Shown piece after piece: positions 1-64,000 of a stretch of 64,000 bases of DNA; the first letter of the stretch is position 1, and the number at the start of each line of letters is the position of its first letter. The stretch covers positions 4,749-68,748 of the forward strand of contig DVON01000292.1 in the NCBI GenBank assembly GCA_018713585.1. Direction: 5' to 3'. The notes beneath the pieces are model-generated. The model made no database searches, was not told the DNA's origin, and was given only the letters and a program-made list of their open reading frames with translations. This DNA is from Candidatus Pullilachnospira stercoravium (GTDB taxonomy: Bacteria > Bacillota > Clostridia > Lachnospirales > Lachnospiraceae). The translations under genes were made by a program, and so were the position numbers.

Positions 1-774
1 GTGGTTCCGGCCGTGGATTTTTCAGCCGGTGACGGCGGGTATACGGCCCAGGTGCCGGATACCCAGGCCCATGCCTGGGTGGAAATCTATCAGAACGGGA
101 TCGGATGGATTCCGTTGGAGGTGACGCCGGGTTATGGGGATTCCCTGGAGACAGAGTCACAGCTGCCGGAGGCTTCCCGGCAGACACCCACGCCGCTGCC
201 ATCCGCGACGGCGACCCCAACTCCCGTCCAGGAGACGGCGACGCCTCAGCCCACCCAGGCTACGGATCCGCATGCCGGACAGCAGGGGCAGGAAGAAACA
301 GCCGGGCAGTCATCGCAGAACGGTCATCCTCTGGCTGTTGCCGCGGCTGTGGTGGCAGCGGCGGCTTTGGCGGTGGTTCTGGCGGCAATGGTGGCGACGG
401 CGTTCGCCGCTTACCGGAAATCCCGGATTCAGGCCAGAAGACGCAGATTCGGGCAGAAAAATTTCCGGGCGGCGGTGCGGGAGATTTCCCGGGAAATGTC
501 ACGGATTCTGGAGGACGGCGGATTTTCGCTGACCGGAAATGATCCCGAAGATGCCCGCCGGCTGGAGCAGGAGATTTTCGGTTCCGATGGAGATCATTTT
601 ACCCGCTTCCTGTCCATCGCCCAGAAGGCGTCGTACAGCCGGGAGGCGGTGACCGGCGAAGAGCGGAGCTTTTGCGACAGCCTGTACCATAAGACGGCAG
701 AATACCAGTGGAAGCATTTGCCAAAAAGAAAAAGATTCTGGTGGAAATACATGAAATGCCATGAAACTTCATAG
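1..774 (+). CDS. Transglutaminase-like domain protein, C-terminal part (5' end outside the window), with a Pro/Thr/Gln-rich linker and a C-terminal TM segment
   Basis: The ORF is open from base 1. AHAWVEIYQNGIGWIPLEVTPG resembles the His-containing core of transglutaminase-like cysteine peptidase domains. A hydrophobic stretch AVAAAVVAAAALAVVLAAMVATAFAAY follows. Confidence 0.65.
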   Translation: MVPAVDFSAGDGGYTAQVPDTQAHAWVEIYQNGIGWIPLEVTPGYGDSLETESQLPEASRQTPTPLPSATATPTPVQETATPQPTQATDPHAGQQGQEETAGQSSQNGHPLAVAAAVVAAAALAVVLAAMVATAFAAYRKSRIQARRRRFGQKNFRAAVREISREMSRILEDGGFSLTGNDPEDARRLEQEIFGSDGDHFTRFLSIAQKASYSREAVTGEERSFCDSLYHKTAEYQWKHLPKRKRFWWKYMKCHETS

Positions 775-794
775 ACTGGATAATAAGCTTTCGG

Positions 795-817
795 GGGAGG
801 CCTGGCGGCCTCCCTTT
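795..817 (+). terminator. GC-rich hairpin (GGGAGGCC-TGGC-GGCCTCCC) followed by TTT; weak intrinsic terminator
   Basis: A perfect 8-bp stem read directly from the sequence, 20 nt after the stop at 774. The T-run is short. Confidence 0.4.
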
Positions 818-828
818 GGTGACTGCCA

Positions 829-1734
829 GTGAAAAGGACGAAAAAATGGCTGAAATATGCGGCGGCTGCCGCTGTTGCAATGGCACTGCTGCCCCTGCTG
901 CTTACCTGGCTGATTTCAGGGAAAAAGGAGATTGCCATGAGCCGGCAGACGGATCCCGAAAATGTTCTCCCGGTGCTGATGTGCGGGGAGATTCCCTGGG
1001 ATTATCCGGAGGAAGCGTTGAAAGCACAGGCTGTTCTTACCAGGAGCAGCCTGTATTATTATTCTGAGGAGGGTTCGCTTTACCCCTCCGGGGAAGGGGA
1101 TTTTCAGGATACCGTCTGGGAGGAGGAGCTGGAAATTTACCGGAGGCAGCGGAACAGGGACAGCTACCGGGAGGCGCTTTTGAAAATGGAGAAAGCGGCC
1201 GAAGAGACCCGGGGGGAGGTGCTGCTTTTCCAGGGGCAGGTGTGCCGGGGCGTCTACCACCGGGTCAGCGCCGGATGGACCCGTCCGGGAGGGGAGGCGC
1301 TGGGGGAACCGGCCTATCTGACCAGTGTGGAGAGTCCGGAGGATACCGGATCGCCGGAGTATCTGAACGGACATTATTTCTCGCCGGAAGCGCTGCGGGT
1401 GAGAATCGGGGAGTGCTTTCCCGAAGCGCAGCTTTCGGAGGAATCTGTTTTTGAACAGCTGGAGATTGTGGAGAGGGACGCGGCGGATTATGTGGCGGCC
1501 ATTCGGGTGGGAAACCTTCAGGTGCCGGGGGAGGAATTCCGGGAAAAGCTGGAGCTTTCCTCCAGCAATTTCACCATTCAGGAGCTGGATGGCAGAATCC
1601 GTATTCTCTGCAAGGGGCTGGGCCACGGTATGGGTCTGTCCCAGTACGGTGCTGCCGCCATGGCGCGGCAGGGAAGGGACTATCGGGAAATCCTGGCGTA
1701 TTATTTTCCGGAGACTTCACTGGGAAATGTATAG
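829..1734 (+). CDS. spoIID: Stage II sporulation protein D (SpoIID/LytB-domain lytic transglycosylase)
   Basis: The C-terminal motif GHGMGLSQYGAAAMARQGRDYREILAYYFP is typical of SpoIID. There is an N-terminal signal/TM segment. The start is GTG at 829, since there is no in-frame ATG nearby. Confidence 0.85.
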   Translation: MKRTKKWLKYAAAAAVAMALLPLLLTWLISGKKEIAMSRQTDPENVLPVLMCGEIPWDYPEEALKAQAVLTRSSLYYYSEEGSLYPSGEGDFQDTVWEEELEIYRRQRNRDSYREALLKMEKAAEETRGEVLLFQGQVCRGVYHRVSAGWTRPGGEALGEPAYLTSVESPEDTGSPEYLNGHYFSPEALRVRIGECFPEAQLSEESVFEQLEIVERDAADYVAAIRVGNLQVPGEEFREKLELSSSNFTIQELDGRIRILCKGLGHGMGLSQYGAAAMARQGRDYREILAYYFPETSLGNV

Positions 1735-1814
1735 ATTTCATCATTCTGGAAATTCTATGAATGTGAGGGAAGTATCCGCTTCCCATTTTGAAGACATTGA
1801 TAGAGGTGAAAGGT

Positions 1815-2645
1815 ATGATGAAGAAAGAGAAAACATTACGGATCGCCCTCAGCTGCGCGTTGCTGCTGGCTGTGGCGGCCGCGGGCGTGACCATGTACCG
1901 CTCGGAGAACAGCGTGAAAAAGCAGGATGAGAACCAGGCAGAAGAACAGCAGATGGCGGAGGAGACACCTCTATCCGATCTGTCCCAGGGGCAGGAGGAT
2001 GCCATGAACAGCGGCGGCAGCGATACGGAGGATGTGACCTCTGATCAGGCCCAGGCGGAAAATACGGAAGCACTGAGTGAGGATACACAGGGTCAGCAGG
2101 AACCTGCCCAGACGCCGGAGGCCTCCGCAGAGGAAGCCCAGGGTCAGCAGGAAACCCAGGAGGAAGCCGCAGAAGAGCCGGCGGAGGATACGGCGGCCCA
2201 GGTGGCTCCGGAGCTGAATTTTACGGAAGATACCATTATGCTCTGGCCGGTAAACGGGGAAGTGGTGATTGATTACAGCATGGACGCCACCACGTATTTT
2301 CCCACATTGGATCAGTACAAATATAATCCCTCTCTGGTGATGAGCGCGGCGGTGGGCGACCCGGTACAGGCGGCGGCCAACGGCCAGGTGCTGTCCATTT
2401 CGGAAGACGTTGAGACGGGCACCACGCTCACCATGGATATGGGAAATGGTTATCAGGCGGTGTACGGACAGCTGAAGGATGTGGCCGTTCAGGAAGGCCA
2501 GACTGTGGAAGCGGGAACCATTATCGGATATGTCAATGATCCCACCAGATATTATGTGGAAGAGGGCGCGAATCTGTATTTTGCCATGACGAAGGACGGC
2601 GCTCCGGTGGATCCCATGATCTATATTGAAACCGTGGTGGAATAA
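1815..2645 (+). CDS. M23-family peptidase-domain protein (SpoIIQ-like position next to spoIID) with an acidic Q/E-rich linker
   Basis: The ATG at 1815 is preceded by AGAGGTGAAAGGT. There is an N-terminal TM segment (LRIALSCALLLAVAAAG). The C-terminal LytM/M23-like fold sequence reads WPVNGEVVIDYS...GDPVQAAANGQVLSI...GYQAVYGQL...GTIIGYV. Confidence 0.8.
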   Translation: MMKKEKTLRIALSCALLLAVAAAGVTMYRSENSVKKQDENQAEEQQMAEETPLSDLSQGQEDAMNSGGSDTEDVTSDQAQAENTEALSEDTQGQQEPAQTPEASAEEAQGQQETQEEAAEEPAEDTAAQVAPELNFTEDTIMLWPVNGEVVIDYSMDATTYFPTLDQYKYNPSLVMSAAVGDPVQAAANGQVLSISEDVETGTTLTMDMGNGYQAVYGQLKDVAVQEGQTVEAGTIIGYVNDPTRYYVEEGANLYFAMTKDGAPVDPMIYIETVVE

Positions 2646-2923
2646 GCGTAACAGGGAAGCCGGAAGAATCTGTCTGAGAAAACCGGACGGTTGAAAATGC
2701 ACCGAAACGGAACAGATGCATATAGTAAAGTGAGGGGGCCAAAGGCAGGCAAAAACCGCTCCCTGTATTTACCGGCGGCAGCAGGCGGCCTGCAGATGGA
2801 AGTTTCCTGCCGGACCGACAATCCGCAATCGAGGTTATGGCAGCAGGCGACCGGAAGAATGTGGCGTCTGGTGTATTACGGTTACGCGTTATGAGCGTCA
2901 GGACAGAAGGTCAGGATTGGCTA

Positions 2924-2951
2924 CAGCTCAGCCTTCCGGCTTCACTGTTAC
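2924..2951 (+). repeat. Partial copy (left arm) of the dispersed intergenic repeat family (CAGCTCAGCCTTCCGGCTTCACTGTTAC)
   Basis: Direct sequence match to the left arm of the full copies at 3061 and 27446. Confidence 0.7.
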
Positions 2952-3060
2952 TGGGATTGCAGCGGACGGCATATGCCATCCGTTCCGGGTGATATACAAA
3001 GGGTTCGATTGCTTCACATATAAGGTGGAAAGGGTTTTGCGGAATATTTCTGCAAAACCT

Positions 3061-3204
3061 GTAACAGTTCAGCCTTCCGGCTTCACTGTCACAAAAGCAT
3101 GCACACAGGCTGCGTTTCCCGCAGCCTGGCGCCTGCAGACCTCGGGATCCCGCTGCAAAAGCAGCGTGACACCTCGCGGGACAGTGGAAGTCTGAACTGT
3201 AACT
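3061..3204 (+). repeat. Full-length (~144 bp) copy of the dispersed REP/MITE-like intergenic repeat
   Basis: About 90% identical by eye to 27446-27587. The sequence begins GTAACAGTTCAGCCTTCCGGCTTCACTGTCAC and ends GACAGTGGAAGTCTGAACTGTAAC, so the termini are inverted. It contains an internal 8-bp hairpin CAGGCTGC-GTTTCCC-GCAGCCTG and small palindromes CCTGCAGA/G and GGGATCCC. Confidence 0.85.
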
Positions 3205-3321
3205 AAAACCTTTACATAAACAGACAGGATTCTTGTCCTCGGCACCAGAGAATGTTACAATAGGATACATCAGAAAAGTGTTCGGTTATTTATAGAAAAC
3301 GGACAGAAAGAGGTGCCAGAG

Positions 3322-3972
3322 ATGATTATTGGAGAGAGTGAGACACTTGTGATTACCGGGGATTCGGTGACGGACTGCGGCAGACAGTACCCGGTGGGTG
3401 AAGGGAACGGCAATCTGGGAGACGGCTATGCCAGAAATGTACAGGCCCTTCTGGACATGAATTATCCTCAGAAACGGATCCGTGTACTTAATACAGGTAT
3501 CAGCGGAAATACCAGCCGGGATCTGCGTGGCCGGTGGCAGCAGGATGTGATGGATCTTGCCCCGGACTGGGTAACCATTATGATCGGAATCAATGATATC
3601 TGGAGAAAATTTGATCAGTGTCTCCATCCGGAGAAGAGTGTCAGCCTGGAGGAGTATGAAAGTAATCTCTGCTGGATGCTGGAGACCACGCTTCCGTCGG
3701 TAAAAGGAATCTGCCTGATGCCGCCCTGTTTTATGGAACAGAATCATCAGGATCCCATGCGGGCCATGGCAGATCAGTACCGGGCAAAGGCAAAGGAAGT
3801 GGCCGAAAGATACGGTGTCCTCTATGCGGATGCCCAGGCCGGGATGGATGCGTATTTCCGTCATTATCCGGCCATGTATATGTCCTGGGACCGGGTGCAT
3901 CCCAATCAGGTGGGACATATGATTATCGCAAAGGCTTTGGTGGACGCGCTGGGATTTCAGTGGAATGTGTAA
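3322..3972 (+). CDS. SGNH/GDSL-family hydrolase (lipase/acylhydrolase-like)
   Basis: Block I is ITGDSVTD, block II is GISGNTS, and block V is DRVHPNQVGH. The ATG at 3322 lies 8 nt after AAAGAGG. Confidence 0.8.
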   Translation: MIIGESETLVITGDSVTDCGRQYPVGEGNGNLGDGYARNVQALLDMNYPQKRIRVLNTGISGNTSRDLRGRWQQDVMDLAPDWVTIMIGINDIWRKFDQCLHPEKSVSLEEYESNLCWMLETTLPSVKGICLMPPCFMEQNHQDPMRAMADQYRAKAKEVAERYGVLYADAQAGMDAYFRHYPAMYMSWDRVHPNQVGHMIIAKALVDALGFQWNV

Positions 3973-4047
3973 GACAGAAAATGGTTGAATATACCCTCTT
4001 TATCGAGTATAATAAAGGGGAAAAATAGAGAATGAAGTTGGATGTGT

Positions 4048-4102
4048 AAAAGGGATATCCGAAGGACCGGAAAGCGTCCGGCCAGTCGGATATCCCCTTT
4101 TT
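4048..4102. terminator. Bidirectional intrinsic terminator between the convergent SGNH hydrolase and P-type ATPase genes
   Basis: AAAA-GGGATATCCGA...TCGGATATCCC-CTTTTT: an 11-bp perfect stem flanked by an A-run and a T-run. Confidence 0.75.
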
Positions 4103-4140
4103 ATGAGAAATTGTATCTGAACCCGTGTAACAGTGGGGCC

Positions 4141-6909
4141 TTACTTTTTATACAGAATCCGGATGGAGTTCAGCACACACAGCATGGCGACGCCGGTATC
4201 CGCGAAGACTGCCAGCCACATGGAAGCAATGCCGAACAGACCCAGAATCATCACCAGCACCTTCACCACCAGCGCAAACACCACGTTCTGCATGGAGATG
4301 GAACGGGAAGATTTCGCGATGGCGATGGCCTGCGGGATGGCTTCCATATCCGATGTCATGAATACCACATCCGCCGCTTCAATGGCGGCATCCGCACCGC
4401 TTCCCATGGCTGCTCCCACATCCGCGCCGGCCAGAACCGGGGCGTCGTTGATGCCGTCGCCCACAAACATAACAGAACCGTGGGCTGCGCGGATTTTTTC
4501 CAGCTCTGACAGTTTTTCCTGGGGAAGAAGCCGGGCGTGTACCTCGTCAATGCCCGTTTCGCGGGCCACCGCTTCGGCGCTCTCTCTGGCATCGCCTGTC
4601 AGCATGGCGGTGACAATACCCTGATTTTTCATCCGTCCAATGGCAGACCGGGCGCCCTCCTTGATGGTGTCTGAAATCACCAGATGTCCGATGAAAACCC
4701 CGTCTCTGGCCACCAGAACCTCCGTGCCAAATCCGGTGTTCGGATATCCGTTCATGGAGATTCCCTCAGATTCCATAAGCTTGCGGTTTCCACAGAGAAA
4801 GACACCGTCCGGAAGCTGGGCACGGATTCCCTGCCCGGCAATTTCCTGAATTGCCAGAGGCTGGCTGATATCCAGCCCCTTATCCGCAGCTGCGGCTTTC
4901 ACACTCTCTCCGATGGGATGGGTGGAGGCGGATTCACAGGAAGCACACCAGGAAAGCAGCTGATCCGGGGAAATTCCTTCGGCGGGCGCCACATCCTGAA
5001 CCACAAAGTTGCCTTTGGTGATGGTTCCGGTTTTGTCCATGACAATGGCCTTGATGGTGGCGATGGCTTCCAGGGACAGACCGCCTTTAAAGAGGATGCC
5101 CTTTTTGGAGCCTGCTCCGATTCCGGAGAAGAAAGCCAGGGGGACACTGAGTACCAGGGCGCAGGGACAGCTGATTACCAGAAAACTGAGAGCCGTGTAC
5201 ACCCAGTGATTCCAGTCCCCGGTAACAAGAGACGGAATGACGGCGGTACACAGAGCCAGGATTACCACAAAGGGGGTATAGATCCGGGCAAAACGGGTGA
5301 TAAACCGGTCAATCTTCGGCTTTCTGGCAGCGGCATTTTCCACGGAATCCAGAATTCTTGTGACCATGGATTCCTCCAGTACCTTATCCGCGCGGATTTT
5401 CAGCAGTCCGGAGGTGTTGACGCATCCGGAGGTTACCGATGAACCTGCGGAAACCTTCACAGGCACCGGCTCGCCGGTTACCGGAGAGGTATCGATCCGG
5501 CTTTCTCCTTCCAGGACGGTGCCGTCCAGGGGGATCCGGTCCCCGGGGCGGACAAGAAGCGTATCGCCCACCCGGGCATTTTCCGCAGGGATCACCCGGA
5601 TGTTGTCACCGGAAACCAGATTGACCACTTCCGGACGCATATCCACCGCGTCCATAATCTGGGAACGGCTTCGCTCCACCGCCACATGCTCAAAAAATTC
5701 GCCCACCCGGTAAAACAGCATAACGCCCACTGCTTCCGGATATTCCCGGATCACGAACGCGCCCAACGTGGCGATGCTCATCAGAAAATTTTCGTCAAAC
5801 ACCTGTCCCTTAAACAGGTTCCGAACCGCTGTGAGAACAATCTCTCCGCCCAGGATCACATAACCGGCCACCAGAACCAGCAGGGATGCCAGTTCAAAAT
5901 CCATATGGAGCAGGATTTCTCCGGCGATAAACAGCAGCGCGCCAAATCCGATGGACAGGATATCCTTTCTGTTGGCAGCGAAGAATGATTTTTTCGCGGG
6001 GACAGTTCCCGGTGCAGTCTGAGACGCCTCCGCTGCATGGACTCGGCTCTCCTTTGGCGTTATGGTCACGTCCGGTTCAATGGTACGGCAGATGCGAAGC
6101 ATCTCTGAAACCAGAGCATCGGGATCCGCAGCGGTGACCCGCAGCTGCTTGGTGGCAAAAGTGATGGATGCTTCCTCCACTTCCGGAAGATCATTGATGC
6201 GGGATTCCATCTTTGCCGCACAGTTGGCACAGTCCAGATTGTCTATCAGATACGTTCTGGTGACGAAGGATGCGGCGCGCCGCGTGCGGGGAACCAGCTT
6301 TACCTCCGGTTCGATGGAGGCGCAGATCTCCTGCATCCGTGGCAGCAGGGAATCGGGATTGGCCGCTGCTACCCGCAGCTGCTTTGTGGCGAAGGTGATG
6401 GTGGCATCCGCCACGCCGGGAAGTTTCTGAATCTGTGCTTCCATTTTGGCGGCACAGTTGGCACAGCCCAGATTTTCCACCAGGTAAATCTTCTTCACAT
6501 ATCCATCAGGAATGGCCGCGGCGTGGTGGTGTTCGTGCGCTTCCTCGTGTGCATGGCCGTGGGAATGGTCGTGTCCGCAGCCGCAGGAATTGCCGTGGTG
6601 GTGATGTTCGTGTGCCTCATCATGCGCTTCGTGGGAGTGCTCATGTCCGCAGCCACAGGAATCGCCGTGGTGGTGATGTACGTGTGCTTCATCATGCGCT
6701 TCGTGGGAGTGCTCATGTCCGTGGCCACAGGAATCGTTATGATGGTGGTGCTCATGCTCTTCATCATGGGCGTGCTCATGTCCACAGGAGCAGGAATCGC
6801 TGTGGTGGTGCTCATGTTCATCGTCATGCGAATGGCCGTGGGAGTGCTCGTGCCCGCAGCCGCAGGCCTCCGCGCGAAGTCTTTCTGTAAGACGGTTTTT
6901 ATTCAGCAT
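4141..6909 (-). CDS. Heavy-metal translocating P1B-type ATPase (Cd2+/Zn2+-type) with a His-rich repeat N-terminus and two HMA domains
   Basis: The motifs present are DKTGTIT, SCPCAL (CPC), GDGINDAP and TGD. There are two HMA domains with CANCAAKME. The N-terminal ~130 aa consist of repeats of HEHSHEAHDEAHEHHHHG(D/N)SCGCGH. Confidence 0.92.
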   Translation of the reverse strand: MLNKNRLTERLRAEACGCGHEHSHGHSHDDEHEHHHSDSCSCGHEHAHDEEHEHHHHNDSCGHGHEHSHEAHDEAHVHHHHGDSCGCGHEHSHEAHDEAHEHHHHGNSCGCGHDHSHGHAHEEAHEHHHAAAIPDGYVKKIYLVENLGCANCAAKMEAQIQKLPGVADATITFATKQLRVAAANPDSLLPRMQEICASIEPEVKLVPRTRRAASFVTRTYLIDNLDCANCAAKMESRINDLPEVEEASITFATKQLRVTAADPDALVSEMLRICRTIEPDVTITPKESRVHAAEASQTAPGTVPAKKSFFAANRKDILSIGFGALLFIAGEILLHMDFELASLLVLVAGYVILGGEIVLTAVRNLFKGQVFDENFLMSIATLGAFVIREYPEAVGVMLFYRVGEFFEHVAVERSRSQIMDAVDMRPEVVNLVSGDNIRVIPAENARVGDTLLVRPGDRIPLDGTVLEGESRIDTSPVTGEPVPVKVSAGSSVTSGCVNTSGLLKIRADKVLEESMVTRILDSVENAAARKPKIDRFITRFARIYTPFVVILALCTAVIPSLVTGDWNHWVYTALSFLVISCPCALVLSVPLAFFSGIGAGSKKGILFKGGLSLEAIATIKAIVMDKTGTITKGNFVVQDVAPAEGISPDQLLSWCASCESASTHPIGESVKAAAADKGLDISQPLAIQEIAGQGIRAQLPDGVFLCGNRKLMESEGISMNGYPNTGFGTEVLVARDGVFIGHLVISDTIKEGARSAIGRMKNQGIVTAMLTGDARESAEAVARETGIDEVHARLLPQEKLSELEKIRAAHGSVMFVGDGINDAPVLAGADVGAAMGSGADAAIEAADVVFMTSDMEAIPQAIAIAKSSRSISMQNVVFALVVKVLVMILGLFGIASMWLAVFADTGVAMLCVLNSIRILYKK

Positions 6910-6937
6910 AGGAATTCCTCCTTGATATAAGATTCAT

Positions 6938-6966
6938 AAAACATATGAACAACTATTCATATGTTT
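6938..6966. promoter_or_regulatory. Palindromic operator AAACATATGAA-CAACTA-TTCATATGTTT, ArsR/SmtB (CzrA/CadC)-like, in the ATPase leader
   Basis: Perfect 11-bp inverted repeat with a 6-bp spacer. It contains TGAACA...TATTCA half-sites and lies directly downstream of the predicted -10 element of the ATPase promoter. Confidence 0.55.
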
Positions 6967-6995
6967 ATTATAGGAGGATTCCTGTAAAAAATCAA
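6967..6995 (-). promoter_or_regulatory. Sigma-A type promoter for the P-type ATPase (TTGATT-17 nt-TATAAT on the minus strand)
   Basis: The -35 element is the complement of AATCAA at 6990-6995. The -10 element is the complement of ATTATA at 6967-6972. The spacer is 17 nt. Confidence 0.5.
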
Positions 6996-7034
6996 TATGT
7001 TTAAAGAATATTATTTGAAAAATACATAAAATAA

Positions 7035-7089
7035 TCCCAACTTTAATCCCAATGTGTTATAGTAATGGCATTGGGATTAAAAGTTGGGA
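7035..7089. other. Long hairpin (about 20-bp stem, 14-nt loop): TCCCAACTTTAATCCCAATG ... CATTGGGATTAAAAGTTGGGA
   Basis: Inverted repeat read directly from the sequence, with one bulged A. On the minus strand it is followed by a T-rich tract (TTATTTTAT), so it may insulate the ATPase promoter from transcription leaving the islet. Confidence 0.5.
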
Positions 7090-7104
7090 AAAGGATAATA
7101 ATTT

Positions 7105-7315
7105 ATGAACATCGAAAAATTAGTTTTGGCTCTATGTGCATATAATGATGAACAGGAATGGTTTGAATTTAAAGAGAACTGGTTCCAGCCGGAAGTGCTT
7201 GGAGAATATGTATCGGCTTTATCAAATGCAGCTGCATTTCATCATAAGGCACAAGCATATTTTGTGTAGGGTGTAAATGATGAAACTCATGAGATTACAG
7301 GTACGACTTTTTTTT
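7105..7315 (+). pseudogene. Decayed N-terminal fragment of an AlbA_2/Schlafen-type putative DNA/RNA-binding-domain (ATP-binding) protein
   Basis: The translation is MNIEKLVLALCAYNDEQEWFEFKENWFQPEVLGEYVSALSNAAAFHHKAQAYFV*GVNDETHEITGTTFF. The EFKE...SA(L/F)(S/A)N...GV pattern is typical of AlbA_2 domains. There is an in-frame TAG at 7267-7269, one transition from TGG. Similarity stops after about 70 codons, whereas intact family members run to several hundred aa. Confidence 0.6.
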
Positions 7316-7320
7316 GCCCC

Positions 7321-7715
7321 TGTTTTTTATCTTTTGGCGAGTTGCTTACTATCCTTTGGTTTTGGTCCGATTTTGACAATCGCACCATGTACGCCTGTTT
7401 TGTTGCGCAGTAGAACGCCATTTTAAGGGGTACCAGTACCCCTGTTCTGTGTCTGCAAAGCCTTGCAGGTAGTAGCTTAATCAGCTTCCGCTGCGTAACA
7501 TTTCTCCATGATGTATAGAGGGCGATAGCACTCGTTGCTTGCGCCCCTTGATTACCCCACAGCAGGGGCGGACGGGCTTGTCAATGGCGGTGTAGCCGTT
7601 CTCACTTTTGACAAGAGCGGCTGGCTCTGCTGCCGCTTAGGTGGTTATTCGCCCATAATCTTCCCGATAAACGGGAAGTTGTCAATCTATGACTATACCG
7701 GTACTCCCCTACAAA
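7321..7715. other. GC-rich, hairpin-dense non-coding block inside the AT-rich islet; candidate structured RNA or element terminus of unknown class
   Basis: The local hairpins are GGGGTACCAGTACCCC, CTGCAA-AGCC-TTGCAG, GGGCG...CGCCC, CTTGTCAA...TTGACAAG, AGCGGC...GCCGCT and CTTCCCG-ATAAA-CGGGAAG. TTGACAA/TTGTCAA occurs four times. There is no convincing ORF. Confidence 0.35.
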
Positions 7716-8678
7716 TTAAGGTATCTCATTTAGTATCTGGCTTGGTGTCTGAATTCCAATTAATCTGATTTCATTTAATTCTTTTGCAGATAGGCAACCT
7801 GATTGATATAATCGTAAATACTCTTTTGAAACATCAGAATCAAAAATCAGTACATCATCTGAATTAATAGTAACATCTATGCCATTTCTGAACAATATCG
7901 AAATGGGGTGCTCCTTTATACTAGCCACTCTTCCCAGAAGCACATTACTTGATGGTGTAATGTTCAATCTTATTTTTTTCTCTTTCAAGAAATCCATTGC
8001 TTCTTTTGATTGTGCTGCCGCAATACCATGCTGAACTTCATCCAGATGTAACTTATTTATAGCTTGCATTACATCGTCAGCGGATCCCCATTCTCCAACA
8101 TGTGCTTTCAGTCTCAAGCCTTCTTCTTTTGCTTTCTCATAAATTGGAATGAAATTTTCAATCGGCTGTGCCTTTTCATCCCCATACAAATCTATAGAAT
8201 AAAACTGTTTATGTCCCCAAAAATGAGACAAACAATCCTCAAGATATGAAATCTCACAATGTCTCGATAATCCAATTTGTAAGCGCATCTCTATTTCTGG
8301 TGCTATCCGTTCATGAATCTCTTCGAATGAATCAACCAGCTCTTCAATATCATTATTGAAAAATGTTTTTAATCCCCAAACGTCTTCACCAATTTCTAAA
8401 ACTTTCACTCCATCATATTTTGCTTGAACAAATGTGGCTTCGATAAGTAATTTTCGTTGTTGTGAAGAATTGAATCTACTTCCTATATACTTGGTACTCC
8501 ATTCATCCATCTCCTTCATCGAAGTAATCGGATGTACTAAAGGTTCAATATAATAACCTGTTTTATTAAAAATGAACTGTCTATTTCCTCCCAAAACGAA
8601 GTGATTATGTAAATCAGATTTAGGACTCTTCCTTATTTCCGTTATATTTTCATTCTTTAATGCCTCTACAAAATCCAT
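7716..8678 (-). CDS. Adenosine/adenine deaminase-family metallohydrolase (A_deaminase fold), AT-rich and probably horizontally acquired
   Basis: The family signature residues are all present: SDLHNH (HxH), KAHVGEWG (H..GE), VQHG and TINSDDV (DD). GGAGGA lies 6 nt upstream of the ATG at 8678. Codon and GC usage differ clearly from neighbouring genes. Confidence 0.8.
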   Translation of the reverse strand: MDFVEALKNENITEIRKSPKSDLHNHFVLGGNRQFIFNKTGYYIEPLVHPITSMKEMDEWSTKYIGSRFNSSQQRKLLIEATFVQAKYDGVKVLEIGEDVWGLKTFFNNDIEELVDSFEEIHERIAPEIEMRLQIGLSRHCEISYLEDCLSHFWGHKQFYSIDLYGDEKAQPIENFIPIYEKAKEEGLRLKAHVGEWGSADDVMQAINKLHLDEVQHGIAAAQSKEAMDFLKEKKIRLNITPSSNVLLGRVASIKEHPISILFRNGIDVTINSDDVLIFDSDVSKEYLRLYQSGCLSAKELNEIRLIGIQTPSQILNEIP

Positions 8679-8929
8679 ATCTATCCTCCACTTTTACAAT
8701 TTCAAAGATTTGCCGTTCTTTTCAACTCCCTGATAAATCTAATTTGCTGCTCTGTTCAGATTATATAAAATAGCATCATTGCTTTCTGGCTTTTATCATA
8801 CCACAGTTCCCCCCTGTTTTTCCATTTCATTTTGTAAGTCTCACAGTGGATAGTCATTCGATAAAAATAAAAGAGGGTTTGGGGCGTTATGTCAGCCGCT
8901 GGACGCTATGCGAAAGGGGGCTGGTGCTT

Positions 8930-9016
8930 ATGGTTACATATTCTGATCTATTCAGTTTTGTGATTATGCTTTGCACTGTAATTACTCTTGTTATCCATTT
9001 TGCACGCAAAAAGTAG
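8930..9016 (+). CDS. 28-aa hydrophobic peptide resembling the putative holin-like toxin family (Hol-Tox, type I toxin-like)
   Basis: The peptide MVTYSDLFSFVIMLCTVITLVIHFARKK* has a polar N-terminus, a single TM helix and a basic tail. The RBS AAAGGGGG lies 9 nt upstream. A GTAGCG...CGCTAC hairpin overlaps the stop codon. The ORF is below the 60-aa cutoff of the ORF track. Confidence 0.55.
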   Translation: MVTYSDLFSFVIMLCTVITLVIHFARKK

Positions 9017-9148
9017 CGCCCTCGCTCTGGTAAAGTAAGACGCTACTTTCTGTAACTCTTATTATGACAATGGAAAGTATATTATATGCTTTTGGTGGAA
9101 AAGTTTCAACCCTGAAACACTGGAAAGTTCGCACAGCGTGCAACATTT

Positions 9149-9217
9149 CATCCTTCCAGTTTCACTGTCAAAAAAAGCATGCAAACAGGCTGTGTTTCCT
9201 GCAGGCCTAGGGATCCC
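9149..9217 (+). repeat. Divergent, internally deleted copy of the dispersed intergenic repeat
   Basis: CATCCTTCCAGTTTCACTGTCAAAAAAAGCATGCAAACAGGCTGTGTTTCCTGCAGGCCTAGGGATCCC aligns with the left half and core of the copies at 3061 and 27446. It lies just 3' of the racemase gene. Confidence 0.6.
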
Positions 9218-9240
9218 ACACAAGGGCTGTACGGTATCTC

Positions 9241-10356
9241 TCAGAAAGACGCAGCATCTTTCATCTCCTCCCCATCCCCCACAATAATTTTCGGAATATC
9301 CGGATCCGCCAGAAGCGGATTGATCCGGAAGGAGAGTACATCTCCCGGATTGAGCCCCAGTCCCGTCAGATCCACCAGTGTATGGCCGGTGCCGGTGTTG
9401 TCCAGAATGGGGACACGGCTTCCGTTTCTGGACAGACAGTACGCGTGATCCGGGAAAAACATATTCCGGACTGCATGCCGCAAAAGTCCGAGAGGTTCCC
9501 GGGACTGTCTTGCCAGCCCCAGGCCGTCCCCGCAGCCGGCCCGGACCACGCCGATGAGACTGTCCCTTTTCAGCTTCACATCTCTCCGGTATCCTGCATA
9601 CTCCCCGGCAGGATACCATTTCTTTTCGCAGATTTTTGCTTCCAGCCGAACCGCATCCTGAAAATCCGCCCGTCCCTCTGTCTCTTTTCCCAGAAGCAGA
9701 GATCCGATTCTCACCCCGTCATATCCCAGATCCCCGGCCCAGGCCAGCGTGCGGCTGGCGGCCGCGTGGACAAAGGGAACGGGAACGCCGGACTCCTCCA
9801 GAATCTTCAGCGCCTGGTCAAAACGCTGCTTCTGCAGAAGAATATTTTTCCGGTAATTTCTTCCGCAGGAGGCAAAATGCGTGTAGATGCCTTCAATATT
9901 CATATCCAGCGTGCAGAACTTCACGGTGAGAAGCGTATCCCGGAAAAATCCGTACCGCCCCAGGCCGGTATCGATCTTTATGTGAATCCGGGGAGATCTG
10001 CGCATACCCCGGGAAGCCTGGCGCAGCACATCCGCCTGCCGTGAATTTCCCACCATAAAAATAATATTTTCTTCCAGCAGCTGACTGCACAAGGGGAGGG
10101 AATATTCAGGTGTCAGAAGAAGAATATCGCCGGAAAACCCCAGATTCCGCAGCGTCAGTGCCTCCCGGGGAGTTCCCACGCAGAAAAAGTCTACGCCGCA
10201 GCCGGAAAGAATCCGGTAAGCAGACGCAATTCCGATACCATACCCGTCCTCCTTCACAACAGCCATCAGCCGGGCGCCGGTCAGCTGCCGGACGGCACGC
10301 ACATTGTTTTCGATACAGTCCCGGCGGATGACCAGCCGGCTTTCTTTCTTATCCAT
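9241..10356 (-). CDS. Alanine racemase-family PLP enzyme (paralog-like)
   Basis: The N-terminal motif LMAVVKEDGYGIG corresponds to the AVVKANAYGHG PLP-lysine motif. The length of 371 aa and the C-terminal beta-domain pattern (GEYAGYRR, VRAGCGDG) fit the family. Confidence 0.72.
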   Translation of the reverse strand: MDKKESRLVIRRDCIENNVRAVRQLTGARLMAVVKEDGYGIGIASAYRILSGCGVDFFCVGTPREALTLRNLGFSGDILLLTPEYSLPLCSQLLEENIIFMVGNSRQADVLRQASRGMRRSPRIHIKIDTGLGRYGFFRDTLLTVKFCTLDMNIEGIYTHFASCGRNYRKNILLQKQRFDQALKILEESGVPVPFVHAAASRTLAWAGDLGYDGVRIGSLLLGKETEGRADFQDAVRLEAKICEKKWYPAGEYAGYRRDVKLKRDSLIGVVRAGCGDGLGLARQSREPLGLLRHAVRNMFFPDHAYCLSRNGSRVPILDNTGTGHTLVDLTGLGLNPGDVLSFRINPLLADPDIPKIIVGDGEEMKDAASF

Positions 10357-10479
10357 AATTACCCCTCAACATTGCATCTGTGAAGCCGATGGTGTTTTTT
10401 GCTACAGGAAAAAGTATAGCAGAGGGATGTTTCGGGGTCTTCGCCAAAATGTAAAAAAGAAGTATCAAAAAAACGGGGC

Positions 10480-11682
10480 TCAGGAATCCTCCGCAGGCAG
10501 TTCCAGTATAACTGCCTGCCAGTTTTCCGTCTGAACGGGGACGGAAAATTCCATGTCAGGCGTATTCGTGGCCGCGTTGTCCGGATCCAGGCCGAAGGAT
10601 TCTGCCAGATCCTCCGAATCTGGCTCTGACTCAAAAATCAGGACATGCTCTCCATCGCAGGAAAAACGGAGATCCTGGATCTGACCTTCCCCCCGGTAGA
10701 GCAGTTTCCGGCCGTCAAACGTGCCGTTTCCGGAAAGGGTATAGCTGTACACCATATATCCGGATCCGAAATTTTCCGCGGTTACAGCTCTGTTCCGCTC
10801 CTCGTTGACAGCCAGAAGGCTGATATCGGGAAGATGTCCCTGCCACAGCAAAGCCTGCAGATAAAGCTGTGTATTTTCTCCGAAGGAAGCGGGACGGTAG
10901 GCGTTATCTTCATCCTCCGGAGGAACGAAGTACAGAAGCTCCGAGGCGTCGATTTCATGGAGGTAGCCCAGGTAAAGATCAGACTCATCGCCGTTTTCAA
11001 TGGCATCATAAGAGAGTCCCTCGATGAGCCCCAGTCCGCCGTTCCAGGACAAGGCGCCGTGGAGAAGAAAGGAATCCCCCCGCACAAGATCGATGGTCAG
11101 GGGAGTGGTGATATTTCCCTGGCGTTTATAATACCAGCACTGCGCCTGGTGCCTCCCGTCAGGCATTTCGGCGCTCCAGCCCAGAAAGGAGGAGGCGTCC
11201 GCAGACCAGACCCCGTCCACCTGAACGTCATAGAGATATTCAGCCAGTACCGTACAGCTGCCATCGGAAAGATTGTAAATCGACAGAGACAGATTATAAC
11301 CGCTGTCATCGGAAAGACAGGCGGCTTCTGTTCCGTCCGGGGAAATCCAGATGCCAAAGCAGTTGCTGGTGGGCAGCCGGAAAATATCCTGATAAAATCC
11401 ATAGACCACATCATACTGGCGAATGTAAATCTCCTGATTTTCCGTAACCGCCGTGTAAAGATATGCCTTTCCGTTTTCCTGCCGGAAGCCGGTACTGAAA
11501 ACAGGGACGTCTGTATTCCAGGACAGGGTCAGCATCTGTTCCAGGTCCCCATAATTTTCCGTGGACAGATCCGGAAGCAGAACCGTGCGTTCCCGGGGAG
11601 TCAGTCCGCAGCCGGAGCACATAGCCAGCCCCAGAAAAAACGCTGCTGCCCTCCATTGTATTTTTCTCTTTTCTATCCTCAT
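10480..11682 (-). CDS. Secreted protein/probable lipoprotein of unknown function, translationally coupled to the histidine kinase
   Basis: The start MRIEKRKIQWRAAAFFLGLAMCSGCG overlaps the kinase stop codon as ATGA (11679-11682). It has a signal peptide with Cys residues. It is rich in W/Y/D/G, consistent with a beta-rich fold. Confidence 0.65.
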   Translation of the reverse strand: MRIEKRKIQWRAAAFFLGLAMCSGCGLTPRERTVLLPDLSTENYGDLEQMLTLSWNTDVPVFSTGFRQENGKAYLYTAVTENQEIYIRQYDVVYGFYQDIFRLPTSNCFGIWISPDGTEAACLSDDSGYNLSLSIYNLSDGSCTVLAEYLYDVQVDGVWSADASSFLGWSAEMPDGRHQAQCWYYKRQGNITTPLTIDLVRGDSFLLHGALSWNGGLGLIEGLSYDAIENGDESDLYLGYLHEIDASELLYFVPPEDEDNAYRPASFGENTQLYLQALLWQGHLPDISLLAVNEERNRAVTAENFGSGYMVYSYTLSGNGTFDGRKLLYRGEGQIQDLRFSCDGEHVLIFESEPDSEDLAESFGLDPDNAATNTPDMEFSVPVQTENWQAVILELPAEDS

Positions 11683-13241
11683 TCTTCTGCCTCCTGTGTC
11701 CGGTAAAGCTTCAGGCATATGGCAAAAATATTGATTCCGTTGGGATGTGAAAATGCCCGGATGACGCCATGATGTTCCTGGATGATTTTCCGGCAGATGG
11801 AAAGTCCCAGTCCGGCGCTTCCCAGCTCCCTGGAATATTCTTTGTCGATTCTGCAGAACGGCTCAAAAATTTCCTCCAGCCGGTTTTGAGGAATCGGATC
11901 TCCACGGTTGATCACCTGAATAAGGACCTGCTCCCTGACGGACCGCAGATCCAGGACGATCTCTCCGCCCTGTTTTCCGTATTTAATGGCATTATCGGTG
12001 AGATTTATCAACACCTGGCGCAGCCGCTCCCCATAGCCCAGCGTCAAAAGCGGTCCGTTCCCTTTCACCAGGATCGAGCAGCCATACCGTTTAGCCTTAG
12101 GCATCATGGATGCGGCTACACTTTTGGCCAACACAAAAAGATCCACCGGTTCCGGTGAACCATCTGCTTCACGGTCACCCATTTCCAGCAACTGTACCAC
12201 CATCCGGTGAAGGCGGGTACTTTCTCCCAGAATATGTCCCAGACTTTTTTCAAGAAACTGTGTATCTTCCGCTCCTCCGTCCTCAAGAAGCTGAGCATAG
12301 CCCTGGATGGTGGTCAGCGGTGTTTTCAGCTCATGGGTGACGTTATTGTAAAATTCCTGCCGGCTTTCCATCAGAGAACGGATACTGTCCCGGTCCTGCT
12401 GAATTTTTTCAAACTGCAGCTCAATGGTTTCCATCATCCTGCTGTAACTGGAGGCCAGTTCCCCGATTTCATCTTTCCGCTTCAGAAGAGGGCTGTCCTT
12501 CAGTGGATTGCCGATGGGCATATGTTCCTTTTTCATGGTTCGGGATACTTTTCCGGAAATCTGGCTCAGGATTTTCAGCGGCTGTGTTACGGACCACAGA
12601 AGAAAGAAAACCACCAGACCAGACAAGAGATAACCGGCGCACACCACCTGAACCATCATACGCAGTATTTCCTGATTTTCCCGGCGTACAGAAGAATAAT
12701 CCATGATTGCAGCAAGAATACCTACATTCTGTTCTTCTACCTGCACCGGGGACGAAAAAAACACCTGGCAGGAACTTCCGGATCCGCATACCATGGTGAA
12801 AGCCGCTTCTCCCTTCAGAGCATGGGCAAAAGCTTCTGTGCCGGTGATCTGGCTGTCTCCGTCAGTTCCGGAGGGAATCTCCCCGGGGCCTGAGGCAGTC
12901 AGGATGCCGTCCAGAGTATAAAAAAATAATTTTCGCCCATTTGTCCGGGACAGCTCATTGAGGATTTCCTGGGAGCAATGTATCATTCCTTCCTCATCGT
13001 TGTTTTCGCCCCGCATCATGAAAATCTGGCGGGAATAAATCTGGGAATCCAGTCTTAAATCGTTACATTCTTTCTGGATGCGTTGTGTCAGACTCCGGTT
13101 CAGCTGACTTTGTACCGTGAGGCAGAGAATCAGGCCGCCGGCCCCAAAAGTGAGAATCAGGCCGGCAGATACCCGGAACCGGAGACTGTTCCAGAAACGT
13201 ACTTTTTTGGACTTTTTATTCTGCCTGTTTTTGCGGTTCAT
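11679..13241 (-). CDS. Sensor histidine kinase (HisKA + HATPase_c, two TM segments, periplasmic-type sensor domain)
   Basis: The H-box is FYNNVTHELKTPLT, the N-box is LINLTDNAIKY, and the G-boxes include GLGLSICRKII. The start MNRKNRQNKK at 13241 overlaps the response-regulator gene end. Confidence 0.87.
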   Translation of the reverse strand: MNRKNRQNKKSKKVRFWNSLRFRVSAGLILTFGAGGLILCLTVQSQLNRSLTQRIQKECNDLRLDSQIYSRQIFMMRGENNDEEGMIHCSQEILNELSRTNGRKLFFYTLDGILTASGPGEIPSGTDGDSQITGTEAFAHALKGEAAFTMVCGSGSSCQVFFSSPVQVEEQNVGILAAIMDYSSVRRENQEILRMMVQVVCAGYLLSGLVVFFLLWSVTQPLKILSQISGKVSRTMKKEHMPIGNPLKDSPLLKRKDEIGELASSYSRMMETIELQFEKIQQDRDSIRSLMESRQEFYNNVTHELKTPLTTIQGYAQLLEDGGAEDTQFLEKSLGHILGESTRLHRMVVQLLEMGDREADGSPEPVDLFVLAKSVAASMMPKAKRYGCSILVKGNGPLLTLGYGERLRQVLINLTDNAIKYGKQGGEIVLDLRSVREQVLIQVINRGDPIPQNRLEEIFEPFCRIDKEYSRELGSAGLGLSICRKIIQEHHGVIRAFSHPNGINIFAICLKLYRTQEAEE

Positions 13242-13950
13242 ACTTATACCCCACACCGAAAACTGTGGACAGCCCCACATCATTTCCCAGTTTTTTGCGG
13301 AGTCTTTGGATGTGGATATCTACTGTCCTGGTATCACCTTCAAAATCGTATCCCCAGATCTGTTCCAGAAGCGTGGCACGGGTGAAAACCTGTCCCGGAT
13401 GTTCCAGCAGAAAAACCAGCAGTTCAAATTCTTTTGGAGTCAGATCCATACGCCGTCCGTTTTTGGTTACTGTCCAGCCCTGACGGGAAATCACCAGCGG
13501 ACCCCGGCAGAGAAGATCTCCCGAATTTGTACTCTCAGCCGGATCCTTTTTGGCACGTTCACTTTCCGCTTTTTCAAAACGCCGAAGAATACTTTTGACC
13601 CTGGCAATTACTTCCCGGAGATCAAAGGGTTTGGTGATATAGTCATCGGCTCCGGTTTCCAGCCCATACAGTTTGTCCTCCACACTGCCCCTGGCCGTCA
13701 GCATAACAATGGGGATGTTATACCGCTCTGTAATGATCCGGCACAGATCCACTCCGCTGATGTCCGGAAGCATCCAGTCCAGCAGCACCAGGGAAGGAGA
13801 AAATTCCCCCACAAGTTTCCAGCCCTTTCCCGCCGAACCGGCGCACTGGACCTGGAAGCCTTCTCTGGTCAGCCCGTATGCCAGAAGATCCGCAATGGGC
13901 TTTTCATCCTCGATGATCAAAATTCTGCTTTTTTCCTGTTTGTCCGTCAT
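13216..13950 (-). CDS. OmpR/PhoB-family response regulator
   Basis: The start MTDKQEKSRILIIEDE is at 13950. The receiver motifs are LVLLDWMLPD and the conserved Lys context ITKPF. The C-terminal winged helix reads RTVDIHIQRLRKKL. The upstream extension in the ORF track runs through a repeat element and is not used. Confidence 0.9.
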   Translation of the reverse strand: MTDKQEKSRILIIEDEKPIADLLAYGLTREGFQVQCAGSAGKGWKLVGEFSPSLVLLDWMLPDISGVDLCRIITERYNIPIVMLTARGSVEDKLYGLETGADDYITKPFDLREVIARVKSILRRFEKAESERAKKDPAESTNSGDLLCRGPLVISRQGWTVTKNGRRMDLTPKEFELLVFLLEHPGQVFTRATLLEQIWGYDFEGDTRTVDIHIQRLRKKLGNDVGLSTVFGVGYKYEPQKQAE

Positions 13951-13980
13951 AAAACCGCATCCCCTCATTTGTAAATACTT

Positions 13981-14296
13981 GTAACCGTTCAGACTTCCGG
14001 CTTCACTGTCACAAATACTTCCCGTTGTCTGTATCCATTGATCCACTTCTTAATGAATTATATCAGATTTTACAGGTATCTCCTATGCGGAAGATGTAAA
14101 AAGATTGTAACATTTTCTGTGAAAATGCACACAGGCTGCCAAACTGTGGCCCGCATGCATGTTTTTGTGACAGTGAAGCGTTACACTGAATAAGAAAGGC
14201 ATGGAGAAAGGAGAAGAATTGTATTATAATGAAGAAAAGTAACCGTTTGTTCTTCCGGCCTTGCTGACGCAAGGGCTGAAGGCTGAACGGTCACAA
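13981..14296. repeat. Mosaic cluster of fragments of the dispersed repeat family, in both orientations
   Basis: 13981-14018 is GTAACCGTTCAGACTTCCGGCTTCACTGTCACAAA (plus orientation). 14125-14190 is ATGCACACAGGCTGC...GCATGCATGTTTTTGTGACAGTGAAGCGTTACACTGAA (core plus an inverted arm). 14239-14296 is the inverted pair GTAACCGTTTGTTCTTCCGGCC...GGCTGAAGGCTGAACGGTCAC. Confidence 0.65.
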
Positions 14297-14316
14297 AGAA
14301 AAAAGCGGGATTTATC

Positions 14317-14565
14317 ATGAATTATACTTACATTTTAAAATGCAGGGACGGTACCTATTATACCGGATGGACCAACGATCTGGAACGCCGTATAAAAACC
14401 CATAATCAGGGAAAGGGAGCCAAATACACCAGGACCCGGAGGCCGGTGGAACTGGCTTATTATGAAGCTTTTTCCACGAAGGAGGAGGCCATGCGCCGGG
14501 AGGCCCAGATTAAACACATGGACAGGAAGAAAAAAGAAAAACTGATCATGGGGAAAGGTGCCTGA
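14317..14565 (+). CDS. Small GIY-YIG nuclease-superfamily protein (UPF0213-like)
   Basis: [37 protein letters not shown] is the canonical GIY-(x10)-YIG-like signature. The protein is 82 aa. Confidence 0.85.
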
Positions 14566-14585
14566 AGACATGGGAGGTGACAGTC

Positions 14586-15149
14586 ATGAAACAGAAAATA
14601 CAGCAAGTGGAGAAAAATGGTTATATCCGTTGGATCAGCCGGATCTCCTGGGGGCTGATGGCAGCATGGCTGCTGTGGTTTCTCTGGAAATTCCCCCGCC
14701 TGCCCCGGGAAATGCCTCTGCATTTTGGCATTGACGGGCAGCCGGACCGTTGGGGAGGAAAAGAAGAACTGTGGTTTACCGTGATTCTGTGCGCTGTTCT
14801 GTTTGCGGGACTTACCATCGTGCTTCGTTTTCCGCGGATCTGGAACACGGGATCTGTAAAAGTCACAGAGCAGAACCGGAAGTGGGTGTATCAGAATCTG
14901 GCGTCCATGCTGGTATCGGTCCGTCTGGGAATGGTGATCGTATTTGCTTATTCCCAGTGGATGGCTGTGGGGTCCGGCAGCGTGGGTATTTTGTTCTGGA
15001 TTATATGGGCGGTGGCGCTGTTCGGGCCGGTGATCTTTTTTACGGTTCGGCTGTCGCGAAAACCGCCGGACCAATGGGGAGAATTTTCCGCGGGAGATAA
15101 AGCTGCGGAGAATAAAAACAACGGACGCAGGGAAAGCAAATGGATCTGA
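14586..15149 (+). CDS. DUF1648-type integral membrane protein
   Basis: PLHFGIDGQPDRWGGKEELW is the DUF1648 hallmark. There are four predicted TM helices. The ATG at 14586 lies 8 nt after GGGAGG. Confidence 0.68.
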   Translation: MKQKIQQVEKNGYIRWISRISWGLMAAWLLWFLWKFPRLPREMPLHFGIDGQPDRWGGKEELWFTVILCAVLFAGLTIVLRFPRIWNTGSVKVTEQNRKWVYQNLASMLVSVRLGMVIVFAYSQWMAVGSGSVGILFWIIWAVALFGPVIFFTVRLSRKPPDQWGEFSAGDKAAENKNNGRRESKWI

Positions 15150-15203
15150 AAGCAGAGGGCCGACAGCAGAGGGTTGACGGAAAGACGAGTCCGCGGAAAA
15201 AAG

Positions 15204-15248
15204 AAAAGCGGCCGGGTCATGGGATAAAACCATGACCCGGCCGCTTTT
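15204..15248. terminator. Strong bidirectional intrinsic terminator
   Basis: AAAAGCGGCCGGGTCATGG-GATAAAA-CCATGACCCGGCCGCTTTT is a perfect 19-bp stem including its A/T tracts. It lies between the convergent DUF1648 gene and glgD. Confidence 0.88.
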
Positions 15249-15292
15249 AGACAACAGACATCTGTCTGTGTGAAAAGCAGATTGCTCTGCAC

Positions 15293-16408
15293 TCAGACCA
15301 CATCATCTCTCCGGATATATCCGGGCTGTTCCGGACTTGCCACGATCTCCATGGGATGGATAATTCTTGCGTTTTTATCCACCACCTGGTTCTCCAGAAC
15401 CGCGTCTTTTCCCACCGTTACGCCGGGAAGCAGGATACAGTTGCGGATCACCGCTCCTTTCCGGATGGTACAGCCTCTTCCGATGACGGAATTTTCCAGA
15501 TCGCCTTCAATGAGGCAGCCGTTGGACACCACGGAATTTTTCACCGTCGCGCTCTCAAAATAACGGGTGGGACAGGAATCGTTGGTTCTGGTATAAACCG
15601 GCCACTCATCCTGAAATACCTCTTCTGCCGTCTTGAAATTGATCAGGGACATGTTTGCGTCATAGTAGCTCTTGAAATCCGTGATGGAAGCGAAGTAGCC
15701 GTGGTGAGAGATTGCCCGCACATCCAGTTCGCTGCATTTGCTGTTTACAATGTCGTGAAGCGTGTACATGGAGGAAAGCTTTCTTGCCTGTTTTACCAGA
15801 TCCATGAACAGTTCTTTTTTCATAATGTAAGTATCCATAAAGATATTCCGGTTTTTGGCTGTGCCCCGGTTGGCCTCGATGGATTCTACGCCTTTCTGAC
15901 GGTTGAGATTCAGGATATTGCAGCTGAGATAATGTTCCTTCGCGTTATCCACTGCATGGTACATCAGGGAAATATCGGCTCCGGACTGAATGTGACTTTC
16001 AAGCGCTTCACTGTAATCCTGAACATAAATCATGTAGGCGGGAGCGATAATCACATAATTGCAGTTGGCCGATTCTATGTAATCCATATTTTCCGCGAAA
16101 GCTGCCACATCATTTTTGTAAAGAATATTCTCCGCCCGGTCTCTGGAAAACAGAATCTGAAGATTTCCGCGTTTGGAGTTGATATTGTACTGCCGTCCGG
16201 TACCCAGATGCTCTACCAGGGAGCGAGGTTTCCTCTGGATATAAACCTGGATCTGATCGATACCGCTGTTGGTCATGTTGGAAATGGGAAAATCAATGAC
16301 CCGGTACCTGCCCAGAAACGAGAACGCCCCGATGGGACGGTAATCCTGCATGCCGTCTACCCAGATATGATTTCCGGAAAAGTTAATAATTCCCAGTGCC
16401 CTTTCCAT
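15293..16408 (-). CDS. glgD: Glucose-1-phosphate adenylyltransferase, GlgD subunit
   Basis: It has a nucleotidyltransferase fold followed by left-handed beta-helix repeats. It sits immediately downstream of glgC (2-nt gap) and lacks the GlgC GGxGxRL motif. This is the typical Firmicute glgCD pair. Confidence 0.85.
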   Translation of the reverse strand: MERALGIINFSGNHIWVDGMQDYRPIGAFSFLGRYRVIDFPISNMTNSGIDQIQVYIQRKPRSLVEHLGTGRQYNINSKRGNLQILFSRDRAENILYKNDVAAFAENMDYIESANCNYVIIAPAYMIYVQDYSEALESHIQSGADISLMYHAVDNAKEHYLSCNILNLNRQKGVESIEANRGTAKNRNIFMDTYIMKKELFMDLVKQARKLSSMYTLHDIVNSKCSELDVRAISHHGYFASITDFKSYYDANMSLINFKTAEEVFQDEWPVYTRTNDSCPTRYFESATVKNSVVSNGCLIEGDLENSVIGRGCTIRKGAVIRNCILLPGVTVGKDAVLENQVVDKNARIIHPMEIVASPEQPGYIRRDDVV

Positions 16409-16409
16409 A

Positions 16410-17546
16410 TTATTCTACCCCCTTTACATTACGCGCGATCAGCTCGATGCTGCCGTCTTTGCTTCCCACGGAAGCATTTTTTCCGATGGTGACGCCGTCC
16501 GCTGCCAGAACTCTGTTGACCACGGCTCCTGCCTCTACGGTTACGCCGGGCATCAGCACACTGTCGGTGACTACGGCGCCGGGGCCGATTTTTACTCCCG
16601 TAAACAGTACGGAATTGGCCACTTCACCTTCGATTACACAGCCCTGGGTGATAAAGCCGCGCTTGATGGAAGCGTCAGGCCCGATATAATGGGGCGGTGT
16701 GGTGGCATCTTCCGTATAAATCTTCCAGGTGGGATCGTTGAGATCCAGCGGGTTGTTCTTATCCAGAAGGTCCATGTTGGCCTGCCACAGAGAGTCGATG
16801 GTTCCCACATCTTTCCAGTAGCCTTCAAACCGGTACGCGTAGAGGCTCTTATTCTGTCCGATCAGTACAGGAATAATATCCTTTCCGAAATCATGCTGAG
16901 ATTGGGTATCCTTCTGGTCGGCCACCAGGATTTTCCTCAGAGATTTCCAGTTGAAGATATAGATACCCATGGAAGCAAGCGTGCTTTTGGGGTTCTTGGG
17001 CTTTTCTTCAAAGGACTGGATCCGGCCCGTCTCGTCTGTATTCAGGATACCGAAACGGCTGGCCTCCTCCAGAGGAACGTCGATCACCGCGATGGTGGCG
17101 TCCGCGTTCTGTTTTTTATGAAATGCCAGCATTTTCGCGTAGTTCATCTTGTAGATATGGTCACCGGACAGCACCAGAAGATATTCCGGAGAATAGGAAT
17201 CAATAAAATCCATATTCTGGGAAATGGCGTCGGCGGTTCCCCGGTACACATCCAGATCCGTATCCGCTTTTTCTCTGGGAGACAGCACAAAGACGCCGCT
17301 GTTTTTTGCGTCCAGTCCCCAGCGGCCTCCGGCGGCCACATAGCTGTTCAGGAGAATGGATTCATACTGAGTCAGAACTCCTACGATATCAATGCCGCTG
17401 TTGGCACAGTTACTCAGCGCAAAGTCAATGATCCGGTACTTTCCGCCATATGCTACCGCCGGCTTGGCCACCTTTCTTGTGAGCTCATGGAGGCGGCTTC
17501 CTCTTCCGCCGGCCAGGATCATGGCCAGCATATTGTTCTGCTTCAT
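16410..17546 (-). CDS. glgC: Glucose-1-phosphate adenylyltransferase
   Basis: The N-terminus reads [47 protein letters not shown]. The C-terminal LbH repeats are present. Confidence 0.93.
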
Positions 17547-17726
17547 GAAAAAACCTCGCTTTCATCAGAATTACAGTGGATAAAATTACTACTGTCGCTG
17601 TCTCTATTATAATAAATTTTAAGTGATCTTGCCATAATATTTTGGTGAAAAAGAGAAATAAATTGTTAAAAATAGGAAAAATCGGGAAATTGGAAAGGAA
17701 TAGAAAATTGAGAATCAGAAATACAA

Positions 17727-17765
17727 CAATGGAAAGCCCCATGCGCGAACCCGGACTTTCCATTG
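17727..17765 (-). terminator. Intrinsic terminator downstream of the hemolysin III-family gene
   Basis: CAATGGAAAG...CTTTCCATTG forms a 10-bp stem. On the minus strand it is followed by TTGTATTTC. Confidence 0.55.
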
Positions 17766-17787
17766 CCGCAGAAACGTTTATTCCGTT

Positions 17788-18447
17788 TTAAACCGGAGCA
17801 CCCGCCAGCAGAAACATGGTAACAAAATGGCAGGCGCTTCCGCCCATCACAAAAAGATGAAAAATTTCGTGAGAACCGAAATTTTTATGTCTTGCGTCAA
17901 ACAACGGAACCTTCAGCGCGTAAATGATGCCGCCGATGGTATAGATGATGCCGCCGGCAAGAAGCCATCCAAAAGCCGGGCGGGACAGCGCGTGGAAAAT
18001 CTGCGAAAATGCCAGCACACACAGCCAGCCCATGCCGATGTAGATCACAGAGGAAAACCATTTGGGACAGGTGATCCAGAAGGCTTTGATCAGAATACCC
18101 AGGATAGCCACTGCCCATACCAGCGCGCAGAGGATGGTTCCGGTCCGTCCTTCCAGGGCAATCAGGCATACCGGCGTATAACTGCCCGCGATCATCACAA
18201 AGATCATCATGTGATCCATTTTTCTCAGCCTTCGGTTCACATTCTCATTGATATCCAGAGAATGGTATAAGGTACTGGCCATATACAAAAGAACCATACT
18301 CAGCACAAAGATGGACAACGCGATCACATGCAGGTGATCCGGTTCTCTGGCTGCTTTAATCAACAGCGGAGCGGCGGCCAAAAGAGCCATGACCATAGCG
18401 ATGAAATGCGTGATTGCGCTTCCGGGATCCTTTAGTTTGAATTTCAT
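17788..18447 (-). CDS. Hemolysin III / PAQR-family membrane protein
   Basis: The start is MKFKLKDPGSAITHFIAMVM. There are seven predicted TM helices. The conserved motifs are STLYHS, DHMMIF and the C-terminal HEIFHLFV. Confidence 0.85.
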   Translation of the reverse strand: MKFKLKDPGSAITHFIAMVMALLAAAPLLIKAAREPDHLHVIALSIFVLSMVLLYMASTLYHSLDINENVNRRLRKMDHMMIFVMIAGSYTPVCLIALEGRTGTILCALVWAVAILGILIKAFWITCPKWFSSVIYIGMGWLCVLAFSQIFHALSRPAFGWLLAGGIIYTIGGIIYALKVPLFDARHKNFGSHEIFHLFVMGGSACHFVTMFLLAGAPV

Positions 18448-18610
18448 AGAATCATCTCCAATCAAAATCTGCAACATGATATAAGTTCTAAAATTCGACA
18501 TGTAGTTTTTAAAACTACATTGTGCTATTATAATATACCGATTCTTTGGAAATTACAATAGAATTCACAAAATTTTAAAATTCTTTTGAAATAGTTTTCA
18601 TTATCGTGAA

Positions 18611-18653
18611 TAAAAAAGCCGGCCCGGTACATCATGGTAAGTACCGGACCGGC
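18611..18653 (-). terminator. Intrinsic terminator downstream of the S1-domain gene
   Basis: On the minus strand, GCCGGTCCGGTAC-TTACCATGAT-GTACCGGGCCGGC is followed by TTTTTTATT. Confidence 0.8.
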
Positions 18654-18710
18654 ATCTTTGCCGGAAATACGGCGGTCAGCCTTTACCGTCTGGCCGCCGG
18701 GGTATTCCTT

Positions 18711-19646
18711 TTACAGTTTGATGTTGGCGAACAGAGAACCGAGACTGGTGGTGGCCTCCTCAGCTTTGGGAAGCTCGTAAACCTCCTCTTCGATCTCCTG
18801 GACTGCCACATCGTTCAGAGCCTTCATACTGAGACTCAGCTTGCCCTCTTTGATGGCGATGACTTTTACTTTTACCTTATCGCCCACGGAAAGCACCACG
18901 GAAGGATCTTTGATTCTCTTTTCACTGATCTGGGAAACATGTACCAGGCCGGACAGCCCGTTTCCCAGGTCGATAAACGCGCCGTAAGGCTTGATGCTCT
19001 CGACGGTTCCCTCAGTTACCAGGCCCACTTCCACGTTGGAAATTCTGGCCTTTCTCTCTTCCCGTGCCTTTTCCCGCAGAATATCTCTGGCAGACAGGAT
19101 CAGACGGTCTTTGGCTCTGTCCAGATCAATCACCTGCACCTGAATCTGCCGGTTCAGGTATTCGTTGAGATCTTCCACATAGCTGAGAGACAGTTTGGAG
19201 GCGGGGATAAAACCGCGGATGCCCTCCACATACGCGATGACACCGGCGTTCACCACGCCCTTTACCGTCACATCCAGAACGGTCTTGTCCTCCATGTACT
19301 GATTCAGCTTCTCCCAGGCCAGATCGTCAGCAGCTTCCACCCGTGACAACAGGATACTTCCCTTTTGGGAATCCCGTCCGATGACGGTGGCAGTCACCTC
19401 ATCTCCCACATGGACTGCTTCTTTTAACTGAAATCCCGGCTCACGGCTGTAGTCGGATGCCCGGATGATACCTTCGGTGTAGGACTTCAGGTCAAGGGTT
19501 ACCTCATCCTCGTCCACAGCGATCACAGTAGCAGTCACCAGATCGCCTTCCTCCAGTTTTTTGAGGGAAGCCTCCAGCTCCGCTTCGTAGTCTGCCATGG
19601 AAGTCTTTTCTTCCGCGGCCGGTGTTGTATTCATTTCATTTTCCAT
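18711..19646 (-). CDS. S1 RNA-binding domain protein (ribosomal protein S1-like, about four S1 repeats)
   Basis: Repeated S1 OB-fold signatures are present, for example GDLVTATVIAVDEDEVTLDL, GVVNAGVIAYVEGIRGFIPASKLS and GTVESIKPYGAFIDLGNGLSGLVHVSQIS. AAGGAGG lies 8 nt upstream of the ATG. Confidence 0.82.
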   Translation of the reverse strand: MENEMNTTPAAEEKTSMADYEAELEASLKKLEEGDLVTATVIAVDEDEVTLDLKSYTEGIIRASDYSREPGFQLKEAVHVGDEVTATVIGRDSQKGSILLSRVEAADDLAWEKLNQYMEDKTVLDVTVKGVVNAGVIAYVEGIRGFIPASKLSLSYVEDLNEYLNRQIQVQVIDLDRAKDRLILSARDILREKAREERKARISNVEVGLVTEGTVESIKPYGAFIDLGNGLSGLVHVSQISEKRIKDPSVVLSVGDKVKVKVIAIKEGKLSLSMKALNDVAVQEIEEEVYELPKAEEATTSLGSLFANIKL

Positions 19647-19740
19647 TGCCCAGCTCCTCCTTTAAAAAACGTTTACGCTTTCTATTATATACCCGACAGC
19701 TGGCAAAAGGAAGGAAAAAATTCCTGCGTACATGTATTCG

Positions 19741-19771
19741 TGCCGGTGAAACCGTAAGGCTGAACGGTTAC
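19741..19771 (-). repeat. Short copy (left arm) of the dispersed repeat, minus orientation
   Basis: The reverse complement reads GTAACCGTTCAGCCTTACGGTTTCACCGGCA. Confidence 0.6.
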
Positions 19772-19850
19772 GGGATTGACCCGTAAAATATATATGTGCT
19801 ATGATGAAAAAAATACGGCATCAGCAGCCGGAAATAAGAGGCAGAGAATC

Positions 19851-21497
19851 GTGAAGAAAGAAAAAACATTTATCATTGGCCATAAAAATCCGGACACGGA
19901 TTCCATTTGCTCCGCCATCGCCTATGCGGATATCAAAAGCCGTACCAGCAAGGGCTCTTTCGTGGCCAGAAGAGCGGGTCAGATCAATGAGGAGACGGAG
20001 TTTGTACTGAAGTATTTCCATATGGATGCCCCTGCCTACCTGCCGGATGTGGGAACACAGGTGAAGGATATGGACATTCATATGACGCCTGGAGCGGAAA
20101 AGTCCATGTCCGTAAAGCGGGCCTGGAATCTTATGAGAGAGCATAACGCGGTAACGCTTCCCATTACAGATAAGGAGGGAATGCTGGAAGGAATCATTAC
20201 CACAGGAGATATCGCCACCTCCTATATGGATGCATATGACAGCACCCTGCTGTCAGAGGCCAGAACCCAGTACCGCAGTATCGCGGATACGCTGGACGGA
20301 CAGGTACTGGTGGGAAATGAACACGGATATTTTATCAAGGGAAAGGTGCTGGTAGGTTCCGCCCATCCGGATATGATGGAGAGTTATATTGAGTCGGATG
20401 ACATGGTGATTCTGGCCAACCGGGCGGAGGATCAGCTCTGTGCCATCGAGAACAACGCCAGCTGTCTGATTATCTGTCTGGGCGCAAAGGTGTCTCAGAC
20501 TATTCAGCGTCTGGCAGCGGAGCGGGAGTGCGTAATCATCACCACACCCTATGATACCTTTACGGTGGCCAGACTGATTTATCAGAGTATTCCCGTAAAA
20601 TATTTTATGAAGAAAGATAACCTGATCACCTTCCGCAGTGACGATTTCACGGACAAAGTGAAAGAGGTGATGACAAAAAACCGTTACCGGGCATTCCCGG
20701 TGGTGGATAAGAGAGGAAAATATATCGGCACAGTTTCCAGACGGAACCTGCTGAATATCAAGAAGAAAAAACTGATTCTTGTGGACCACAATGAAAAATC
20801 CCAGGCGGTGGATAACATTGATGAGGCGGAGATTCTGGAGATCATCGACCATCACCGGATCGGATCCCTGGAGACCTTCCAGCCGGTGATGTTCCGGAAC
20901 CAGCCGGTGGGCTGCACCGCCACCATTATGTATCAGATTTACGGGGAAAATTATCTGGATATTCCCAGGAATATCGCCGGACTTCTGTGCGCGGCCATTT
21001 TGTCCGATACGCTGATGTTCCGTTCGCCCACCTGCACGGAGAAGGATAAGGAAGCGGCCCAGGAGTTGGCGAAGATCGCCGGTATCGATATGCATGCCTT
21101 TGCGGCGGAGATGTTCCATGCGGGCAGCAATCTGGAGGACAAGACGCCGGAGGAAATCTTTTACCAGGATTATAAGAAATTTATCGCTGATGAGGTGGTC
21201 TTTGGAGTGGGACAGATCAGCTTTATGTCAGAAGAAGAACTGCAGTCGGTGAAGGAACGGCTGCTGCCTTATATGGCAAAGGAATGTGGGAAGCATGGTG
21301 TACAGATGGTATTTTTCATGCTGACCAACATCATAAAGGAGTCCACAGAACTGCTCTGCTACGGAGAGGGAGCTGAAGCGTTGGTAATGGAGGCTTTCCA
21401 TACGGAAGTGGAGGAGGGATCCTGCCGGCTTAAGGGAGTGGTTTCCAGAAAGAAACAGCTGATTCCCCGGTTTATGGCGGCGCTTCAGCAGCAGTAA
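19851..21497 (+). CDS. CBS-domain-containing family II (DHH/DHHA2) inorganic pyrophosphatase
   Basis: FIIGHKNPDTDSICSAIAYA is DHH motif I, VDHNE and DHHR are present, a CBS pair plus a DRTGG-like insert follow, and the DHHA2 C-terminus is present. The start is GTG at 19851 by RBS spacing and by comparison with typical N-termini. The ORF is open from 19776. Confidence 0.85.
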   Translation: MKKEKTFIIGHKNPDTDSICSAIAYADIKSRTSKGSFVARRAGQINEETEFVLKYFHMDAPAYLPDVGTQVKDMDIHMTPGAEKSMSVKRAWNLMREHNAVTLPITDKEGMLEGIITTGDIATSYMDAYDSTLLSEARTQYRSIADTLDGQVLVGNEHGYFIKGKVLVGSAHPDMMESYIESDDMVILANRAEDQLCAIENNASCLIICLGAKVSQTIQRLAAERECVIITTPYDTFTVARLIYQSIPVKYFMKKDNLITFRSDDFTDKVKEVMTKNRYRAFPVVDKRGKYIGTVSRRNLLNIKKKKLILVDHNEKSQAVDNIDEAEILEIIDHHRIGSLETFQPVMFRNQPVGCTATIMYQIYGENYLDIPRNIAGLLCAAILSDTLMFRSPTCTEKDKEAAQELAKIAGIDMHAFAAEMFHAGSNLEDKTPEEIFYQDYKKFIADEVVFGVGQISFMSEEELQSVKERLLPYMAKECGKHGVQMVFFMLTNIIKESTELLCYGEGAEALVMEAFHTEVEEGSCRLKGVVSRKKQLIPRFMAALQQQ

Positions 21498-21519
21498 GAG
21501 AGAAAGGATAACGGAAATT

Positions 21520-22149
21520 ATGGCAAAGCAGCAGTGGAAGCCGGGAAACATGCTTTATCCCCTTCCTGTGGTGATGGTCAGCGTCAGGGACGGGGAGGGA
21601 AAGGATAATATTATTACAGTGGCCTGGGCGGGAACGGTCTGCACCAATCCCCCTATGGTATCCATTTCCGTAAGACCTGAGAGATATTCCTATCATATGC
21701 TGAAGGAAAGCGGGGAGTTTGTCATTAACCTTACCACAGAGGAACTTTGCCGGGCTGCGGATTACTGTGGAGTAAAATCAGGCCGTGATGTGGACAAGTT
21801 CCGGGAGCTGGGGCTGAAAAAAGAAGAGGCATCTGTGGTTGGAGCTCCTATGATCGGACAGTCTCCGGTGAATATCGAATGTCGCGTGACAAAGGTGGAG
21901 GAACTGGGATCTCACCATATGTTTCTGGCCCGTGTTGAGGCAGTACATGCCGATGAAGCATGGATGGATGAAAAGGGCCGGTTCGATCTGAACAAATCGC
22001 TTCCTGTGGCTTATTCTCATGGTGAATATTACGGACTGGGCAGGAAGCTGGGGACTTTCGGATTCAGCGTCCGCAGGAAGACGGCGGCGTCCGCAAAAGG
22101 TAAAAAACGGACGAAAAAGGGAACCGTCCGGAAAAATGACGGGAAGTGA
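21520..22149 (+). CDS. Flavin reductase-like (FMN-binding split-barrel) protein with a Lys/Arg-rich C-terminal tail
   Basis: LYPLPVVMVSVRDGEGKDNIITVAWAGTVCTNPPMVSISVRP is typical of flavin reductase-domain proteins. Confidence 0.83.
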   Translation: MAKQQWKPGNMLYPLPVVMVSVRDGEGKDNIITVAWAGTVCTNPPMVSISVRPERYSYHMLKESGEFVINLTTEELCRAADYCGVKSGRDVDKFRELGLKKEEASVVGAPMIGQSPVNIECRVTKVEELGSHHMFLARVEAVHADEAWMDEKGRFDLNKSLPVAYSHGEYYGLGRKLGTFGFSVRRKTAASAKGKKRTKKGTVRKNDGK

Positions 22150-22242
22150 CGGGAAAGTTTCATATTCTCCGGATTTTGAATGTAAAATCTGTGCAAAATG
22201 AAATTTTCTCATAGAATACTTGCTTGCGGGGCGAATTTTTTC

Positions 22243-23728
<1,486 letters not shown>

Positions 23729-23760
23729 GAGACAGAACCAATAGAATATTACAACAGAAG

Positions 23761-23801
23761 AAAAGCCTGTCGTTGGGAAATGTCCCGGCGGCGGGCTTTT
23801 T
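23761..23801 (+). terminator. Intrinsic terminator after gdhA
   Basis: AAAAGCCTGTCG...CGGCGGGC followed by TTTTT. The stem contains two U-G wobble positions. Confidence 0.62.
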
Positions 23802-23854
23802 GTGAGTGCGCGAAGGCAAAAGGAAATAGTGATGTTTCTATCAATGAACTCATC

Positions 23855-23896
23855 AAAACGAAAACCCTCGGATGGCGGTCCGGGGGTTTTCGTTTT
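23855..23896 (-). terminator. AT-rich hairpin/terminator at the end of dinB
   Basis: AAAACGAAAACCC...GGGTTTTCGTTTT is a 13-bp stem that abuts the dinB stop codon. Confidence 0.5.
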
Positions 23897-25098
23897 CATT
23901 TCTGCGGCATCTGACTCCCCTTCACCACAGCCCCATCGCCGTATTTCCCCCGGATCGCGTCCAGCGCCCGGTCCAGCTTCTGCTGTTTTGCCACGGCGGC
24001 GGGATCATAGGAGAACAAACTCATCTGCACCGGCTCACTCTGATCGGTGAGCTTTCCGGCGCGGACCCCCAGAAGACGGATGGGATTCCCGTTCCAGAGT
24101 GCGTCAAACAGGGTGCAGGCGTTCTGCCAGAGAACATTTCCGTCCTGGGTGGCTTCCGGCAGGGGCATCTGACGGGAATATTTGTCAAAGGTGGCGTATT
24201 TGATTTCCACGCAGAGATTGTTGGCCGCCTGTCCCGCAGCCTCCAGCCGCTTTCCTACTTTATTGGAGAGACGGCGCAGAACCGGGTAGGCGTCCCGGGC
24301 AGTGGTTATATCCTCCGGCAGCGTGGTGGAATTTCCTATTCCTTTGGCCTGGGCCGGTTCATTTTCCACAGGAGAATCATCAATGCCATTGGCATATTCC
24401 CAGAGCGTCCGGCCATGGCTTTTCAGGTGAAGGGTGAGGATCTGTGGATTCATCCGGGCCAGATCGCCGATGGTGTGGATATCCAGCTTTTCCAGCACAG
24501 CAACGGATGCGTGTCCGGCCATGAACAGTTCCGAGATGGGAAGGGGCCACATTTTTTTCTCGATCTCCCAGGGATACAGGGTATGGGTCTTATCGGGCTT
24601 TTCAAAATCGGAAGCCATCTTCGCCAGCAGTTTGTTGGTGGAAATTCCCACGTTGACGGTAAATCCGTAAATATCCCGCACATGATTCCGGATATAGGCG
24701 GCGCCTTCTTCCGGAGAAGAAAAACGGCCTGCGATATCCGTATAATCCATATAACATTCGTCAATGCTCACCTGTTCGATCTTGTCGGTGAGGGACCGGA
24801 GAAACTGCATTAGTCTGCGGCTGTAAGCGGAATACAGCTTGTGATCGGGCGGAATGATGGTCAGGGAGGGGAATTTTTTCAGGGCGCTGGCCACCGGTTC
24901 GGCGGTGCGTATGCCGTAAATTTTTTTAGCGGGAATGGATTTTGCCAGCACGATGCCGTGACGGGTCTCCCGGTCGCCGCCGATAATGGCGGGAATGGTA
25001 CGGATGTCCACACTTGTGGGATCCTCCTTCAAAAGCTTCAGTGCGCTCCAGCTCAGATATGCGGAATTGACATCGATATGAAAAATAATCCTGTTCAA
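23896..25098 (-). CDS. dinB: DNA polymerase IV (Y-family translesion polymerase)
   Basis: MNRIIFHIDVNSAYLSWSA, SIDECYMDYT and the little-finger region are present. The protein is 400 aa. Confidence 0.9.
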   Translation of the reverse strand: MNRIIFHIDVNSAYLSWSALKLLKEDPTSVDIRTIPAIIGGDRETRHGIVLAKSIPAKKIYGIRTAEPVASALKKFPSLTIIPPDHKLYSAYSRRLMQFLRSLTDKIEQVSIDECYMDYTDIAGRFSSPEEGAAYIRNHVRDIYGFTVNVGISTNKLLAKMASDFEKPDKTHTLYPWEIEKKMWPLPISELFMAGHASVAVLEKLDIHTIGDLARMNPQILTLHLKSHGRTLWEYANGIDDSPVENEPAQAKGIGNSTTLPEDITTARDAYPVLRRLSNKVGKRLEAAGQAANNLCVEIKYATFDKYSRQMPLPEATQDGNVLWQNACTLFDALWNGNPIRLLGVRAGKLTDQSEPVQMSLFSYDPAAVAKQQKLDRALDAIRGKYGDGAVVKGSQMPQK

Positions 25099-25170
25099 AT
25101 CTGCCCACCTCCTATCTTCAGTATAGTATAGAAAAGATCATTTGAAAACCATGGAAAACAGGATGCGAAG

Positions 25171-25206
25171 GCATTTGTGACAGCGGATGCGGAAGGCTGT
25201 TACCGG
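25171..25206 (-). repeat. Short copy (left arm) of the dispersed repeat, minus orientation
   Basis: The reverse complement reads CCGGTAACAGCCTTCCGCATCCGCTGTCACAAATGC. Confidence 0.6.
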
Positions 25207-25314
25207 CATTTGGCGGAAACCGGTTCAAAAAACTTGTGCTGAAAAATTTTCTGTGCTAAAATAATTAAAATATCATGTCTCAGGATATGATAGATAATAA
25301 ATCAAAGGAAGAAA

Positions 25315-25809
25315 ATGATGAATAATATCGTACTGATCGGGATGCCCGGCGTGGGAAAAAGCACGGTGGGCGTCATTCTGGCCAAAGAGCTGGGATATCA
25401 GTTTCTGGACGCGGATCTTCTGATCCAGAAGCGGGAAAACCGTCTGCTGAAGGAGATTATCGAGCAGGAAGGTGTGGATGGCTTTATTGAAATCGAAAAC
25501 CAGGTGAACGCCTCCATAGAAGCCGACAGAACAGTGGTGGCCACAGGGGGAAGCGTGGTATACGGGGAGGAAGCCATGGCTCATCTGAAAAAAATTGCCA
25601 CGGTAATCTACCTGAGATTATCCTATGAAGAACTGGAAAAAAGACTTGGAAATCTGAAAAACAGAGGGGTGGTGCTGCGGGAAGGACAGACGCTGAAGGA
25701 TTTATACGAAGAACGGATAAAGCTGTATGAAAAATACGCAGATCTCATAGTTGACGAGGAAAATAAGGGGATAGAAGAAACTTTACAGGCGATTGTAAAA
25801 GTTTTGTAA
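25315..25809 (+). CDS. aroK: Shikimate kinase
   Basis: NIVLIGMPGVGKSTVGVILAKELGYQFLDADLLIQ and ATGGS are present. The protein is 164 aa. Confidence 0.88.
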   Translation: MMNNIVLIGMPGVGKSTVGVILAKELGYQFLDADLLIQKRENRLLKEIIEQEGVDGFIEIENQVNASIEADRTVVATGGSVVYGEEAMAHLKKIATVIYLRLSYEELEKRLGNLKNRGVVLREGQTLKDLYEERIKLYEKYADLIVDEENKGIEETLQAIVKVL

Positions 25810-25968
25810 AAGAATCAGAAAATATTGAGGGACAATGTGAAGCGAAGTGTAAGGATTTCTTAATTTTTGTTTACAAAAAGTATCATTTGGTATAACATAG
25901 GTATACGAATAGAAGTGATTGCAAGCACCGGACTCACATTGGCTGAGTATAAAGCATAGAGGTGGACT

Positions 25969-27264
25969 ATGGAACAATATATTATAAAAGGCGGCAACCC
26001 GCTGGTTGGAGAAGTGGAGATCGGTGGGGCGAAGAATGCTGCGCTGGCGATTCTTGCCGCTGCCATTATGACGGATGATACAGTACGCATTGAGAATCTG
26101 CCCGATGTAAGAGATATTAACGTTCTGCTGGAGGCGATTCAGGAGATCGGGGCGGCTGTGGAGCGGGAGGACCGGCATACGGTCAGAATCAACGGTTCCA
26201 CAATCGGCGATATCAGTGTGGATTATGAATACATTAAGAAAATTCGTGCTTCCTATTATCTTCTGGGAGCGCTTCTTGGAAAATATAAAAAGGCAGAGGT
26301 GCCGCTGCCGGGAGGCTGCAATATCGGAAGCCGGCCGATTGACCTGCATCTGAAGGGCTTTCGCGCGCTGGGAGCCAGTGTGGAGATTAAAAACGGCGCT
26401 ATTGTGGCTACTGCTCCGGATGGGCTGAGAGGTTGTCATATTTTCATGGATACCGTTTCTGTGGGAGCAACCATCAATATTATGATGGCGGCATCCATGG
26501 CCAGAGGAAGCACCATTATTGAGAACTCTGCCAAAGAACCTCATGTGGTGGATACCGCCAATTTTCTCAACAGTATGGGTGCCAATATCAAAGGCGCCGG
26601 AACGGATGTGATCAGGATCCGCGGGGTAGAGCAGCTGCATGCCACGGATTACCCTATTGTGCCGGATATGATTGAGGCCGGAACGTATATGTTTGCCGCC
26701 GCGGCCACCAAAGGCGATGTGCTGGTAAAAAATGTAATTCCAAAACATCTGGAAGCTATTACCGCAAAACTGGAAGAAATCGGATGTGAGGTGGAAGAGT
26801 TTGACGATGCCGTCCGGGTGATTGCCTCCAAGCGTCTCAGGAGAACTCATGTAAAGACGCTGCCGTATCCGGGGTATCCAACGGACATGCAGCCGCAGAT
26901 TGCTGTGACGCTGGCGCTGGCGTCAGGAACCAGTATTGTGACGGAAAGCATTTTTGAAAACCGTTTTAAATACGCCGATGAACTGACCCGTATGGGTGCC
27001 AGTGTAAAAGTAGAAGGGAATACTGCGATTATTGACGGAGTGGATAAGCTGACCGGCGCCAGAGTCAGCGCACCGGATCTTCGCGCGGGAGCTGCCCTGG
27101 TGATTGCGGGGCTGGCAGCCGAAGGTATTACAATTGTGGATGATATTGTTTATATCCAGAGGGGATATGAAGACTTTGAGGGAAAACTGAGAAGCCTGGG
27201 CGCTGAGATCGAGAAGGTCAGCAGTGAAAAGGAGATTCAGAAATTCCGTCTGAGAATCGGATAA
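25969..27264 (+). CDS. murA: UDP-N-acetylglucosamine 1-carboxyvinyltransferase
   Basis: The N-terminus reads MEQYIIKGGNPLVGEVEIGGAKNAALAILAAA. The active-site Cys loop is LPGGCNIGSRPIDLHLKG. YPGYPTDMQPQ is also present. Confidence 0.94.
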   Translation: MEQYIIKGGNPLVGEVEIGGAKNAALAILAAAIMTDDTVRIENLPDVRDINVLLEAIQEIGAAVEREDRHTVRINGSTIGDISVDYEYIKKIRASYYLLGALLGKYKKAEVPLPGGCNIGSRPIDLHLKGFRALGASVEIKNGAIVATAPDGLRGCHIFMDTVSVGATINIMMAASMARGSTIIENSAKEPHVVDTANFLNSMGANIKGAGTDVIRIRGVEQLHATDYPIVPDMIEAGTYMFAAAATKGDVLVKNVIPKHLEAITAKLEEIGCEVEEFDDAVRVIASKRLRRTHVKTLPYPGYPTDMQPQIAVTLALASGTSIVTESIFENRFKYADELTRMGASVKVEGNTAIIDGVDKLTGARVSAPDLRAGAALVIAGLAAEGITIVDDIVYIQRGYEDFEGKLRSLGAEIEKVSSEKEIQKFRLRIG

Positions 27265-27445
27265 GGTACAGACCGCCGCCGGCGGACAGAGAAAAGCAGC
27301 AAGGGCACGGGCATTTGGCCTGGGTCTCTGCTGCTTCATTTCGTTAAGGTTTCGCGGGATTCGGAACTTTTGTTTTGACAAGGCATACACGGTATGTTAC
27401 ACTAAAAAAGATTATAATAACGACAATATGGGGTAATATTTTGCA

Positions 27446-27587
27446 ACAGATCAGCCTTCCGGCTTCACTGTCACAAAAGTATGCACACAGGCTGCGTTTC
27501 CCGCAGCCTGGCGCCTGCAGGCCTCGGGATCCCGCTGCAAATATGCATCGGGACACCTCGCGGGATAGTTGAAGACTGAACTGTAAC
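27446..27587 (+). repeat. Full-length (~142 bp) copy of the dispersed REP/MITE-like intergenic repeat
   Basis: Near-identical to 3061-3204, with the same termini, hairpin core and palindromes. Confidence 0.85.
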
Positions 27588-27605
27588 AATATTTTCAAGT
27601 CAGAG

Positions 27606-30600
27606 GTGAGTACAGTGGATAAGACAGAGTATCGCATGAAATTAGATGAAATTAATAGTCTGGTTGATGCGCAGGATTATGAAGGGGCCCTGCAGATTGC
27701 AGATACGATAGACTGGCGGAGAGTGAAGAGTATTCGGACGCTCTGCATGGTGGCAGATATCTATGAGGTCAACGGGAAGCTGGAGAGCAGCATGAAGATG
27801 CTGCAGCTGGCTTATAAGAGATCTTCCGTGGGGAAGATGATCCTGTACCGTCTGGTAGAGCTGTGCCTGAAAATGGGAAGGTCCGATGACGCTGTCAGCT
27901 ACTATAACGAATATCTGGAGACCGCCTCTAACGATACCTCAAAATACATATTAAAATATAAGATTCTGAAAGCCCAGAACGCCCCTCTGGATGATCAGAT
28001 TCAGGTATTAGAGGAATACCGGGAACGTGAGTATACCGAGCGCTGGGTGTATGAACTGGCGAAGCTGTATAAGCGCGCAGGGAAAGAACACAAGTGTGTG
28101 GAGACCTGTGACGATCTGATTCTCTGGTTTGGAGAAGGTAAATATGTCACTAAGGCCATGGAGCTGAAGATGACGTATACGCCGCTGACTGTCTCCCAGA
28201 GAGAAAAGTATGAAAAAGCAGTTCCTTCGCCGGGAACAGGTCAGCCGTTTTCCGAAAAGAAGACGGAGCCGGCATCAGTGAAAATACCGCTGACTTCCGA
28301 ACATGCAGGCAATGCTGCATCTCTTGCCATGCATACGGCGGCTGCCGCGGCAGAAGATGTCTCCCGGCAGGATAAAGACGGGGAGACGCTGGAGGCAAAG
28401 GCGGAGCCTTCGGAAAAAGGAAGCGCAGATGCGGATACCCGGATGGGAACGCATACGTCTGCGGATGACAGCAGACCGGTACCCCAGGTGGACACGGGGA
28501 AGATCCGGGAGAACAGTGTTCAGCTGCAGGAGAGACTGGCAAAAAGTTTCCAGGAAGTATTGTCAGGGATTAACAGGAGCAGAGCTGTGGCTTCTATGGA
28601 AAATCTGGGGAAAGCAGCAGGCACAGAACCTCTGAAAATGCCGGAGGAAGAAAATATCAGCGATTATCAGGTGAAGGATCTGAAACCCGAGCGATCCGGG
28701 GAGGATAAGATTTCCGGAGAGAAAGGCGAGGCGATTGCTCACAGGACAGAGCGCCCGGCAGCTCCGGCAAAGGTAAAGACAGAGAAGCCGGAAGACAAAG
28801 AGATCACCAGCGTCAAGGATGTGGATCTTGAGGCGCTGTTTGCGGAAACTTCCAGCATGATTGCCGAGACGATCGGCGCGGCACAGTTGGAAGCCGGTTC
28901 AGAGACAGAGAAAGCCGCTGTTTTGGAAGAAAACACCGAGGCAGAGGAAACACCTGCCGTTCAGGCAGAAGGCGTGCAGACAGAAGCGCCGGCTGATGCG
29001 GAAGAAAGCACTGAGACAGAAGAGACAGCAGTTCCGGAAGAAAGCGCGGAGACAGAAGGGATAGCAGTTCCGGAAGAAAGCGCGGAGACAGAAGAGACAG
29101 CAGTTCCGGAAGAAAGCGCGGAGGCAGAAGAGACAGCAGTTCCGGAAGAAAGCGCGGAGACAGAAGAAACGGAAGTTCCGGAAGAAAGCGCGGACGCTGA
29201 GAACGCAGTGGAAGATGTGGCGGCTGACGAAGAAGAGATTCCGCAGAATCCGGAGGATTTTTCTGATATTGAAGCTGCCCTGGCCCAGGCGGCACAGGGA
29301 TTTATGGAAGAAACTGAACAGGAAGCAGAACCGTCCGCGGCTGAAACTGTGGAAGTTTCCGGAGAAGCTGATGCGGCGGATCTGGATGCCGAGAGAGCCA
29401 TGGAAGCCTTTGCGGCCAGTCTTGACAGTCTGAGTGATGGAGAAACGGACAAAGCTGCGGAGCAGGCAGAAGAGGGAAGCGTTTCGGAGACAGAGGAACT
29501 TCCGGTGAGTGAAGGAGAGGTGCCGGAAGAAACCACAGAGTCTGCGGATGATGCTGAGGAAGCGGCAATGGCGGCTTTCGAGGCGGCACTTAATCTGGAC
29601 ACGGATCTTTCTTACGAGGAGACTTCTGAAGAGGCAGATAATCTCGATGCGGAAGAAGAGCGGGAGATCGCGGACGAAGAATCTTTGGAGGACGAAGAAT
29701 CCGGCGGTGATCCGTTCCTCTCAGCAGTTTCCGGAAATACCGGTGAGCTGGATATAGAGGCGCAGCTGCGGGCTGTGCTGGGCGGACAGGAAGAAAAGAA
29801 GGGCGGAGAAATCCAGGAGGATGATCTTGCCAGAACACTGTTCGGCAGCGAGGAAACGGAGAACGGACAGGAAGAGACGGACTCTCTGGAAGAGGAACTT
29901 TCACAGGAGGAAATTCTGGAGGAGGTTCCCGCAGAGGAAGACAGCTCCCAGGAAGAAGAGGCCGGGGAAGCGGAGTATGAGGAAGTCCTCACAGATCTTC
30001 CGGAGGAGGAAGATATCTCCGCGGAATCTGCAGAGACCCCGGCAGAACAGGAAGATTCATCCGGGGATGAGGAGATGGATTTCACTCCGGATATTGATCT
30101 GGATATCGTTCTTGAGGCCAATAAAGAAAAAGAGGAAGAACAGGAGCAGCTGAATATCGACATGCTTCTGGAAGAAGCGGAGGCGGAGCCGGAGATGCCG
30201 GCAACCATTCCGGAAGGAGAGACCCCGGAGGAAAAACGGATCCGGATCATGAATGCCACCCGTCCGGACCGGCTGACGGATCAGCAGAAGAAGCTGTTTT
30301 CCTATTTCGCGAAGATTCCCGGAATGGATCAGCAGATTCTGGATGCTCTGAACGGCGCTTACAGTCATTCCGGAGAGCGTACTTCCCATCGGGGAAATAT
30401 CGCAATCATGGGAAGCCATGGAACCGGAAAAAGCCGTCTTGGCGACGGCCTGGTAAAGGCTCTCTGCAAGGAACTGGGGCTTCCGGCAGCGAAATACGCG
30501 CGGCTGGATGCTTCTGATATGAACAGCAAAGATCCCGCCAGGGTGGTAGCCAAGCTGTCAGGAGGATTCCTTCTGATTGAACGGGCAGGCCATATGTCGG

Positions 30601-31022
30601 CGGATACCATCAGTAAACTTTCCAAAGCGATGGATTTCCGGACGGACAGTCTGATTGTCATTATTGAGGATGATAAAACCAGCATGCGCAGGATGCTGGC
30701 TGAGTACCCGGAATTCGCGGAGAAGTTCGCTACTGTGATTTCCATCCCGGTGTTTACCAATGATGAGCTGGTAAGCTTTGCCAGAACCTATGCAAGGGAA
30801 AATGGTTACCGGATGGATGAAATGGGTGTTCTTGCGCTTTATACGCTGATTGGAAACAACCAGAGGGAGGACGAGCCTATTACTGTCGGCAAGGTAAAGG
30901 AAATGGTGGATGGAGCCATCCGGCGGGCAGGAGGCGGTCTGAAACTGGGAAGAAAGATTTCCAAACGCCATACAGATGAGGAAGGCAGAATTTACCTGTA
31001 CGAAAAAGATTTTGATCTTTAA
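27606..31022 (+). CDS. Large TPR-like / acidic low-complexity / AAA+ (SpoVK-CbxX-like) ATPase-domain protein
   Basis: The N-terminal ~190 aa are helical-repeat (TPR-like). An Asp/Glu-rich linker of ~650 aa follows, with 12-aa tandem repeats. The C-terminal domain has Walker A IMGSHGTGKSRLG and a Walker-B-like FLLIERAG. The start is ambiguous among GTG 27606, GTG 27615 and ATG 27636. Confidence 0.72.
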   Translation: MSTVDKTEYRMKLDEINSLVDAQDYEGALQIADTIDWRRVKSIRTLCMVADIYEVNGKLESSMKMLQLAYKRSSVGKMILYRLVELCLKMGRSDDAVSYYNEYLETASNDTSKYILKYKILKAQNAPLDDQIQVLEEYREREYTERWVYELAKLYKRAGKEHKCVETCDDLILWFGEGKYVTKAMELKMTYTPLTVSQREKYEKAVPSPGTGQPFSEKKTEPASVKIPLTSEHAGNAASLAMHTAAAAAEDVSRQDKDGETLEAKAEPSEKGSADADTRMGTHTSADDSRPVPQVDTGKIRENSVQLQERLAKSFQEVLSGINRSRAVASMENLGKAAGTEPLKMPEEENISDYQVKDLKPERSGEDKISGEKGEAIAHRTERPAAPAKVKTEKPEDKEITSVKDVDLEALFAETSSMIAETIGAAQLEAGSETEKAAVLEENTEAEETPAVQAEGVQTEAPADAEESTETEETAVPEESAETEGIAVPEESAETEETAVPEESAEAEETAVPEESAETEETEVPEESADAENAVEDVAADEEEIPQNPEDFSDIEAALAQAAQGFMEETEQEAEPSAAETVEVSGEADAADLDAERAMEAFAASLDSLSDGETDKAAEQAEEGSVSETEELPVSEGEVPEETTESADDAEEAAMAAFEAALNLDTDLSYEETSEEADNLDAEEEREIADEESLEDEESGGDPFLSAVSGNTGELDIEAQLRAVLGGQEEKKGGEIQEDDLARTLFGSEETENGQEETDSLEEELSQEEILEEVPAEEDSSQEEEAGEAEYEEVLTDLPEEEDISAESAETPAEQEDSSGDEEMDFTPDIDLDIVLEANKEKEEEQEQLNIDMLLEEAEAEPEMPATIPEGETPEEKRIRIMNATRPDRLTDQQKKLFSYFAKIPGMDQQILDALNGAYSHSGERTSHRGNIAIMGSHGTGKSRLGDGLVKALCKELGLPAAKYARLDASDMNSKDPARVVAKLSGGFLLIERAGHMSADTISKLSKAMDFRTDSLIVIIEDDKTSMRRMLAEYPEFAEKFATVISIPVFTNDELVSFARTYARENGYRMDEMGVLALYTLIGNNQREDEPITVGKVKEMVDGAIRRAGGGLKLGRKISKRHTDEEGRIYLYEKDFDL
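29011..29205 (+). repeat. In-frame 36-bp tandem repeat (about 5.4 copies) encoding EESAETEETAVP
   Basis: GAAGAAAGCGCGGAGACAGAAGAGACAGCAGTTCCG is repeated head-to-tail with a few substitutions. Confidence 0.9.
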
Positions 31023-31040
31023 GACATGAAAACAGACCGA

Positions 31041-31072
31041 AAAGGGGCATGGCCAGAGCCGTGCCCTTTTAT
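31041..31072 (+). terminator. Intrinsic terminator after the TPR/AAA+ gene
   Basis: AAAAGGGGCATGGC-CAGA-GCCGTGCCCC followed by TTTTATT. Confidence 0.78.
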
Positions 31073-31159
31073 TCACGGCAATGGAAAGTCCGCGCGGCGC
31101 AAATTCCATTGTTCACGAAAATTACTGCTGAATAGTCATTAGCAACGAAAGGAAATTAT

Positions 31160-32053
31160 ATGAGCGAAGAGAGAAAGCCGTATCTGGGAAATCCCCAGGA
31201 AACCATTGCTGTCCTTCAGAAATATCATTTTACGTTTCAGAAAAAATTCGGACAGAATTTTCTCATAGATCCCCATGTGCTGGAGAAGATTATCCGGGCT
31301 GCCCGGATAACCAGGGACGATTTTGTGCTGGAAATCGGCCCCGGCATCGGAACTATGACCCAGTATCTGGCCTGTGCGGCGGGAAAGGTATGCGCGGTGG
31401 AGATTGACAGGAATCTGATTCCTATTCTGGAAGATACCCTGAAAGATTTTGATAATGTAACGGTACTCAATGAGGATATTCTTAAGGTTGACATTGGTGC
31501 GCTGGCCCGTCAGCAGAATGGAGGGAAGCCCATTAAAGTGGTGGCAAATCTGCCGTATTATATTACCACGCCGATTATCATGGGCCTCCTGGAAAGCCGT
31601 GCGCCGGTGGCTTCCATGACGGTGATGGTTCAGAAGGAAGTGGCCGCGAGAATGCAGGCGGTTCCGGGAACTAAGGATTATGGAGCGCTCTCGCTGGCGG
31701 TCCGGTATTATGCAGAACCATATATTGCCGCCAATGTTCCCCCCAACTGCTTTATGCCGCGGCCCGGGGTGGGAAGCGCTGTGATCCGGCTGACGCTGCA
31801 TGAGCGTCCGCCGGTGGATGTGGATGACGAGTCCTTGTTGTTTGGCATTATCCGGGCATCATTTAATCAGAGAAGAAAGACGCTGGCAAACGGATTGAAA
31901 AATGATCAGGCTCTGGATTTTACCAGAGAAGAGATAGAGGAGGCTGTGGAGGCCTGCGGCTTTCCGCCTTCGGTGAGGGGAGAAACGCTTTCACTGGAAC
32001 AATTCGCGGCTCTTTCCAATGTCCTGGGGAAAATCCGTAGAAACCGGAAATAA
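31160..32053 (+). CDS. rsmA: 16S rRNA (adenine1518/1519-N6)-dimethyltransferase
   Basis: KKFGQNFLIDPHVLEKI, the SAM motif VLEIGPGIGTMT, and NLPYYITTPII are present. Confidence 0.93.
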   Translation: MSEERKPYLGNPQETIAVLQKYHFTFQKKFGQNFLIDPHVLEKIIRAARITRDDFVLEIGPGIGTMTQYLACAAGKVCAVEIDRNLIPILEDTLKDFDNVTVLNEDILKVDIGALARQQNGGKPIKVVANLPYYITTPIIMGLLESRAPVASMTVMVQKEVAARMQAVPGTKDYGALSLAVRYYAEPYIAANVPPNCFMPRPGVGSAVIRLTLHERPPVDVDDESLLFGIIRASFNQRRKTLANGLKNDQALDFTREEIEEAVEACGFPPSVRGETLSLEQFAALSNVLGKIRRNRK

Positions 32054-32060
32054 AGATTAC

Positions 32061-32110
32061 AAAAAGAGTGTTGGCCATGACACCGCACGTCAAGGCCAAC
32101 ACTCTTTTGT
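32061..32110 (+). terminator. Intrinsic terminator after rsmA
   Basis: AGAGTGTTGGCC...GGCCAACACTCT followed by TTTTGTTTATTTTTT. Confidence 0.82.
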
Positions 32111-32435
32111 TTATTTTTTAAAGGAAGGAGAGTCGATATCTCTATCGACATATGAAAAAGAAAAGTTATAAAATAATGTGATCAATTATTTTATGGTCTT
32201 AGTATAACCATAAAATGTGAGAGAAACGTGTTCAAGTTGTAAAGAAAATATGAATGAATATCGAAAGATTTATGAATAAGAGAAAAGGATTTTGGATGGA
32301 AAGAACAGAAGGAGAGACACAGGTATCTTAAGAATCCATGAATTTTCCTCCATATCGGGAGACAGGGGAGAGGAGCTGTGCTATAATGAGCGTTAGCAAA
32401 TGGGGGGATAGAAGGATGGTCAAAAAGAAAGGAGT

Positions 32436-33359
32436 ATGGATATGATGTATAGAGCAAAATGGAAGAGAGGGGCAGCAGTATTTCTTGCGGCGCTTACTTT
32501 GACGGCAGGTCCGCTTCTTCCGGAGACGGTACGGGCAGATTCCGCCGATACGCCGTATATCGCGCTGGGTGCGGATCTGACGGCGGAGCAGAGAGCTACG
32601 GTTCTGGACCTTCTGGGCGTGACAGAGGCGGATTTGGAGAATTATACGGTGGTGACGGTAACCAATGAGGAGGAGCATCAGTATCTGGATTCGTATCTGG
32701 ATGCCAGTGTCATTGGAACCAGAGCGCTGTCCTCTGTGGTGGTGGAGAAACAGGCAGAGGGACAGGGTATTCAGGTGAGAACAAGCAATATTACATATTG
32801 TACTACCGGTATGTATCAGAATGCTCTGGCTACGGCCGGACTGCAGGACGCCCAGGTGCGGGTGGCCGGGCCCACCAACATATCAGGTACTGCCGCGCTG
32901 GTGGGAGCCATGAAGGCATATGAGGCCATGACGGGCGAGGAGGTAACTCCGGAAAATGCGGATGCCGCTACGGACGAACTGGTGACGACCAGCGAACTGG
33001 GGGAGACTCTGGGAGATCAGGATAAAGCGGAGGCGCTGATCGGAGCCGTAAAGGACAGCGTGGTGGCTCAGGAGGCAGATACGCCGCAGGAGATCGAAGC
33101 GATCATCAACGATACCGCTCAGCAACTGGAAATTCAGCTGTCTGAGGATGATATGGCACAAATTACATCTCTTATGGAAAAAATCGGAGATTTGAATCTG
33201 GATGTGGACTCGCTGAAGGAGCAGGCGGCAGATCTGTATGATAAGCTGGAAAGCATGGATATTCATATCAGCGAGGAACAGGTGAGAGGATTTTTCGGAA
33301 AACTGGCAGACTGGCTGGGAAATGTCTGGGATGCGATTTCCGGTCTGTTCCAGCAGTGA
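32436..33359 (+). CDS. DUF1002-family secreted protein
   Basis: It has a signal peptide (AAVFLAALTLTAGPLL). PYIALGADLTAEQRATVLDLLGV and the repeated helical C-terminal half fit DUF1002. Alternative in-frame ATGs lie at 32442 and 32445. Confidence 0.72.
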   Translation: MDMMYRAKWKRGAAVFLAALTLTAGPLLPETVRADSADTPYIALGADLTAEQRATVLDLLGVTEADLENYTVVTVTNEEEHQYLDSYLDASVIGTRALSSVVVEKQAEGQGIQVRTSNITYCTTGMYQNALATAGLQDAQVRVAGPTNISGTAALVGAMKAYEAMTGEEVTPENADAATDELVTTSELGETLGDQDKAEALIGAVKDSVVAQEADTPQEIEAIINDTAQQLEIQLSEDDMAQITSLMEKIGDLNLDVDSLKEQAADLYDKLESMDIHISEEQVRGFFGKLADWLGNVWDAISGLFQQ

Positions 33360-33877
33360 TTTGTGACAGCAGCGGTATTCAGAAGGCGCCTTTCAAATGC
33401 GTTTCTGCTGATATGCACATAAAAACAGTTTAAAAAAACGGTGTAAATGAGAAAAAAGACGAAAAAAGGAAATCCGGTGTTCGCAAAAATGAGCATAAAT
33501 ATATAAGAAAAAGGATGCTTGCAGAGAAAACATTGTGAGAATTCACCATAAATTCAATAAAAGTTCATGGTTTGTTCATAATATACTGGTATCCTATAAT
33601 CAGTTCCGAAAGGAATAAAGAAGTTGTGTATTGTAATGGGTTCATTACACATTAAAATTTTTTCATAATAATCGCCCGCGGCAGCCGATGTCGCGGGCAC
33701 TCCTCGTTTTTAGGGAAAAACTGTTACGACAGAGACAGGAAGGACAGGAAATTTTGTACCACAGAAGTTTCCTGTCCTTTCCGTTTTATGGGCGGAAAAA
33801 AGTTGAAGAATCGAAAGGAAAAGAAGGTGTATACTAAAAGTATATGCGAAAACGGAAGATAACCAGAGGGCAGGAGG

Positions 33878-35056
33878 GTGGTTATTTTGGAGTGGGGACA
33901 AAACTGGGAGCCGGATATTTCCATAGACGCTTTTATGCGGGGAGAGATTTCCTTCTGGAGATTCTCACAGCTTCTGCAGGAGGTGTATCAGGGGAAGGAG
34001 CCGCTGGGACGGCGCCTGACGGAAAAACTTTTGGAATACGGACGTCTGAAAATACCGGATGTTCCTTCGTGGGAACAGGAGGAGACCTGTACAGTCAGAG
34101 GTGAAACGGAGGATCGGGAGCAGATTGCCCGAAGGGTAAGAAACTGGATGCATGACCGGAATCTGCCAAAGAACCGGGAAGAGCTGTTTAAGATTTGTTT
34201 CGCCCTGGAGCTGGATGAAAAGCGTGCGGAGACGGTACTGGGGATGACAGCGGAAAGCGGAATTCATTTCAGAAATCCCCGGGAGCTGATCTACGCTTAT
34301 TGTCTGAGAAAGAAAATTGAATATCCGGAGGCTGTCCGCATGGTGAAAAAGTACTGGAAGGATCCGGTCCCGTTTGGCGGTATGCAGCACCGGGAATACC
34401 TGCGGAAGGATGGAGACAGGGAAGGAACGGCAGACCTTACCGGCTATATCCGCAGCCGCTTTGAAAAAATCAACAGTGAAAAAGAACTGGAGGATTTTTT
34501 CAGGCAGAAAGGCGGAAAATTCGGGCTGCATCATAATACCGCCTATCGGAAATTCCGTAAAATGCTCAGCTTTCTGGTGCATCCTGCGGCACCGGGGGAT
34601 TTCCTTCCGGACGAGCAGATTTACAGTATCCGCAAGGCAGTGGACCAGTATCTCCGCATGGGAGTCCCCTATGATAAAAAATCCGGACGGTATACCTGGA
34701 TACAGCGGGAAATCAAGCAGCACTGGCCATCGGCGAAGACGATCTATGAGATGTGCGCCAGGAGGAGGGATGTGGACAGGAAAACGCTGCTGCTCCTTTA
34801 CCTGGCAACGGAGGGAGAAGGGGAGATACGGCAGGAGGAACAGAAAAGTTTTGCGGAACATCACAGAAGAATGGATCTGATGCTGTGCGAATGTGGTATG
34901 CCGGTATTAAATATTCACAGCCCCTTTGACTGGCTGGTGATTCAGGCGGTTCGCCAGGAAAATGAAGATGATTTTATTGGTCTGCGGATGGAGCGGATGA
35001 TTCGGAAAATTTATAATGAGGAGAAGCCGGCGGTATATCTTACCGCAGAGAAGTAG
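33878..35056 (+). CDS. Hypothetical cytoplasmic protein (no domain recognised), first gene of a pair with the Ser/Thr kinase
   Basis: A long ORF with normal composition that ends 14 nt before the kinase start. The start is uncertain: GTG 33878 abuts the RBS, TTG 33887 lies 9 nt after AGGAGG, and there is an ATG at 33935. Confidence 0.6.
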   Translation: MVILEWGQNWEPDISIDAFMRGEISFWRFSQLLQEVYQGKEPLGRRLTEKLLEYGRLKIPDVPSWEQEETCTVRGETEDREQIARRVRNWMHDRNLPKNREELFKICFALELDEKRAETVLGMTAESGIHFRNPRELIYAYCLRKKIEYPEAVRMVKKYWKDPVPFGGMQHREYLRKDGDREGTADLTGYIRSRFEKINSEKELEDFFRQKGGKFGLHHNTAYRKFRKMLSFLVHPAAPGDFLPDEQIYSIRKAVDQYLRMGVPYDKKSGRYTWIQREIKQHWPSAKTIYEMCARRRDVDRKTLLLLYLATEGEGEIRQEEQKSFAEHHRRMDLMLCECGMPVLNIHSPFDWLVIQAVRQENEDDFIGLRMERMIRKIYNEEKPAVYLTAEK

Positions 35057-35070
35057 CGGAGGAAAAGGAA

Positions 35071-36972
35071 ATGGACAAACGGATCAGTCTTCCAGAGGGA
35101 TATCAGCTTTTCCACGGGGGAAAAAGCTATACCATTAAAAAGTATATCAGTGCCGGGGGAAACTCCATGGTCTATCAGGCATGGTATGAAGATACTCTGA
35201 TGCCGGAGAAAATGCACACGGTTCTGATCAAGGAACTGTATCCCTATGATTCTCTGAACCGCATCCAAAGAAATGAGAATATGAGTTTGGAGGTGCTGGA
35301 TGGAGCAGAAGAATTATTTGAAAACCACAGAAAAAGTTTTCTTCTTGGCAATCGGGTTCACCTGACGCTGGCCCAGGAGGGAAAGGGAGGAATTGCGGAA
35401 AATCTTGATTCTTTTCGGCAGAACGGCACCATCTACACCATCTTGACAGTCAGGAAGGGCAGAGTGCTGAAGGAAATGCTCAATGAAGGAAAGTTTTTTC
35501 CGGGCCTGGAAGAGGTGGTGCAGTGTATCCAGAACCTGCTGTATACTCTGGAGCTGTTCCACGAGCATAAACTGCTGCATCTGGATGTAAGCCCGGACAA
35601 TATTTTTATGCTGGATTCCAGGGAATCCGGAGCGTTTCCCACAGAGCTGCTGCTGCTGGATTTCAACAGCGTGTATTCTGTGGAGGATCCATCCTCCTAT
35701 CTTGAGGAATATTATCCAGGAAAGCCGGGATATATGGCTCCGGAGGCGGCGCTCAGAAAAAATGAGGAGCTGGGCCCGTGGACAGATCTGTACTCAGCGG
35801 CAGCTGTATTTTTCTGTCTGCTTACAGATGGAAAAACGCCGGAGGATGTGGAACTGGCAGGCGGAAGAGAACTGGTGTCCGCTTACTCCCGGCTGTTGCT
35901 TCATGAAAAAGAGGCAACAGCCCGGCAGGTAAATGAGATTCTCGGAAAAGGTCTGGCGGCTCTGCCCAAAGTCAGATATCAGAACACCGGAGAAATGCTG
36001 AAGGATATTCAAAAACTGAGGGATATCATGAGCGGCGCCATACGGATTCCGGTGGTCTGGGAGCGGGAGGGACAGCAGACCGGCATGGAACCCCCTAAGA
36101 AACGATGGGGGATGAGGACAGCTCTGGCGGCAGGCGCGTTGGTTCTGGCGGCGGGAGGATTTCTGGGCGGCAGGGCCAGCCTTCTGAGACAGGAGGCGGT
36201 GACAGAGGAAAGTACCAAGCTGGATCTCTACCAGTTTCCTCTGGAAACGGATGATTCGGTGGTGCTGACTCAGCAGGACGTGCGGTATCCCCTTGTGGAT
36301 AACCGGATGGATGTGCAGGTTCAGACTTCTACAGCAGTGCGGGTTATGCTTAAGGATTACACCCATAAGCGGGATTTGTCGGAGGTGATTTCCACATATT
36401 CCCTGTTCTGCTTTTATACGGGAAAGGATGACAAACGGGGCTGGCAGAACGCGGATCTCACCTATGACTTCTTCTACACTGAGGATAATACCATGCATAT
36501 GGAGCTTCCTTTCCAGGATCCCAATCATTTTGAACTGGATTATGTGGGTGTGATTTTACAGAATTTCAATTACAGTGAAAGCCAGCTGATTCTGGATATC
36601 AGCCGGTGTACGCTGGTGGACGGCGAGGGAAATTCCTACGAGATGACGGAGCTTCTGGGCAGTCATTTGCTGTTTTTTGACGAGGAACGGTGGCAGCAGA
36701 ATATGATTACCACCGAGAATCAGAAATATGTGGAGACCTTCGACGATATCAGAGGCGGAAAGCTGATTGTGGACGCCGCGGTGGGTTTTCTGGATCCTTT
36801 GCTGGAGGTGAGTTGGAGCAGCGACAATCCGGATATCGCCACGGTGGATGAACGGGGCAGAGTAAAGGGGCTGCGGCAGGGAACCGCCACGCTTACCGTT
36901 ACCATCCGGGATAAGGAAACGGGGGAAGAGAGAAGTACCCAGATGCTGGTGAATGTAATCTCCAAACTGTAG
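35071..36972 (+). CDS. Membrane Ser/Thr protein kinase-like protein with an extracellular domain ending in a Big_2 (bacterial Ig-like) fold
   Basis: The kinase motifs are VLIKEL (VAIK Lys), HLDVSPDNIF (HRD-like Asp and Asn), LLDFNS (DFG-like) and GYMAPE. There is a TM helix ALAAGALVLAAGGFLGG. The C-terminal ATVDERGRVKGLRQGTATLTVTI is Big_2-like. Confidence 0.8.
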   Translation: MDKRISLPEGYQLFHGGKSYTIKKYISAGGNSMVYQAWYEDTLMPEKMHTVLIKELYPYDSLNRIQRNENMSLEVLDGAEELFENHRKSFLLGNRVHLTLAQEGKGGIAENLDSFRQNGTIYTILTVRKGRVLKEMLNEGKFFPGLEEVVQCIQNLLYTLELFHEHKLLHLDVSPDNIFMLDSRESGAFPTELLLLDFNSVYSVEDPSSYLEEYYPGKPGYMAPEAALRKNEELGPWTDLYSAAAVFFCLLTDGKTPEDVELAGGRELVSAYSRLLLHEKEATARQVNEILGKGLAALPKVRYQNTGEMLKDIQKLRDIMSGAIRIPVVWEREGQQTGMEPPKKRWGMRTALAAGALVLAAGGFLGGRASLLRQEAVTEESTKLDLYQFPLETDDSVVLTQQDVRYPLVDNRMDVQVQTSTAVRVMLKDYTHKRDLSEVISTYSLFCFYTGKDDKRGWQNADLTYDFFYTEDNTMHMELPFQDPNHFELDYVGVILQNFNYSESQLILDISRCTLVDGEGNSYEMTELLGSHLLFFDEERWQQNMITTENQKYVETFDDIRGGKLIVDAAVGFLDPLLEVSWSSDNPDIATVDERGRVKGLRQGTATLTVTIRDKETGEERSTQMLVNVISKL

Positions 36973-37018
36973 CATTTGAAAGTGGACAACAGAACGGAAA
37001 GAAGTTGCAAAGAAGAAA

Positions 37019-37069
37019 AACGGGATATGGTAAAATAGCAGTCAAGCTATCCTGCCATATCCCGTTTTC
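37019..37069 (+). terminator. Intrinsic terminator after the kinase gene
   Basis: ACGGGATATGG...GCCATATCCCGT followed by TTTCC, preceded by an A-run. Confidence 0.72.
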
Positions 37070-37208
37070 CATGAATCATGAAGCTGTGGATTTTCATCGG
37101 CAGAGAACGGAAAGCGGGTTTGTCAGGGCGGCAAAGGAGCGGCAGGAAATTCAATGGATTCCGTCGCCGGTAACAGAGTGTGTAGGTGAGAAAGGCAGAG
37201 AGGAGATT

Positions 37209-39482
37209 ATGAGGAACAGGAAAGTAAAAATGACAGCCATCCTGCTGGCGGCTGCGCTGATGACTGCACAGACAGCTTTTGCCGCGCAGGGACAGACAGT
37301 ATCCGGAGGCGGCACTGCTTCCGATGCGCAGATTGAGGAAGAAATGTCCGGCACGGCAGAGGTTGGAAACGAGGCCGGGAAAGACAGCAGTGCCCAAAAG
37401 GATACCGGAGAATCGGTAACAGAGGAAGACGGTACTGCCGGTGAGAACATCGGAAAGTCCAAAGTAGAAGGAAACAAAGCTTCCGGCATAGAAGAAAATA
37501 AAAACGAGATTCCGGATGATGCAGCCGGTCAGACAGATGACGAAGAAAACGATAATTCCGGAACAGAACCGGAAGATACGCAGGTAAGCGGCGTGGAGCC
37601 GGAAGATATGCAGAAAAGCGGTGTGGAGCCGGAAAATATGCAGGGAAGCGGCATGGAGCCGGAAGATACGCAGGAGAGCAGCACAGAGTCGGGGAATACG
37701 CAGGAAAGCAGCGCAGAGCCGGAAGACATGCAGGAAAGCAGCGCAGAGCCGGAAGACATGCAGGAAAGCGGTATGGAACTGGCAGATGTACAGGCAGAGA
37801 TTTTGGAGAACGGGCGTGATGCTGCTGCGGATACGCTTGATGTGTCAGGGCAGGAAGAACGCGGTGTATTTGTGGGAACCACATTCGCCGGATATTCGCA
37901 GGGAGAATCGTATTATGAGTCGGATCTGATCCGGATGCTGGAAGATGCTTCCGGTGATGTGACGATCCGCATGATGCTCTACGGCTTTCAGAACGGGCAG
38001 AGCACCAGACTGACCATCCCTCAGTCTGTTCTGGAAAAGGTGGAGCAGGTGCAGAAACGGCTGATTGTGGAGGTTTTTCAGCCGGGATATGACATGGCCA
38101 TGTTTAACAGCCGCTGGGTGTTTGATCCGTCGATGCCTTCTTACGGAGTGCCCGGAGATATGCTGATGGGAATTGACCTGGGCCTGGATTCGCCTTATTA
38201 TTCCGATTTTCCAGGCGCATGGGATAATAATCCCATTGCCGGGCTTTTACCGGATCCGGAGACGGCCTGGATAGTCTTTGACTTCCCGCAGACCGTTTAT
38301 CCCGGGGGCGAAGGGATGCCGGGATTCTATGTGGAAGTTGCGGACAGAGGCGTTTTTGAGGGAATAAATTCCATGCCGCTGTACCGGTATGATAAAGAAG
38401 GAAACACCCTGTATCGCAGCGGATACGGATACCGGGGAAATGCCGGCATTGTTTCGGGAGAAGGAACCGGGTGGGAGACAGTCCGGATCTACAATCCCCT
38501 GGCGGGACAGTCCTATGCGGTTCTTGACCGGGAACTTTCGGAAGGAGACGGGCAGGATACAGTCTATAATTATCTTCCGACAGAACTGCTCCGGCAGCAG
38601 ATTGCGGATGAGAGCGTGGAGACCATTGAGATTCAGCTGGGCGCCTGCTTCCGCCAGGATCAGTATGTTGTGCCTGCGGAAATTCTGGACAGCCTGAAAG
38701 ACAGCGGGAAAAAGCTGATTCTGAAATGCCTGGGTGTGGAGGCGCAGCCCACCTATCACTGGACTTTTGACGGGGCTGCCATGGATGAAACCATGGATGT
38801 GGATCTGTTTGTGCTGTTTTCTTACAGTGTGTTTGACGAAATTCCGGAAGAGCTGGCGCTGCCTCAGGACAGTCCTTCCATACTTCTGGATTTTGCCCAC
38901 AGCGGGCCGCTGCCGGAGGGGACACTTATCAGCGTGGTGGCTCCGGAGGAGTATAACGGGCAGGGATATCTTTATTACTATGACGAAACGGCGCGGACAT
39001 TTACTTATACGGGAAGAACATCGGTGAGTGAATGGAGCAATGGGTTCTGTTTTGTCACATTTTCCGGGATAGAGCATTGCTCTTACTATTATATGACCAT
39101 GGAAGAACTGGAGGGAAGCCAGGTAATCCTGCCGACGGATCCGGAAGAGCCGACGGTGACGCCGATTCCGCCGACAGATCCGGAGGAACCCACGGTAACA
39201 CCGGCCCCGCCGGCTGACCCGGAGCCTTCGCCCGTACCCGTGCAGCCGTCAGAAGGTACGGGAACGGGTACGGTTACCCCGTCTCCGACAGCGCCGGCTC
39301 CGACACAGGCAGCAGCGCCGCAGCCTTCCGGGCAGACAGAACAGACAGCATCCCCCGCCGCGCAGACCGTACCGGATACCGGCGATAATACACAGGCGGG
39401 ATTGTGGGGAATACTGCTGGCGGCAGGATTTGGTCTGGCAGCAGCGGCCGCGGCGGAATACAGAAAAAGCCGCGTGAAATAA
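37209..39482 (+). CDS. Cell-surface protein with a signal peptide, acidic 10-aa repeats and a C-terminal sortase-type anchor (VPDTG + TM + basic tail)
   Basis: The N-terminus is MRNRKVKMTAILLAAALMTAQTAFA. The C-terminus is VPDTGDNTQAGLWGILLAAGFGLAAAAAAEYRKSRVK. A Pro/Thr-rich stalk precedes the anchor. Confidence 0.78.
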   Translation: MRNRKVKMTAILLAAALMTAQTAFAAQGQTVSGGGTASDAQIEEEMSGTAEVGNEAGKDSSAQKDTGESVTEEDGTAGENIGKSKVEGNKASGIEENKNEIPDDAAGQTDDEENDNSGTEPEDTQVSGVEPEDMQKSGVEPENMQGSGMEPEDTQESSTESGNTQESSAEPEDMQESSAEPEDMQESGMELADVQAEILENGRDAAADTLDVSGQEERGVFVGTTFAGYSQGESYYESDLIRMLEDASGDVTIRMMLYGFQNGQSTRLTIPQSVLEKVEQVQKRLIVEVFQPGYDMAMFNSRWVFDPSMPSYGVPGDMLMGIDLGLDSPYYSDFPGAWDNNPIAGLLPDPETAWIVFDFPQTVYPGGEGMPGFYVEVADRGVFEGINSMPLYRYDKEGNTLYRSGYGYRGNAGIVSGEGTGWETVRIYNPLAGQSYAVLDRELSEGDGQDTVYNYLPTELLRQQIADESVETIEIQLGACFRQDQYVVPAEILDSLKDSGKKLILKCLGVEAQPTYHWTFDGAAMDETMDVDLFVLFSYSVFDEIPEELALPQDSPSILLDFAHSGPLPEGTLISVVAPEEYNGQGYLYYYDETARTFTYTGRTSVSEWSNGFCFVTFSGIEHCSYYYMTMEELEGSQVILPTDPEEPTVTPIPPTDPEEPTVTPAPPADPEPSPVPVQPSEGTGTGTVTPSPTAPAPTQAAAPQPSGQTEQTASPAAQTVPDTGDNTQAGLWGILLAAGFGLAAAAAAEYRKSRVK
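37566..37790 (+). repeat. In-frame 30-bp tandem repeat (about 7 copies) encoding (S/G)xEPED(M/T)Q(E/K)S
   Basis: GAGCCGGAAGA(T/C)ATGCAGGAAAGC(A/G)GCG(C/T)(A/G) units were read directly from the sequence. Confidence 0.88.
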
Positions 39483-39502
39483 TAACAGGTTTTCGTAACA
39501 GT

Positions 39503-39549
39503 AAAATGACCGGCAATTCCTTTTTTGAAGGAAGATACCGGTCATTTTT
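39503..39549. terminator. Bidirectional intrinsic terminator between the surface-protein gene and the YhcH-family gene
   Basis: AAAATGACCGG...CCGGTCATTTTT, flanked by an A-run and a T-run. Confidence 0.82.
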
Positions 39550-39576
39550 ATATTCACGACAATGGAAAGCAGCGGA

Positions 39577-40020
39577 TCAAATCTTCAGCTTTACCACATA
39601 TTTCACGTAAGGCGCCGGCTCCTGTCCCTCCGGATGGCGGCAGGGGGCGTGGGCGTCGCTGGGGAAGAGGGCGCAGAACATGCCGGGCTGCATTTCCAGC
39701 TGGCTGCCCGCTCCTTTCAGGGCCAGTTTGTCTTTGGCGGGATCATAGGGGGCGGTTTCCTCCATATTTTCCAACCGGTTCCAGAGTACTGTTTCTTTTC
39801 CCTCCGCGAGAATAAATACATCGATATATTCCCGGTGGGTCTCAAAGGCAGCGTCCTTTACCGGTTTTGTCATCCCGGTCTGACGCATCACATATCCTCC
39901 TGTGAAATAGTGTTTGTCCGGGCTCATGTCCGGTTCTTTTCTGATCGCCTCCAGAGCATCCGCCAGATGAGGCAGACGGTCCGCGTATTCTGCAGCATAT
40001 TCGATACGGTCAACAATCAT
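39577..40020 (-). CDS. YhcH/YjgK/YiaL (DUF386, EbgC-like) cupin-fold protein
   Basis: YFTGGYVMRQTG...ETHREYIDVFILAEGKE...GMFCALFPSDAHAPC matches the family pattern. The start MIVDRIEY at 40020 lies 8 nt after AGGAGG. Confidence 0.8.
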   Translation of the reverse strand: MIVDRIEYAAEYADRLPHLADALEAIRKEPDMSPDKHYFTGGYVMRQTGMTKPVKDAAFETHREYIDVFILAEGKETVLWNRLENMEETAPYDPAKDKLALKGAGSQLEMQPGMFCALFPSDAHAPCRHPEGQEPAPYVKYVVKLKI

Positions 40021-40046
40021 GAGAAATTCCTCCTGTCTTGAAAATT

Positions 40047-40170
40047 GTTTCATTTATTTGGCCGAATGGCCATAGAGGTATCCTTCAGGGTTTCATCTGT
40101 TTGGCCGAATGGCCATAAAGGTATCCTTTAGGGTTTCATTTATTTGGCCGAATGGCCATAAAGGAAGGCT
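40047..40170. repeat. 43-bp direct tandem repeat, 2.9 copies, each containing GGCCGAATGGCC
   Basis: The units span 40047-40089, 40090-40132 and 40133-40170. The unit sequence is GTTTCAT(T/C)T(A/G)TTTGGCCGAATGGCCATA(G/A)AGGTATCCTT(C/T)AGG. The third unit ends at the stop codon of the dehydrogenase gene. Confidence 0.9.
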
Positions 40171-41143
40171 ACCGCATCCAGCGGGGATGATTATAAGCCT
40201 CCGGATTTGCCACCGCCGGCCATCGTTCCCCGTTCATCACGGCGATGCAGCCTTCCGCGCACATGGTGGCGGCGCGGATGGTGGCCTCCCTTGTCTGGGC
40301 CGCGCTGTGGGGAGAAATGATCAGGTTGGGGGCGGAGCAAAGGGGATTTTCCGCTGTAAGGGGTTCCTCCACGGTCACATCCACACCGGCGCCGGCGATA
40401 ATGCCATCCTTCAGCGCCGAAATCAGTGCCGCCTCTTCCACGATGCCGCCCCGGGCACAGTTGATCAGCAGGGCGGAGGATTTCATCATCCGAAGCTCTT
40501 CCATCCCCAGAAGACCTCTCGTTTCCCCGTTCAGCGGCGTGTGAATGGTGACTACATCGCTTTCAGACAGCAGCTGCGCAAGGGTCCGGCACCGTCCGGC
40601 GGCTTCGTTTTCCATTTCTGTATCATCGGCGTAGGGATCGTAGGCCAGCAGTTTCATGCCGATGGCCCGGCACAGCCGTCCCACCCGTTTGCCAATATCG
40701 CCGAATCCGATGATTCCCACGGTTTTTCCCTGGAGCTCAAAGCCTTTTCCGCTGTTGCGGATTTCAAAATTTCCTTTGACGGCTTCGTTGTGACATTCCA
40801 CCAGATTGGAGGCCAGGGCGAACATCAGGGCCAGGGTATGCTCTGCCACCGAATCCGCGTTGCAGTGGGGCGCGATCACCACCGGGATTCCCAGTTCGTT
40901 GGCTGCCTCGATATCGATGCTGTCGTAGCCGATGCCGGAACGGCCGATGACTTTCAGCTTGGGGGCGGCTTCCATTTCCGCCCGGTTCATATGGCCGATG
41001 CGTACCACAATGCATTCCGCGTCCGCCAGCTTGTCCAGATAGTCGCTGGGGTTGCCATTGTTGGCCACATAGATTTCCCCTTCCTTTGCCAGCGGTTCAT
41101 AGCCGGCGGCGCACAGGGGCTGCGTCATGATAATTTTACTCAT
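40169..41143 (-). CDS. D-isomer-specific 2-hydroxyacid dehydrogenase (PGDH/GyaR-like)
   Basis: The NAD motif is GKTVGIIGFGDIGKRVG. The catalytic region is NCARGGIVEE...SPHSAAQT. Confidence 0.88.
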   Translation of the reverse strand: MSKIIMTQPLCAAGYEPLAKEGEIYVANNGNPSDYLDKLADAECIVVRIGHMNRAEMEAAPKLKVIGRSGIGYDSIDIEAANELGIPVVIAPHCNADSVAEHTLALMFALASNLVECHNEAVKGNFEIRNSGKGFELQGKTVGIIGFGDIGKRVGRLCRAIGMKLLAYDPYADDTEMENEAAGRCRTLAQLLSESDVVTIHTPLNGETRGLLGMEELRMMKSSALLINCARGGIVEEAALISALKDGIIAGAGVDVTVEEPLTAENPLCSAPNLIISPHSAAQTREATIRAATMCAEGCIAVMNGERWPAVANPEAYNHPRWMR

Positions 41144-42467
41144 AGGTATCCTCCTTATCCCAGATCAGCAGGTTGCCGTCCGCATCAAAGGGCAGCGGCT
41201 CACATTCGCTGACGATTTCCATACCTTCGGTTGCCTTAACCTGGTCCAGGAACGACTCCGACAGATACAGCTCGTTCATGTGCAGGCTGTTGCGGATGAG
41301 AACCACCCGCACATTCTCCGGCGTAACGCCGTTGCAGGTCTTTACGGCCGCCTGAATGGCCATCCGGTCGTCCCGCAGCACCATGGCCAGTTTCACCGGA
41401 AGAAATACGGTGGAGGTCAGCGCGTTGGGGTAGGTGGCCATAAAATCCATCTTGTTATAGAAACGCAGGGTGGTGGTGTCCGCCTGTCCGATTCCCAGCC
41501 CGTTTCCGTGGGATACATCCGTCAGATCCAGCACACAGGTCCGCTGCTTTTTGATGCCTCCGCCGCCGTAGGGAGTGGACCAGGTGCCTGTGATATTGGG
41601 ATCCATGCCGCTGCCGGAAAAATTTTTCCCGATCTCCCGGACAATCAGCACATCGGTTTCCGGTACCAGAATACGGGGCATCAGGCTTTTGGCGTATTCC
41701 AGAAGCGCCGGTTCTTTCGCGGGAATTTCTTCATTGTGAAGCACCACGATCCGGTTGGTCTCATCGTAGGCATTTTCAATGGTTCCCACGCCGAACAGAA
41801 TGTTGGCATGGGTTCTCACATAGTTGCCGAACAGCGGGATGCGGGTGGCGAAGGTGCCGAAACCGTCCCGGTGCAGGCTGTCCGCGCCTTTCTGCTTTCC
41901 CAGGCCGATGCACAGCATTTTCATCAGTCCCGACTCATAGGGGCCGCGAAACGCGCTGTGGGGTTTGATCCGGTTGACCGCCACGATGCCGTCCGCCTCC
42001 CGTGCCATCTGGTCAATGTAGACCGGAAGCTTTACGCCATTCTCATTCACCTCTCCCAGAAGAACCGTCTCCATGGAAGAACGGATGGGACAGCCGCAGA
42101 ATTCTTCTGTGATGCCGTAGCCGGTCAGTACCTGCCGCTGGCCCCCGGCGGTGGATCCTCCGTGGCTTCCCATGGCGGGAATGATAAAGGGGCTTGCGCC
42201 TGCTTCTTTCAGAAAGGAAACCACCTCCCGGAGAATGACATTCATGTTTGCGATACCCCGGCTGCTTCCGGTAACCGCAATGGTCATGCCCGGACGGATC
42301 TGTGCCCGGACGCCCGACTGGATCAGCTGCTTCCTGGTTTCCGCCGCCACATCCTCTATATGGCTGCGGGGGAATGTCTGGGTTGCCCGAAACATCCGGG
42401 GAAGCTTCACATCCGCAAGCAGCGGTTCAATTCCGCTGTAATCCGAAAATTTCTCTGCCATTTTCAT
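41136..42467 (-). CDS. LarA-like (lactate racemase N-terminal domain, DUF2088) family protein
   Basis: The 443-aa size, the IAVTGSSRGIAN...IIPAMGSHGG pattern and the overlap with a 2-hydroxyacid dehydrogenase gene fit the LarA superfamily. The assignment is from memory of the family pattern only. Confidence 0.55.
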   Translation of the reverse strand: MKMAEKFSDYSGIEPLLADVKLPRMFRATQTFPRSHIEDVAAETRKQLIQSGVRAQIRPGMTIAVTGSSRGIANMNVILREVVSFLKEAGASPFIIPAMGSHGGSTAGGQRQVLTGYGITEEFCGCPIRSSMETVLLGEVNENGVKLPVYIDQMAREADGIVAVNRIKPHSAFRGPYESGLMKMLCIGLGKQKGADSLHRDGFGTFATRIPLFGNYVRTHANILFGVGTIENAYDETNRIVVLHNEEIPAKEPALLEYAKSLMPRILVPETDVLIVREIGKNFSGSGMDPNITGTWSTPYGGGGIKKQRTCVLDLTDVSHGNGLGIGQADTTTLRFYNKMDFMATYPNALTSTVFLPVKLAMVLRDDRMAIQAAVKTCNGVTPENVRVVLIRNSLHMNELYLSESFLDQVKATEGMEIVSECEPLPFDADGNLLIWDKEDTYE

Positions 42468-42597
42468 CCTCCCTGATTAAAAATTGTTTATGATAAGATT
42501 ATAACAGAGAGGAGGAGAGAATACCCTGTCACTATTTTCGGGTTATCCGTCATTTTTTACGAAAAAAATCCCAAACATTGCCGGCTGTTTGTGCAGC

Positions 42598-43446
42598 TCA
42601 GCGCTGTTTGGGAATTTCAAACGGTTCTTCCGGAAGATATGGACTGTCCGGAGATATGTTGATGCCCACATCGGAATTGGCCCGGTGAAGGTAGAGGCCG
42701 GGGGAAATTCCGGTGGCTTTTTTGAAGACCCGGGAAAAGGTTTCCGGTTCCATACCCAGACGTTCCGCCACCTGGGCCACGGTGCAGTCACAGGTCAGCA
42801 TCAGCTCCCTGGCCAGATCCACCTTTTTCCCCGCCAGATACCGGGCGGGAGAGCAGCCGATGACCTCTTTGAACATGGTGGAAAAATAGGAGGGCGTGTA
42901 ACCGCACAACTCTGCGAGAAATGCAATGGAGGGCATCTGATCCGGGTGCTGATCTATGTAGGACAGGGCCGGATAAAGGGAAGAGCCTGCGGTATCCGGA
43001 GGAAGCAGGCAGGAAGGCGTTTCTTTCACATCCCGGCGCAGAAGCAAAAGCAGCAGCTCCGTCATCCGGGCATTGATGAGATCCTCCGCGTAAGCCTCTC
43101 CGCGGATGGCCAGATGAAACAGGCTCATCACCAGAGTATGCTCATAGGTATCCAGCGGCATGGAAATCGGCAGGGCGTTTACGGCATCAAGAAATTCTCC
43201 TTTCGCGGAGAACTTGATGTCAAAACTCTGCATGGCCTCCTCGCCAAAAATCGCATGCTCCACCTGGGGCGCAATCCGCAGAAAGAGCCCCCGGCGGGCG
43301 TCCACTGTCTCTGTTCCGATCCGGATCCGTCCCCGCCCGCTGATTACGTAGACGCAGTGATAGAAGGGATGAGTATGGGCGGGAATATATTCCCCGTGCC
43401 CTTTCTTCTCTTTCACAATACGGTGCACCTGCACTGACAACGCCAT
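42598..43446 (-). CDS. AraC-family transcriptional regulator (cupin sensor + HTH_18)
   Basis: The N-terminal cupin reads HTHPFYHCVYVISGRG. The C-terminal AraC signature reads IAFLAELCGYTPSYFSTMFKEVIGCSPARY...VAERLGMEPETFSRVFKKATGISP. Confidence 0.88.
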   Translation of the reverse strand: MALSVQVHRIVKEKKGHGEYIPAHTHPFYHCVYVISGRGRIRIGTETVDARRGLFLRIAPQVEHAIFGEEAMQSFDIKFSAKGEFLDAVNALPISMPLDTYEHTLVMSLFHLAIRGEAYAEDLINARMTELLLLLLRRDVKETPSCLLPPDTAGSSLYPALSYIDQHPDQMPSIAFLAELCGYTPSYFSTMFKEVIGCSPARYLAGKKVDLARELMLTCDCTVAQVAERLGMEPETFSRVFKKATGISPGLYLHRANSDVGINISPDSPYLPEEPFEIPKQR

Positions 43447-43488
43447 AACATCACTCCTTCCGGTTCCGGTTTCACCGCCGCGAAAAAG

Positions 43489-44139
43489 TCACGATTTTGA
43501 AGGAGCACACTTCTGGATGGCCTCGTTGAGGGACAGCATCTTCTCGTCCAGCTCCGCCACAATCTGGGCGCAGATCCGCAGATCCCGGCTGATGAAATCC
43601 GGTCCGTCACCTTCAAACTTATAATAGATTTTATGCTCCAGACTGGCCCAGAAATCCTGGGCGATGGTACGGATCTGTATTTCCACTTTGGTATCCACCA
43701 CACCGTCGGAGAGATACACCGGCACAGATACCAGCATATGGTAGCTGCGGTAGCCGCTGGGTTTTGGATGAGCCAGATAATCCGTCAGCTCCAGAACCTT
43801 CAGGTCTGTCTGGCGGGCGATCAGATCCGCGATCCGGTAAATATCTGAGGTAAAGGAGCAGATAATCCGGATGCCGGCAATATCCTTGATATATTTCAGC
43901 ATATTGGACAGCGTCACTTCATGTCCCTGCCGCTTCAGTTTTTTTACAATACTCTGCGGCTCTTTGATTCGGGACTTGACATGTTCGATGGGCGTTCTCT
44001 TATGAATATGAATAAACTCCTCATTGAGGATATCAATTTTTGTGGAAACCTGACGGAGTGCGGCATCATAGAGAAACATCAGCGTTTCCCAGTTATCCAC
44101 CTCCGCCAGATCCTTCTCCGTAAAATCCATAGGTTCCAT
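43489..44139 (-). CDS. Small alarmone synthetase (RelQ/RelP/YwaC-type GTP pyrophosphokinase)
   Basis: DIAGIRIICSF, KPSGYRSYHMLV and EIQIRTIAQDFWASLEHKIYYK are RelA/SpoT synthetase-domain motifs. The protein is 216 aa. Confidence 0.88.
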   Translation of the reverse strand: MEPMDFTEKDLAEVDNWETLMFLYDAALRQVSTKIDILNEEFIHIHKRTPIEHVKSRIKEPQSIVKKLKRQGHEVTLSNMLKYIKDIAGIRIICSFTSDIYRIADLIARQTDLKVLELTDYLAHPKPSGYRSYHMLVSVPVYLSDGVVDTKVEIQIRTIAQDFWASLEHKIYYKFEGDGPDFISRDLRICAQIVAELDEKMLSLNEAIQKCAPSKS

Positions 44140-44163
44140 AGAATCACTTCACTTTCCTTATTA

Positions 44164-44190
44164 CCGGCCGAATGGCCATAAAGGTTATCC
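44164..44190. repeat. Solo copy of the GGCCGAATGGCCATAAAGG motif, immediately 3' of the cobO-like stop codon
   Basis: CCGGCCGAATGGCCATAAAGGTTATCC matches the core of the 43-bp tandem unit at 40047-40170. Confidence 0.75.
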
Positions 44191-44724
44191 TTATTTCTCA
44201 ATGCCGGGACGTGCCGCAAGCCCTCTGTCGAAGGGATGCTTGATTTTTTGAATCTCGGACACATAGTCCGCTTTCTCGATAAGGCGTCTGCCAGGATTCT
44301 GTCCGGTGAGAATCACCTCCAGGTGAGGTGGTTTCCGCTCCAGATAATTTACAAGCAAATCTTCATCGAAAAGTCCTGCGCCGATGGTATAAATCAGTTC
44401 GTCAAGAAAAAGGATGTCGTAATTTTCCTCGTCGGCTTTCCGGATAATCCGCTCAAACTGCTCCTGATAATAGCTTTTCCGATCGGCTTTTTCCTGATCG
44501 GTCATCTGAAAGCTGAACTTTTCGCTGGCAAGACCGTCCACAAAAGTAATATTAGGAGAAAGTTCCAGAAGCTTTCGTTCACTGGTGGAATTATCCTTCA
44601 TAAATTGATAAATCAGTACCCGGAGACCATAGCCTGCAGCCCTGGCGCACAACCCCATACCGGTGGTTGTTTTTCCCTTTCCGCTGCCGCAGTAAATGTG
44701 AATATATCCTGTCTGTCTATCCAA
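44191..44724 (-). CDS. Cob(I)yrinic acid a,c-diamide (corrinoid) adenosyltransferase, CobO/BtuR type
   Basis: GYIHIYCGSGKGKTTTGMGLCARAAGYGLRVLIYQFMK and DELIY match the family. The protein is 177 aa. Confidence 0.85.
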   Translation of the reverse strand: MDRQTGYIHIYCGSGKGKTTTGMGLCARAAGYGLRVLIYQFMKDNSTSERKLLELSPNITFVDGLASEKFSFQMTDQEKADRKSYYQEQFERIIRKADEENYDILFLDELIYTIGAGLFDEDLLVNYLERKPPHLEVILTGQNPGRRLIEKADYVSEIQKIKHPFDRGLAARPGIEK

Positions 44725-44782
44725 AAAAATCCCTCCCTGGCCGATAGTTTGTTACAAAAAACAATCACTATTATTATAACAT

Positions 44783-44809
44783 AAAAGGCGGGGCCATAAC
44801 AGCCCCGCC
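44783..44809 (-). terminator. Intrinsic terminator for the rubrerythrin gene
   Basis: On the minus strand, GGCGGGGC-TGTTATG-GCCCCGCC is followed by TTTTATG. Confidence 0.72.
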
Positions 44810-44824
44810 TGTAAGAAAATCGCT

Positions 44825-44855
44825 GCAGTTCGGCCTTACGGCTTCACTGTAAAAA
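44825..44855 (+). repeat. Short copy (left arm) of the dispersed repeat, in the rubrerythrin 3' UTR region
   Basis: GCAGTTCGGCCTTACGGCTTCACTGTAAAAA. Confidence 0.6.
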
Positions 44856-44910
44856 ACTGCTGACAGTCCGTCAGCGATTCCACTGTTTCGGACAATTTGA
44901 TTAGCTGTAA

Positions 44911-45447
44911 TCAGTAGTTTTCCACTTTTCTTTCAAAGTATGCTCTGGGATGCGCGCATACCGGACAAACCTCAGGAGCTTCGTCAGCCATGTGAACATA
45001 TCCACAGTTGCGGCATTTCCAACCCAGAGGAGCGTCACCTTTAAAGGTGTTTCCGGCACGATAGGTCTCAAGAAGCTTGAGATAGCGTTTCTCATGGGCG
45101 GCTTCCACCCGGGCTACGCCTTCAAATTTCTGGGCCAGCTCTTCAAATCCTTCCTCGCGGGCCTCTCTTGCCATACGGGCATACATATCGGTCCATTCGA
45201 AATTCTCACCGGCAGCAGCGTCTTCCAGATTGGTCTCGATGTCGTGAATCCCGTGAAACTCCTTGAACCACATTTTTGCGTGTTCTTTTTCCTGCTCTGC
45301 AGTCTCCAGATACAGGGCGGCCAGCTGCTCATATCCGGCCTTTTTCGCGGCGGAAGCGTAGTAGGTATATTTGTTTCTTGCCTGAGATTCACCGGCGAAT
45401 GCGTCTAAAAGGTTCTGTTCGGTTTTAGTTCCTGCATATTTTGACAT
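44911..45447 (-). CDS. rbr: Rubrerythrin (ferritin-like diiron domain + C-terminal rubredoxin-like CxxC...CxxC)
   Basis: The N-terminus is [37 protein letters not shown] and EAAHEKRY are present. The C-terminus is [10 protein letters not shown]...CPVCAHP. Confidence 0.9.
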
Positions 45448-45663
45448 AAGAAATTCTCCTCCGTGGTAAAAAAGATTATGGGTAACAAAAGGACCCGGGA
45501 AAAATTCCCGGGCCCGTTTTATCATTTCTGACACTGGAAAATTCACATATCATGCGAATTTTCACAGGTTATCTGCCGTCTGCAGGAGATAAAATCTTCT
45601 GCAGAATCCCGAGAAATCGGTGTAAAAGTTTAACTGCCAAGGTACGGTGAAACTGATACAGGA

Positions 45664-45684
45664 AACCCGGAAGGCTGAACTGAT
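45664..45684 (-). repeat. Short fragment of the dispersed repeat just 3' of the reverse-rubrerythrin stop
   Basis: The reverse complement reads CATCAGTTCAGCCTTCCGGGTT. Confidence 0.5.
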
Positions 45685-45688
45685 GAAA

Positions 45689-46234
45689 TTATTCGCCGAA
45701 ATATCTCTTCAGCAGACCGGCAAAAGCTTTTCCGTGACGAGCCTCATCTCTTGCCATCTCATGAACAGTGTCATGAATCGCATCCAGGTTAGCTGCTTTC
45801 GCACGTTTTGCCAGATCAGTTTTTCCTGCGGTAGCGCCGTTCTCAGCTTCTACTCTCATTTCCAGATTTTTCTTGGTGCTGTCGGTAACAACCTCGCCCA
45901 GCAGCTCAGCAAATTTTGCTGCGTGCTCAGCCTCTTCGTAAGCTGCTTTCTCCCAGTACAGGCCGATCTCCGGATAGCCCTCTCTGTGAGCTACTCTTGC
46001 CATTGCCAGGTACATACCAACTTCAGAGCACTCACCCTCAAAGTTTGCTCTCAGATCCTTTACGATGTCTTCCGGAACACCTTTTGCAACGCCGACTACA
46101 TGCTCGGAAGCCCAGGTCATCTCTCCGCCCTGCTCAATGAACTTTTCAGCAGGTGCCTTACAGATGGGGCAGAACTCCGGTGCAGTCTCGCCTTCATGAA
46201 CATAACCACATACGCTACATACGAATTTTTTCAT
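45689..46234 (-). CDS. Reverse rubrerythrin (N-terminal rubredoxin-like domain + ferritin-like diiron domain)
   Basis: The N-terminus is [53 protein letters not shown] and EARHGKAF follow. Confidence 0.88.
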
Positions 46235-46271
46235 TTTTTTATTCTCCTTTTCTTAAAATTTTTGCTCCAAT

Positions 46272-46290
46272 AATAGTAATTATTACTATT
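46272..46290. promoter_or_regulatory. Perfect 9-1-9 palindrome AATAGTAAT-T-ATTACTATT; PerR/Fur-type box upstream of reverse rubrerythrin
   Basis: It lies 38 nt upstream of the start at 46234 and resembles the 7-1-7 TTATAATNATTATAA PerR box class. Confidence 0.62.
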
Positions 46291-46343
46291 TCAATCTAGC
46301 ATATGGACAGGTAATTGTCAATAGATTTTCTATTTTTTTGCCA

Positions 46344-46748
46344 TCAGGATACTTCATTTTTTGACTTTTCCAGACATTCGCTGCACAGTCCGTAAAAGTT
46401 TGTAGTATGGCCGGTAATTTTTCCGTCGAAATGCCGGGAGGCTTTTGTCTCAATATCAGACAAAAACTCCATGTCCAGATCCATTACCTGATGGCAGCTG
46501 GTGCAGACAAAGTGGTAATGGGGAGCGGTGGCGGCGTCAAAACGATCAGGTCCGTCCCCGGTGCTGATTTTCCGGATGCTTCCCAGATTCACCAGCAGGG
46601 ACAAGTTCCGATAGACAGTGCCAAGGCTGATATTCGGATAAATCTGACGGATGTGGTGATAAACCATATCGGCAGTCGGATGATCGTGACGGGTCATGAG
46701 AAATTCCCGGATAGATTCTCTTTGCCGGCTGTATTTCAGATTTGCCAT
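46344..46748 (-). CDS. Fur-family metalloregulator, PerR-like
   Basis: The HTH region reads ISLGTVYRNLSLL. HHFVC...C pairs (CTSCHQV...CSEC) are present. The genomic context next to rubrerythrins fits PerR. Confidence 0.82.
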   Translation of the reverse strand: MANLKYSRQRESIREFLMTRHDHPTADMVYHHIRQIYPNISLGTVYRNLSLLVNLGSIRKISTGDGPDRFDAATAPHYHFVCTSCHQVMDLDMEFLSDIETKASRHFDGKITGHTTNFYGLCSECLEKSKNEVS

Positions 46749-46764
46749 GTTGCCTCCTTTCGAT

Positions 46765-46783
46765 AATAGTAATTGTTACTGAT
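46765..46783. promoter_or_regulatory. Second, imperfect copy of the same box (AATAGTAATTGTTACTGAT) upstream of the PerR-like gene; candidate autoregulation site
   Basis: It shares 15 of 19 positions with the box at 46272 and lies 17 nt upstream of the start codon at 46748. Confidence 0.5.
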
Positions 46784-46942
46784 ATTATAATACTACCGGT
46801 GGAAATGGTTGTCAAGAGAAAAGTCGGTATTCTCCCCCGAAAACGGCGGAAATGACAGTAGAAAAGGAAGAAAAAAAGCTATATAATACATTCGCTTATA
46901 AAATAAAGTCAGCATGGAAGGGTATTTTCGGGGAGGTTTACA

Positions 46943-48193
46943 ATGGGAAAACAGAAAGGATTTCAGGTAAAGCATCAGTATACGCTGGTACAGGCCCTTT
47001 ATTGGATTTCCAGCTGTGCTTTGATGGGGTACGCGGCAGTATATCTGCAGTACAAGGGTCTGTCTAATACGCTGATTGGTATTGTGGTGGGCGGCGCGGC
47101 CTGCATTTCCATTGTGGTGCAGCCTCTGGTGGCGCAGCTGTCGGAATCGTATGAGGCGCTGACCGTGAAGCGGCTGATTCTTCTGATGATCGGTATGGCA
47201 TCTGCGCTGTTTCTGATCCTGACGCTGGTTCCTTTGCCGGTGCCGGGGATTATGGCAGTATATATAGGAATGTATACCATTTATAACTCACTTCCGCCTC
47301 TTCTGAGCGCCATGGGGATGGAGTTTATCAACCGGGGATACTACCTGAATTTCGGGTTTTCCAGGGGAATCGGATCCATTTCTTACGCGTTCTGCGCTGC
47401 GGCGCTGGGCATCGTTATTGACCGGTTTCATCCGGGTATTCTCGGATATATTTATGTGGGGTGCGCTGCGGTTCTCTGCGTTTCCATTGGAATTATGAAG
47501 GATCTGGGACGGGAGAAACTGACAGTGGCAAAAGCGGAATTGTCCGGGAAGACAGAATCTGTCGGAGATATGGTCAGGAAATCGCCGGTCTTTTTGATGC
47601 TGATGATCGGATTTCTTCTGGGAAATACAGGAAATTCCTGTATTGGAACGTATACCGTCAATGTGATTAAAGATCTCGGCGGCAGCGATACGATTCTGGG
47701 GGTGGCCAACTTTATCGCCGCGGCCAGTGAGATGCCCATGATGATTCTTTTCGGAGTTCTGATGAAGAAAATGGATTGTATCCGGATTCTGAAAATCAGC
47801 GCGTTCTTTTTCTTTGTGAAGCCACTGGTGATTCTGGCTGCGGGGTCGCTGCCCGCGGCGTTTGTGGGATTGGCGATGCAGGGACCGGCTTTCGGGCTTT
47901 TTACTCCGGCAGCGGTATATTATGTTAACAGTACCATAGCGCCGGCAAGCCGTGTGAAGGGGCAGGCTGTGTTCAGTATGGTTACCTCCGGGGCGGCCAC
48001 CTGTGTGGGAAATCTTCTGGGAGGCTGGATACAGGATGCTTTCGGGCTGGACTGGATGCTGGCAGGCTGCGTGATGATCGGCGCTGTGGGCCTGGTGGTA
48101 GTTCTTCTGATTCCCGGGACGGAAGAGAAGGTTCCCATCCGCTACAGGCTGCTCCGCTGGCTGTACCGGAGAGAAATGAAATCACGGGGATGA
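46943..48193 (+). CDS. MFS transporter (12 TM)
   Basis: The hydropathy pattern shows about 12 helices. GGGGAGG is the RBS. The loop composition is typical of MFS proteins. Confidence 0.83.
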   Translation: MGKQKGFQVKHQYTLVQALYWISSCALMGYAAVYLQYKGLSNTLIGIVVGGAACISIVVQPLVAQLSESYEALTVKRLILLMIGMASALFLILTLVPLPVPGIMAVYIGMYTIYNSLPPLLSAMGMEFINRGYYLNFGFSRGIGSISYAFCAAALGIVIDRFHPGILGYIYVGCAAVLCVSIGIMKDLGREKLTVAKAELSGKTESVGDMVRKSPVFLMLMIGFLLGNTGNSCIGTYTVNVIKDLGGSDTILGVANFIAAASEMPMMILFGVLMKKMDCIRILKISAFFFFVKPLVILAAGSLPAAFVGLAMQGPAFGLFTPAAVYYVNSTIAPASRVKGQAVFSMVTSGAATCVGNLLGGWIQDAFGLDWMLAGCVMIGAVGLVVVLLIPGTEEKVPIRYRLLRWLYRREMKSRG

Positions 48194-48322
48194 CAGCAAG
48201 GCTCTGTCTGACTGTTACTGTTATTTATGCAGAGAGGAATCTTTCCACAGAGTTTGACAGATCCGGATCCCCTGTGGTATGATAGGGACGCTGAAAAATG
48301 ATATTGCCGCCGGGTAATTTTC

Positions 48323-48378
48323 AAGCATTGATATCGTGTCGACAGGCCTTAGAAGATACGATCATCAATGCTTTTTTT
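48323..48378 (+). terminator. Strong stem-loop plus T7 run between the MFS and MATE genes (terminator or leader attenuator)
   Basis: AAGCATTGATATCGT...ACGATCATCAATGCTT forms a 15-bp stem with one bulge and is followed by TTTTTTT. A TTGACA-18 nt-TATGAT promoter-like element at 48254-48283 lies upstream of it. Confidence 0.7.
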
Positions 48379-48456
48379 CATAGAAAATTGATTTACTGTG
48401 AAAAAACGCTCCGCGAGGAGCGTACTGCGGCTAAAAAACAGAGGTGGTAGAGTTTG

Positions 48457-49785
48457 ATGAAAAGTAAAGAAAATATCCGGGATTTCGGAAAATATGTGTC
48501 CCTGAACGTAATGGGGATGATCGGATTGTCCTGCTACATACTGGCGGACACCTTTTTCGTGTCGAAGGGGCTGGGAACGGATGGCCTGGCAGCCCTGAAT
48601 CTGGCTATTCCCATTTACAGCTTCATCCATGGAAGCGGCCTGATGATCGGTATGGGAGGGGGAACCAGATATTCCATCTGCAAAAGCAGAAATGATGACA
48701 AGGAGGCAAACCGGACGTTCACCACTGCCGTGTATCTGGCAGCAGGATTTGCCCTGCTTTTTATGCTGCTGGGTTTGTTTGCCACGGGAACGATCCTGCG
48801 GCTGTTCGGAGCACAGGGGCGGGTTTATGAGATGTCCAATACCTATCTGCAGGTAATTCTTCTGTTCGCGCCCGCGTTTCTGATGAACAATGTGCTTCTG
48901 TGCTTTACCAGAAACGACGGGGCTCCGCAGCGGGCCATGGCTGCCATGATCGGAGGCAGCCTTTCCAATGTGGTGCTGGACTGGGTATTTATCTTTCCCT
49001 GCGGCATGGGAATTTTCGGAGCCGTATTTGCCACCGGGCTGGCTCCCATCATCAGTATGATGATTCTGTCCCCGCACATTCTGAAGAAGAGGAACGGATT
49101 TCACTTTGCCAGATGCCTGCCGCAGCCGGGAAGGGTGGGGAAAATTCTTTCCAGCGGCCTTCCTTCTCTGGTGACGGAGGCCTCCTCCGGCATTGTAATG
49201 ATCGTATTCAATTCCATTATCATGGGCTTGGAAGGAAATGTGGGGGTGGCCGCTTACGGAGTAATCGCCAACCTGTCTCTGGTGATTATCGCGGTGTATA
49301 CGGGAATCGCCCAGGGAATCCAGCCGCTGATCAGCAGAAGCTACGGCGCGGGAAGAAGGGAGGAAATGCTGGTATTTCTCCGGTATGCGCTGGCGGTGAT
49401 GGCGGTGTTTTCCGTGGTGATTTATGCCTGTGTATTCCTCTGGGCTTCGCCCATTGCGGCGGTATTCAACAGTGAGAATAACGCCAGGCTGCAGGAGATT
49501 GCCAGGGAGGGACTGCGGCTGTATTTTACCGCCTGCCCCTTTGCCGGGTTCAATGTGATTATCGCAGTCTACTTTACGTCAGGTGCCAATCCGCTGCCGG
49601 CGCACATCATTTCCCTTCTCCGGGGGTTTGTGGTGATTATCCCCATGGCCTTTCTCCTGTCTTCGGCGGCAGGGCTGGCCGGCGTGTGGTGCACGTTTCC
49701 GGTGACGGAGGCTCTGGTGGCTGTTATGGGAGTCCTGTTCTTTATCCGGGCAAAGAAACGGCCGGCCAGTATGGCCGGCGCGTAA
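48457..49785 (+). CDS. MATE-family efflux transporter
   Basis: It has 12 TM helices. The N-terminus NVMGMIGLSCYILADTFFVSKGLGTDGLAALNLAIPI is typical of MATE/NorM-DinF proteins. The ATG at 48457 lies 9 nt after AGAGGTGG. Confidence 0.9.
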   Translation: MKSKENIRDFGKYVSLNVMGMIGLSCYILADTFFVSKGLGTDGLAALNLAIPIYSFIHGSGLMIGMGGGTRYSICKSRNDDKEANRTFTTAVYLAAGFALLFMLLGLFATGTILRLFGAQGRVYEMSNTYLQVILLFAPAFLMNNVLLCFTRNDGAPQRAMAAMIGGSLSNVVLDWVFIFPCGMGIFGAVFATGLAPIISMMILSPHILKKRNGFHFARCLPQPGRVGKILSSGLPSLVTEASSGIVMIVFNSIIMGLEGNVGVAAYGVIANLSLVIIAVYTGIAQGIQPLISRSYGAGRREEMLVFLRYALAVMAVFSVVIYACVFLWASPIAAVFNSENNARLQEIAREGLRLYFTACPFAGFNVIIAVYFTSGANPLPAHIISLLRGFVVIIPMAFLLSSAAGLAGVWCTFPVTEALVAVMGVLFFIRAKKRPASMAGA

Positions 49786-49809
49786 ACGGCGGGGATAGCC
49801 GGAATATTT

Positions 49810-50736
49810 TCATTTTTTTCCGGCAGGAGCAGTCTTTTTTCGTGCCGGAAGCTGTGCCAGAAGGATGGCGGCGAACATCAGCACGCATCCGGCCAGCTCG
49901 CGGAGACTCAGTTTTTGTCCCAGCAGAACCCATCCGGCCAGAACAGAGATGCAGGATTCCAGGCTGAGAATCAGGGAGGCTACGGTGGGGTTCATATCCT
50001 TCTGCCCCACCACCTGCAGGGTGTAGCCTACGCCGCAGGAGAATACGCCTGCATACAGGACCGGCCCCCAGGCCGCCAGCAGCGCGGAAATGGTGGGATG
50101 CTCAAACAGCAGTGCCGGCACCGCGCAGATGATTCCGCAGACAAAAAACTGGATACAGGACATTTTTACCCCGTCCACCAGGGGAGAAAAATGGTCGATG
50201 ACCAGAATATGTACAGAAAACAGCACTGCGCAGATCATCACCAGGAAATCTCCTTTCCCGATGGAGAAGGAATCGGTGATGCAAAGCAGATACAGTCCCG
50301 CCAGAGCCAGCGCCACAGCCGCCCAGATGGAAGCGGGACATTTCTTTTTCAGAAAGATCAGTCCCAGGATGGGGACGATTACGATGTAGCAGGCGGTGAT
50401 AAAACCGGCCCGACCCACGGTGGTATACTGGATTCCGATCTGCTGGAAGCTGCTGGCCGCGGCCAGGAAGATTCCGCACCAGATGCCTCCCGCGATCAGT
50501 GTTTTGCGGGAACGGGCGGCCTCCCGGGGAGTAGTCTCCTGCTGTTTCGGGGGATTGACGCGGTTCAGCAGAAAAATACAGGGGATCAGTACGATTCCGC
50601 CGATGAGGCTGCGCACCGCGTTGAAGGTGAAGGGCTTCACATAATCCATTCCCACGCTCTGCGCCACGAAGGCGGTTCCCCAGATGGTGGCGGTCAGAAG
50701 CAGGAGAATGGAATTCCTCAGTTTTGTTTTTTGCAT
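49810..50736 (-). CDS. DMT-superfamily (EamA-like) transporter
   Basis: The start is MQKTKLRNSILLLLTATIWGTAFVAQSVG. There are ten TM helices in two EamA repeats. The longer ORF-track version has no support upstream. Confidence 0.87.
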   Translation of the reverse strand: MQKTKLRNSILLLLTATIWGTAFVAQSVGMDYVKPFTFNAVRSLIGGIVLIPCIFLLNRVNPPKQQETTPREAARSRKTLIAGGIWCGIFLAAASSFQQIGIQYTTVGRAGFITACYIVIVPILGLIFLKKKCPASIWAAVALALAGLYLLCITDSFSIGKGDFLVMICAVLFSVHILVIDHFSPLVDGVKMSCIQFFVCGIICAVPALLFEHPTISALLAAWGPVLYAGVFSCGVGYTLQVVGQKDMNPTVASLILSLESCISVLAGWVLLGQKLSLRELAGCVLMFAAILLAQLPARKKTAPAGKK

Positions 50737-51078
50737 GAATATCCTCTTTCCCGGCAGACATCGGATCTGCCGTATTTTTATGAACAGGTTTCCCGCCGCA
50801 GGCCTGAATGGCTGCGGCGGGACGTTTATCAATAGAAATACTATCATGTTTCGCGGAGGAAAGAAAGCGGGGATTTGGTTATATGAGGAAATTTTGTAAC
50901 GGAGCAGCATTTCGTTTCTGCGGCTGTAAAATTTGCGGCTATACAAATTGACGGGTCCACCATACAAGAAGTAAAATGTAGATACAAGTATTGGAGGATT
51001 CCGGAAAATACCGGAAATATGCGGCAGCAAAACCGAAAGGCGGAGCTGTCACGGAAATATTGATGTGGAGGAGAAGGT

Positions 51079-53127
51079 ATGAGACAGATTGTAAACGGAA
51101 AGGAAATGGTACTGGGAACCTGCTACTATCCGGAGCACTGGCCGGAGAGCCTGTGGGAGGAGGATCTGGAGCGGATGCTGGAGTGCGGCATCCAGGTGAT
51201 CCGGATTGCCGAATTTGCCTGGAGCAAGGTGGAGCCTTATGAGGGAGTTTTTACCTATGAATTCTTTGACCGGTTCCTGGATCTGGCCCGGGAGAAGGGG
51301 ATGAAGGTGATTTTCTGTACGCCCACCGCCACCCCGCCGGCCTGGCTGACGGAGAAGTATCCGGAGGTGCTCAACGGAACCATCGACGGGGTGCTGTTCC
51401 GCCATGGGGGAAGGCGGCATTACAATTATAACTCCCCGGTGTATCAGGAGAAGACCAGGATCATCACAGAGGCATTTGCCTCCCATTACGGCCCCCATCC
51501 GGCGGTTATCGGGTGGCAGATTGATAATGAGCTGAACTGTGAGCGGGATGAATTTTATTCGGAGAGCGATACAGCGGCGTTCCGGGTATTTCTTCAGAAG
51601 AAATACGGTTCTCTGGACAAGCTGAATGAGGCCTGGGGAACCACCTTCTGGAACCAGACCTATACCGACTGGAAGGAAGTGCACATTCCCAGAACCACGC
51701 CCAGCAACAATACCAATCCCCATGAGGTGCTGGATTACACCCGGTTTATCTCTGACAGCGCCTGCCGGTACGCGAAGCTGCAGAGTGATATTATCCGGAA
51801 ATATGTAAAGCCAGGTGATTTTATCACCACCAACGGGCTGTTTTCCAATCTGGACAACCAGAGGATGGCCGGGGAGAGCCTGGATTTCATCATGTATGAT
51901 TCCTACCCCAATTTTGCCTTTACAAAGGAAAATTATGAGAAATTCTCCGCCACCCTGCAGGATAGAATGTGGAGCCGGAATCTGACGGAGGTGCGGGCGG
52001 TGTCTCCCAATTTCGGGATCATGGAGCAGCAGTCCGGGGCCAACGGATGGAATAACCGGATGGCGGCGCCCACGCCGAAGCCGGGGCAGATGACCCTGTG
52101 GACAATGCAGAGCGCGGCCCATGGGGCGGATTATGTCAGCTATTTCCGCTGGCGGACCTGTACTATGGGGACGGAGATTTACTGGCACGGGATTCTGGAT
52201 TATTCCGGAAGGGAGAACCGGAGACTGCGGGAGGTTCGGGAAATCCACAGGAAATTCCAGGCCATTTCCGAAGCGGCAGGCTCCCGGTATGAGGCCCGGA
52301 CGGCGGTTTTGAAGGATTATGACAATATCTGGGATGCCCAGCTGGATATCTGGCACGGGGATGTGGACCGGCTCAGCCAGCAGTCGCTTTTCCTGGCGGC
52401 GCAGAAGAGCCACACGCCCATGGATTATGTGTATCTGAGAGAGGACACCACGGCGGCGGATCTGAAAAAATATCAGGTGATTTTCTATCCGCATCCGGTG
52501 ATTGTCAATCAGCAGCGGGCGGCCATTCTGGAGGAGTATGTGAAGGATGGCGGCTGCCTGGTGCTGGGCTGCCGCAGCGGCTATAAGGACATGACCGGAA
52601 AATGCGTGATGGACAGGCTGCCGGGGCTGTTTGCGAAAATGAGCGGTACCGATATCCCCGAATATACCCGGGTAAATCCGGATGATGAACCGGTGTATAT
52701 CGACTGGGACGGTATCCGCCTGGAGGCGGCTGTATTCAACGATCAGCTGGAACCCCTGACCGCAGACGCGCAGGTGCTGGGCCGGTATGAAAACTGCTAC
52801 TATGCCGGCGCGCCGGGGCTGATCTGCAATGCGCTGGGAGAAGGCAAGGTTTATTATTTCGGCGCGGCCTTTACGGAGGAGACGGCCCGGGTATTCCTGG
52901 AAAAACTGGGAGCGGCTTCCCCATACGCGGATGTACTGGAACTTCCCCGGGAATGTGAGCTGGCGGTTCGGGAAAAGGATGGAAGGAAGTATTATTTTGT
53001 GCTGAATTATAAGAAGACGCCGGTGAAGATTCAGGTGAAGGAAGAGCTGGTGGATTTGTATACCGGTGAAACTGTCAGCGGCCAGGTGGAGCTGGAAGCC
53101 TTTGGGACGAAAGTTTACCGGGGGTGA
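51079..53127 (+). CDS. GH42-family beta-galactosidase
   Basis: LGTCYYPEHWPE, IGWQIDNE (acid/base Glu region) and MEQQSG (nucleophile Glu region) are present. The protein is 682 aa. Confidence 0.92.
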   Translation: MRQIVNGKEMVLGTCYYPEHWPESLWEEDLERMLECGIQVIRIAEFAWSKVEPYEGVFTYEFFDRFLDLAREKGMKVIFCTPTATPPAWLTEKYPEVLNGTIDGVLFRHGGRRHYNYNSPVYQEKTRIITEAFASHYGPHPAVIGWQIDNELNCERDEFYSESDTAAFRVFLQKKYGSLDKLNEAWGTTFWNQTYTDWKEVHIPRTTPSNNTNPHEVLDYTRFISDSACRYAKLQSDIIRKYVKPGDFITTNGLFSNLDNQRMAGESLDFIMYDSYPNFAFTKENYEKFSATLQDRMWSRNLTEVRAVSPNFGIMEQQSGANGWNNRMAAPTPKPGQMTLWTMQSAAHGADYVSYFRWRTCTMGTEIYWHGILDYSGRENRRLREVREIHRKFQAISEAAGSRYEARTAVLKDYDNIWDAQLDIWHGDVDRLSQQSLFLAAQKSHTPMDYVYLREDTTAADLKKYQVIFYPHPVIVNQQRAAILEEYVKDGGCLVLGCRSGYKDMTGKCVMDRLPGLFAKMSGTDIPEYTRVNPDDEPVYIDWDGIRLEAAVFNDQLEPLTADAQVLGRYENCYYAGAPGLICNALGEGKVYYFGAAFTEETARVFLEKLGAASPYADVLELPRECELAVREKDGRKYYFVLNYKKTPVKIQVKEELVDLYTGETVSGQVELEAFGTKVYRG

Positions 53128-53278
53128 GGTATGATGCGGGGGTGAACTTCCCCGGATTTGAGGTGGAAAATAATTCTTTATATGGCAATATGGGAAGTGG
53201 AGAAGAAGGATTTTCTGCAGTGACTTTGGGCTGAAAGCCATGGGAGGTGAAATCCTGCGGCAGGAAAGGATAGAAGTA

Positions 53279-54105
53279 TACGGCGGGAAATGGAGGAATG
53301 GGAGTTTCTGCCGAAGGAAATGGCGTAGGTGTACGGTGGGAAATGAAAAAATGAATTTCCGCCGTAGAGTAAAGCGTAGGTGTACGGTGGAAATGAAGAA
53401 AGGTGAATTTCTGCCGTAGAAAAAAGCGCAAGTGTACGGTAGAGAAATGAAAAAATGAATTCCTGCCGTAGAGTAAGGCACAAGTGTACGGCGGGAAATG
53501 AAGAAAGGCGAAATTCTGCAGTAGAAAAGAAAGTAAGTGTACGGCAGGGAAATGAAAAAATGAATTCCTGCCGTAGAGTAAGGCGCAAGTGTACGGTGGA
53601 AAATGAAGAAAGGGGAAATTCTGCAGTAGAAAAGAGAGCAAGTGTACGGCGGGGAAATGAAAAAGTGAATTTCCGCCGTAGGATAAGGCGCAAGTGCACG
53701 GCAGAAAATGAAGAAAGACGAATTTCTGCCGTAGGATAAGGCGCAAGTGCACGGCAGAAAATGAAGAAAGGCGAAATTCTGCCGTAGGATAAGGCGCAAG
53801 TGTACGGTGGAAATGAAGAAAGGAGAATTCCTGCCGTAGAGCAAGGCGCAAGTGTACGGTGGAAATGAAGAAAGACAAATTTCCGCCGTAGAAGAGAGCG
53901 AAAGTATACGGCAGGATACGAAGAAAAGCGATTTCCTGCCGCAGTGACAGGCGGAAGGATACGGCGGAAATAAAGAAAAGTGAAATTCCGCCGTAGAAGA
54001 GAGCGAAAGTATACGGCAGGATACGAAGAAAAGCGATTTCCTGCTGCAGTGACAGGCAGAAGGATACGGCGGAATTTGAAAAGGTGATTTTTCCGGTTTG
54101 CCATT
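53279..54105 (+). repeat. Array of 16 head-to-tail hairpin units (51-53 bp period); a non-coding tandem inverted-repeat array that is not CRISPR
   Basis: Unit anchors (T/C)ACGG lie at 53279, 53332, 53383, 53435, 53487, 53540, 53592, 53645, 53697, 53750, 53803, 53855, 53907, 53960, 54012 and 54065. Each unit has the arms TACGG(C/T)(G/A)GGAAAT...ATTTC(C/T)GCCGTA around a purine-rich loop, followed by a 13-16-nt conserved linker. The plus strand assignment is based on G-T mismatch asymmetry. Confidence 0.9.
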
Positions 54106-54211
54106 GTTTCATTCTATTGTTTTATTGATTTGTGGATATGGCATGAGGATGAATTAAGGTTATTCGGGGATAATGCCGCAGGAAGGTATCTGTCTGAAGG
54201 GAGGTTACAGC

Positions 54212-55282
54212 GTGAAAACAAGATTTGCCATCGTAGGATATGGCTGGCGGGCGCAGTTTTATCTGCGGGCGGCGCGGATGATTCCGCAGGAATTTGAGGT
54301 CACTTCCATTGTGACCAGAAGCGGGGAGCGGGCGGCGCAGATCCGGAAGGAGACGGGGATTCCGGCAGTGTGCAGCCTTGAGGAGGCACTGGGGGATCAG
54401 CCGGATTTTGTTCTTCTGTGTGTGCCCCGGGCGGTGATGAAGGACTGGATTGTCCGGCTGATGGAGCAGAAAATTCCGGTGCTCTGCGAGACGCCGCCGG
54501 GGAAAGACGTGGATGAGCTGAATGAACTGTGGAAGGAGAAGGTGAGGCTTGGCGGAAATGTACAGGTGACGGAGCAGTATTTCCTTCAGCCTTATTACGC
54601 GGCCATGATCCGGCTGGCACGTTCGGGGCTGCTGGGGGATATTTCCAATATGAACATGTCCGCCATTCACGGTTACCATGCGGTGAGTATTTTCCGGAAA
54701 GTGCTGGGTGTGGGATTTGAAAACTGTGAGATTTTGGGCAGGAGATTCCGCTTCCCGGTGACGGAAACCCGCGACCGGGCAGGGTGGCATTACGGAGGAC
54801 GGATGCTTTGTCCTGACAGAGACCGGGTGGACCTGGTGTTTGAAAGCGGAAGGACGGCGTTTTTTGATTTCTCTCAGGAGCAGTATTTCTCTCCCATCCG
54901 CAGCCGGACCTGGAACGTGCAGGGCAGCAGGGGAGAAATCCGCGATATGGATGTGTACTGGCTCAATGAGAAGAATCAGGTGATCCGGGAACATATGCGG
55001 CGGGAAGATGACGGTGTTTACAACATCGACGGGTGGAGCCATCTGTGGATTACCCTGTCAGGGGAACGCATTTATGAAAATCCCTTCCCGCAGGCCAGAC
55101 TCAATGACGATGAGCTGGCGGTGGCGGACGTGCTGCGGCATATGGGAAGAAGCGTCCGGGAGGGCGTGGATTTCTATCCTTTGAGGGAGGGACTGCAGGA
55201 TGCGTACCTGGATTTCTGTATGGAGGAAGCGCTGCGGACAGGAAATGCGGTGCGGACAGAGGCGCAGAGCTGGGTGCCATAA
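54212..55282 (+). CDS. Gfo/Idh/MocA-family oxidoreductase
   Basis: The N-terminal Rossmann motif is RFAIVGYGWRAQFY. The start is GTG at 54212, 7 nt after GGGAGG. The ORF is open from 54173. Confidence 0.82.
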   Translation: MKTRFAIVGYGWRAQFYLRAARMIPQEFEVTSIVTRSGERAAQIRKETGIPAVCSLEEALGDQPDFVLLCVPRAVMKDWIVRLMEQKIPVLCETPPGKDVDELNELWKEKVRLGGNVQVTEQYFLQPYYAAMIRLARSGLLGDISNMNMSAIHGYHAVSIFRKVLGVGFENCEILGRRFRFPVTETRDRAGWHYGGRMLCPDRDRVDLVFESGRTAFFDFSQEQYFSPIRSRTWNVQGSRGEIRDMDVYWLNEKNQVIREHMRREDDGVYNIDGWSHLWITLSGERIYENPFPQARLNDDELAVADVLRHMGRSVREGVDFYPLREGLQDAYLDFCMEEALRTGNAVRTEAQSWVP

Positions 55283-55420
55283 GAGCGGGCCGGAAAAAGA
55301 GAAACAGAAGAGCCGAAAACGGCCAGGAAAAAAGTGCAACAGGGCTGAAAGTCAGTCAGGATAAAAAGAACAACAGGGAAAGAAAGCGAGAGAAGGACAG
55401 AAAAAACGGGAGGCAGATCC

Positions 55421-56005
55421 ATGAAATTTCAATGGTTAAATGAAAGTGAGATCACAGAAAAGGATAACAGAATCGAGATCACGGCCCCTGCGAAATCGGA
55501 TTTTTTCCGTGGAAGCGCCGATGAGAGAAATGGCGCCGCGCCGATGATCGCGGAGAACGCGCCTTTTTATTACACGGAGATCGACGGGGATTTTGTGCTG
55601 AAGGTGAGGGTTTCCCTTGAATTTAAAGATACTTATGATTCGGCCTGCGTGATGGTGATGAAGGATATGGGCTGCTGGGCGAAGGTATGCTATGAGCTGA
55701 CGGATTTCGGAACCCGCGCGGCGGTCAGCGTTGTGACGAAAGGGGATTCCGACGATGCCAACGGGTGCAACCTGGAGGGGGATGCGGCATGGCTGAAGGT
55801 GTGCAGAGTGGGAAATCATTTTACCTTCCATTACTCCACGGACGGGGAGCGGTTTTATATGATGCGGTATTTTCATCTTCCGGCGGATCCGGTGATGAAG
55901 GTGGGGCTTCTGGCGCAGGCACCCACCGGGGACGGAGGCGTCCGGATTTTTGAAAATCTCACCATAGAGAAACGGACCGTGGAGAATATCCGGGCGGGAG
56001 AATGA
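55421..56005 (+). CDS. DUF1349-family (concanavalin-like fold) protein
   Basis: The pattern MKFQWLNESE...ITAPAKSDFF...GDFVLKVRV...AGLMV-like, the size (194 aa) and the context in glycoside-utilisation loci all fit the family. Confidence 0.7.
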   Translation: MKFQWLNESEITEKDNRIEITAPAKSDFFRGSADERNGAAPMIAENAPFYYTEIDGDFVLKVRVSLEFKDTYDSACVMVMKDMGCWAKVCYELTDFGTRAAVSVVTKGDSDDANGCNLEGDAAWLKVCRVGNHFTFHYSTDGERFYMMRYFHLPADPVMKVGLLAQAPTGDGGVRIFENLTIEKRTVENIRAGE

Positions 56006-58059
56006 GTGTAGCGGCGGCAAATATGGCAAAGGAGCAGGAAAGAATGGATAAATTATTGTATGGCGTGGCATATTACGATGAATATATGCCCTGTGACCGT
56101 CTGGACAAAGACGTGGAAATGATGAAGGCGGCGGGGATCAATGTGGTGCGGATTGCGGAATCCACCTGGAGTACCTGTGAACCTCAGCCGGGGGTGTTTG
56201 ATTTCAGCCATGTGGTGCGGGTGGTGGACGCCATGGAGGCGGCGGGGATTTCCGTGATTATCGGAACGCCCACCTACGCGGTGCCCACCTGGATGGTGAA
56301 GGCGTACCCGGATGTGCTGGCGGTGACGAAGGAAGGCCGGGGGATTTACGGCGCCCGGCAGATCATGGACATTACGCATCCGGCATACCGGTTTTACTCG
56401 GAGCGGGTGATCCGGGAACTGATGAAGGTGACCGCCCACAGAAAATGCGTCATCGGATTTCAGCTGGACAATGAGACGAAATACTACGGAACCGCGGGCT
56501 CCAATGTGCAGGAGCAGTTTGTGAAATACCTGCGGGAGAAGTTTGACGATGATCTGGAGGCCATGAACGCGGCTTTCGGGCTGGATTACTGGAGCAACCG
56601 GATCAATGCCTGGGAGGATTTCCCGGATGTGAGGGGAACCATCAACGGCAGCCTGGGAGCGGAATTTGAGAAATTCCAGCGGACGCTGGTGGATGAATTT
56701 TTACAGTGGCAGGCGGATATTGTGAAGGAATACGCCCGGCCGGATCAGTTTATCACCCACAACTTTGACTTCGACTGGAAGGGATATTCCTGGGGCGTGC
56801 AGCCCATGGTGAACCATTTCCACGCGGCCCGGGCGCTGACGGTGGCGGGGGTGGATATCTACCATCCCACCCAGGACGATCTCACCGGAGAAGAAATTTC
56901 CTTCGGCGGCGACAGCACCCGTTCCCTGAAAGGGGACAACTATCTGGTGTTGGAGACGGAGGCCCAGGGCTTCCCCTGGTGGACGCCCTACGACGGGCAG
57001 CTGCGGCTTCAGGCCTACAGCCATGTGGCTTCCGGCGCCAATATGGTGGAATACTGGCACTGGCATTCCATCCACAATTCCTTTGAAACCTACTGGAAGG
57101 GGCTTTTGAGCCATGATTTCAAGGAAAATGACACCTACCGGGCGGCAAAAGTGATCGGAAAGGAATTTCAGGAGATCGGCAGCCATCTGGTGAATCTGAA
57201 AAAACACAACCGGGTGGGATTGCTGGTGAGCAACGAGGCGCTGAGCGCCCTCAACTGGTTTCCGGTGGACGGAGCCGTGGGAGGCGCGGGCGATTACAAA
57301 TATAACGATGTGGTCCGCTACGTGTACAACCAGCTGTACCGGCTGAATGTGGGCTGCGATTTCCTGTGGCCGGATTCGGAGAATCTGGAGGATTACGACC
57401 TTCTGGTGGTGCCGGCCCTGTATGCGGCCCCGGAGGAGCTGCTGCTGAGAATCCGCCGGTTCGTGGAGCGGGGCGGCCGGCTGTTTGCCACCTTCAAAAC
57501 CGCCTTTGCCGATGAAAATGTGAAGGTATTTCACGATTCCCAGCCGCATATTCTGGATGAGTGTCTGGGGATCAGCTACAGCCATTTTACCCATCCGAAA
57601 AATGTGCGTCTTACCGGCGAGACCTTCGGCTGTCCGGATAATGAGGTGAAGGTGTTTATGGAACTGGTAAATCCGGAGGGCGCAAAGGTGCTGGCTTCCT
57701 ACGACCACTATAACTGGAAACGGTACGCCGCCGTCACCAGAAATTCTTTCGGAAAGGGCACGGCCACCTATCTGGGCTGTGTGACCAGCGATGGGATGCT
57801 GCGGGAAATCCTGGCGGATGTGCTGCGGGAGGCCGGACTGTGGACGGCGGATCAGGAAGTGGAATTCCCGGTGATTATCAAGCGGGGAACCAACCAGGAC
57901 GGAAAGCAGATCGTGTATTATCTCAATTACTCCGCCAGTGAGCAGACGGTGGCGCACCGGGACGGAGACGGCGTGGAGCTGACGAAAAAAGAGAAGGTGG
58001 CTCAGGGAGATACGCTCACCATCGGATCGTGGGATCTGCGGATTGTGGAATGGGGATGA
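56002..58059 (+). CDS. Second GH42-family beta-galactosidase (paralog of 51079-53127)
   Basis: YGVAYYDEYMP, IGFQLDNE and LETEAQG are present. The first ATG overlaps the DUF1349 stop codon as ATGA. An alternative ATG at 56044 has the better RBS (AAGGAG, 9 nt upstream). Confidence 0.9.
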   Translation: MSVAAANMAKEQERMDKLLYGVAYYDEYMPCDRLDKDVEMMKAAGINVVRIAESTWSTCEPQPGVFDFSHVVRVVDAMEAAGISVIIGTPTYAVPTWMVKAYPDVLAVTKEGRGIYGARQIMDITHPAYRFYSERVIRELMKVTAHRKCVIGFQLDNETKYYGTAGSNVQEQFVKYLREKFDDDLEAMNAAFGLDYWSNRINAWEDFPDVRGTINGSLGAEFEKFQRTLVDEFLQWQADIVKEYARPDQFITHNFDFDWKGYSWGVQPMVNHFHAARALTVAGVDIYHPTQDDLTGEEISFGGDSTRSLKGDNYLVLETEAQGFPWWTPYDGQLRLQAYSHVASGANMVEYWHWHSIHNSFETYWKGLLSHDFKENDTYRAAKVIGKEFQEIGSHLVNLKKHNRVGLLVSNEALSALNWFPVDGAVGGAGDYKYNDVVRYVYNQLYRLNVGCDFLWPDSENLEDYDLLVVPALYAAPEELLLRIRRFVERGGRLFATFKTAFADENVKVFHDSQPHILDECLGISYSHFTHPKNVRLTGETFGCPDNEVKVFMELVNPEGAKVLASYDHYNWKRYAAVTRNSFGKGTATYLGCVTSDGMLREILADVLREAGLWTADQEVEFPVIIKRGTNQDGKQIVYYLNYSASEQTVAHRDGDGVELTKKEKVAQGDTLTIGSWDLRIVEWG

Positions 58060-58092
58060 GAACTGCGTGAGGAAATCAGACGGAGAAATGAA

Positions 58093-58521
58093 GTGGAACT
58101 TGTGAAGAAAATCAACAGAATCGCCACCGTGCTGATCGTAATATCTGCGATTTCGTTTGTGGTTTGTCTGGCAGCGGAATTTCGCTATGAGTTGGTGGGT
58201 ATCCGTTATGTGGAGGTGAACTCTGAAAATGAAGCAATTATTACGGAGATGTTTAAGAAGAATGGGTTTTCCGTGAATGGAGAACTTGACCGGATCGGCT
58301 CCTGGCAGGGTCTGGGGGACTGGACGTTGTATATCTGCTATGAGAACGGGAGCAGCGATACCATCGGATTACTCAGTGACGGCGAAGCTACAGACCTCCA
58401 TGGTTATATCAGTGAAAATGGTTCGGTGGGAGGAAGCCAGAGGGTGATTGTGAAAAATGTTCTCATGGTATCGATGATTGTTCTTATGATGTCCGCTGCG
58501 GTTAAGATTATTTGCCATTGA
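58093..58521 (+). CDS. Hypothetical small membrane protein (TM helices at the N- and C-termini)
   Basis: An ORF with hydrophobic ends (IATVLIVISAISFVVCLAA and VLMVSMIVLMMSAAVKII). No recognisable domain. The start is non-ATG. Confidence 0.5.
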   Translation: MELVKKINRIATVLIVISAISFVVCLAAEFRYELVGIRYVEVNSENEAIITEMFKKNGFSVNGELDRIGSWQGLGDWTLYICYENGSSDTIGLLSDGEATDLHGYISENGSVGGSQRVIVKNVLMVSMIVLMMSAAVKIICH

Positions 58522-58624
58522 AAGGCGCTGATGGAAAAGATAAGCTGATTTTGGACACGGGAAATAACATTTTAAAAATGAAGCAAAACAGGGACTTTCG
58601 GGAAATAGATAGTTCCAAACAGGG

Positions 58625-58658
58625 GCAGGCGTGACTTCTGCGAGTCACGCCTGCTTTT
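58625..58658 (+). terminator. Intrinsic terminator (possibly used from both convergent genes)
   Basis: GCAGGCGTGAC-TTCTGCGA-GTCACGCCTGC followed by TTTT. Confidence 0.78.
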
Positions 58659-58675
58659 GAAATTCTGGTTTGCTG

Positions 58676-60958
58676 TCAGGAATTGCCCTGGCTGGCCCGG
58701 GCCTGCTCGGCTGCATATTCCTGTGCCCTTTTTGTGCCGGGAAAGATCAGTTCACCCGTGGCCTCAAAATTTGCCAGCGCCTGTTCTGTCCTGCTTCCCA
58801 TATTCTGGATTCCCTGCAGGATGGTTTTCATCATCTTGGCGTTCTCCTCGGAAAAATACGGAGCGCCGTCAATATTGAACCACTCGACGAAGGTGTCGAT
58901 GGCCATGGGATTTACCTCTCCGTCCACATGGGCGTTGGCTGCGGCATTTGCCTGCATGCCGATTTCCAGCAGCGAAAGTGCCTTGTTGAGATTGGCTGTC
59001 AGTTTTGCCATTTTTGCAAGATTCTTATGCTCAAGAGACGCGATTTCCAGATATTTTTCCAGAAGATCCCGTACTTCGGCCGATTTGTCGGAGTTTGCCA
59101 GCCGGTTCAGCCGGGTAATCAGTTCCTGAACCATTTGGGTTCCCCTCTGGCTGGTTCCTCCATAGCCGGAGGGTATCGTGCCGGAAGCATTGCTATCGTT
59201 ATCGGAAGAATCGTCTGACGGATCACCTTCGCCGTTATCCTTATTCTGCGCGTCCGCCTTGTCTTTTTCTTTTTGGGCTTCGTCCTTTGTCATCAGGCTT
59301 TCCTCAGCCTGCTGCAGCAGTGCGATGACTTCGTCAATTTCCTGATAAAGGGCTTTCCCGCCGCTGTATGGATACTGGCACTGGTTCCGGAAAAAGTTCA
59401 GACACTGCACGTAAATGTTGTAGAATGGCATCCAGCTTTCTTCCGTATATTCTGCGTTTTTATCCCCACCATAGGTTTCATTCATTTTTCTCAGAAGATT
59501 TTCCAGGTTCCGGGCGCTGACCTGGTGTTTCGTTTCCGCATTTGCCATGTCATTGTCCAGATCTGCGGTTATATAATCCACTTCCTCCTGAGTAGCCTGA
59601 GAATTTCCCAGAACGCTCATCCCGTACTGATAGCTGAACCAGAGGGCGTTGTAGGAATCCTCGGTCAGTTCTTCGGTGGGTTCCTCCCGGTGCGGTTGAA
59701 TATATTCGCTCATGGCTTTCTCTACCAGCTCTGCCAGCTGCTCCTTGTTTACTTCAGGTTCCGGAGTGGGCTGCGGATCGGGCTCCGGTTCCGGGGCTGG
59801 ATCTGGAGTGGGACTCGGCTCCGGGTCAGGTTCCGGGGTGGGTTCGGGTTCCGGTTCAGGATCCGGTTCCGGGATTGGTTCCGGGTCTTTGGGGATCAGA
59901 TGCTGCTGATCCGGGGGGACCGGAGGCGGAGTGCCAAATTCGGACTTATAACTGTCGTAGTCGTACCGGCGGTATCCGTCATGGTAGGTTGCCGCGTAAT
60001 AATTACCCCAGTCGCTCCATTTGTGCTCGACACCTGTGTACCAGTAGCCAAACTCACTCATATCTCCCCATTTCAATACATAAGACAGCCCTCCACCGAA
60101 TACCCAGACCTTTGTACTCCCGGCATCCAGCCACTGCCCGGTTGGTGCAGGATCTCCATCCTGAGGCTTTTGGGTATCATTATCGCCATCACTGTCATCG
60201 CCATCGCCTGGCAGAGGCACATCGGTATTGCCGTCGCTGTCATCGTCGCCCGGAAGAGGCACATCGGTATTGTCATCGTCATCGTCGCCCGGAAGAGGGA
60301 CGTCGGTATCGTCGTCGTTATCATCGTCATCGCCCGGAAGAGGGACGTCGGTATCGTCGTCGTTATCATCGCCATCACCCGGAAGAGGGGCGTCGGTATC
60401 GTCGTCGTTATCATCGCCATCACCCGGAAGAGGGACATCGGTATCGTCGTTGCTGTCATCGTCATCGTCGCCCGGAAGAGGGACATCGGTATTGTCGTCG
60501 CTGTCATCACCATCGCCCGGAAGAGGCACATCGGTACCGTCATCACTGTCATTGCTATCATCCGGAAGAGAGTCATCGGTATTACTATCGTTGTCATTGC
60601 CGGGAAGCGGATCATCAGAAACGCTTCCATTATTCCCCGAACCGCTGCCGTCAGGAATGGACGTGTCGGATCCGCCGGTAGATCCGCTGGTATCCGATCC
60701 GGTGCTGTCATCGGAAGTATTCCGGGGTGTGGCATCTGCCGCTGAAACATTTTGTATGGTTTTCATGATTTCCAATGTGTTTCCGGTATCCGGAACGGAT
60801 GTATCCGCATCGGACGGCAGTGATGCCTCTGCCTGTATTTCGGTATTCTGTGTTCCTGAAGGCGTGTTCTCATTTTCCTGTGCCCATGCTGTCTGAGGAA
60901 TTGCCATGGAGACAGCGAGGAACAAAGCCGCCGGTTTCATGATCCATTTCTTTTTCAT
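58676..60958 (-). CDS. Secreted protein with Asp-rich 15-aa tandem repeats, a W/Y-rich module, a (P-E/D-P) linker and a helical C-terminal domain
   Basis: The signal peptide is MKKKWIMKPAALFLAVSMAIPQTAWA. Repeats of (D/N)TDVPLPGDGDD(S/N)DD follow, then PEPDPEPEPEPTPEPDPEPSP. Confidence 0.72.
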   Translation of the reverse strand: MKKKWIMKPAALFLAVSMAIPQTAWAQENENTPSGTQNTEIQAEASLPSDADTSVPDTGNTLEIMKTIQNVSAADATPRNTSDDSTGSDTSGSTGGSDTSIPDGSGSGNNGSVSDDPLPGNDNDSNTDDSLPDDSNDSDDGTDVPLPGDGDDSDDNTDVPLPGDDDDDSNDDTDVPLPGDGDDNDDDTDAPLPGDGDDNDDDTDVPLPGDDDDNDDDTDVPLPGDDDDDNTDVPLPGDDDSDGNTDVPLPGDGDDSDGDNDTQKPQDGDPAPTGQWLDAGSTKVWVFGGGLSYVLKWGDMSEFGYWYTGVEHKWSDWGNYYAATYHDGYRRYDYDSYKSEFGTPPPVPPDQQHLIPKDPEPIPEPDPEPEPEPTPEPDPEPSPTPDPAPEPEPDPQPTPEPEVNKEQLAELVEKAMSEYIQPHREEPTEELTEDSYNALWFSYQYGMSVLGNSQATQEEVDYITADLDNDMANAETKHQVSARNLENLLRKMNETYGGDKNAEYTEESWMPFYNIYVQCLNFFRNQCQYPYSGGKALYQEIDEVIALLQQAEESLMTKDEAQKEKDKADAQNKDNGEGDPSDDSSDNDSNASGTIPSGYGGTSQRGTQMVQELITRLNRLANSDKSAEVRDLLEKYLEIASLEHKNLAKMAKLTANLNKALSLLEIGMQANAAANAHVDGEVNPMAIDTFVEWFNIDGAPYFSEENAKMMKTILQGIQNMGSRTEQALANFEATGELIFPGTKRAQEYAAEQARASQGNS
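60185..60600 (-). repeat. In-frame ~45-bp tandem repeats (about 9 copies) encoding the Asp-rich DTDVPLPGDGDDNDD units
   Basis: Repeated GGAAGAGG(G/C)AC(G/A)TCGGTAT(C/T)GTCGTCG(T/C)T(A/G)TCATCG(C/T)CATC(A/G)CCC blocks were read directly from the sequence. Confidence 0.85.
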
Positions 60959-60961
60959 CTG

Positions 60962-61546
60962 TCATCCCTCCTTCAGCATAACGGCGAGTGTGGTAAGCAG
61001 CTGGGCTTCCTCCTCGGTCAGCACTCTGTCATTGACGTAACCGGCTATGGAGTAACAGATTCCGTCCGATACGGTACTCAGTACCAGAGAGGTTCCGGAG
61101 GGCTCCTGGCTGGAGTACAGATTTACCAGATAGGTAAGATCTCCCAGCTCTTCGATCCAGGATTCATAAGGAACGATGGTTTGGTTGACCAGCTCCTGAT
61201 AAGCCTTTTGTTCTTCTTCCGACAATTCACCCAGCGAGCCTTCCACGGCCTCGGTTTCTCCGGCGGAAAGGAAAATCCGCAGATCTCCGGCCACAGCAGT
61301 GGCGATTTCTATACCATCCTCATCGAATACCTGAAAATCCATTCCTTCCGGGACAGGCAGTGACAGATCGAAGATTTTCAGCTGAGATCCGTCTTCCGAC
61401 AATTCCGTCTGCATGGAATCCAATTCCGTTTCGGCAGTTTCCTGTTTTTTCTGCTCCGCTGCCCGGACGGAAAAGATTCCCAGACAGCAGAGTCCTCCGC
61501 TGAGGATTGCCGCTGCGCATCCGGCAGCAATAGTTCTTTTTTTCAT
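60962..61546 (-). CDS. Hypothetical exported/membrane-anchored protein, first gene of an operon with the Asp-rich repeat protein
   Basis: The N-terminus is MKKRTIAAGCAAAILSGGLCCLGIFSVRA. The stop codon lies 3 nt before the start of the next gene. Confidence 0.6.
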   Translation of the reverse strand: MKKRTIAAGCAAAILSGGLCCLGIFSVRAAEQKKQETAETELDSMQTELSEDGSQLKIFDLSLPVPEGMDFQVFDEDGIEIATAVAGDLRIFLSAGETEAVEGSLGELSEEEQKAYQELVNQTIVPYESWIEELGDLTYLVNLYSSQEPSGTSLVLSTVSDGICYSIAGYVNDRVLTEEEAQLLTTLAVMLKEG

Positions 61547-61970
61547 GTGCTCACTCCTTTCATTTGGGCATCTTTGCGCCTGATTATGGGTGTATTATAG
61601 CAGGGCGTATTCCGGGAAAATGCAACTTCTTTCCGAGGCTTCGGGGGACAGAAGCGGCAGGCTTAGGGGCCGATACAGAAAATTTATATCCGATGAGTAT
61701 GGCGGAAGTGGAAGTTCAGGTTGGAAACATCAAAGCCTGTCTCGTTTGCGATAAAAAAATGTCGTGAACGTTGAAAAATGGCGCAGAAAATAACGTTTGC
61801 GACGTAATCGCACATTTCGCGACAGAAGGCCAAAATGGAAGAAAATAAATGATACAATTATAATGGAAGTTTTAAAAATTCAGTATAGGCACATATTTAT
61901 TTTGCAAATATGTTGTCTCTATGAAAATGACAGCAGGATTTGTTATTTTGAAAAAACGGGAGGAAGGGAA

Positions 61971-63260
61971 ATGCGTAAGGGATTCGTTGGATTTTTGATA
62001 CTGATTTTCGCGGCGGGATGCAGCGGAAACAATCAGCAGACAGAGGAAATACAGTCAGACCGGAAGACGGAAAATCTGGTGGTCTATACCATGGAGGAGG
62101 ATCTGTATGCTGACCAGGCCGTTGGGAATTTTCAGAAAGCATATCCGGAGACGGAGGTGGAGGTTCGGAAACTCCCATATGACGATCTGGAAGAGCAGAG
62201 AACGGTGATTGCCGCGGAATTTATGGCGGGAGACGGCGGAGATCTGTATTTGAACGCGGATGATTATTTTGACGATTTATACAAAATGCAGGAAAGCGGT
62301 TTGATGGAGGATCTGATGCCGTGGTTTCGGGAAGATCCGGATTTTTCAGAAGAGGACTATGTGGATGGAACCTTTGACCTGTATGAAGATGAGGAAGATT
62401 GTTTTGTGATTCCCATATATAGTGGATTTTCCTATTATTTTCTTTTTAATGACAGGCTGCAGGAGCTGGGTATGGATCCCGCAGAAGCGGAAGATATGGA
62501 GGAAATGATCCGCACGGTGTGGAAATTCTATGAGAAATATCCGGAGGAGACGGCATTTTCCAGCCATTCCCCGTACTATGCGGGGCCGGAGTGGCTGGGC
62601 TTCCGGGTGGCAGAGGGAAATCTGGAGGTTTTTGATTCTCCTGTGCTGAGGCAAATGGAAGAACTGTACAAAAGACAGGTGTATCCGGAAGGCGAATCGA
62701 TCCTCACTTATGATACGGAACAGTCTATGCGGGAGCAGGAAGAAATCCTTCGGGGAGAGCGCTGCTGTCTGGGTAAGTTGGGAGGAATTTTTCAGCTGGA
62801 GGAATATATCCGGATGGGCGGAGAGGAACAAGCGACGATAGCCGGGATTGGAACAGACGGTCCGGCGGTCAGCTGCGACGGGGAGAATTTTATTTCCGCA
62901 GGAAGCGGCAACAAGGAGATGGCCTTTGAACTCCTCAAAATGTATATGGAGGAGGTATTTCATTCTGCAGGCACAACCACGGTAAATAAAGAGACCAACA
63001 GGACGCTGATGGAAAATATCAGAAATCAGTATGGGAGAGATCAGGTGGTGATTGATGAGAAAACGTATCCGGGGCTTACGGAAAAAACGTTTGGGAAACT
63101 GGAAGCGGATCTGGACCGGATGGCGGTATACCCTCAGACAAGTTATGAGGTGAGCGGCAAGTATCGGGAAATGATGGAGCCGTTTTATACGGGAGAAGCT
63201 TCGTTTGACCGGTGTATGGGGGAATTTAAGGAGTATATGGGGATTTATTATTCGGAATAA
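61971..63260 (+). CDS. Lipoprotein resembling an extracellular solute-binding protein (ABC SBP family 1-like)
   Basis: The start MRKGFVGFLILIFAAGCSGN contains a lipobox. LVVYTMEEDLYADQAVGNFQKAYPETEVEVRKLPYDDL resembles the SBP N-lobe. The upstream part of the track ORF is not used. Confidence 0.68.
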   Translation: MRKGFVGFLILIFAAGCSGNNQQTEEIQSDRKTENLVVYTMEEDLYADQAVGNFQKAYPETEVEVRKLPYDDLEEQRTVIAAEFMAGDGGDLYLNADDYFDDLYKMQESGLMEDLMPWFREDPDFSEEDYVDGTFDLYEDEEDCFVIPIYSGFSYYFLFNDRLQELGMDPAEAEDMEEMIRTVWKFYEKYPEETAFSSHSPYYAGPEWLGFRVAEGNLEVFDSPVLRQMEELYKRQVYPEGESILTYDTEQSMREQEEILRGERCCLGKLGGIFQLEEYIRMGGEEQATIAGIGTDGPAVSCDGENFISAGSGNKEMAFELLKMYMEEVFHSAGTTTVNKETNRTLMENIRNQYGRDQVVIDEKTYPGLTEKTFGKLEADLDRMAVYPQTSYEVSGKYREMMEPFYTGEASFDRCMGEFKEYMGIYYSE

Positions 63261-63312
63261 AGAGATTTGCGTGAGATGGCGTTATGGTACGGAGAAAGAA
63301 GGGGGAAGATTC

Positions 63313-64000
63313 ATGAAAAAAAGACTGTTTTATTTTTGTATCGCTATGGGAATTGGACTGACAGGCTGTGGTTCTGCTGATCAGATGTCCGGGGAAGTGG
63401 TGCAGACCAACGATAGTTTGACGATCTGTGCGTTGGACACGGATCAGTATTTGAGCCTGGAGGAACCGCTGGCAGAATACAGGAAGAGATATCCGGATGT
63501 GGAAATTAAGATAAAAACGGTTGCCTTTGACGATTTAGCCAACCAAAAAAAGGAAGTAGCCTCAGAATTGATGGCGGGAGAAGGTGCTGATTTTTATATG
63601 AATCCTGGGAATATTCTGGAGGATGTTTATAAAGCACAGGAAGCGGGAGCTTTTGAGAATCTGATGCCATGGTTCCAGGAGATGGAAGGTTTTTCCGAGG
63701 AAAATTATATGAGTGGAACATTTGATCTTTATGAACATACAGATGCCTGCTATATTTTTCCCTCTACAGTTTCTGCGACGACACTGGCGATTCGCAAGGA
63801 CATGCAGGAGAATCTGGGGATTGATGTAAACAGTTGGTCAAATGCCTCTGATCTGTTGGATACCATAGAAAAATTTTACGAAACATATCCGGAAGAGCAG
63901 CCGTTCCTTGACATGGAAGCATACACAAATTTTCTATATGGTTATGGCTACGATACTTCCGATGGAATGAAAAATGCCGAGATTCTGGATATGCCGGTTT
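63313..64000 (+). CDS. Paralogous SBP-like lipoprotein, 3' end outside the window (not in the ORF track)
   Basis: I translated it by hand: MKKRLFYFCIAMGIGLTGCGSADQ...LTICALDTDQYLSLEEPLAEYRKRYPDVEIKIKTVAFDDL...LMPWFQEMEGFSEENYMSGTFDLYEH. The frame is open to the window end, and the sequence is colinear with and similar to the 61971 product. Confidence 0.7.
   Translation, partial: MKKRLFYFCIAMGIGLTGCGSADQMSGEVVQTNDSLTICALDTDQYLSLEEPLAEYRKRYPDVEIKIKTVAFDDLANQKKEVASELMAGEGADFYMNPGNILEDVYKAQEAGAFENLMPWFQEMEGFSEENYMSGTFDLYEHTDACYIFPSTVSATTLAIRKDMQENLGIDVNSWSNASDLLDTIEKFYETYPEEQPFLDMEAYTNFLYGYGYDTSDGMKNAEILDMPV

What the first reader, a model, noticed from the sequence alone, without database searches (positions are those of the whole stretch)
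6997..9060. AT-rich foreign islet: decayed AlbA_2 gene, structured non-coding block, stand-alone adenosine-deaminase-family gene and holin-like toxin ORF
Composition changes abruptly at about 7000 and about 9060. By eye the islet is roughly one third G+C, against well over half in the flanks; I did not compute this.

The islet sits between the promoter of a metal ATPase and a copy of the host's dispersed repeat. It contains four things: a pseudogenised AlbA_2/Schlafen-type gene, a family often found in defence and mobile contexts; a ~400-bp GC-rich hairpin-dense segment; an adenosine-deaminase-fold gene with every catalytic signature intact (HxH, H..GE, HG, DD) but no purine-salvage neighbours; and a 28-codon hydrophobic toxin-like ORF.

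Nucleotide-modifying deaminases are established effectors in anti-phage systems, for example RADAR RdrB adenosine deaminase and dCTP deaminases. A compact deaminase-plus-small-toxin islet of foreign composition is therefore a plausible uncharacterised defence or addiction module. That link is inference only. No integrase or flanking direct repeats were found.
Basis: partly seen in the sequence, partly recalled or inferred. Interest (0 to 1): 0.66.

Follow-up and report, generated by a model that had tools for sequence, protein, structure and literature searches.

The report
Decayed mobile-DNA patchwork with deaminase gene
The AT-rich islet is real, but it is a scrapyard of three unrelated mobile-element fragments, one of which still carries an intact adenosine-deaminase-type gene, and not a coordinated anti-phage or addiction module.

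Summary
Window 7004-8996 has 37.6% G+C against 53-55% in the flanks, and every listed part is present. The defence or addiction reading is not supported.

Contigs of the same species show two alleles. A minority carries the islet. At least 13 contigs carry a short allele that joins 7003 to 8997.

The islet is three unrelated mobile-element scraps joined end to end:
- 7032-7311 is the 5' end of an AlbA_2/HATPase_c_4/HTH gene typical of conjugative elements.
- 7309-8883 is the armless core of a 2.1-kb integrase-less integrative cassette. It consists of the "structured block", the deaminase gene and the region upstream of that gene.
- 8879-9052 is a 175-nt small-hydrophobic-peptide module known from an integrated ParAB/serine-integrase element.

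The short allele keeps the 3' third of the third module, so it is a deletion derivative, not an empty target.

The deaminase belongs to a large family. In about 78 Clostridia species it has host-like composition and no conserved neighbours. It is closest to metabolic adenosine and adenine deaminases, and no RADAR, Cad1 or Kongming partners are present.

The block travels with the cassette backbone, not with the enzyme family, and in this lineage it evolves at about the synonymous rate.

The modestly new item is the cassette family itself.

The parts
7004..7031 (.). AT-rich left junction. It is partly alignable with the 30-nt filler of the short allele (TGTTTA...TTGAAAAA..ATA).
   Evidence: The alignment was made by eye and the stretch is short, so this is only suggestive.
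7033..7089 (.). 57-nt near-perfect palindrome directly upstream of the AlbA_2 start. It belongs to the ICE-type AlbA_2 gene's 5' region.
   Evidence: The sequence is shown. A spurious miRNA-hairpin hit marks it. It lies inside the 75.6% match 7032-7311 to L141-L148.
7105..7311 (+). AlbA_2 (Schlafen-type) gene remnant. It comprises the first ~69 codons, has an in-frame TAG at 7267-7269, and is cut off at 7311.
   Evidence: Pfam scores 30.6 bits with read-through. The remnant is 75.6% identical to the 5' end of the AlbA_2/HATPase_c_4/HTH genes of relaxase- and serine-recombinase-bearing elements.
7309..7715 (-). The 'structured non-coding block'. It is backbone DNA of the integrase-less cassette, lying 3' of the deaminase. 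Its role is unknown and it has two deletions (14 and 12 nt) relative to complete cassettes.
   Evidence: There is no Rfam, plasmid, phage or protein relative.
7716..8678 (-). Intact 320-aa adenosine-deaminase-family gene, the cargo of the cassette.
   Evidence: Against the cassette copies it shows 7 synonymous and 6 non-synonymous codon changes.
8679..8883 (-). Upstream region of the deaminase, which belongs to the cassette core. It contains a promoter-like site at 8824-8795.
   Evidence: The number of promoter-like matches is not above chance.
8879..9052 (+). Small-peptide module: conserved leader, ribosome-binding site, 28-codon ORF (8930-9016) and hairpin with T-tract (9013-9052). Its native promoter is missing. 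The last ~60 nt are shared with the short allele.
   Evidence: The module is 81% identical over 177 nt to L149, L150 and L158. The peptide family is shown and its context.
9131..9204 (.). Copy of a ~70-nt dispersed host repeat. It lies outside the islet.
   Evidence: It is 82-83% identical to 3052-3124 and 27442-27506.

Best explanation
The islet is a degraded patchwork of three unrelated pieces of mobile DNA, fused by illegitimate recombination in the spacer between an alanine-racemase-like gene and a heavy-metal ATPase gene.

**Piece 1 (7032-7311).** This is the dead 5' end of an AlbA_2/HATPase_c_4/HTH gene of the kind carried by conjugative or mobilizable elements of gut Clostridia.

**Piece 2 (7309-8883).** This is the core of a 2,104-bp integrase-less integrative cassette.
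- In other genomes the cassette ends in 9-bp direct repeats (ATTTTTTAT).
- It has subterminal tandem GGGCACCA sites.
- Its arms are those of prophage-like elements that encode an arm-binding tyrosine integrase.
- The window copy has lost both arms, so it can no longer move.
- It keeps the cargo, a zinc-dependent purine (adenosine or adenine type) deaminase, and about 400 bp of cassette backbone, which is the 'structured block'.

**Piece 3 (8879-9052).** This is a small-hydrophobic-peptide module, type I-toxin-like, that elsewhere sits in the maintenance region of an integrated ParAB/serine-integrase element. Here it lacks its own promoter.

**History and function.**
- Most strains of the species have since deleted 7004-8996 and keep only the module's terminator.
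- The one part likely to work is the deaminase. I infer that it acts on its own as a metabolic or detoxifying enzyme that hydrolytically deaminates C6 of an adenine ring in a nucleoside, base or analogue. I do not see it as an immune effector.

**Shown:** the anatomy, the origins of the pieces, the allele polymorphism and the fold.

**Inferred:** the order of events, trans-mobilisation of the cassette, and the substrate.
For: **Alleles**
- Filled and short alleles occur in the same species, with flanks 99.4-99.9% identical.
- The short allele retains the 3' end of the 175-nt module that is contiguous in unrelated elements.

**Where the core occurs elsewhere**
- Only 7309-8883 is shared with L017, a Ca. 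Gemmiger MAG, at 96% identity.
- The same stretch occurs in L097 and L098.

**The complete cassette**
- It has identical ends in several chromosomal contexts.
- Its right arm and terminal 12-mer follow the stop codon of a 434-aa integrase that has Arm-DNA-bind_4 and Phage_integrase domains.
- Its left arm is 87-88% identical to the left ends of larger elements.
- A sibling cassette has the same ends and a different cargo.

**The other two pieces**
- The AlbA_2 piece matches genes of ICE-like elements.
- The small ORF's family and context are shown.

**The deaminase**
- The catalytic residues are invariant.
- The model has pLDDT 87.
- The best structural matches are Plasmodium and bacterial adenosine deaminases and adenine deaminases, at E 1e-18 to 1e-16. 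Cad1 scores 1e-12.
- The family has native composition in 78 species.
- No neighbour is conserved. The best is an ABC exporter in 12 of 78 loci, followed by GNAT acetyltransferases.
- Codon changes are compatible with purifying selection.
- The block drifts at about the synonymous rate and has two indels.
Against: - No excision product or empty site of the 2.1-kb cassette was seen, so its mobility rests on identical ends in different contexts.
- Two of those contexts (B and C) share one flank.
- The integrase-linked arms are only 81-88% identical over 68-165 nt.
- A ~75-nt core of the block is kept in three diverged versions. One hairpin in it changes sequence but stays a hairpin. A function for that core is therefore not excluded.
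- The substrate is untested. The family lacks the acidic residue after the HxH motif that canonical adenosine deaminases use for the ribose 5'-OH. This comes from my own comparison with the mouse enzyme and not from a tool.
- Expression of any part in this host is unknown.
Confidence: 0.72

Rival explanations
1. One reading: the islet is an uncharacterised defence or addiction module. The deaminase is the effector, acting on ATP, dATP or dAMP as in RADAR, Cad1 or Kongming. The small hydrophobic peptide is a toxin, and the structured block may be a regulatory RNA.
For: - ADA-fold enzymes are proven immune effectors: PMC9994260, PMC11645235 and bioRxiv 10.1101/2024.12.20.629578.
- PADLOC gives a hit to the ADA domain of CARF-ADA at E 3e-19.
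- All three pieces come from mobile elements, which are where defence genes gather.
- The small ORF family sits between repressors and an integrase, a typical place for type I toxins (PMC7699646 for the concept).
Against: - The parts do not co-occur anywhere else.
- The junction between them is a breakpoint that removes the ORF's promoter region.
- There is no RdrA, CARF, HAM1 or SIR2 partner.
- The enzyme is nearer to metabolic deaminases.
- It is a resident gene in 78 species.
- Most strains have lost the islet.
Confidence: 0.06
2. The block is a functional element of the cassette and not a relic. It could be a structured RNA made from the deaminase strand, or a DNA site such as an origin of transfer or a recombination enhancer that lets the integrase-less cassette be moved by helper elements.
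For: - The block folds better than shuffled sequence, with z-scores of -3.3 and -4.3.
- It is kept in every complete cassette.
- A ~75-nt core (TTGACAAG...CCCC.GC.TG.G.GG..AA.CAAG plus a hairpin) survives in the Eisenbergiella copy L018 and in the sibling cassette L127, which has a different cargo. The hairpin stem reads GGGCG/CGCCC, GAGAGC/GCTCTC and GGTC/GACC in the three versions.
Against: - There is no Rfam family.
- There is no match in plasmids or phages.
- Only three diverged versions exist, which is too few for a covariation test.
- Most of the block is absent from L018 and L127.
- Between the window and L017 the block changes at 3.2% and has two indels, about the synonymous rate.
- In the window the arms it would serve are gone.
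Confidence: 0.25
3. The block is the decayed remnant of the cassette's own tyrosine integrase gene, because it sits where the integrase lies in the autonomous relatives.
For: - Position: the integrase stop is followed by the same right arm in L126 and L129.
- There are two weak, collinear, same-frame tblastn matches.
- There is a lysine-rich pseudo-C-terminus just before the arm.
Against: - The tblastn E-values are about 2 in a tiny search space.
- Nucleotide scores lie inside the shuffle range.
- The longest stop-free stretch finds only translated tandem-repeat non-genes among 1.84 billion representatives.
- There is no Pfam integrase signal on the + strand ORFs that overlap the block. The translations of the deaminase strand were not scanned against Pfam.
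Confidence: 0.12
4. The islet was inserted as one piece into an empty site. On this view the short allele is ancestral and the islet is a recent arrival.
For: - The short allele is the majority, in 13 or more contigs.
- The islet is compositionally foreign.
Against: - The short allele contains the last codons and the terminator hairpin of the small-peptide module, which is one contiguous 175-nt unit in unrelated elements.
- There are no target duplications or att-like repeats at 7004 and 8996.
- The 82 nt next to the boundary are only 95% identical between alleles, against 99.7% elsewhere.
Confidence: 0.12

Closest known systems
CIMEs (cis-mobilizable elements): decayed integrative elements that have lost their integration and transfer genes but keep attL and attR (definition in PMC5704250)
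   Same: - The complete 2.1-kb deaminase cassette has no recombinase.
- It keeps both arms of an integrase-bearing element family.
- It is bounded by a 9-bp direct repeat.
- It is found at several chromosomal sites.
   Different: - It is very small and carries a single cargo gene.
- Its helpers look like prophages (IMG/VR contigs) and not like ICEs.
- It inserts at several T-rich sites and not at one gene end.
- Mobility is not demonstrated.
- The window copy has lost both arms, so it is not even a CIME any more.
Metabolic adenosine and adenine deaminases (Pfam PF00962; E. coli Add type, Plasmodium ADA, Pseudomonas and Arthrobacter adenine deaminases)
   Same: - It has the (beta/alpha)8 fold.
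- The zinc ligands and catalytic Glu, His and Asp are all present.
- It is a stand-alone protein of about 320 aa.
- These are the best sequence and structure matches.
   Different: - Identity is only 20-25%.
- It falls under a separate NCBIfam model, NF006856.
- The acidic residue after HxH is missing (my own comparison).
- No member of this subfamily is known to me to have been assayed.
- There is no purine-salvage context.
Defence deaminases: RADAR RdrB, CRISPR-associated Cad1 (CARF-ADA) and Kongming KomA
   Same: They share the ADA fold and catalytic motifs. KomA is also a stand-alone PF00962 protein.
   Different: - There is no RdrA, no CARF domain, and no KomB (HAM1) or KomC (SIR2) gene nearby.
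- RdrB scores 15 bits against a cut-off of 800.
- Cad1 ranks below all metabolic deaminases.
Type I toxin-antitoxin modules on prophages and other mobile elements of Clostridia (PMC7699646)
   Same: - The ORF encodes a short hydrophobic peptide with a basic tail.
- It has a conserved leader and a terminator.
- It lies in the maintenance region of an integrated element.
   Different: - No antitoxin RNA was identified.
- There is no hit to Pfam Hol_Tox or to any NCBIfam toxin model.
- Toxicity is untested.
- In the window the native promoter region is gone.
COG2865-type AlbA_2/HATPase_c_4/HTH proteins of ICE-like elements
   Same: The N-terminal 69 codons and 73 nt of upstream sequence are 75.6% identical at the DNA level. 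The closest protein fragments are 72-93% identical.
   Different: The window copy is a stump with a stop codon. It has no ATPase or HTH part.

Membership tests
Adenosine/AMP deaminase superfamily (Pfam PF00962) | Significant match to the family model | tested here: met
   E 1.1e-34, 120.5 bits against a cut-off of 27.
Adenosine/AMP deaminase superfamily (Pfam PF00962) | Zinc ligands and catalytic residues: HxH, HxxE, H and DD | tested here: met
   H24, H26, H193, E196, H217, D274 and D275 are invariant in 25 homologues. The (beta/alpha)8 model has pLDDT 87 and TM 0.8 to Plasmodium ADA.
NCBIfam NF006856 'adenosine deaminase' (equivalog) | Score at or above the curated cut-off | tested here: not met
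   451.8 bits against a cut-off of 510, although the match is full length at 2-310 of 316. The protein is a close relative just below the naming threshold.
Adenosine deaminase in the strict sense (EC 3.5.4.4) | Deaminates adenosine or deoxyadenosine | not testable with these tools
   This needs an enzyme assay. The structural neighbours include both adenosine and adenine deaminases.
RADAR (RdrA + RdrB) | RdrB-type deaminase of ~850 aa, with an adjacent RdrA ATPase | tested here: not met
   NF041744 scores 15.3 bits against a cut-off of 800. No ATPase gene lies next to it.
Cad1 (CARF-ADA, type III CRISPR ancillary) | CARF sensor domain fused to the ADA domain, in a CRISPR context | tested here: not met
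   The PADLOC hit covers only profile positions 367-556 of 605, which is the ADA part. The protein is 320 aa. No cas genes are nearby.
Kongming (KomABC) | Three-gene operon: ADA, HAM1-like protein and SIR2-like protein | tested here: not met
   No such neighbours are in the window or in the annotated homologous loci. No neighbour recurs in more than 12 of 78 loci.
Cis-mobilizable / integrase-less integrative element | attL and attR: direct repeats at both ends plus arms of an integrase-bearing element | tested here: not met
   The feature is met by the complete cassettes in L017, L103 and others. It is not met in the window, where homology stops at 7309 and 8883 and both arms and the ATTTTTTAT repeats are absent.
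Cis-mobilizable / integrase-less integrative element | Excision or integration driven by a helper integrase | not testable with these tools
   Only identical ends in different contexts were seen. No circular junction or empty site was found.
Holin-like / type I toxin peptides | Match to a curated family model (Pfam Hol_Tox or NCBIfam toxin models) | tested here: not met
   There is no Pfam hit at E up to 1. NCBIfam gives only SidA at E 0.025, which is below its cut-off.
Holin-like / type I toxin peptides | Short hydrophobic peptide with a basic tail, a conserved untranslated leader, a terminator, and location on a mobile element | tested here: met
Holin-like / type I toxin peptides | Cognate antisense antitoxin RNA, and toxicity on overexpression | not tested
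   No antitoxin was sought beyond Rfam, which gave no hit. Toxicity needs an experiment.
AlbA_2 / Schlafen-type domain (PF04326) | Domain match above the gathering score | tested here: inconclusive
   The 54-aa ORF as it stands scores 16.1 bits, which is below the cut-off. With the TAG read through, the score is 30.6 bits against 25.3, covering model positions 1-48 of 118. It is a fragment of a true family member.

The most novel reading that the evidence does not exclude
The 2.1-2.4-kb cassettes seen in the relatives may be a so far undescribed family of miniature, integrase-less integrative elements of gut Clostridia.

**Shared features**
- Termini are ATTTTTTAT.
- Subterminal tandem GGGCACCA sites sit about 140 nt from each end.
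- A hairpin-rich backbone segment is conserved.
- Each cassette carries one exchangeable cargo: the deaminase in one, and a MarR regulator plus a membrane protein in another.

**Proposed mechanism**
- Arm-binding tyrosine integrases of resident prophage-like elements would move the cassettes in trans into T-rich sites after terminators.
- The conserved core of the 'block' would be the cis site or RNA that this parasitism needs.

The window holds a dead copy.
Probability: 0.3. Interest if true: 0.5.

Novelty: new member of a known kind. Interest (0 to 1): 0.3.

Why it matters
For the window itself it matters little. The islet shows how intergenic spacers collect and then shed scraps of mobile DNA. 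It also warns that a deaminase next to a small hydrophobic ORF in foreign-looking DNA is not enough to call a defence system.

Two things may be worth a follow-up:
- **The ADA subfamily.** It is large, with at least 2,962 proteins, is about 70% identical across Lachnospiraceae and Oscillospiraceae, and as far as I know is unassayed. It lacks the usual ribose-binding acidic residue. It often sits among acetyltransferases, exporters and esterases, so its substrate may not be plain adenosine.
- **The small cassettes.** They appear to move this gene between Gemmiger-like, Eisenbergiella-like and other gut bacteria without a recombinase of their own.

Tried and rejected
**1. Known RNA family for the block.** Rfam was run at E up to 1 on 6500-9700 and at gathering thresholds on the whole window. 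It returned only two chance miRNA-like hits.

**2. Block in plasmids or phages.** blastn with 11-nt words found nothing.

**3. Block as a coding remnant.**
- Six-frame reading showed nothing.
- The + strand ORFs that overlap it gave no Pfam family at gathering score.
- tblastn and blastn against the L126 integrase were not above shuffled controls.
- A phmmer search of 1.84 billion representatives found only translated tandem repeats.

**4. Block as a partner of the deaminase family.** nhmmer over 80 genome loci found it only in L017, and in part in L018.

**5. Transposon models for the cassette.**
- There are no terminal inverted repeats.
- The same 9-mer at both ends in every context argues against a target duplication.
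- An IS200/IS605-like single-strand model was dropped once both arms were found at the ends of integrase-bearing elements.

**6. tRNA-linked integration.** L017 and L018 lie next to tRNA genes, but other contexts do not.

**7. Purine-salvage or other conserved operon.** Neighbour clustering over 78 loci found none.

**8. Defence-system models.** PADLOC and NCBIfam found none.

**10. Host identity.** The nearest named genome carrying the cassette, a Ca. Gemmiger stercoripullorum MAG, shares only 7309-8883 with the window.


Full report
**1. The observation**

Sliding-window composition shows a sharp trough. G+C is 0.29-0.40 from about 6900 to 9100, with a local rise to 0.47-0.52 at 7350-7800. 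The flanks are at 0.55-0.60. Over the polymorphic segment 7004-8996 the G+C is 0.376. That is the lowest 2-kb stretch in the 64-kb window, whose mean is 0.512 with sd 0.035. Third-position G+C is 0.26 in the deaminase and 0.62-0.64 in the two neighbouring host genes.

- **AlbA_2 stump.** It starts at 7105 and carries an in-frame TAG at 7267-7269. It passes the Pfam gathering score only when that stop is read through: 30.6 bits against 25.3, covering model positions 1-48 of 118.
- **Block.** About 400 bp at 50% G+C, folding better than shuffled sequence on both strands, with z-scores of -3.3 and -4.3.
- **Deaminase.** A 320-codon ADA-family gene on the minus strand at 7716-8678, with all catalytic motifs.
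- **Small ORF.** A 28-codon hydrophobic ORF at 8930-9016 with a strong ribosome-binding site and a 3' hairpin.
- **Dispersed repeat.** A ~70-nt repeat at 9131-9204 that occurs twice more in the window.

No tRNA gene and no Rfam family lies anywhere in the window.

**2. Where the islet ends, and which allele is derived**

Look-ups of the exact deaminase and of the adjacent alanine-racemase-like protein returned metagenome contigs of the same species, with flanks 99.4-99.9% identical. Most come from chicken-gut studies.
- Contigs L001/L008, L002, L003, L010, L013 and L015 carry the islet.
- Contigs L009, L014, L016 and L113-L122 carry a short allele. In it, window 7003 is joined to 8997 through 30 nt (GTGTTTATTGAAAAAAATATTCAATTTTAC).

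The short allele is therefore the majority. It is not a virgin site, for two reasons:
- The small ORF is part of a contiguous ~175-nt module (window 8879-9052) comprising leader, ribosome-binding site, ORF, stop, hairpin and T-tract. That module is 81% identical to a module in unrelated integrated elements L149, L150 and L158.
- The short allele retains the last codons and the hairpin of that module.

The simplest history is that an ancestor carried mobile-element DNA here and most strains later deleted about 2 kb. The 82 nt next to the boundary are only 95% identical between alleles, against 99.7% elsewhere. That fits an old or recombined polymorphism.

**3. The islet is three unrelated pieces**

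*(a) 7032-7311.* This stretch includes the 57-nt palindrome upstream of the AlbA_2 start. It is 75.6% identical to the 5' end of an AlbA_2/HATPase_c_4/HTH gene. In loci L141-L148 that gene sits among a MobA/MobL relaxase, large serine recombinases, ArdC, helicases and restriction-modification genes. The closest protein relatives are all short fragments of the same gene.

*(b) 7309-8883.* This is the only part shared with a Candidatus Gemmiger stercoripullorum MAG (L017, 96% identity, host G+C about 0.6). The same stretch matches two metagenome contigs at 96-98% identity. An Eisenbergiella MAG (L018) shares the gene at 93% identity, plus two short stretches of the block.

*(c) 8879-9052.* This is the small-peptide module. 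Pieces (b) and (c) overlap by the five bases TTGGG, which is a microhomology breakpoint. The junction replaces the sequence that lies upstream of the leader in L149.

The small ORF is absent from every other deaminase locus. The deaminase is absent from the ten small-ORF loci.

**4. What piece (b) comes from**

In L017 and in about 25 further contigs, the deaminase lies in a discrete 2,104-bp unit with identical ends.
- The unit begins ATTTTTTAT-TGATTTGATAGACGG and ends ACT-ATTTTTTAT. It is therefore bounded by a 9-bp direct repeat.
- It has no terminal inverted repeats.
- It carries the tandem site GGGCACCA-TTT-GGG[C/A]ACCA in direct orientation, about 147 nt from the left end and 136 nt from the right end.
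- A perfect 15-bp hairpin lies near the right end.
- It encodes no recombinase.

The unit occurs in the following contexts:
- between tRNA-Ser and parC;
- upstream of a methionine-gamma-lyase gene, with two different left flanks;
- next to other genes in L097 and L098.

Scans of IMG/VR with the subterminal site and with the left terminus gave the key link.
- In L124-L126 and L129, a 434-aa tyrosine integrase with Arm-DNA-bind_4, SAM-like and catalytic domains ends just before a sequence that is 81% identical to the cassette's right arm. That sequence terminates in the same ACTATTTTTTAT.
- In L159 and L160, larger elements begin with a left arm 87-88% identical to the cassette's, followed by real genes.
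- L127 holds a sibling cassette of about 2.36 kb with the same termini and arms and a ~75-nt core of the block. Its cargo is different: a MarR regulator and a 229-aa membrane protein.

The deaminase unit is thus an integrase-less derivative of an integrative element family. It matches the published definition of a cis-mobilizable element (PMC5704250). Trans-mobilisation is inferred and not shown.

The window copy lacks both arms, the terminal repeats and the GGGCACCA sites. It is therefore an immobile fragment.

**5. The 'structured block'**

The block belongs to the cassette backbone, not to the enzyme.
- Among 80 genome loci with family members, it is found only in L017, and in part in L018.
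- It has no Rfam, plasmid or phage relative.
- I tested whether it is a dead integrase gene, because it occupies that position. Protein and nucleotide comparisons with the L126 integrase are not above shuffled controls.
- Its longest stop-free stretch finds only translated tandem repeats among 1.84 billion representatives.
- A core of about 75 nt is conserved among the L017-type, L018 and L127 versions. It includes a hairpin whose stem sequence differs in the three versions while pairing is kept. Three sequences are too few for a test, so a cis-acting site or a small RNA remains possible for complete cassettes.
- Between the window and L017 the block differs at 13 of 405 aligned positions (3.2%) and has two deletions of 14 and 12 nt.
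- The gene differs at 13 of 963 positions, with 7 synonymous and 6 non-synonymous codon changes.

In this lineage the block therefore drifts at about the synonymous rate.

**6. The deaminase**

*Family and fold*
- The family is large, with 2,962 proteins at E up to 0.001 in a word-indexed search. It is strongly conserved, at about 70% identity across Butyrivibrio, Roseburia, Ruminococcus-like and other Clostridia.
- It matches NCBIfam NF006856 over its full length, just under the naming cut-off.
- The AlphaFold model built with 25 homologues has pLDDT 87.
- The best structural matches are Plasmodium adenosine deaminases, Salmonella and Vibrio adenosine deaminases, and Pseudomonas and Arthrobacter adenine deaminases, at E 3e-18 to 4e-16 and TM about 0.75-0.8.
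- Cad1 structures follow at about 1e-12. Sequence search of the PDB gives the same order.

*Genomic setting in other species*
- In 78 other species the gene's G+C equals that of its flanks, with a median difference of +0.009.
- Only L017, L018 and a few others look foreign.
- There is no conserved neighbour. The commonest is an ABC exporter in 12 of 78 loci, followed by GNAT acetyltransferases, a MerR-methyltransferase and an esterase.
- The annotated examples show acetyltransferases, a GMP-synthase-like gene, NUDIX, YjeF_N and an erythromycin-esterase-like gene.
- None of the partners that define RADAR, Cad1 or Kongming is present.

I conclude that the enzyme is a stand-alone hydrolytic purine deaminase with a metabolic or detoxifying role. 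The window holds a recently transferred low-G+C copy. The substrate is unknown. In my own comparison with the mouse enzyme, the motif reads HNHFVLGG where canonical enzymes have an acidic residue two positions after the second histidine.

**7. The small ORF**

The peptide MVTYSDLFSFVIMLCTVITLVIHFARKK has 36 relatives, with identities of 64-91% in the table. The tested example lies between HTH_3 repressor-like genes and a large serine integrase, in an integrated element that also has ParA and ParB. This resembles the type I toxins that stabilise mobile elements in Clostridioides difficile (PMC7699646).

Several things remain unshown. No curated toxin model matches, no antitoxin was identified, and in the window the upstream promoter region has been replaced.

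**8. Verdict**

The interpretation as one functional defence or addiction module is not supported. The parts are a chance assembly of relics, most strains have lost them, and the enzyme is of a resident metabolic type.

What is modestly new is the small integrase-less cassette family that carried the gene. It needs a wider survey and an excision test.

Noticed in passing
window 6483-6700 (inside the ATPase gene 4141-6909, - strand): The histidine-rich N-terminal repeat region of the heavy-metal P-type ATPase varies in length between strains. Products are 785, 853, 898, 914, 922 and 946 aa. The region contains internal repeats 82-83% identical.
   Followed up: partly
window about 6943-6995: A promoter-like site at 6995-6967 on the - strand (TTGATT-17-TATAAT) is followed by the palindrome ATATGAACAACTATTCATATG, ahead of the ATPase start. 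It looks like a metal-repressor operator. It is conserved in both alleles.
   Followed up: no
window 9078-9125: A 48-nt segment is present in the window and in short-allele contig L009. It is absent from 11 other short-allele contigs. This is a second small indel polymorphism in the same spacer.
   Followed up: no
window 9131-9204, 3052-3124 and 27442-27506: A ~70-nt dispersed repeat, 82-83% identical between copies. The copy at 9131-9204 lies just downstream of the alr-like gene. Many metagenome contigs break near it.
   Followed up: partly
L127 221-2582 (IMG/VR contig IMGVR_UViG_3300029485_000248): A sibling cassette with the same ATTTTTTAT termini, arms and block core as the deaminase cassette. 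It carries a MarR regulator and a 229-aa membrane protein instead.
   Followed up: partly
L103/L133 versus L099/L135: The complete deaminase cassette has the same right flank (the methionine-gamma-lyase side) in both pairs. The left flanks are unrelated and start exactly at the cassette end. This could reflect recombination between cassette copies or tandem accretion.
   Followed up: no
L141-L148 (gene at 6001-7380 in most of them): The AlbA_2/HATPase_c_4/HTH gene of ICE-like elements is called as two ORFs, of 99 aa and 351 aa, in all eight loci shown. The 99-aa product is on record in well over a hundred contigs. This could be a shared frameshift, a programmed event or a widespread pseudogene.
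   Followed up: no
L017 7368-7459 and L018 1-55: In two different genera the deaminase DNA lies directly downstream of a tRNA gene and its terminator. It is tRNA-Ser(gga) in L017 and a tRNA 3' end in L018. Other insertion contexts have no tRNA.
   Followed up: partly
P0007 (475 aa): One close homologue of the deaminase, 72% identical, is fused to a NUDIX domain (PF00293). This hints at a nucleotide-related substrate for the family.
   Followed up: no
P0285 (91 aa): One relative of the small ORF carries two tandem copies of the hydrophobic peptide in one reading frame.
   Followed up: no

What the first reader, a model, noticed from the sequence alone, without database searches (positions are those of the whole stretch)
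53215..54105. 0.85-kb array of 16 tandem hairpin units between two sugar-metabolism genes
The whole gap between the GH42 stop (53127) and the oxidoreductase start (54212) is filled by head-to-tail units with a 51-53 bp period.

Each unit has an 11-13 bp inverted repeat, TACGG(C/T)(G/A)GGAAAT ... ATTTC(C/T)GCCGTA. The arms flank a purine-rich 10-12 nt loop (GAAGAAAGGCG or GAAAAAATG). A conserved purine-rich linker follows (for example GAGTAAGGCGCAAGTG).

Two unit subtypes alternate in the first half, giving a higher-order repeat of about 105 bp. The last four units alternate between two further subtypes. A degenerate unit precedes the array at about 53215.

The linkers resemble each other and are only 13-16 nt long, so this is not a CRISPR array. 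No toxin gene follows it, so it does not look like a type III antitoxin array.

Stem mismatches are mostly T opposite G on the plus strand. By hand I count about 12 such positions, against about 3 that would be wobble pairs only on the minus strand. That is what a plus-strand RNA stem tolerating G-U pairs would show. The plus strand is also the strand of both flanking genes, so the array could be transcribed as 16 consecutive stem-loops inside an operon mRNA.

Possible roles are an RNA-binding-protein sponge, an mRNA processing or stability module, or a DNA-level protein-binding or recombination array. I know of no described element class with this architecture.
Basis: seen in the sequence. 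Interest (0 to 1): 0.78.

Follow-up and report, generated by a model that had tools for sequence, protein, structure and literature searches.

The report
Dispersed hairpin-unit tandem repeat array
The 0.85-kb stretch is a real, non-coding array of sixteen 52-53-bp hairpin units. It is one of at least five such arrays scattered through the genome of an uncultured chicken-gut Lachnospiraceae bacterium, and it behaves like a variable-copy palindromic repeat element with no function shown so far.

Summary
**Observation: confirmed.** Window 53279-54100 holds 15 complete units and one partial unit of 51-53 bp. Each unit has arms TACGGYRG.../...CYGCCGTA(G), a purine-rich loop and a purine-rich linker. 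Decayed units precede the array.

**Not coding.** The period is not a multiple of 3. All three minus-strand frames are stop-free only because the plus strand is 68% purine.

**Not any checked class.** It is not CRISPR, TIGR, a type III antitoxin or any Rfam family.

**Host and history.**
- The host is Candidatus Pullilachnospira stercoravium.
- Every sampled strain carries the array, with 6-16 assembled units.
- The sister species has it too, with a variant unit whose two arms changed in a compensatory way.
- A relative at 85% nucleotide identity has only a 54-bp gap at this junction.

**Dispersed family.** Four other arrays in the same species share the outer arms and the geometry (37-38-nt hairpin, 14-16-nt linker) at unrelated intergenic sites. 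At least three further species carry similar arrays. No single units were found outside arrays.

**What does not hold up.** The plus-strand G·T excess (12 versus 4) is real here, but it is absent in the other arrays and can be explained by C-to-T mutation bias. Covariation within arrays is not significant.

**Best reading.** This is a REP/BIME-like and MIRU-like hairpin minisatellite family. It is probably co-transcribed as a stack of stem-loops inside the sugar operon.

The parts
51079..53127 (+). Upstream gene: GH42 beta-galactosidase. It is identical to HIV14244.1 of Candidatus Pullilachnospira stercoravium.
   Evidence: Pfam Glyco_hydro_42, 42M and 42C, E = 1e-120. Exact look-up.
53138..53154 (+). 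Small GGGG/CCCC hairpin directly after the GH42 stop. It has no U-tract, so it is not a convincing terminator.
   Evidence: Read from the sequence. The terminator scan lists nothing here.
53189..53278 (+). Leader made of two decayed units: TATGGGAAGTGG...CTGCAGTGAC, then ...GGGCTGAAAGCC...CCTGCGGCAGGAAAGGATAGAAGTA. It is conserved in all strains and in the sister species.
   Evidence: Comparison with L057, L058, L059 and L130, where the first decayed unit still reads TACGGCAGGAAG... or TACGGTAGGAAG....
53279..54064 (+). Fifteen complete 51-53-bp units. Each has left arm TACGGYRG(G)AAAT, a purine-rich loop (GAAGAAAGGNG or GAAAAAATG), right arm ATTTCYGCCGTA(G), and a 14-16-nt purine-rich linker.
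   Evidence: TRF. Unit table. Covariance model R1 scores 30-47 bits, E = 3e-7 to 1e-12, for all 15 units on the + strand. Single units fold at -13 to -16 kcal/mol.
54065..54100 (+). Sixteenth, partial unit (TACGGCGGAATTTGAAAAGGTGATTTTTCCGG). It keeps the left arm only. It is the conserved 3' edge of the array in all strains and in the sister species.
54101..54211 (+). Non-repeat, T-rich trailer, followed by the ribosome-binding site (GGGAGG) of the oxidoreductase. No promoter-like or terminator-like site was found.
   Evidence: The trailer is absent from the relative L065, which has a 54-bp junction.
54212..55282 (+). Downstream gene: Gfo/Idh/MocA-family oxidoreductase. The GTG at 54212 gives the 356-aa form; an upstream ATG at 54173 gives the 369-aa form.
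   Evidence: Pfam GFO_IDH_MocA. The exact protein is present on 24+ contigs.
53075..54112 (-). Spurious open reading frames over the array (345 aa; also 53178-54104, 308 aa). These are not genes.
   Evidence: Zero stops in all three minus frames; the + strand is 68% purine. No Pfam hit. One-unit (52/53-bp) differences between strains shift the frame.
55335..55365 (+). Single copy of a second, unrelated purine-rich hairpin repeat: a 33-bp unit with GGCTGAAAG(C/T)C. It is present in 4.4 copies in another strain.

Best explanation
**What it is.** The feature is one locus of a dispersed family of hairpin-unit minisatellites in the chromosome of Candidatus Pullilachnospira stercoravium, an uncultured Lachnospiraceae from chicken gut.

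**The unit.**
- It is 52-53 bp long.
- Its outer arms are nearly invariant: TACGGCRG and CYGCCGTA(G).
- The inner stem extension varies between arrays.
- The loop is purine-rich and usually contains GAAGAAA.
- The linker is 14-16 nt long.

**History (shown).**
- The array sits in what was a tight GH42-oxidoreductase operon junction, 54 bp long in a relative.
- It predates the split of P. stercoravium and P. intestinigallinarum.
- Since then it has evolved by gain, loss and homogenisation of whole units, giving 6-16 assembled units among strains and a replaced unit type in the sister species.

**Persistence and spread (inferred).** The arms stay conserved and pairable because hairpin formation is needed for whatever spreads and expands the units. 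That could be hairpin-stabilised slippage or unequal recombination within an array, plus an unidentified step that seeds new loci.

**Effect at this locus (inferred).**
- The array lies in the sense orientation between co-directional genes.
- No promoter-like or terminator-like site was detected between it and the downstream gene.
- It is therefore most likely transcribed with the operon as about 16 consecutive stem-loops.
- There it would act as REP elements and clostridial intergenic stem-loops do: as barriers to exonucleases and sites of processing that uncouple the mRNA levels of the GH42 gene and the downstream genes.
- This effect would be a by-product of the element's presence, and copy number would tune it.
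For: **Anatomy and repeat structure:**

**Same locus in all strains.** Contigs that encode identical flanking proteins carry 12, 13, 15 or 16 units. Strains about 97% identical carry 6-15 units in a different mix.

**Sister species.** L130 flanks are 93-97% identical. It has the same leader and trailer, but four copies of a variant unit with arms GGAACGGTT/AACCGTTCC.

**Empty site.** L065 (flanks 85-88% identical, same gene order) has a 54-bp junction. L066 has about 85 bp.

**Family.**
- Pattern scans returned tandem non-coding arrays only with a linker of 14-16 nt and an interior of 20-21 nt. The pattern allowed 12-18 and 18-28. Non-tandem hits spread over the whole allowed range.
- Flanking proteins of L071, L091 and L105 are identical to proteins named P. 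stercoravium, or to proteins from the same MAG accession series as the window's own proteins. For L086 the match is 98%.
- The neighbouring genes are unrelated from one array to the next.
- Copy number also varies at the other loci (L086 against L078; L091 against L088 and L127).

**Hairpin maintained.** The sister-species variant changed both sides at position 1 (T-A to A-T) and at position 7 (R-Y to T-A), changed T·G to T-A at position 6, and gained two outer G-C pairs. It folds at -15.5 kcal/mol. Inner stem extensions differ between arrays but stay complementary.

**No gene product and no known RNA family:**

**No promoter-like or terminator-like site between the array and the oxidoreductase:**

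**Precedents.**
- REPs sit between co-directional genes, often show G·T pairs, and can be reiterated in tandem (PMC3733652).
- Intergenic stem-loops set transcript stoichiometry in clostridial operons (PMC4423207, PMC10311766; abstracts only).
Against: - No transcript data exist here, so co-transcription and any effect on mRNA are inference.
- Many units carry stem-breaking changes: 16 'other' and 13 A·C among 320 pairs in 40 distinct units. One unit folds no better than shuffles (-6.9 kcal/mol, z -1.1). Any selection on each hairpin is therefore weak.
- Within an array, a unit's own two arms pair no better than arms drawn from different units (7.28 against 7.22 +/- 0.04 pairs; about 11% of shuffles reach the observed value).
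- The step that seeds new loci is unknown.
  - No transposase, RAYT-like or other candidate gene lies in the 64-kb window or next to any array.
  - No single units were found outside arrays. Known REP families do have singletons.
- One array (L056) lies antisense to both neighbouring genes and outside their transcripts.
- Copy numbers come mostly from short-read metagenome assemblies, which can collapse repeats.
Confidence: 0.6

Rival explanations
1. It is a dedicated structured-RNA system. The arrays are transcribed, and either cut into hairpin RNAs of about 52 nt, or they titrate a specific RNA-binding protein that recognises the UACGGCRG stem and the GAAGAAA loop (a sponge like CsrB, or a guide or antitoxin-like array whose partner is encoded elsewhere).
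For: - The outer arms, the loop motif GAAGAAA and the unit geometry are conserved across arrays whose remaining sequence has diverged.
- The arms changed in a compensatory way in the sister species.
- Three of the four arrays with an informative context lie in the sense orientation.
- Two arrays are followed by a terminator-like hairpin in the same orientation (L086; L056).
Against: - No partner gene is linked to any array.
- Units within an array are near-identical, so they carry no guide-like diversity.
- There is no Rfam match.
- The G·T bias is not family-wide, and neither strand folds preferentially.
- Many units are decayed.
- Copy number varies 6-16 without any visible constraint.
Confidence: 0.15
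2. It is a double-stranded-DNA protein-binding array: inverted half-sites TACGGCRG repeated every five helical turns (52.5 bp). They would be bound by a dimeric nucleoid, partition-like or regulatory protein, in the manner of the repeated inverted-repeat units of plasmid centromeres.
For: - The arms are conserved as sequence rather than as pairs. L=CAG with R=CCG (A·C) is common in L086, L091 and L071. Within-unit complementarity does not exceed shuffled pairings.
- The period of 51-53 bp is kept while loops and linkers diverge.
- There are several arrays per chromosome.
Against: - The sister-species variant replaced the half-site sequence while keeping complementarity. This fits a hairpin and not a fixed recognition sequence.
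- Inner stem extensions co-vary between arrays.
- Strong purine asymmetry in loops and linkers has no role on duplex DNA.
- There is no adjacent ParB, HTH or other candidate gene.
- The 21-bp spacing between half-sites is unusually large.
- The comparison with plasmid centromeres rests on my own knowledge and was not tested here.
Confidence: 0.1
3. The minus strand encodes a real repeat protein. Gene callers predict 175-308-aa products, and the accession gap between HIV14244.1 and HIV14246.1 suggests the public record also has a gene call here.
For: ORFs of 345 and 308 aa. Sixteen similar predicted proteins exist in public collections.
Against: - All three minus frames are open because the plus strand is 68% purine.
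- The period of 52-53 bp is not a multiple of 3.
- Strains differ by single units, which shifts the frame. The 'homologues' are only 38-79% identical, while the flanking proteins are identical or about 97% identical.
- There is no Pfam match.
- Only 6 hits appear among 1.84 billion representative proteins.
Confidence: 0.02
4. It is a member of a known array class: CRISPR, TIGR-Tas or a type III toxin-antitoxin antitoxin.
For: Regularly spaced short palindromic repeats, with a unit length in the range of type III antitoxin repeats.
Against: - The segments between arms are themselves repeated, not unique.
- There are no cas, Nop-domain (tas) or ToxN/AbiQ-like genes in 64 kb or next to any of the arrays.
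- TIGR stem-loop units have variable stems and two 8-12-nt spacers with box C/D motifs, and they lie at tas loci (PMC12045711; bioRxiv 10.64898/2026.09.09.750476).
Confidence: 0.02

Closest known systems
GTAG-tagged REP elements and their clusters (BIMEs) of Proteobacteria and other phyla (Di Nocera et al. 2013, PMC3733652; Nunvar et al. 2010, PMC2817692)
   Same: - A short imperfect palindrome with a 6-13-bp stem.
- A GTAG at one end.
- G·T pairs in the stems.
- Many copies at intergenic sites, mostly between co-directional genes.
- Clusters that can be reiterated in tandem.
- Sub-families with complementary stem changes.
- Proposed effects on mRNA stability.
   Different: - Here the GTA of GTAG is inside the stem, paired with TAC, rather than unpaired.
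- Loops are 10-21 nt rather than mostly 2-4.
- Units are strictly head-to-tail. [quoted passage not shown]
- No single units were seen outside arrays.
- Neither paper mentions Firmicutes, and no RAYT gene was seen here.
   Same: Tandem repeats of 40-100 bp (including a 51-53-bp class), inside operons between co-directional genes, at many loci of one genome, with copy number that varies between strains.
   Different: - No sequence relationship and a different phylum.
- MIRUs are not built on a strong hairpin, and are described as carrying small ORFs that overlap the flanking genes.
- The units here have no conserved mini-ORF.
Intergenic stem-loops of selective RNA processing and stabilisation (SRPS) operons in cellulolytic Clostridia (PMC4423207, PMC10311766, PMC8219983; abstracts seen)
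   Same: Stem-loops between genes of polycistronic glycoside-hydrolase operons in Clostridia. They would set the relative stability of the upstream and downstream mRNA segments. This is the mechanism I infer for this locus.
   Different: Those are single, locus-specific stem-loops at gene 3' ends. They are not a 16-unit array of a dispersed repeat family. Function is shown there and not here.
TIGR stem-loop arrays of TIGR-Tas systems (PMC12045711; bioRxiv 10.64898/2026.09.09.750476)
   Same: Tandem stem-loop units in arrays that CRISPR finders miss. They also occur in gut bacteria.
   Different: - TIGR units carry two variable 8-12-nt spacers flanked by box C/D motifs.
- Their stems diverge within an array.
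- The arrays lie at or inside a tas (Nop-domain) gene.
- None of this holds here.
Type III toxin-antitoxin antitoxin arrays (ToxI-like); from my own knowledge
   Same: Head-to-tail repeats of a few dozen nucleotides, transcribed as one RNA.
   Different: - No toxin gene follows this or any other array.
- The copy number is far higher.
- The family occurs at many unrelated loci.

Membership tests
REP / BIME (GTAG super-family) | Short imperfect palindrome (stem 6-13 bp) | tested here: met
   RNAalifold finds a 10-pair consensus stem across 15 representative units; within the window's array the complementary arms reach 11-13 nt. Units fold at -13 to -20 kcal/mol, z -2.3 to -4.1.
REP / BIME (GTAG super-family) | Unpaired GTAG (or CGTC) tag at one end of the palindrome | tested here: inconclusive
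   CCGTAG is conserved at the 3' end of the right arm, but GTA pairs with the TAC of the left arm. Only the final G is unpaired. Definition taken from PMC3733652.
REP / BIME (GTAG super-family) | High copy number at dispersed intergenic sites, including single units and inverted dimers | tested here: inconclusive
   At least five arrays (about 40 units or more) lie at different intergenic loci of the species. The covariance model finds no single unit in the 64-kb window or in 150 kb of related loci. The whole genome could not be scanned.
REP / BIME (GTAG super-family) | Alternating orientation of neighbouring units in clusters | tested here: not met
   All units are head-to-tail.
REP / BIME (GTAG super-family) | A RAYT (Y1 transposase) gene in the genome, flanked by the repeats | not testable with these tools
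   No Y1 transposase in the window or next to any array. The rest of the genome was not available.
CRISPR array | Repeats separated by unique spacers of similar length | tested here: not met
   Loops and linkers are themselves repeated and are 10-21 and 14-16 nt long.
CRISPR array | cas genes nearby | tested here: not met
   No Cas family among 55 of the window's ORFs scanned against Pfam.
TIGR-Tas | Array at or within a tas gene (Nop-domain protein) | tested here: not met
   No Nop-domain hit in the window or beside the other arrays. Distant Tas proteins could escape Pfam.
TIGR-Tas | Two variable 8-12-nt spacers per unit, flanked by box C/D motifs, with stems that vary within an array | tested here: not met
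   Units within an array are near-identical, and the linker is too short for two spacers.
Type III toxin-antitoxin (antitoxin RNA array) | Array immediately upstream of an endoribonuclease toxin gene | tested here: not met
   The downstream gene is a Gfo/Idh/MocA oxidoreductase. Other arrays precede PadR, an aroD-like gene, a radical SAM gene and a flavodoxin gene.
Intergenic VNTR / minisatellite (MIRU-like behaviour) | Tandem units of tens of bp in intergenic DNA, with copy number polymorphic between strains, at several loci | tested here: met
   6-16 units at this locus. 5 against 7 units at the addA locus and 4.1-5.5 at the radical-SAM locus. Caveat: short-read assemblies can collapse repeats.
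Any Rfam family | Match to a curated covariance model | tested here: not met
   No match at gathering score in the window or in nine other loci. The best match at E up to 10 is noise.

The most novel reading that the evidence does not exclude
The arrays belong to an undescribed system of Clostridia with a dedicated trans-acting partner encoded elsewhere in the genome. The partner would be one of two kinds:
- a hairpin-specific (HUH/RAYT-like or other) enzyme that seeds and extends head-to-tail arrays with a fixed ruler of 37-38 + 15 nt; or
- an RNA-binding or processing protein for which the transcribed arrays serve as multi-site sponges or precursors of hairpin RNAs of about 52 nt.
Probability: 0.15. 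Interest if true: 0.75.

Novelty: new variant of a known kind. Interest (0 to 1): 0.45.

Why it matters
**Practical value.**
- Gene callers turn these arrays into 'hypothetical proteins'. At least 16 such predicted proteins are in public collections.
- The arrays break short-read assemblies. Many contigs end at this one.
- They give ready-made VNTR markers for strain typing of an uncultured gut bacterium.

**Biological value.** The papers read here on REP elements do not mention Firmicutes. A hairpin-repeat family in Lachnospiraceae that keeps its outer arms and a fixed geometry at many loci poses two open questions:
- what spreads it; and
- whether a 16-hairpin insert in the middle of a sugar operon changes how the flanking genes are expressed.

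If a partner protein exists, the family would be a new tool-like nucleic-acid/protein pair. If none exists, it is a clean bacterial example of a self-propagating hairpin minisatellite.

Tried and rejected
1. **Rfam.** No family matched the region at E up to 10, the whole window at gathering score, or nine other array loci.
2. **Protein coding on the minus strand.** Rejected on frame statistics, frame shifts between strains, no Pfam hit, and only same-locus 'homologues'.
3. **CRISPR, TIGR-Tas and type III antitoxin.** Rejected on their defining features.
4. **BLAST of the array against plasmid and phage collections.** No match. The viral-contig pattern scan gave two GC-rich single hits only.
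5. **Most pattern-scan hits in genomes and metagenomes.**
   - Single matches in GC-rich DNA, with gap lengths spread over the allowed range, are chance or coding (Gly/Tyr-rich repeats such as L124, and L087/L103).
   - Arrays with periods of 54 or 60 bp were set aside as probably coding.
6. **Literature search for the arm sequences as text.** It returned only primers. A search for '52/53-bp repeat' gave nothing relevant.
7. **The G·T bias as evidence for a plus-strand RNA.** It is reproduced in this array but is not family-wide, and C-to-T changes on one strand can explain it.
8. **Strand preference from folding energy.** The plus strand folds 73 kcal/mol lower, but its shuffles do too. The z-scores are equal.
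9. **Orientation relative to genes.** Only four arrays have co-directional neighbours and a clear orientation. Three are sense and one is antisense, which is not significant. Arrays in divergent intergenic regions are uninformative.
10. **Conserved mini-ORFs in the units** (for example ATGAAGAAAGGCGAAATTCTGCCGTAG). They are present in some units of this array but not conserved across the family (read).
11. **CsrA-type GGA-loop sponge.** The GGA lies in the stem extension and not in the loop. This was not pursued.
Full report
**1. What is there**

The sequence between the GH42 beta-galactosidase gene (51079-53127, +) and a Gfo/Idh/MocA oxidoreductase gene (54212-55282, +) contains a tandem array.
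- Tandem Repeats Finder gives period 52 (14.5 copies) and, with a higher score, period 105 (7.4 copies, 82% matches) over 53274-54044.
- Cutting at the left arm yields 16 units of 51-53 bp starting at 53279. The last one (54065) keeps only its left arm and runs into a T-rich trailer.
- Each unit reads: TACGGYRG(G)AAAT, a purine-rich loop, ATTTCYGCCGTA(G), and a 14-16-nt purine-rich linker.
- Two decayed units lie upstream, from about 53189.
- The arm motif is far more frequent than chance: 60 matches against 8.2 +/- 2.7 in shuffles. All perfect matches are in the array.
- About 60 nt after the GH42 stop and about 110 nt before the oxidoreductase start are not repeat.
- The arms form a palindromic set, so each right arm can also pair with the next left arm. 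Which segment is 'loop' and which is 'linker' cannot be decided from the sequence.

**2. It is not a gene and not a known RNA or array class**
- All three minus-strand frames are free of stops across 891 nt, while the plus frames have 13-18 stops. The cause is 68% purine on the plus strand.
- The minus-strand ORFs have no Pfam match.
- The period is not a multiple of 3, and strains differ by single 52/53-bp units, which shifts the frame. The 'homologous proteins' are only 38-79% identical although the flanking proteins are identical or nearly so.
- An exhaustive HMMER search of 1.84 billion representative proteins found six hits.
- Rfam 15 has nothing for this array or for nine related loci.
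- No Cas, Nop-domain (Tas), ToxN-like or transposase family appears among 55 of the window's ORFs scanned against Pfam, or beside the other arrays.
- TIGR stem-loop arrays differ in every defining respect. They have variable stems, two 8-12-nt spacers with box C/D motifs, and a location at a tas gene (PMC12045711; bioRxiv 10.64898/2026.09.09.750476).

**3. Host and history of this locus**

The flanking proteins are identical to proteins of Candidatus Pullilachnospira stercoravium, a chicken-gut Lachnospiraceae known from metagenome-assembled genomes.

| Genomes compared | Flank identity | What lies at the junction |
|---|---|---|
| Contigs with exactly the same GH42 or oxidoreductase | identical proteins | Array with 12, 13 (plus a gap), 15 or 16 units; many contigs break at the array |
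| Other P. stercoravium strains | about 97-98% nt | 6 to about 15 units in a different mix; edge units conserved, inner units homogenised |
| Sister species Ca. P. intestinigallinarum (L130) | 93-97% nt | Same leader, first units and last units; centre holds four copies of a variant 53-bp unit |
| Relative L065, same gene order | 85-88% nt | GH42 stop and oxidoreductase start only 54 bp apart; no array and no DUF1349 gene |
| Relative L066 | oxidoreductase 86% aa | About 85 bp; no array |

One contig, L058, has a name typical of a long-read assembler and carries about 14 units.

The variant unit in the sister species is AACGGTTAAAATGGAAGAAAGTGTCGATAGAACCGTTCCGGAAGGCAGAATGG.

So the array is a lineage-specific insertion into a formerly tight operon junction. 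It is older than the split of the two Pullilachnospira species, and it turns over by whole units.

**4. It is one member of a dispersed family**

I scanned for two adjacent units with these arms, using the pattern GCCGTAG N12-18 YACGGYRG N18-28 CYGCCGTAG. The scan covered 185,579 species genomes and the metagenome collection, and returned 95 loci.
- Most are single hits in GC-rich DNA, with gap lengths spread over the allowed range. They are chance or coding matches.
- Every tandem, non-coding hit has a linker of 14-16 nt and an interior of 20-21 nt, which gives a period of 51-53 bp.
- These arrays do not align with the window's array by BLAST at E < 1e-10.
- They share the outer arms, a 37-38-nt hairpin span, usually a GAAGAAA motif in the loop, and a purine-rich linker beginning GTAGARAA.

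Their neighbouring genes are unrelated:
- AddA helicase-nuclease and PadR (L086/L078);
- an aroD-like gene near sigE (L071/L081);
- a radical SAM gene and an MFS transporter (L091/L088/L127);
- a zf-HC2 protein and a flavodoxin (L105);
- NlpC/P60 and DUF1934 (L100);
- a thiamine transporter and phosphoglucomutase (L056);
- DUF308 and SpoIIP (L040).

Exact protein look-ups place four of these loci in the same species as the window.
- L071's SigE is HIV12763.1, and its neighbour clusters with HIV12766.1.
- L091's MFS transporter is HIV13399.1.
- L105's zf-HC2 protein is MFQ6805162.1, in the same accession series as the window's DUF1349 protein (MFQ6806339.1).
- L086's AddA is 98% identical to MBS6734385.1, in the series that also holds the window's DUF1349 protein (MBS6735090.1).

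The P. stercoravium chromosome therefore carries at least five arrays. L056, L031 and L040 come from other species representatives (a Firmicutes, a Ruminococcus and an Oscillospiraceae MAG). L114/L125 is a GC-rich array of 51-bp units from an unknown host.

A covariance model built from 15 representative units (R1) recovers all units of all arrays. It finds no convincing single unit elsewhere in the 64-kb window or in 150 kb of related loci. The array has no match in the plasmid or phage collections.

**5. Is the hairpin selected, and on which strand?**

*For a maintained hairpin.*
- Relative to the ancestral unit, the sister-species variant changed both partners at position 1 (T-A to A-T) and at position 7 (R-Y to T-A).
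- It also turned T·G into T-A at position 6 and gained two outer G-C pairs. It folds at -15.5 kcal/mol.
- The inner stem extension differs between arrays yet stays complementary: GAAAT/ATTTC, GGAT/ATCC, GGCCGATG/CATCGGCC, ATAA/TTAT.

*Against strong selection on each unit.*
- Among 40 distinct units of the species, the outer eight pairs are 258 Watson-Crick, 33 G·T, 13 A·C and 16 other.
- A unit's own arms pair no better than arms shuffled among units of the same array: 7.28 against 7.22 +/- 0.04 pairs, with about 11% of shuffles reaching the observed value. The other arrays show no difference at all.
- The RNAalifold covariation term is only -0.28 kcal/mol.
- Decayed units such as unit 5 fold no better than shuffles.

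- It is reproduced in this array: 12 G·T against 4 A·C.
- It rests on a T at arm position 6 and a T opposite position 7, each shared by many units.
- Both are C-to-T changes on the plus strand, which here is also the G-rich strand and the strand of most neighbouring genes.
- The other arrays have 9 G·T against 12 A·C.
- The plus-strand RNA folds 73 kcal/mol lower than the minus strand, but so do its shuffles. The z-scores are -11.1 and -11.6.

I conclude that a hairpin matters to this family. The data do not tell whether it matters as RNA, as single-stranded DNA, or for the amplification process itself.

**6. Mechanism: what is shown and what is inferred**

*Shown.*
- The array is non-coding.
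- It was inserted in an operon junction.
- It gains and loses units.
- It belongs to a multi-locus family with conserved arms and geometry.
- No gene is linked to the arrays.

*Inferred, step 1.* Arrays expand and contract by slippage or unequal recombination between units. Hairpin-forming units are favoured in expansion. This would explain why an amplified variant has compensated arms without any need for a cellular function.

*Inferred, step 2.* New loci are seeded by an unknown step. The conserved outer arms ending in GTAG recall REP elements and their Y1 transposases (PMC3733652, PMC2817692). No such gene could be looked for outside the window.

*Inferred, step 3.*
- At this locus the array is in the sense orientation, and no promoter-like or terminator-like site lies between it and the oxidoreductase.
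- It is therefore probably part of the GH42-oxidoreductase-DUF1349-GH42 transcript.
- About 16 stem-loops of -13 to -16 kcal/mol would then act as barriers to 3'-5' and 5'-3' exonucleases and as processing sites.
- REP elements and the intergenic stem-loops of clostridial SRPS operons are reported to act this way (PMC3733652; PMC4423207 and PMC10311766, abstracts).
- The purine-rich, Shine-Dalgarno-like linkers (AAGG, GGAG, GAGG) might add ribosome-binding 'stabiliser' sites. This last point rests only on my knowledge of such elements in Bacillus.

*Orientation does not help.* Of four arrays with co-directional neighbours and a clear orientation, three are sense (window, L086, L100) and one is antisense (L056). 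L056 also lies outside both neighbouring transcripts: its thiamine-transporter gene has its own promoter-like site and TPP riboswitch downstream of the array.

**7. Comparison with what is known**

The closest kinds are the following.
- GTAG-tagged REP clusters/BIMEs.
- MIRU-type intergenic VNTRs.
- For the inferred effect only, SRPS stem-loops.

Against REP/BIME, one defining feature is not met: units here are head-to-tail and do not alternate in orientation. Two are inconclusive: the GTAG is largely paired, and no singletons were found. One could not be tested: presence of a RAYT gene. I therefore describe the element as REP-like in how it probably works, not as a REP family member.

I found no description of this family in Rfam, in the repeat literature I could search, or under the arm sequences as text.

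**8. Verdict**

| Question | Answer |
|---|---|
| Observation | Confirmed |
| Novelty | New variant of a known kind: palindromic-unit repeat elements, here as strictly head-to-tail 52-53-bp arrays in Lachnospiraceae |
| Interest | Moderate (0.45). The element is real and undescribed, but bacterial hairpin repeats and intergenic VNTRs are familiar, and nothing yet points to a dedicated function |
| Most novel reading not excluded | A trans-acting partner, either a hairpin-specific mobilising enzyme or an RNA-binding/processing protein. Probability about 0.15 |

Noticed in passing
window 55283-55420 (unit copy about 55335-55365); L011 5117-5261: A second variable tandem repeat lies in the same operon, between the oxidoreductase stop and the DUF1349 start. 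Its unit is 33 bp and purine-rich (GAAAAAAGGACAACAGGGCTGAAAGCCAGTCAG), with a small GGCT-GAAA-AGCC hairpin. The window has about 1 copy and another strain has 4.4. The same GGGCTGAAAGCC hairpin also occurs in the leader of the large array (53229-53241).
   Followed up: partly
window 40047-40164: A third small hairpin-containing tandem repeat: 43 bp x 2.7 copies, 92% matches, with unit GTTTCATTTATTTGGCCGAATGGCCATAAAGGTATCCTTCAGG holding the inverted repeat TGGCC...GGCCA. It sits directly after the stop of the ORF 39562-40041. It is unrelated in sequence to the main family.
   Followed up: no
window 55421-56005; L065 and L130: The DUF1349 gene between the oxidoreductase and the second GH42 gene is present in P. 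stercoravium. It is absent from the sister species (L130) and from the more distant relative (L065), so the operon gained a gene as well as the repeat arrays.
   Followed up: partly
window 53075-54112 (-); public record around HIV14244.1-HIV14246.1: The GH42 and oxidoreductase proteins have accessions HIV14244.1 and HIV14246.1, which leaves one number between them. This suggests that the GenBank MAG annotates the array as a hypothetical protein. Metagenome gene callers certainly do, giving products of 175-308 aa. This is an inference from the numbering and was not checked in the record.
   Followed up: no
window 6507-6768, 28959-29194, 37564-37771, 59780-59887, 60181-60582: Several in-frame tandem repeats (periods 72, 36, 30, 30 and 45 bp) lie inside long ORFs: a P-type ATPase and three large proteins without Pfam matches (27606-31022, 37005-39482, 58676-60958). 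They look like repeat-containing, probably surface proteins.
   Followed up: no
L056 2454-2559 (-), 2583-2611 (-): A TPP riboswitch (66 bits) and a near-consensus promoter-like site precede the thiamine-transporter gene next to the L056 array. That array therefore lies outside both neighbouring transcripts. It has a TATAAT-like hexamer upstream and a terminator-like hairpin downstream on its own strand, so it could be an independent transcript.
   Followed up: partly
L042 5300-5420; L024 120-330: Two units of 58 bp with perfect 13-bp arms CTACGGCGGATAA/TTATCCGCCGTAG lie between a DnaB helicase gene and an AAA ATPase gene in a gammaproteobacterial MAG. A 60-bp repeat with CTACGGCGG/CCGCCGTGG arms lies in an actinomycete. 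Whether these are related to the clostridial family or merely share the arm sequence by chance is unresolved.
   Followed up: no
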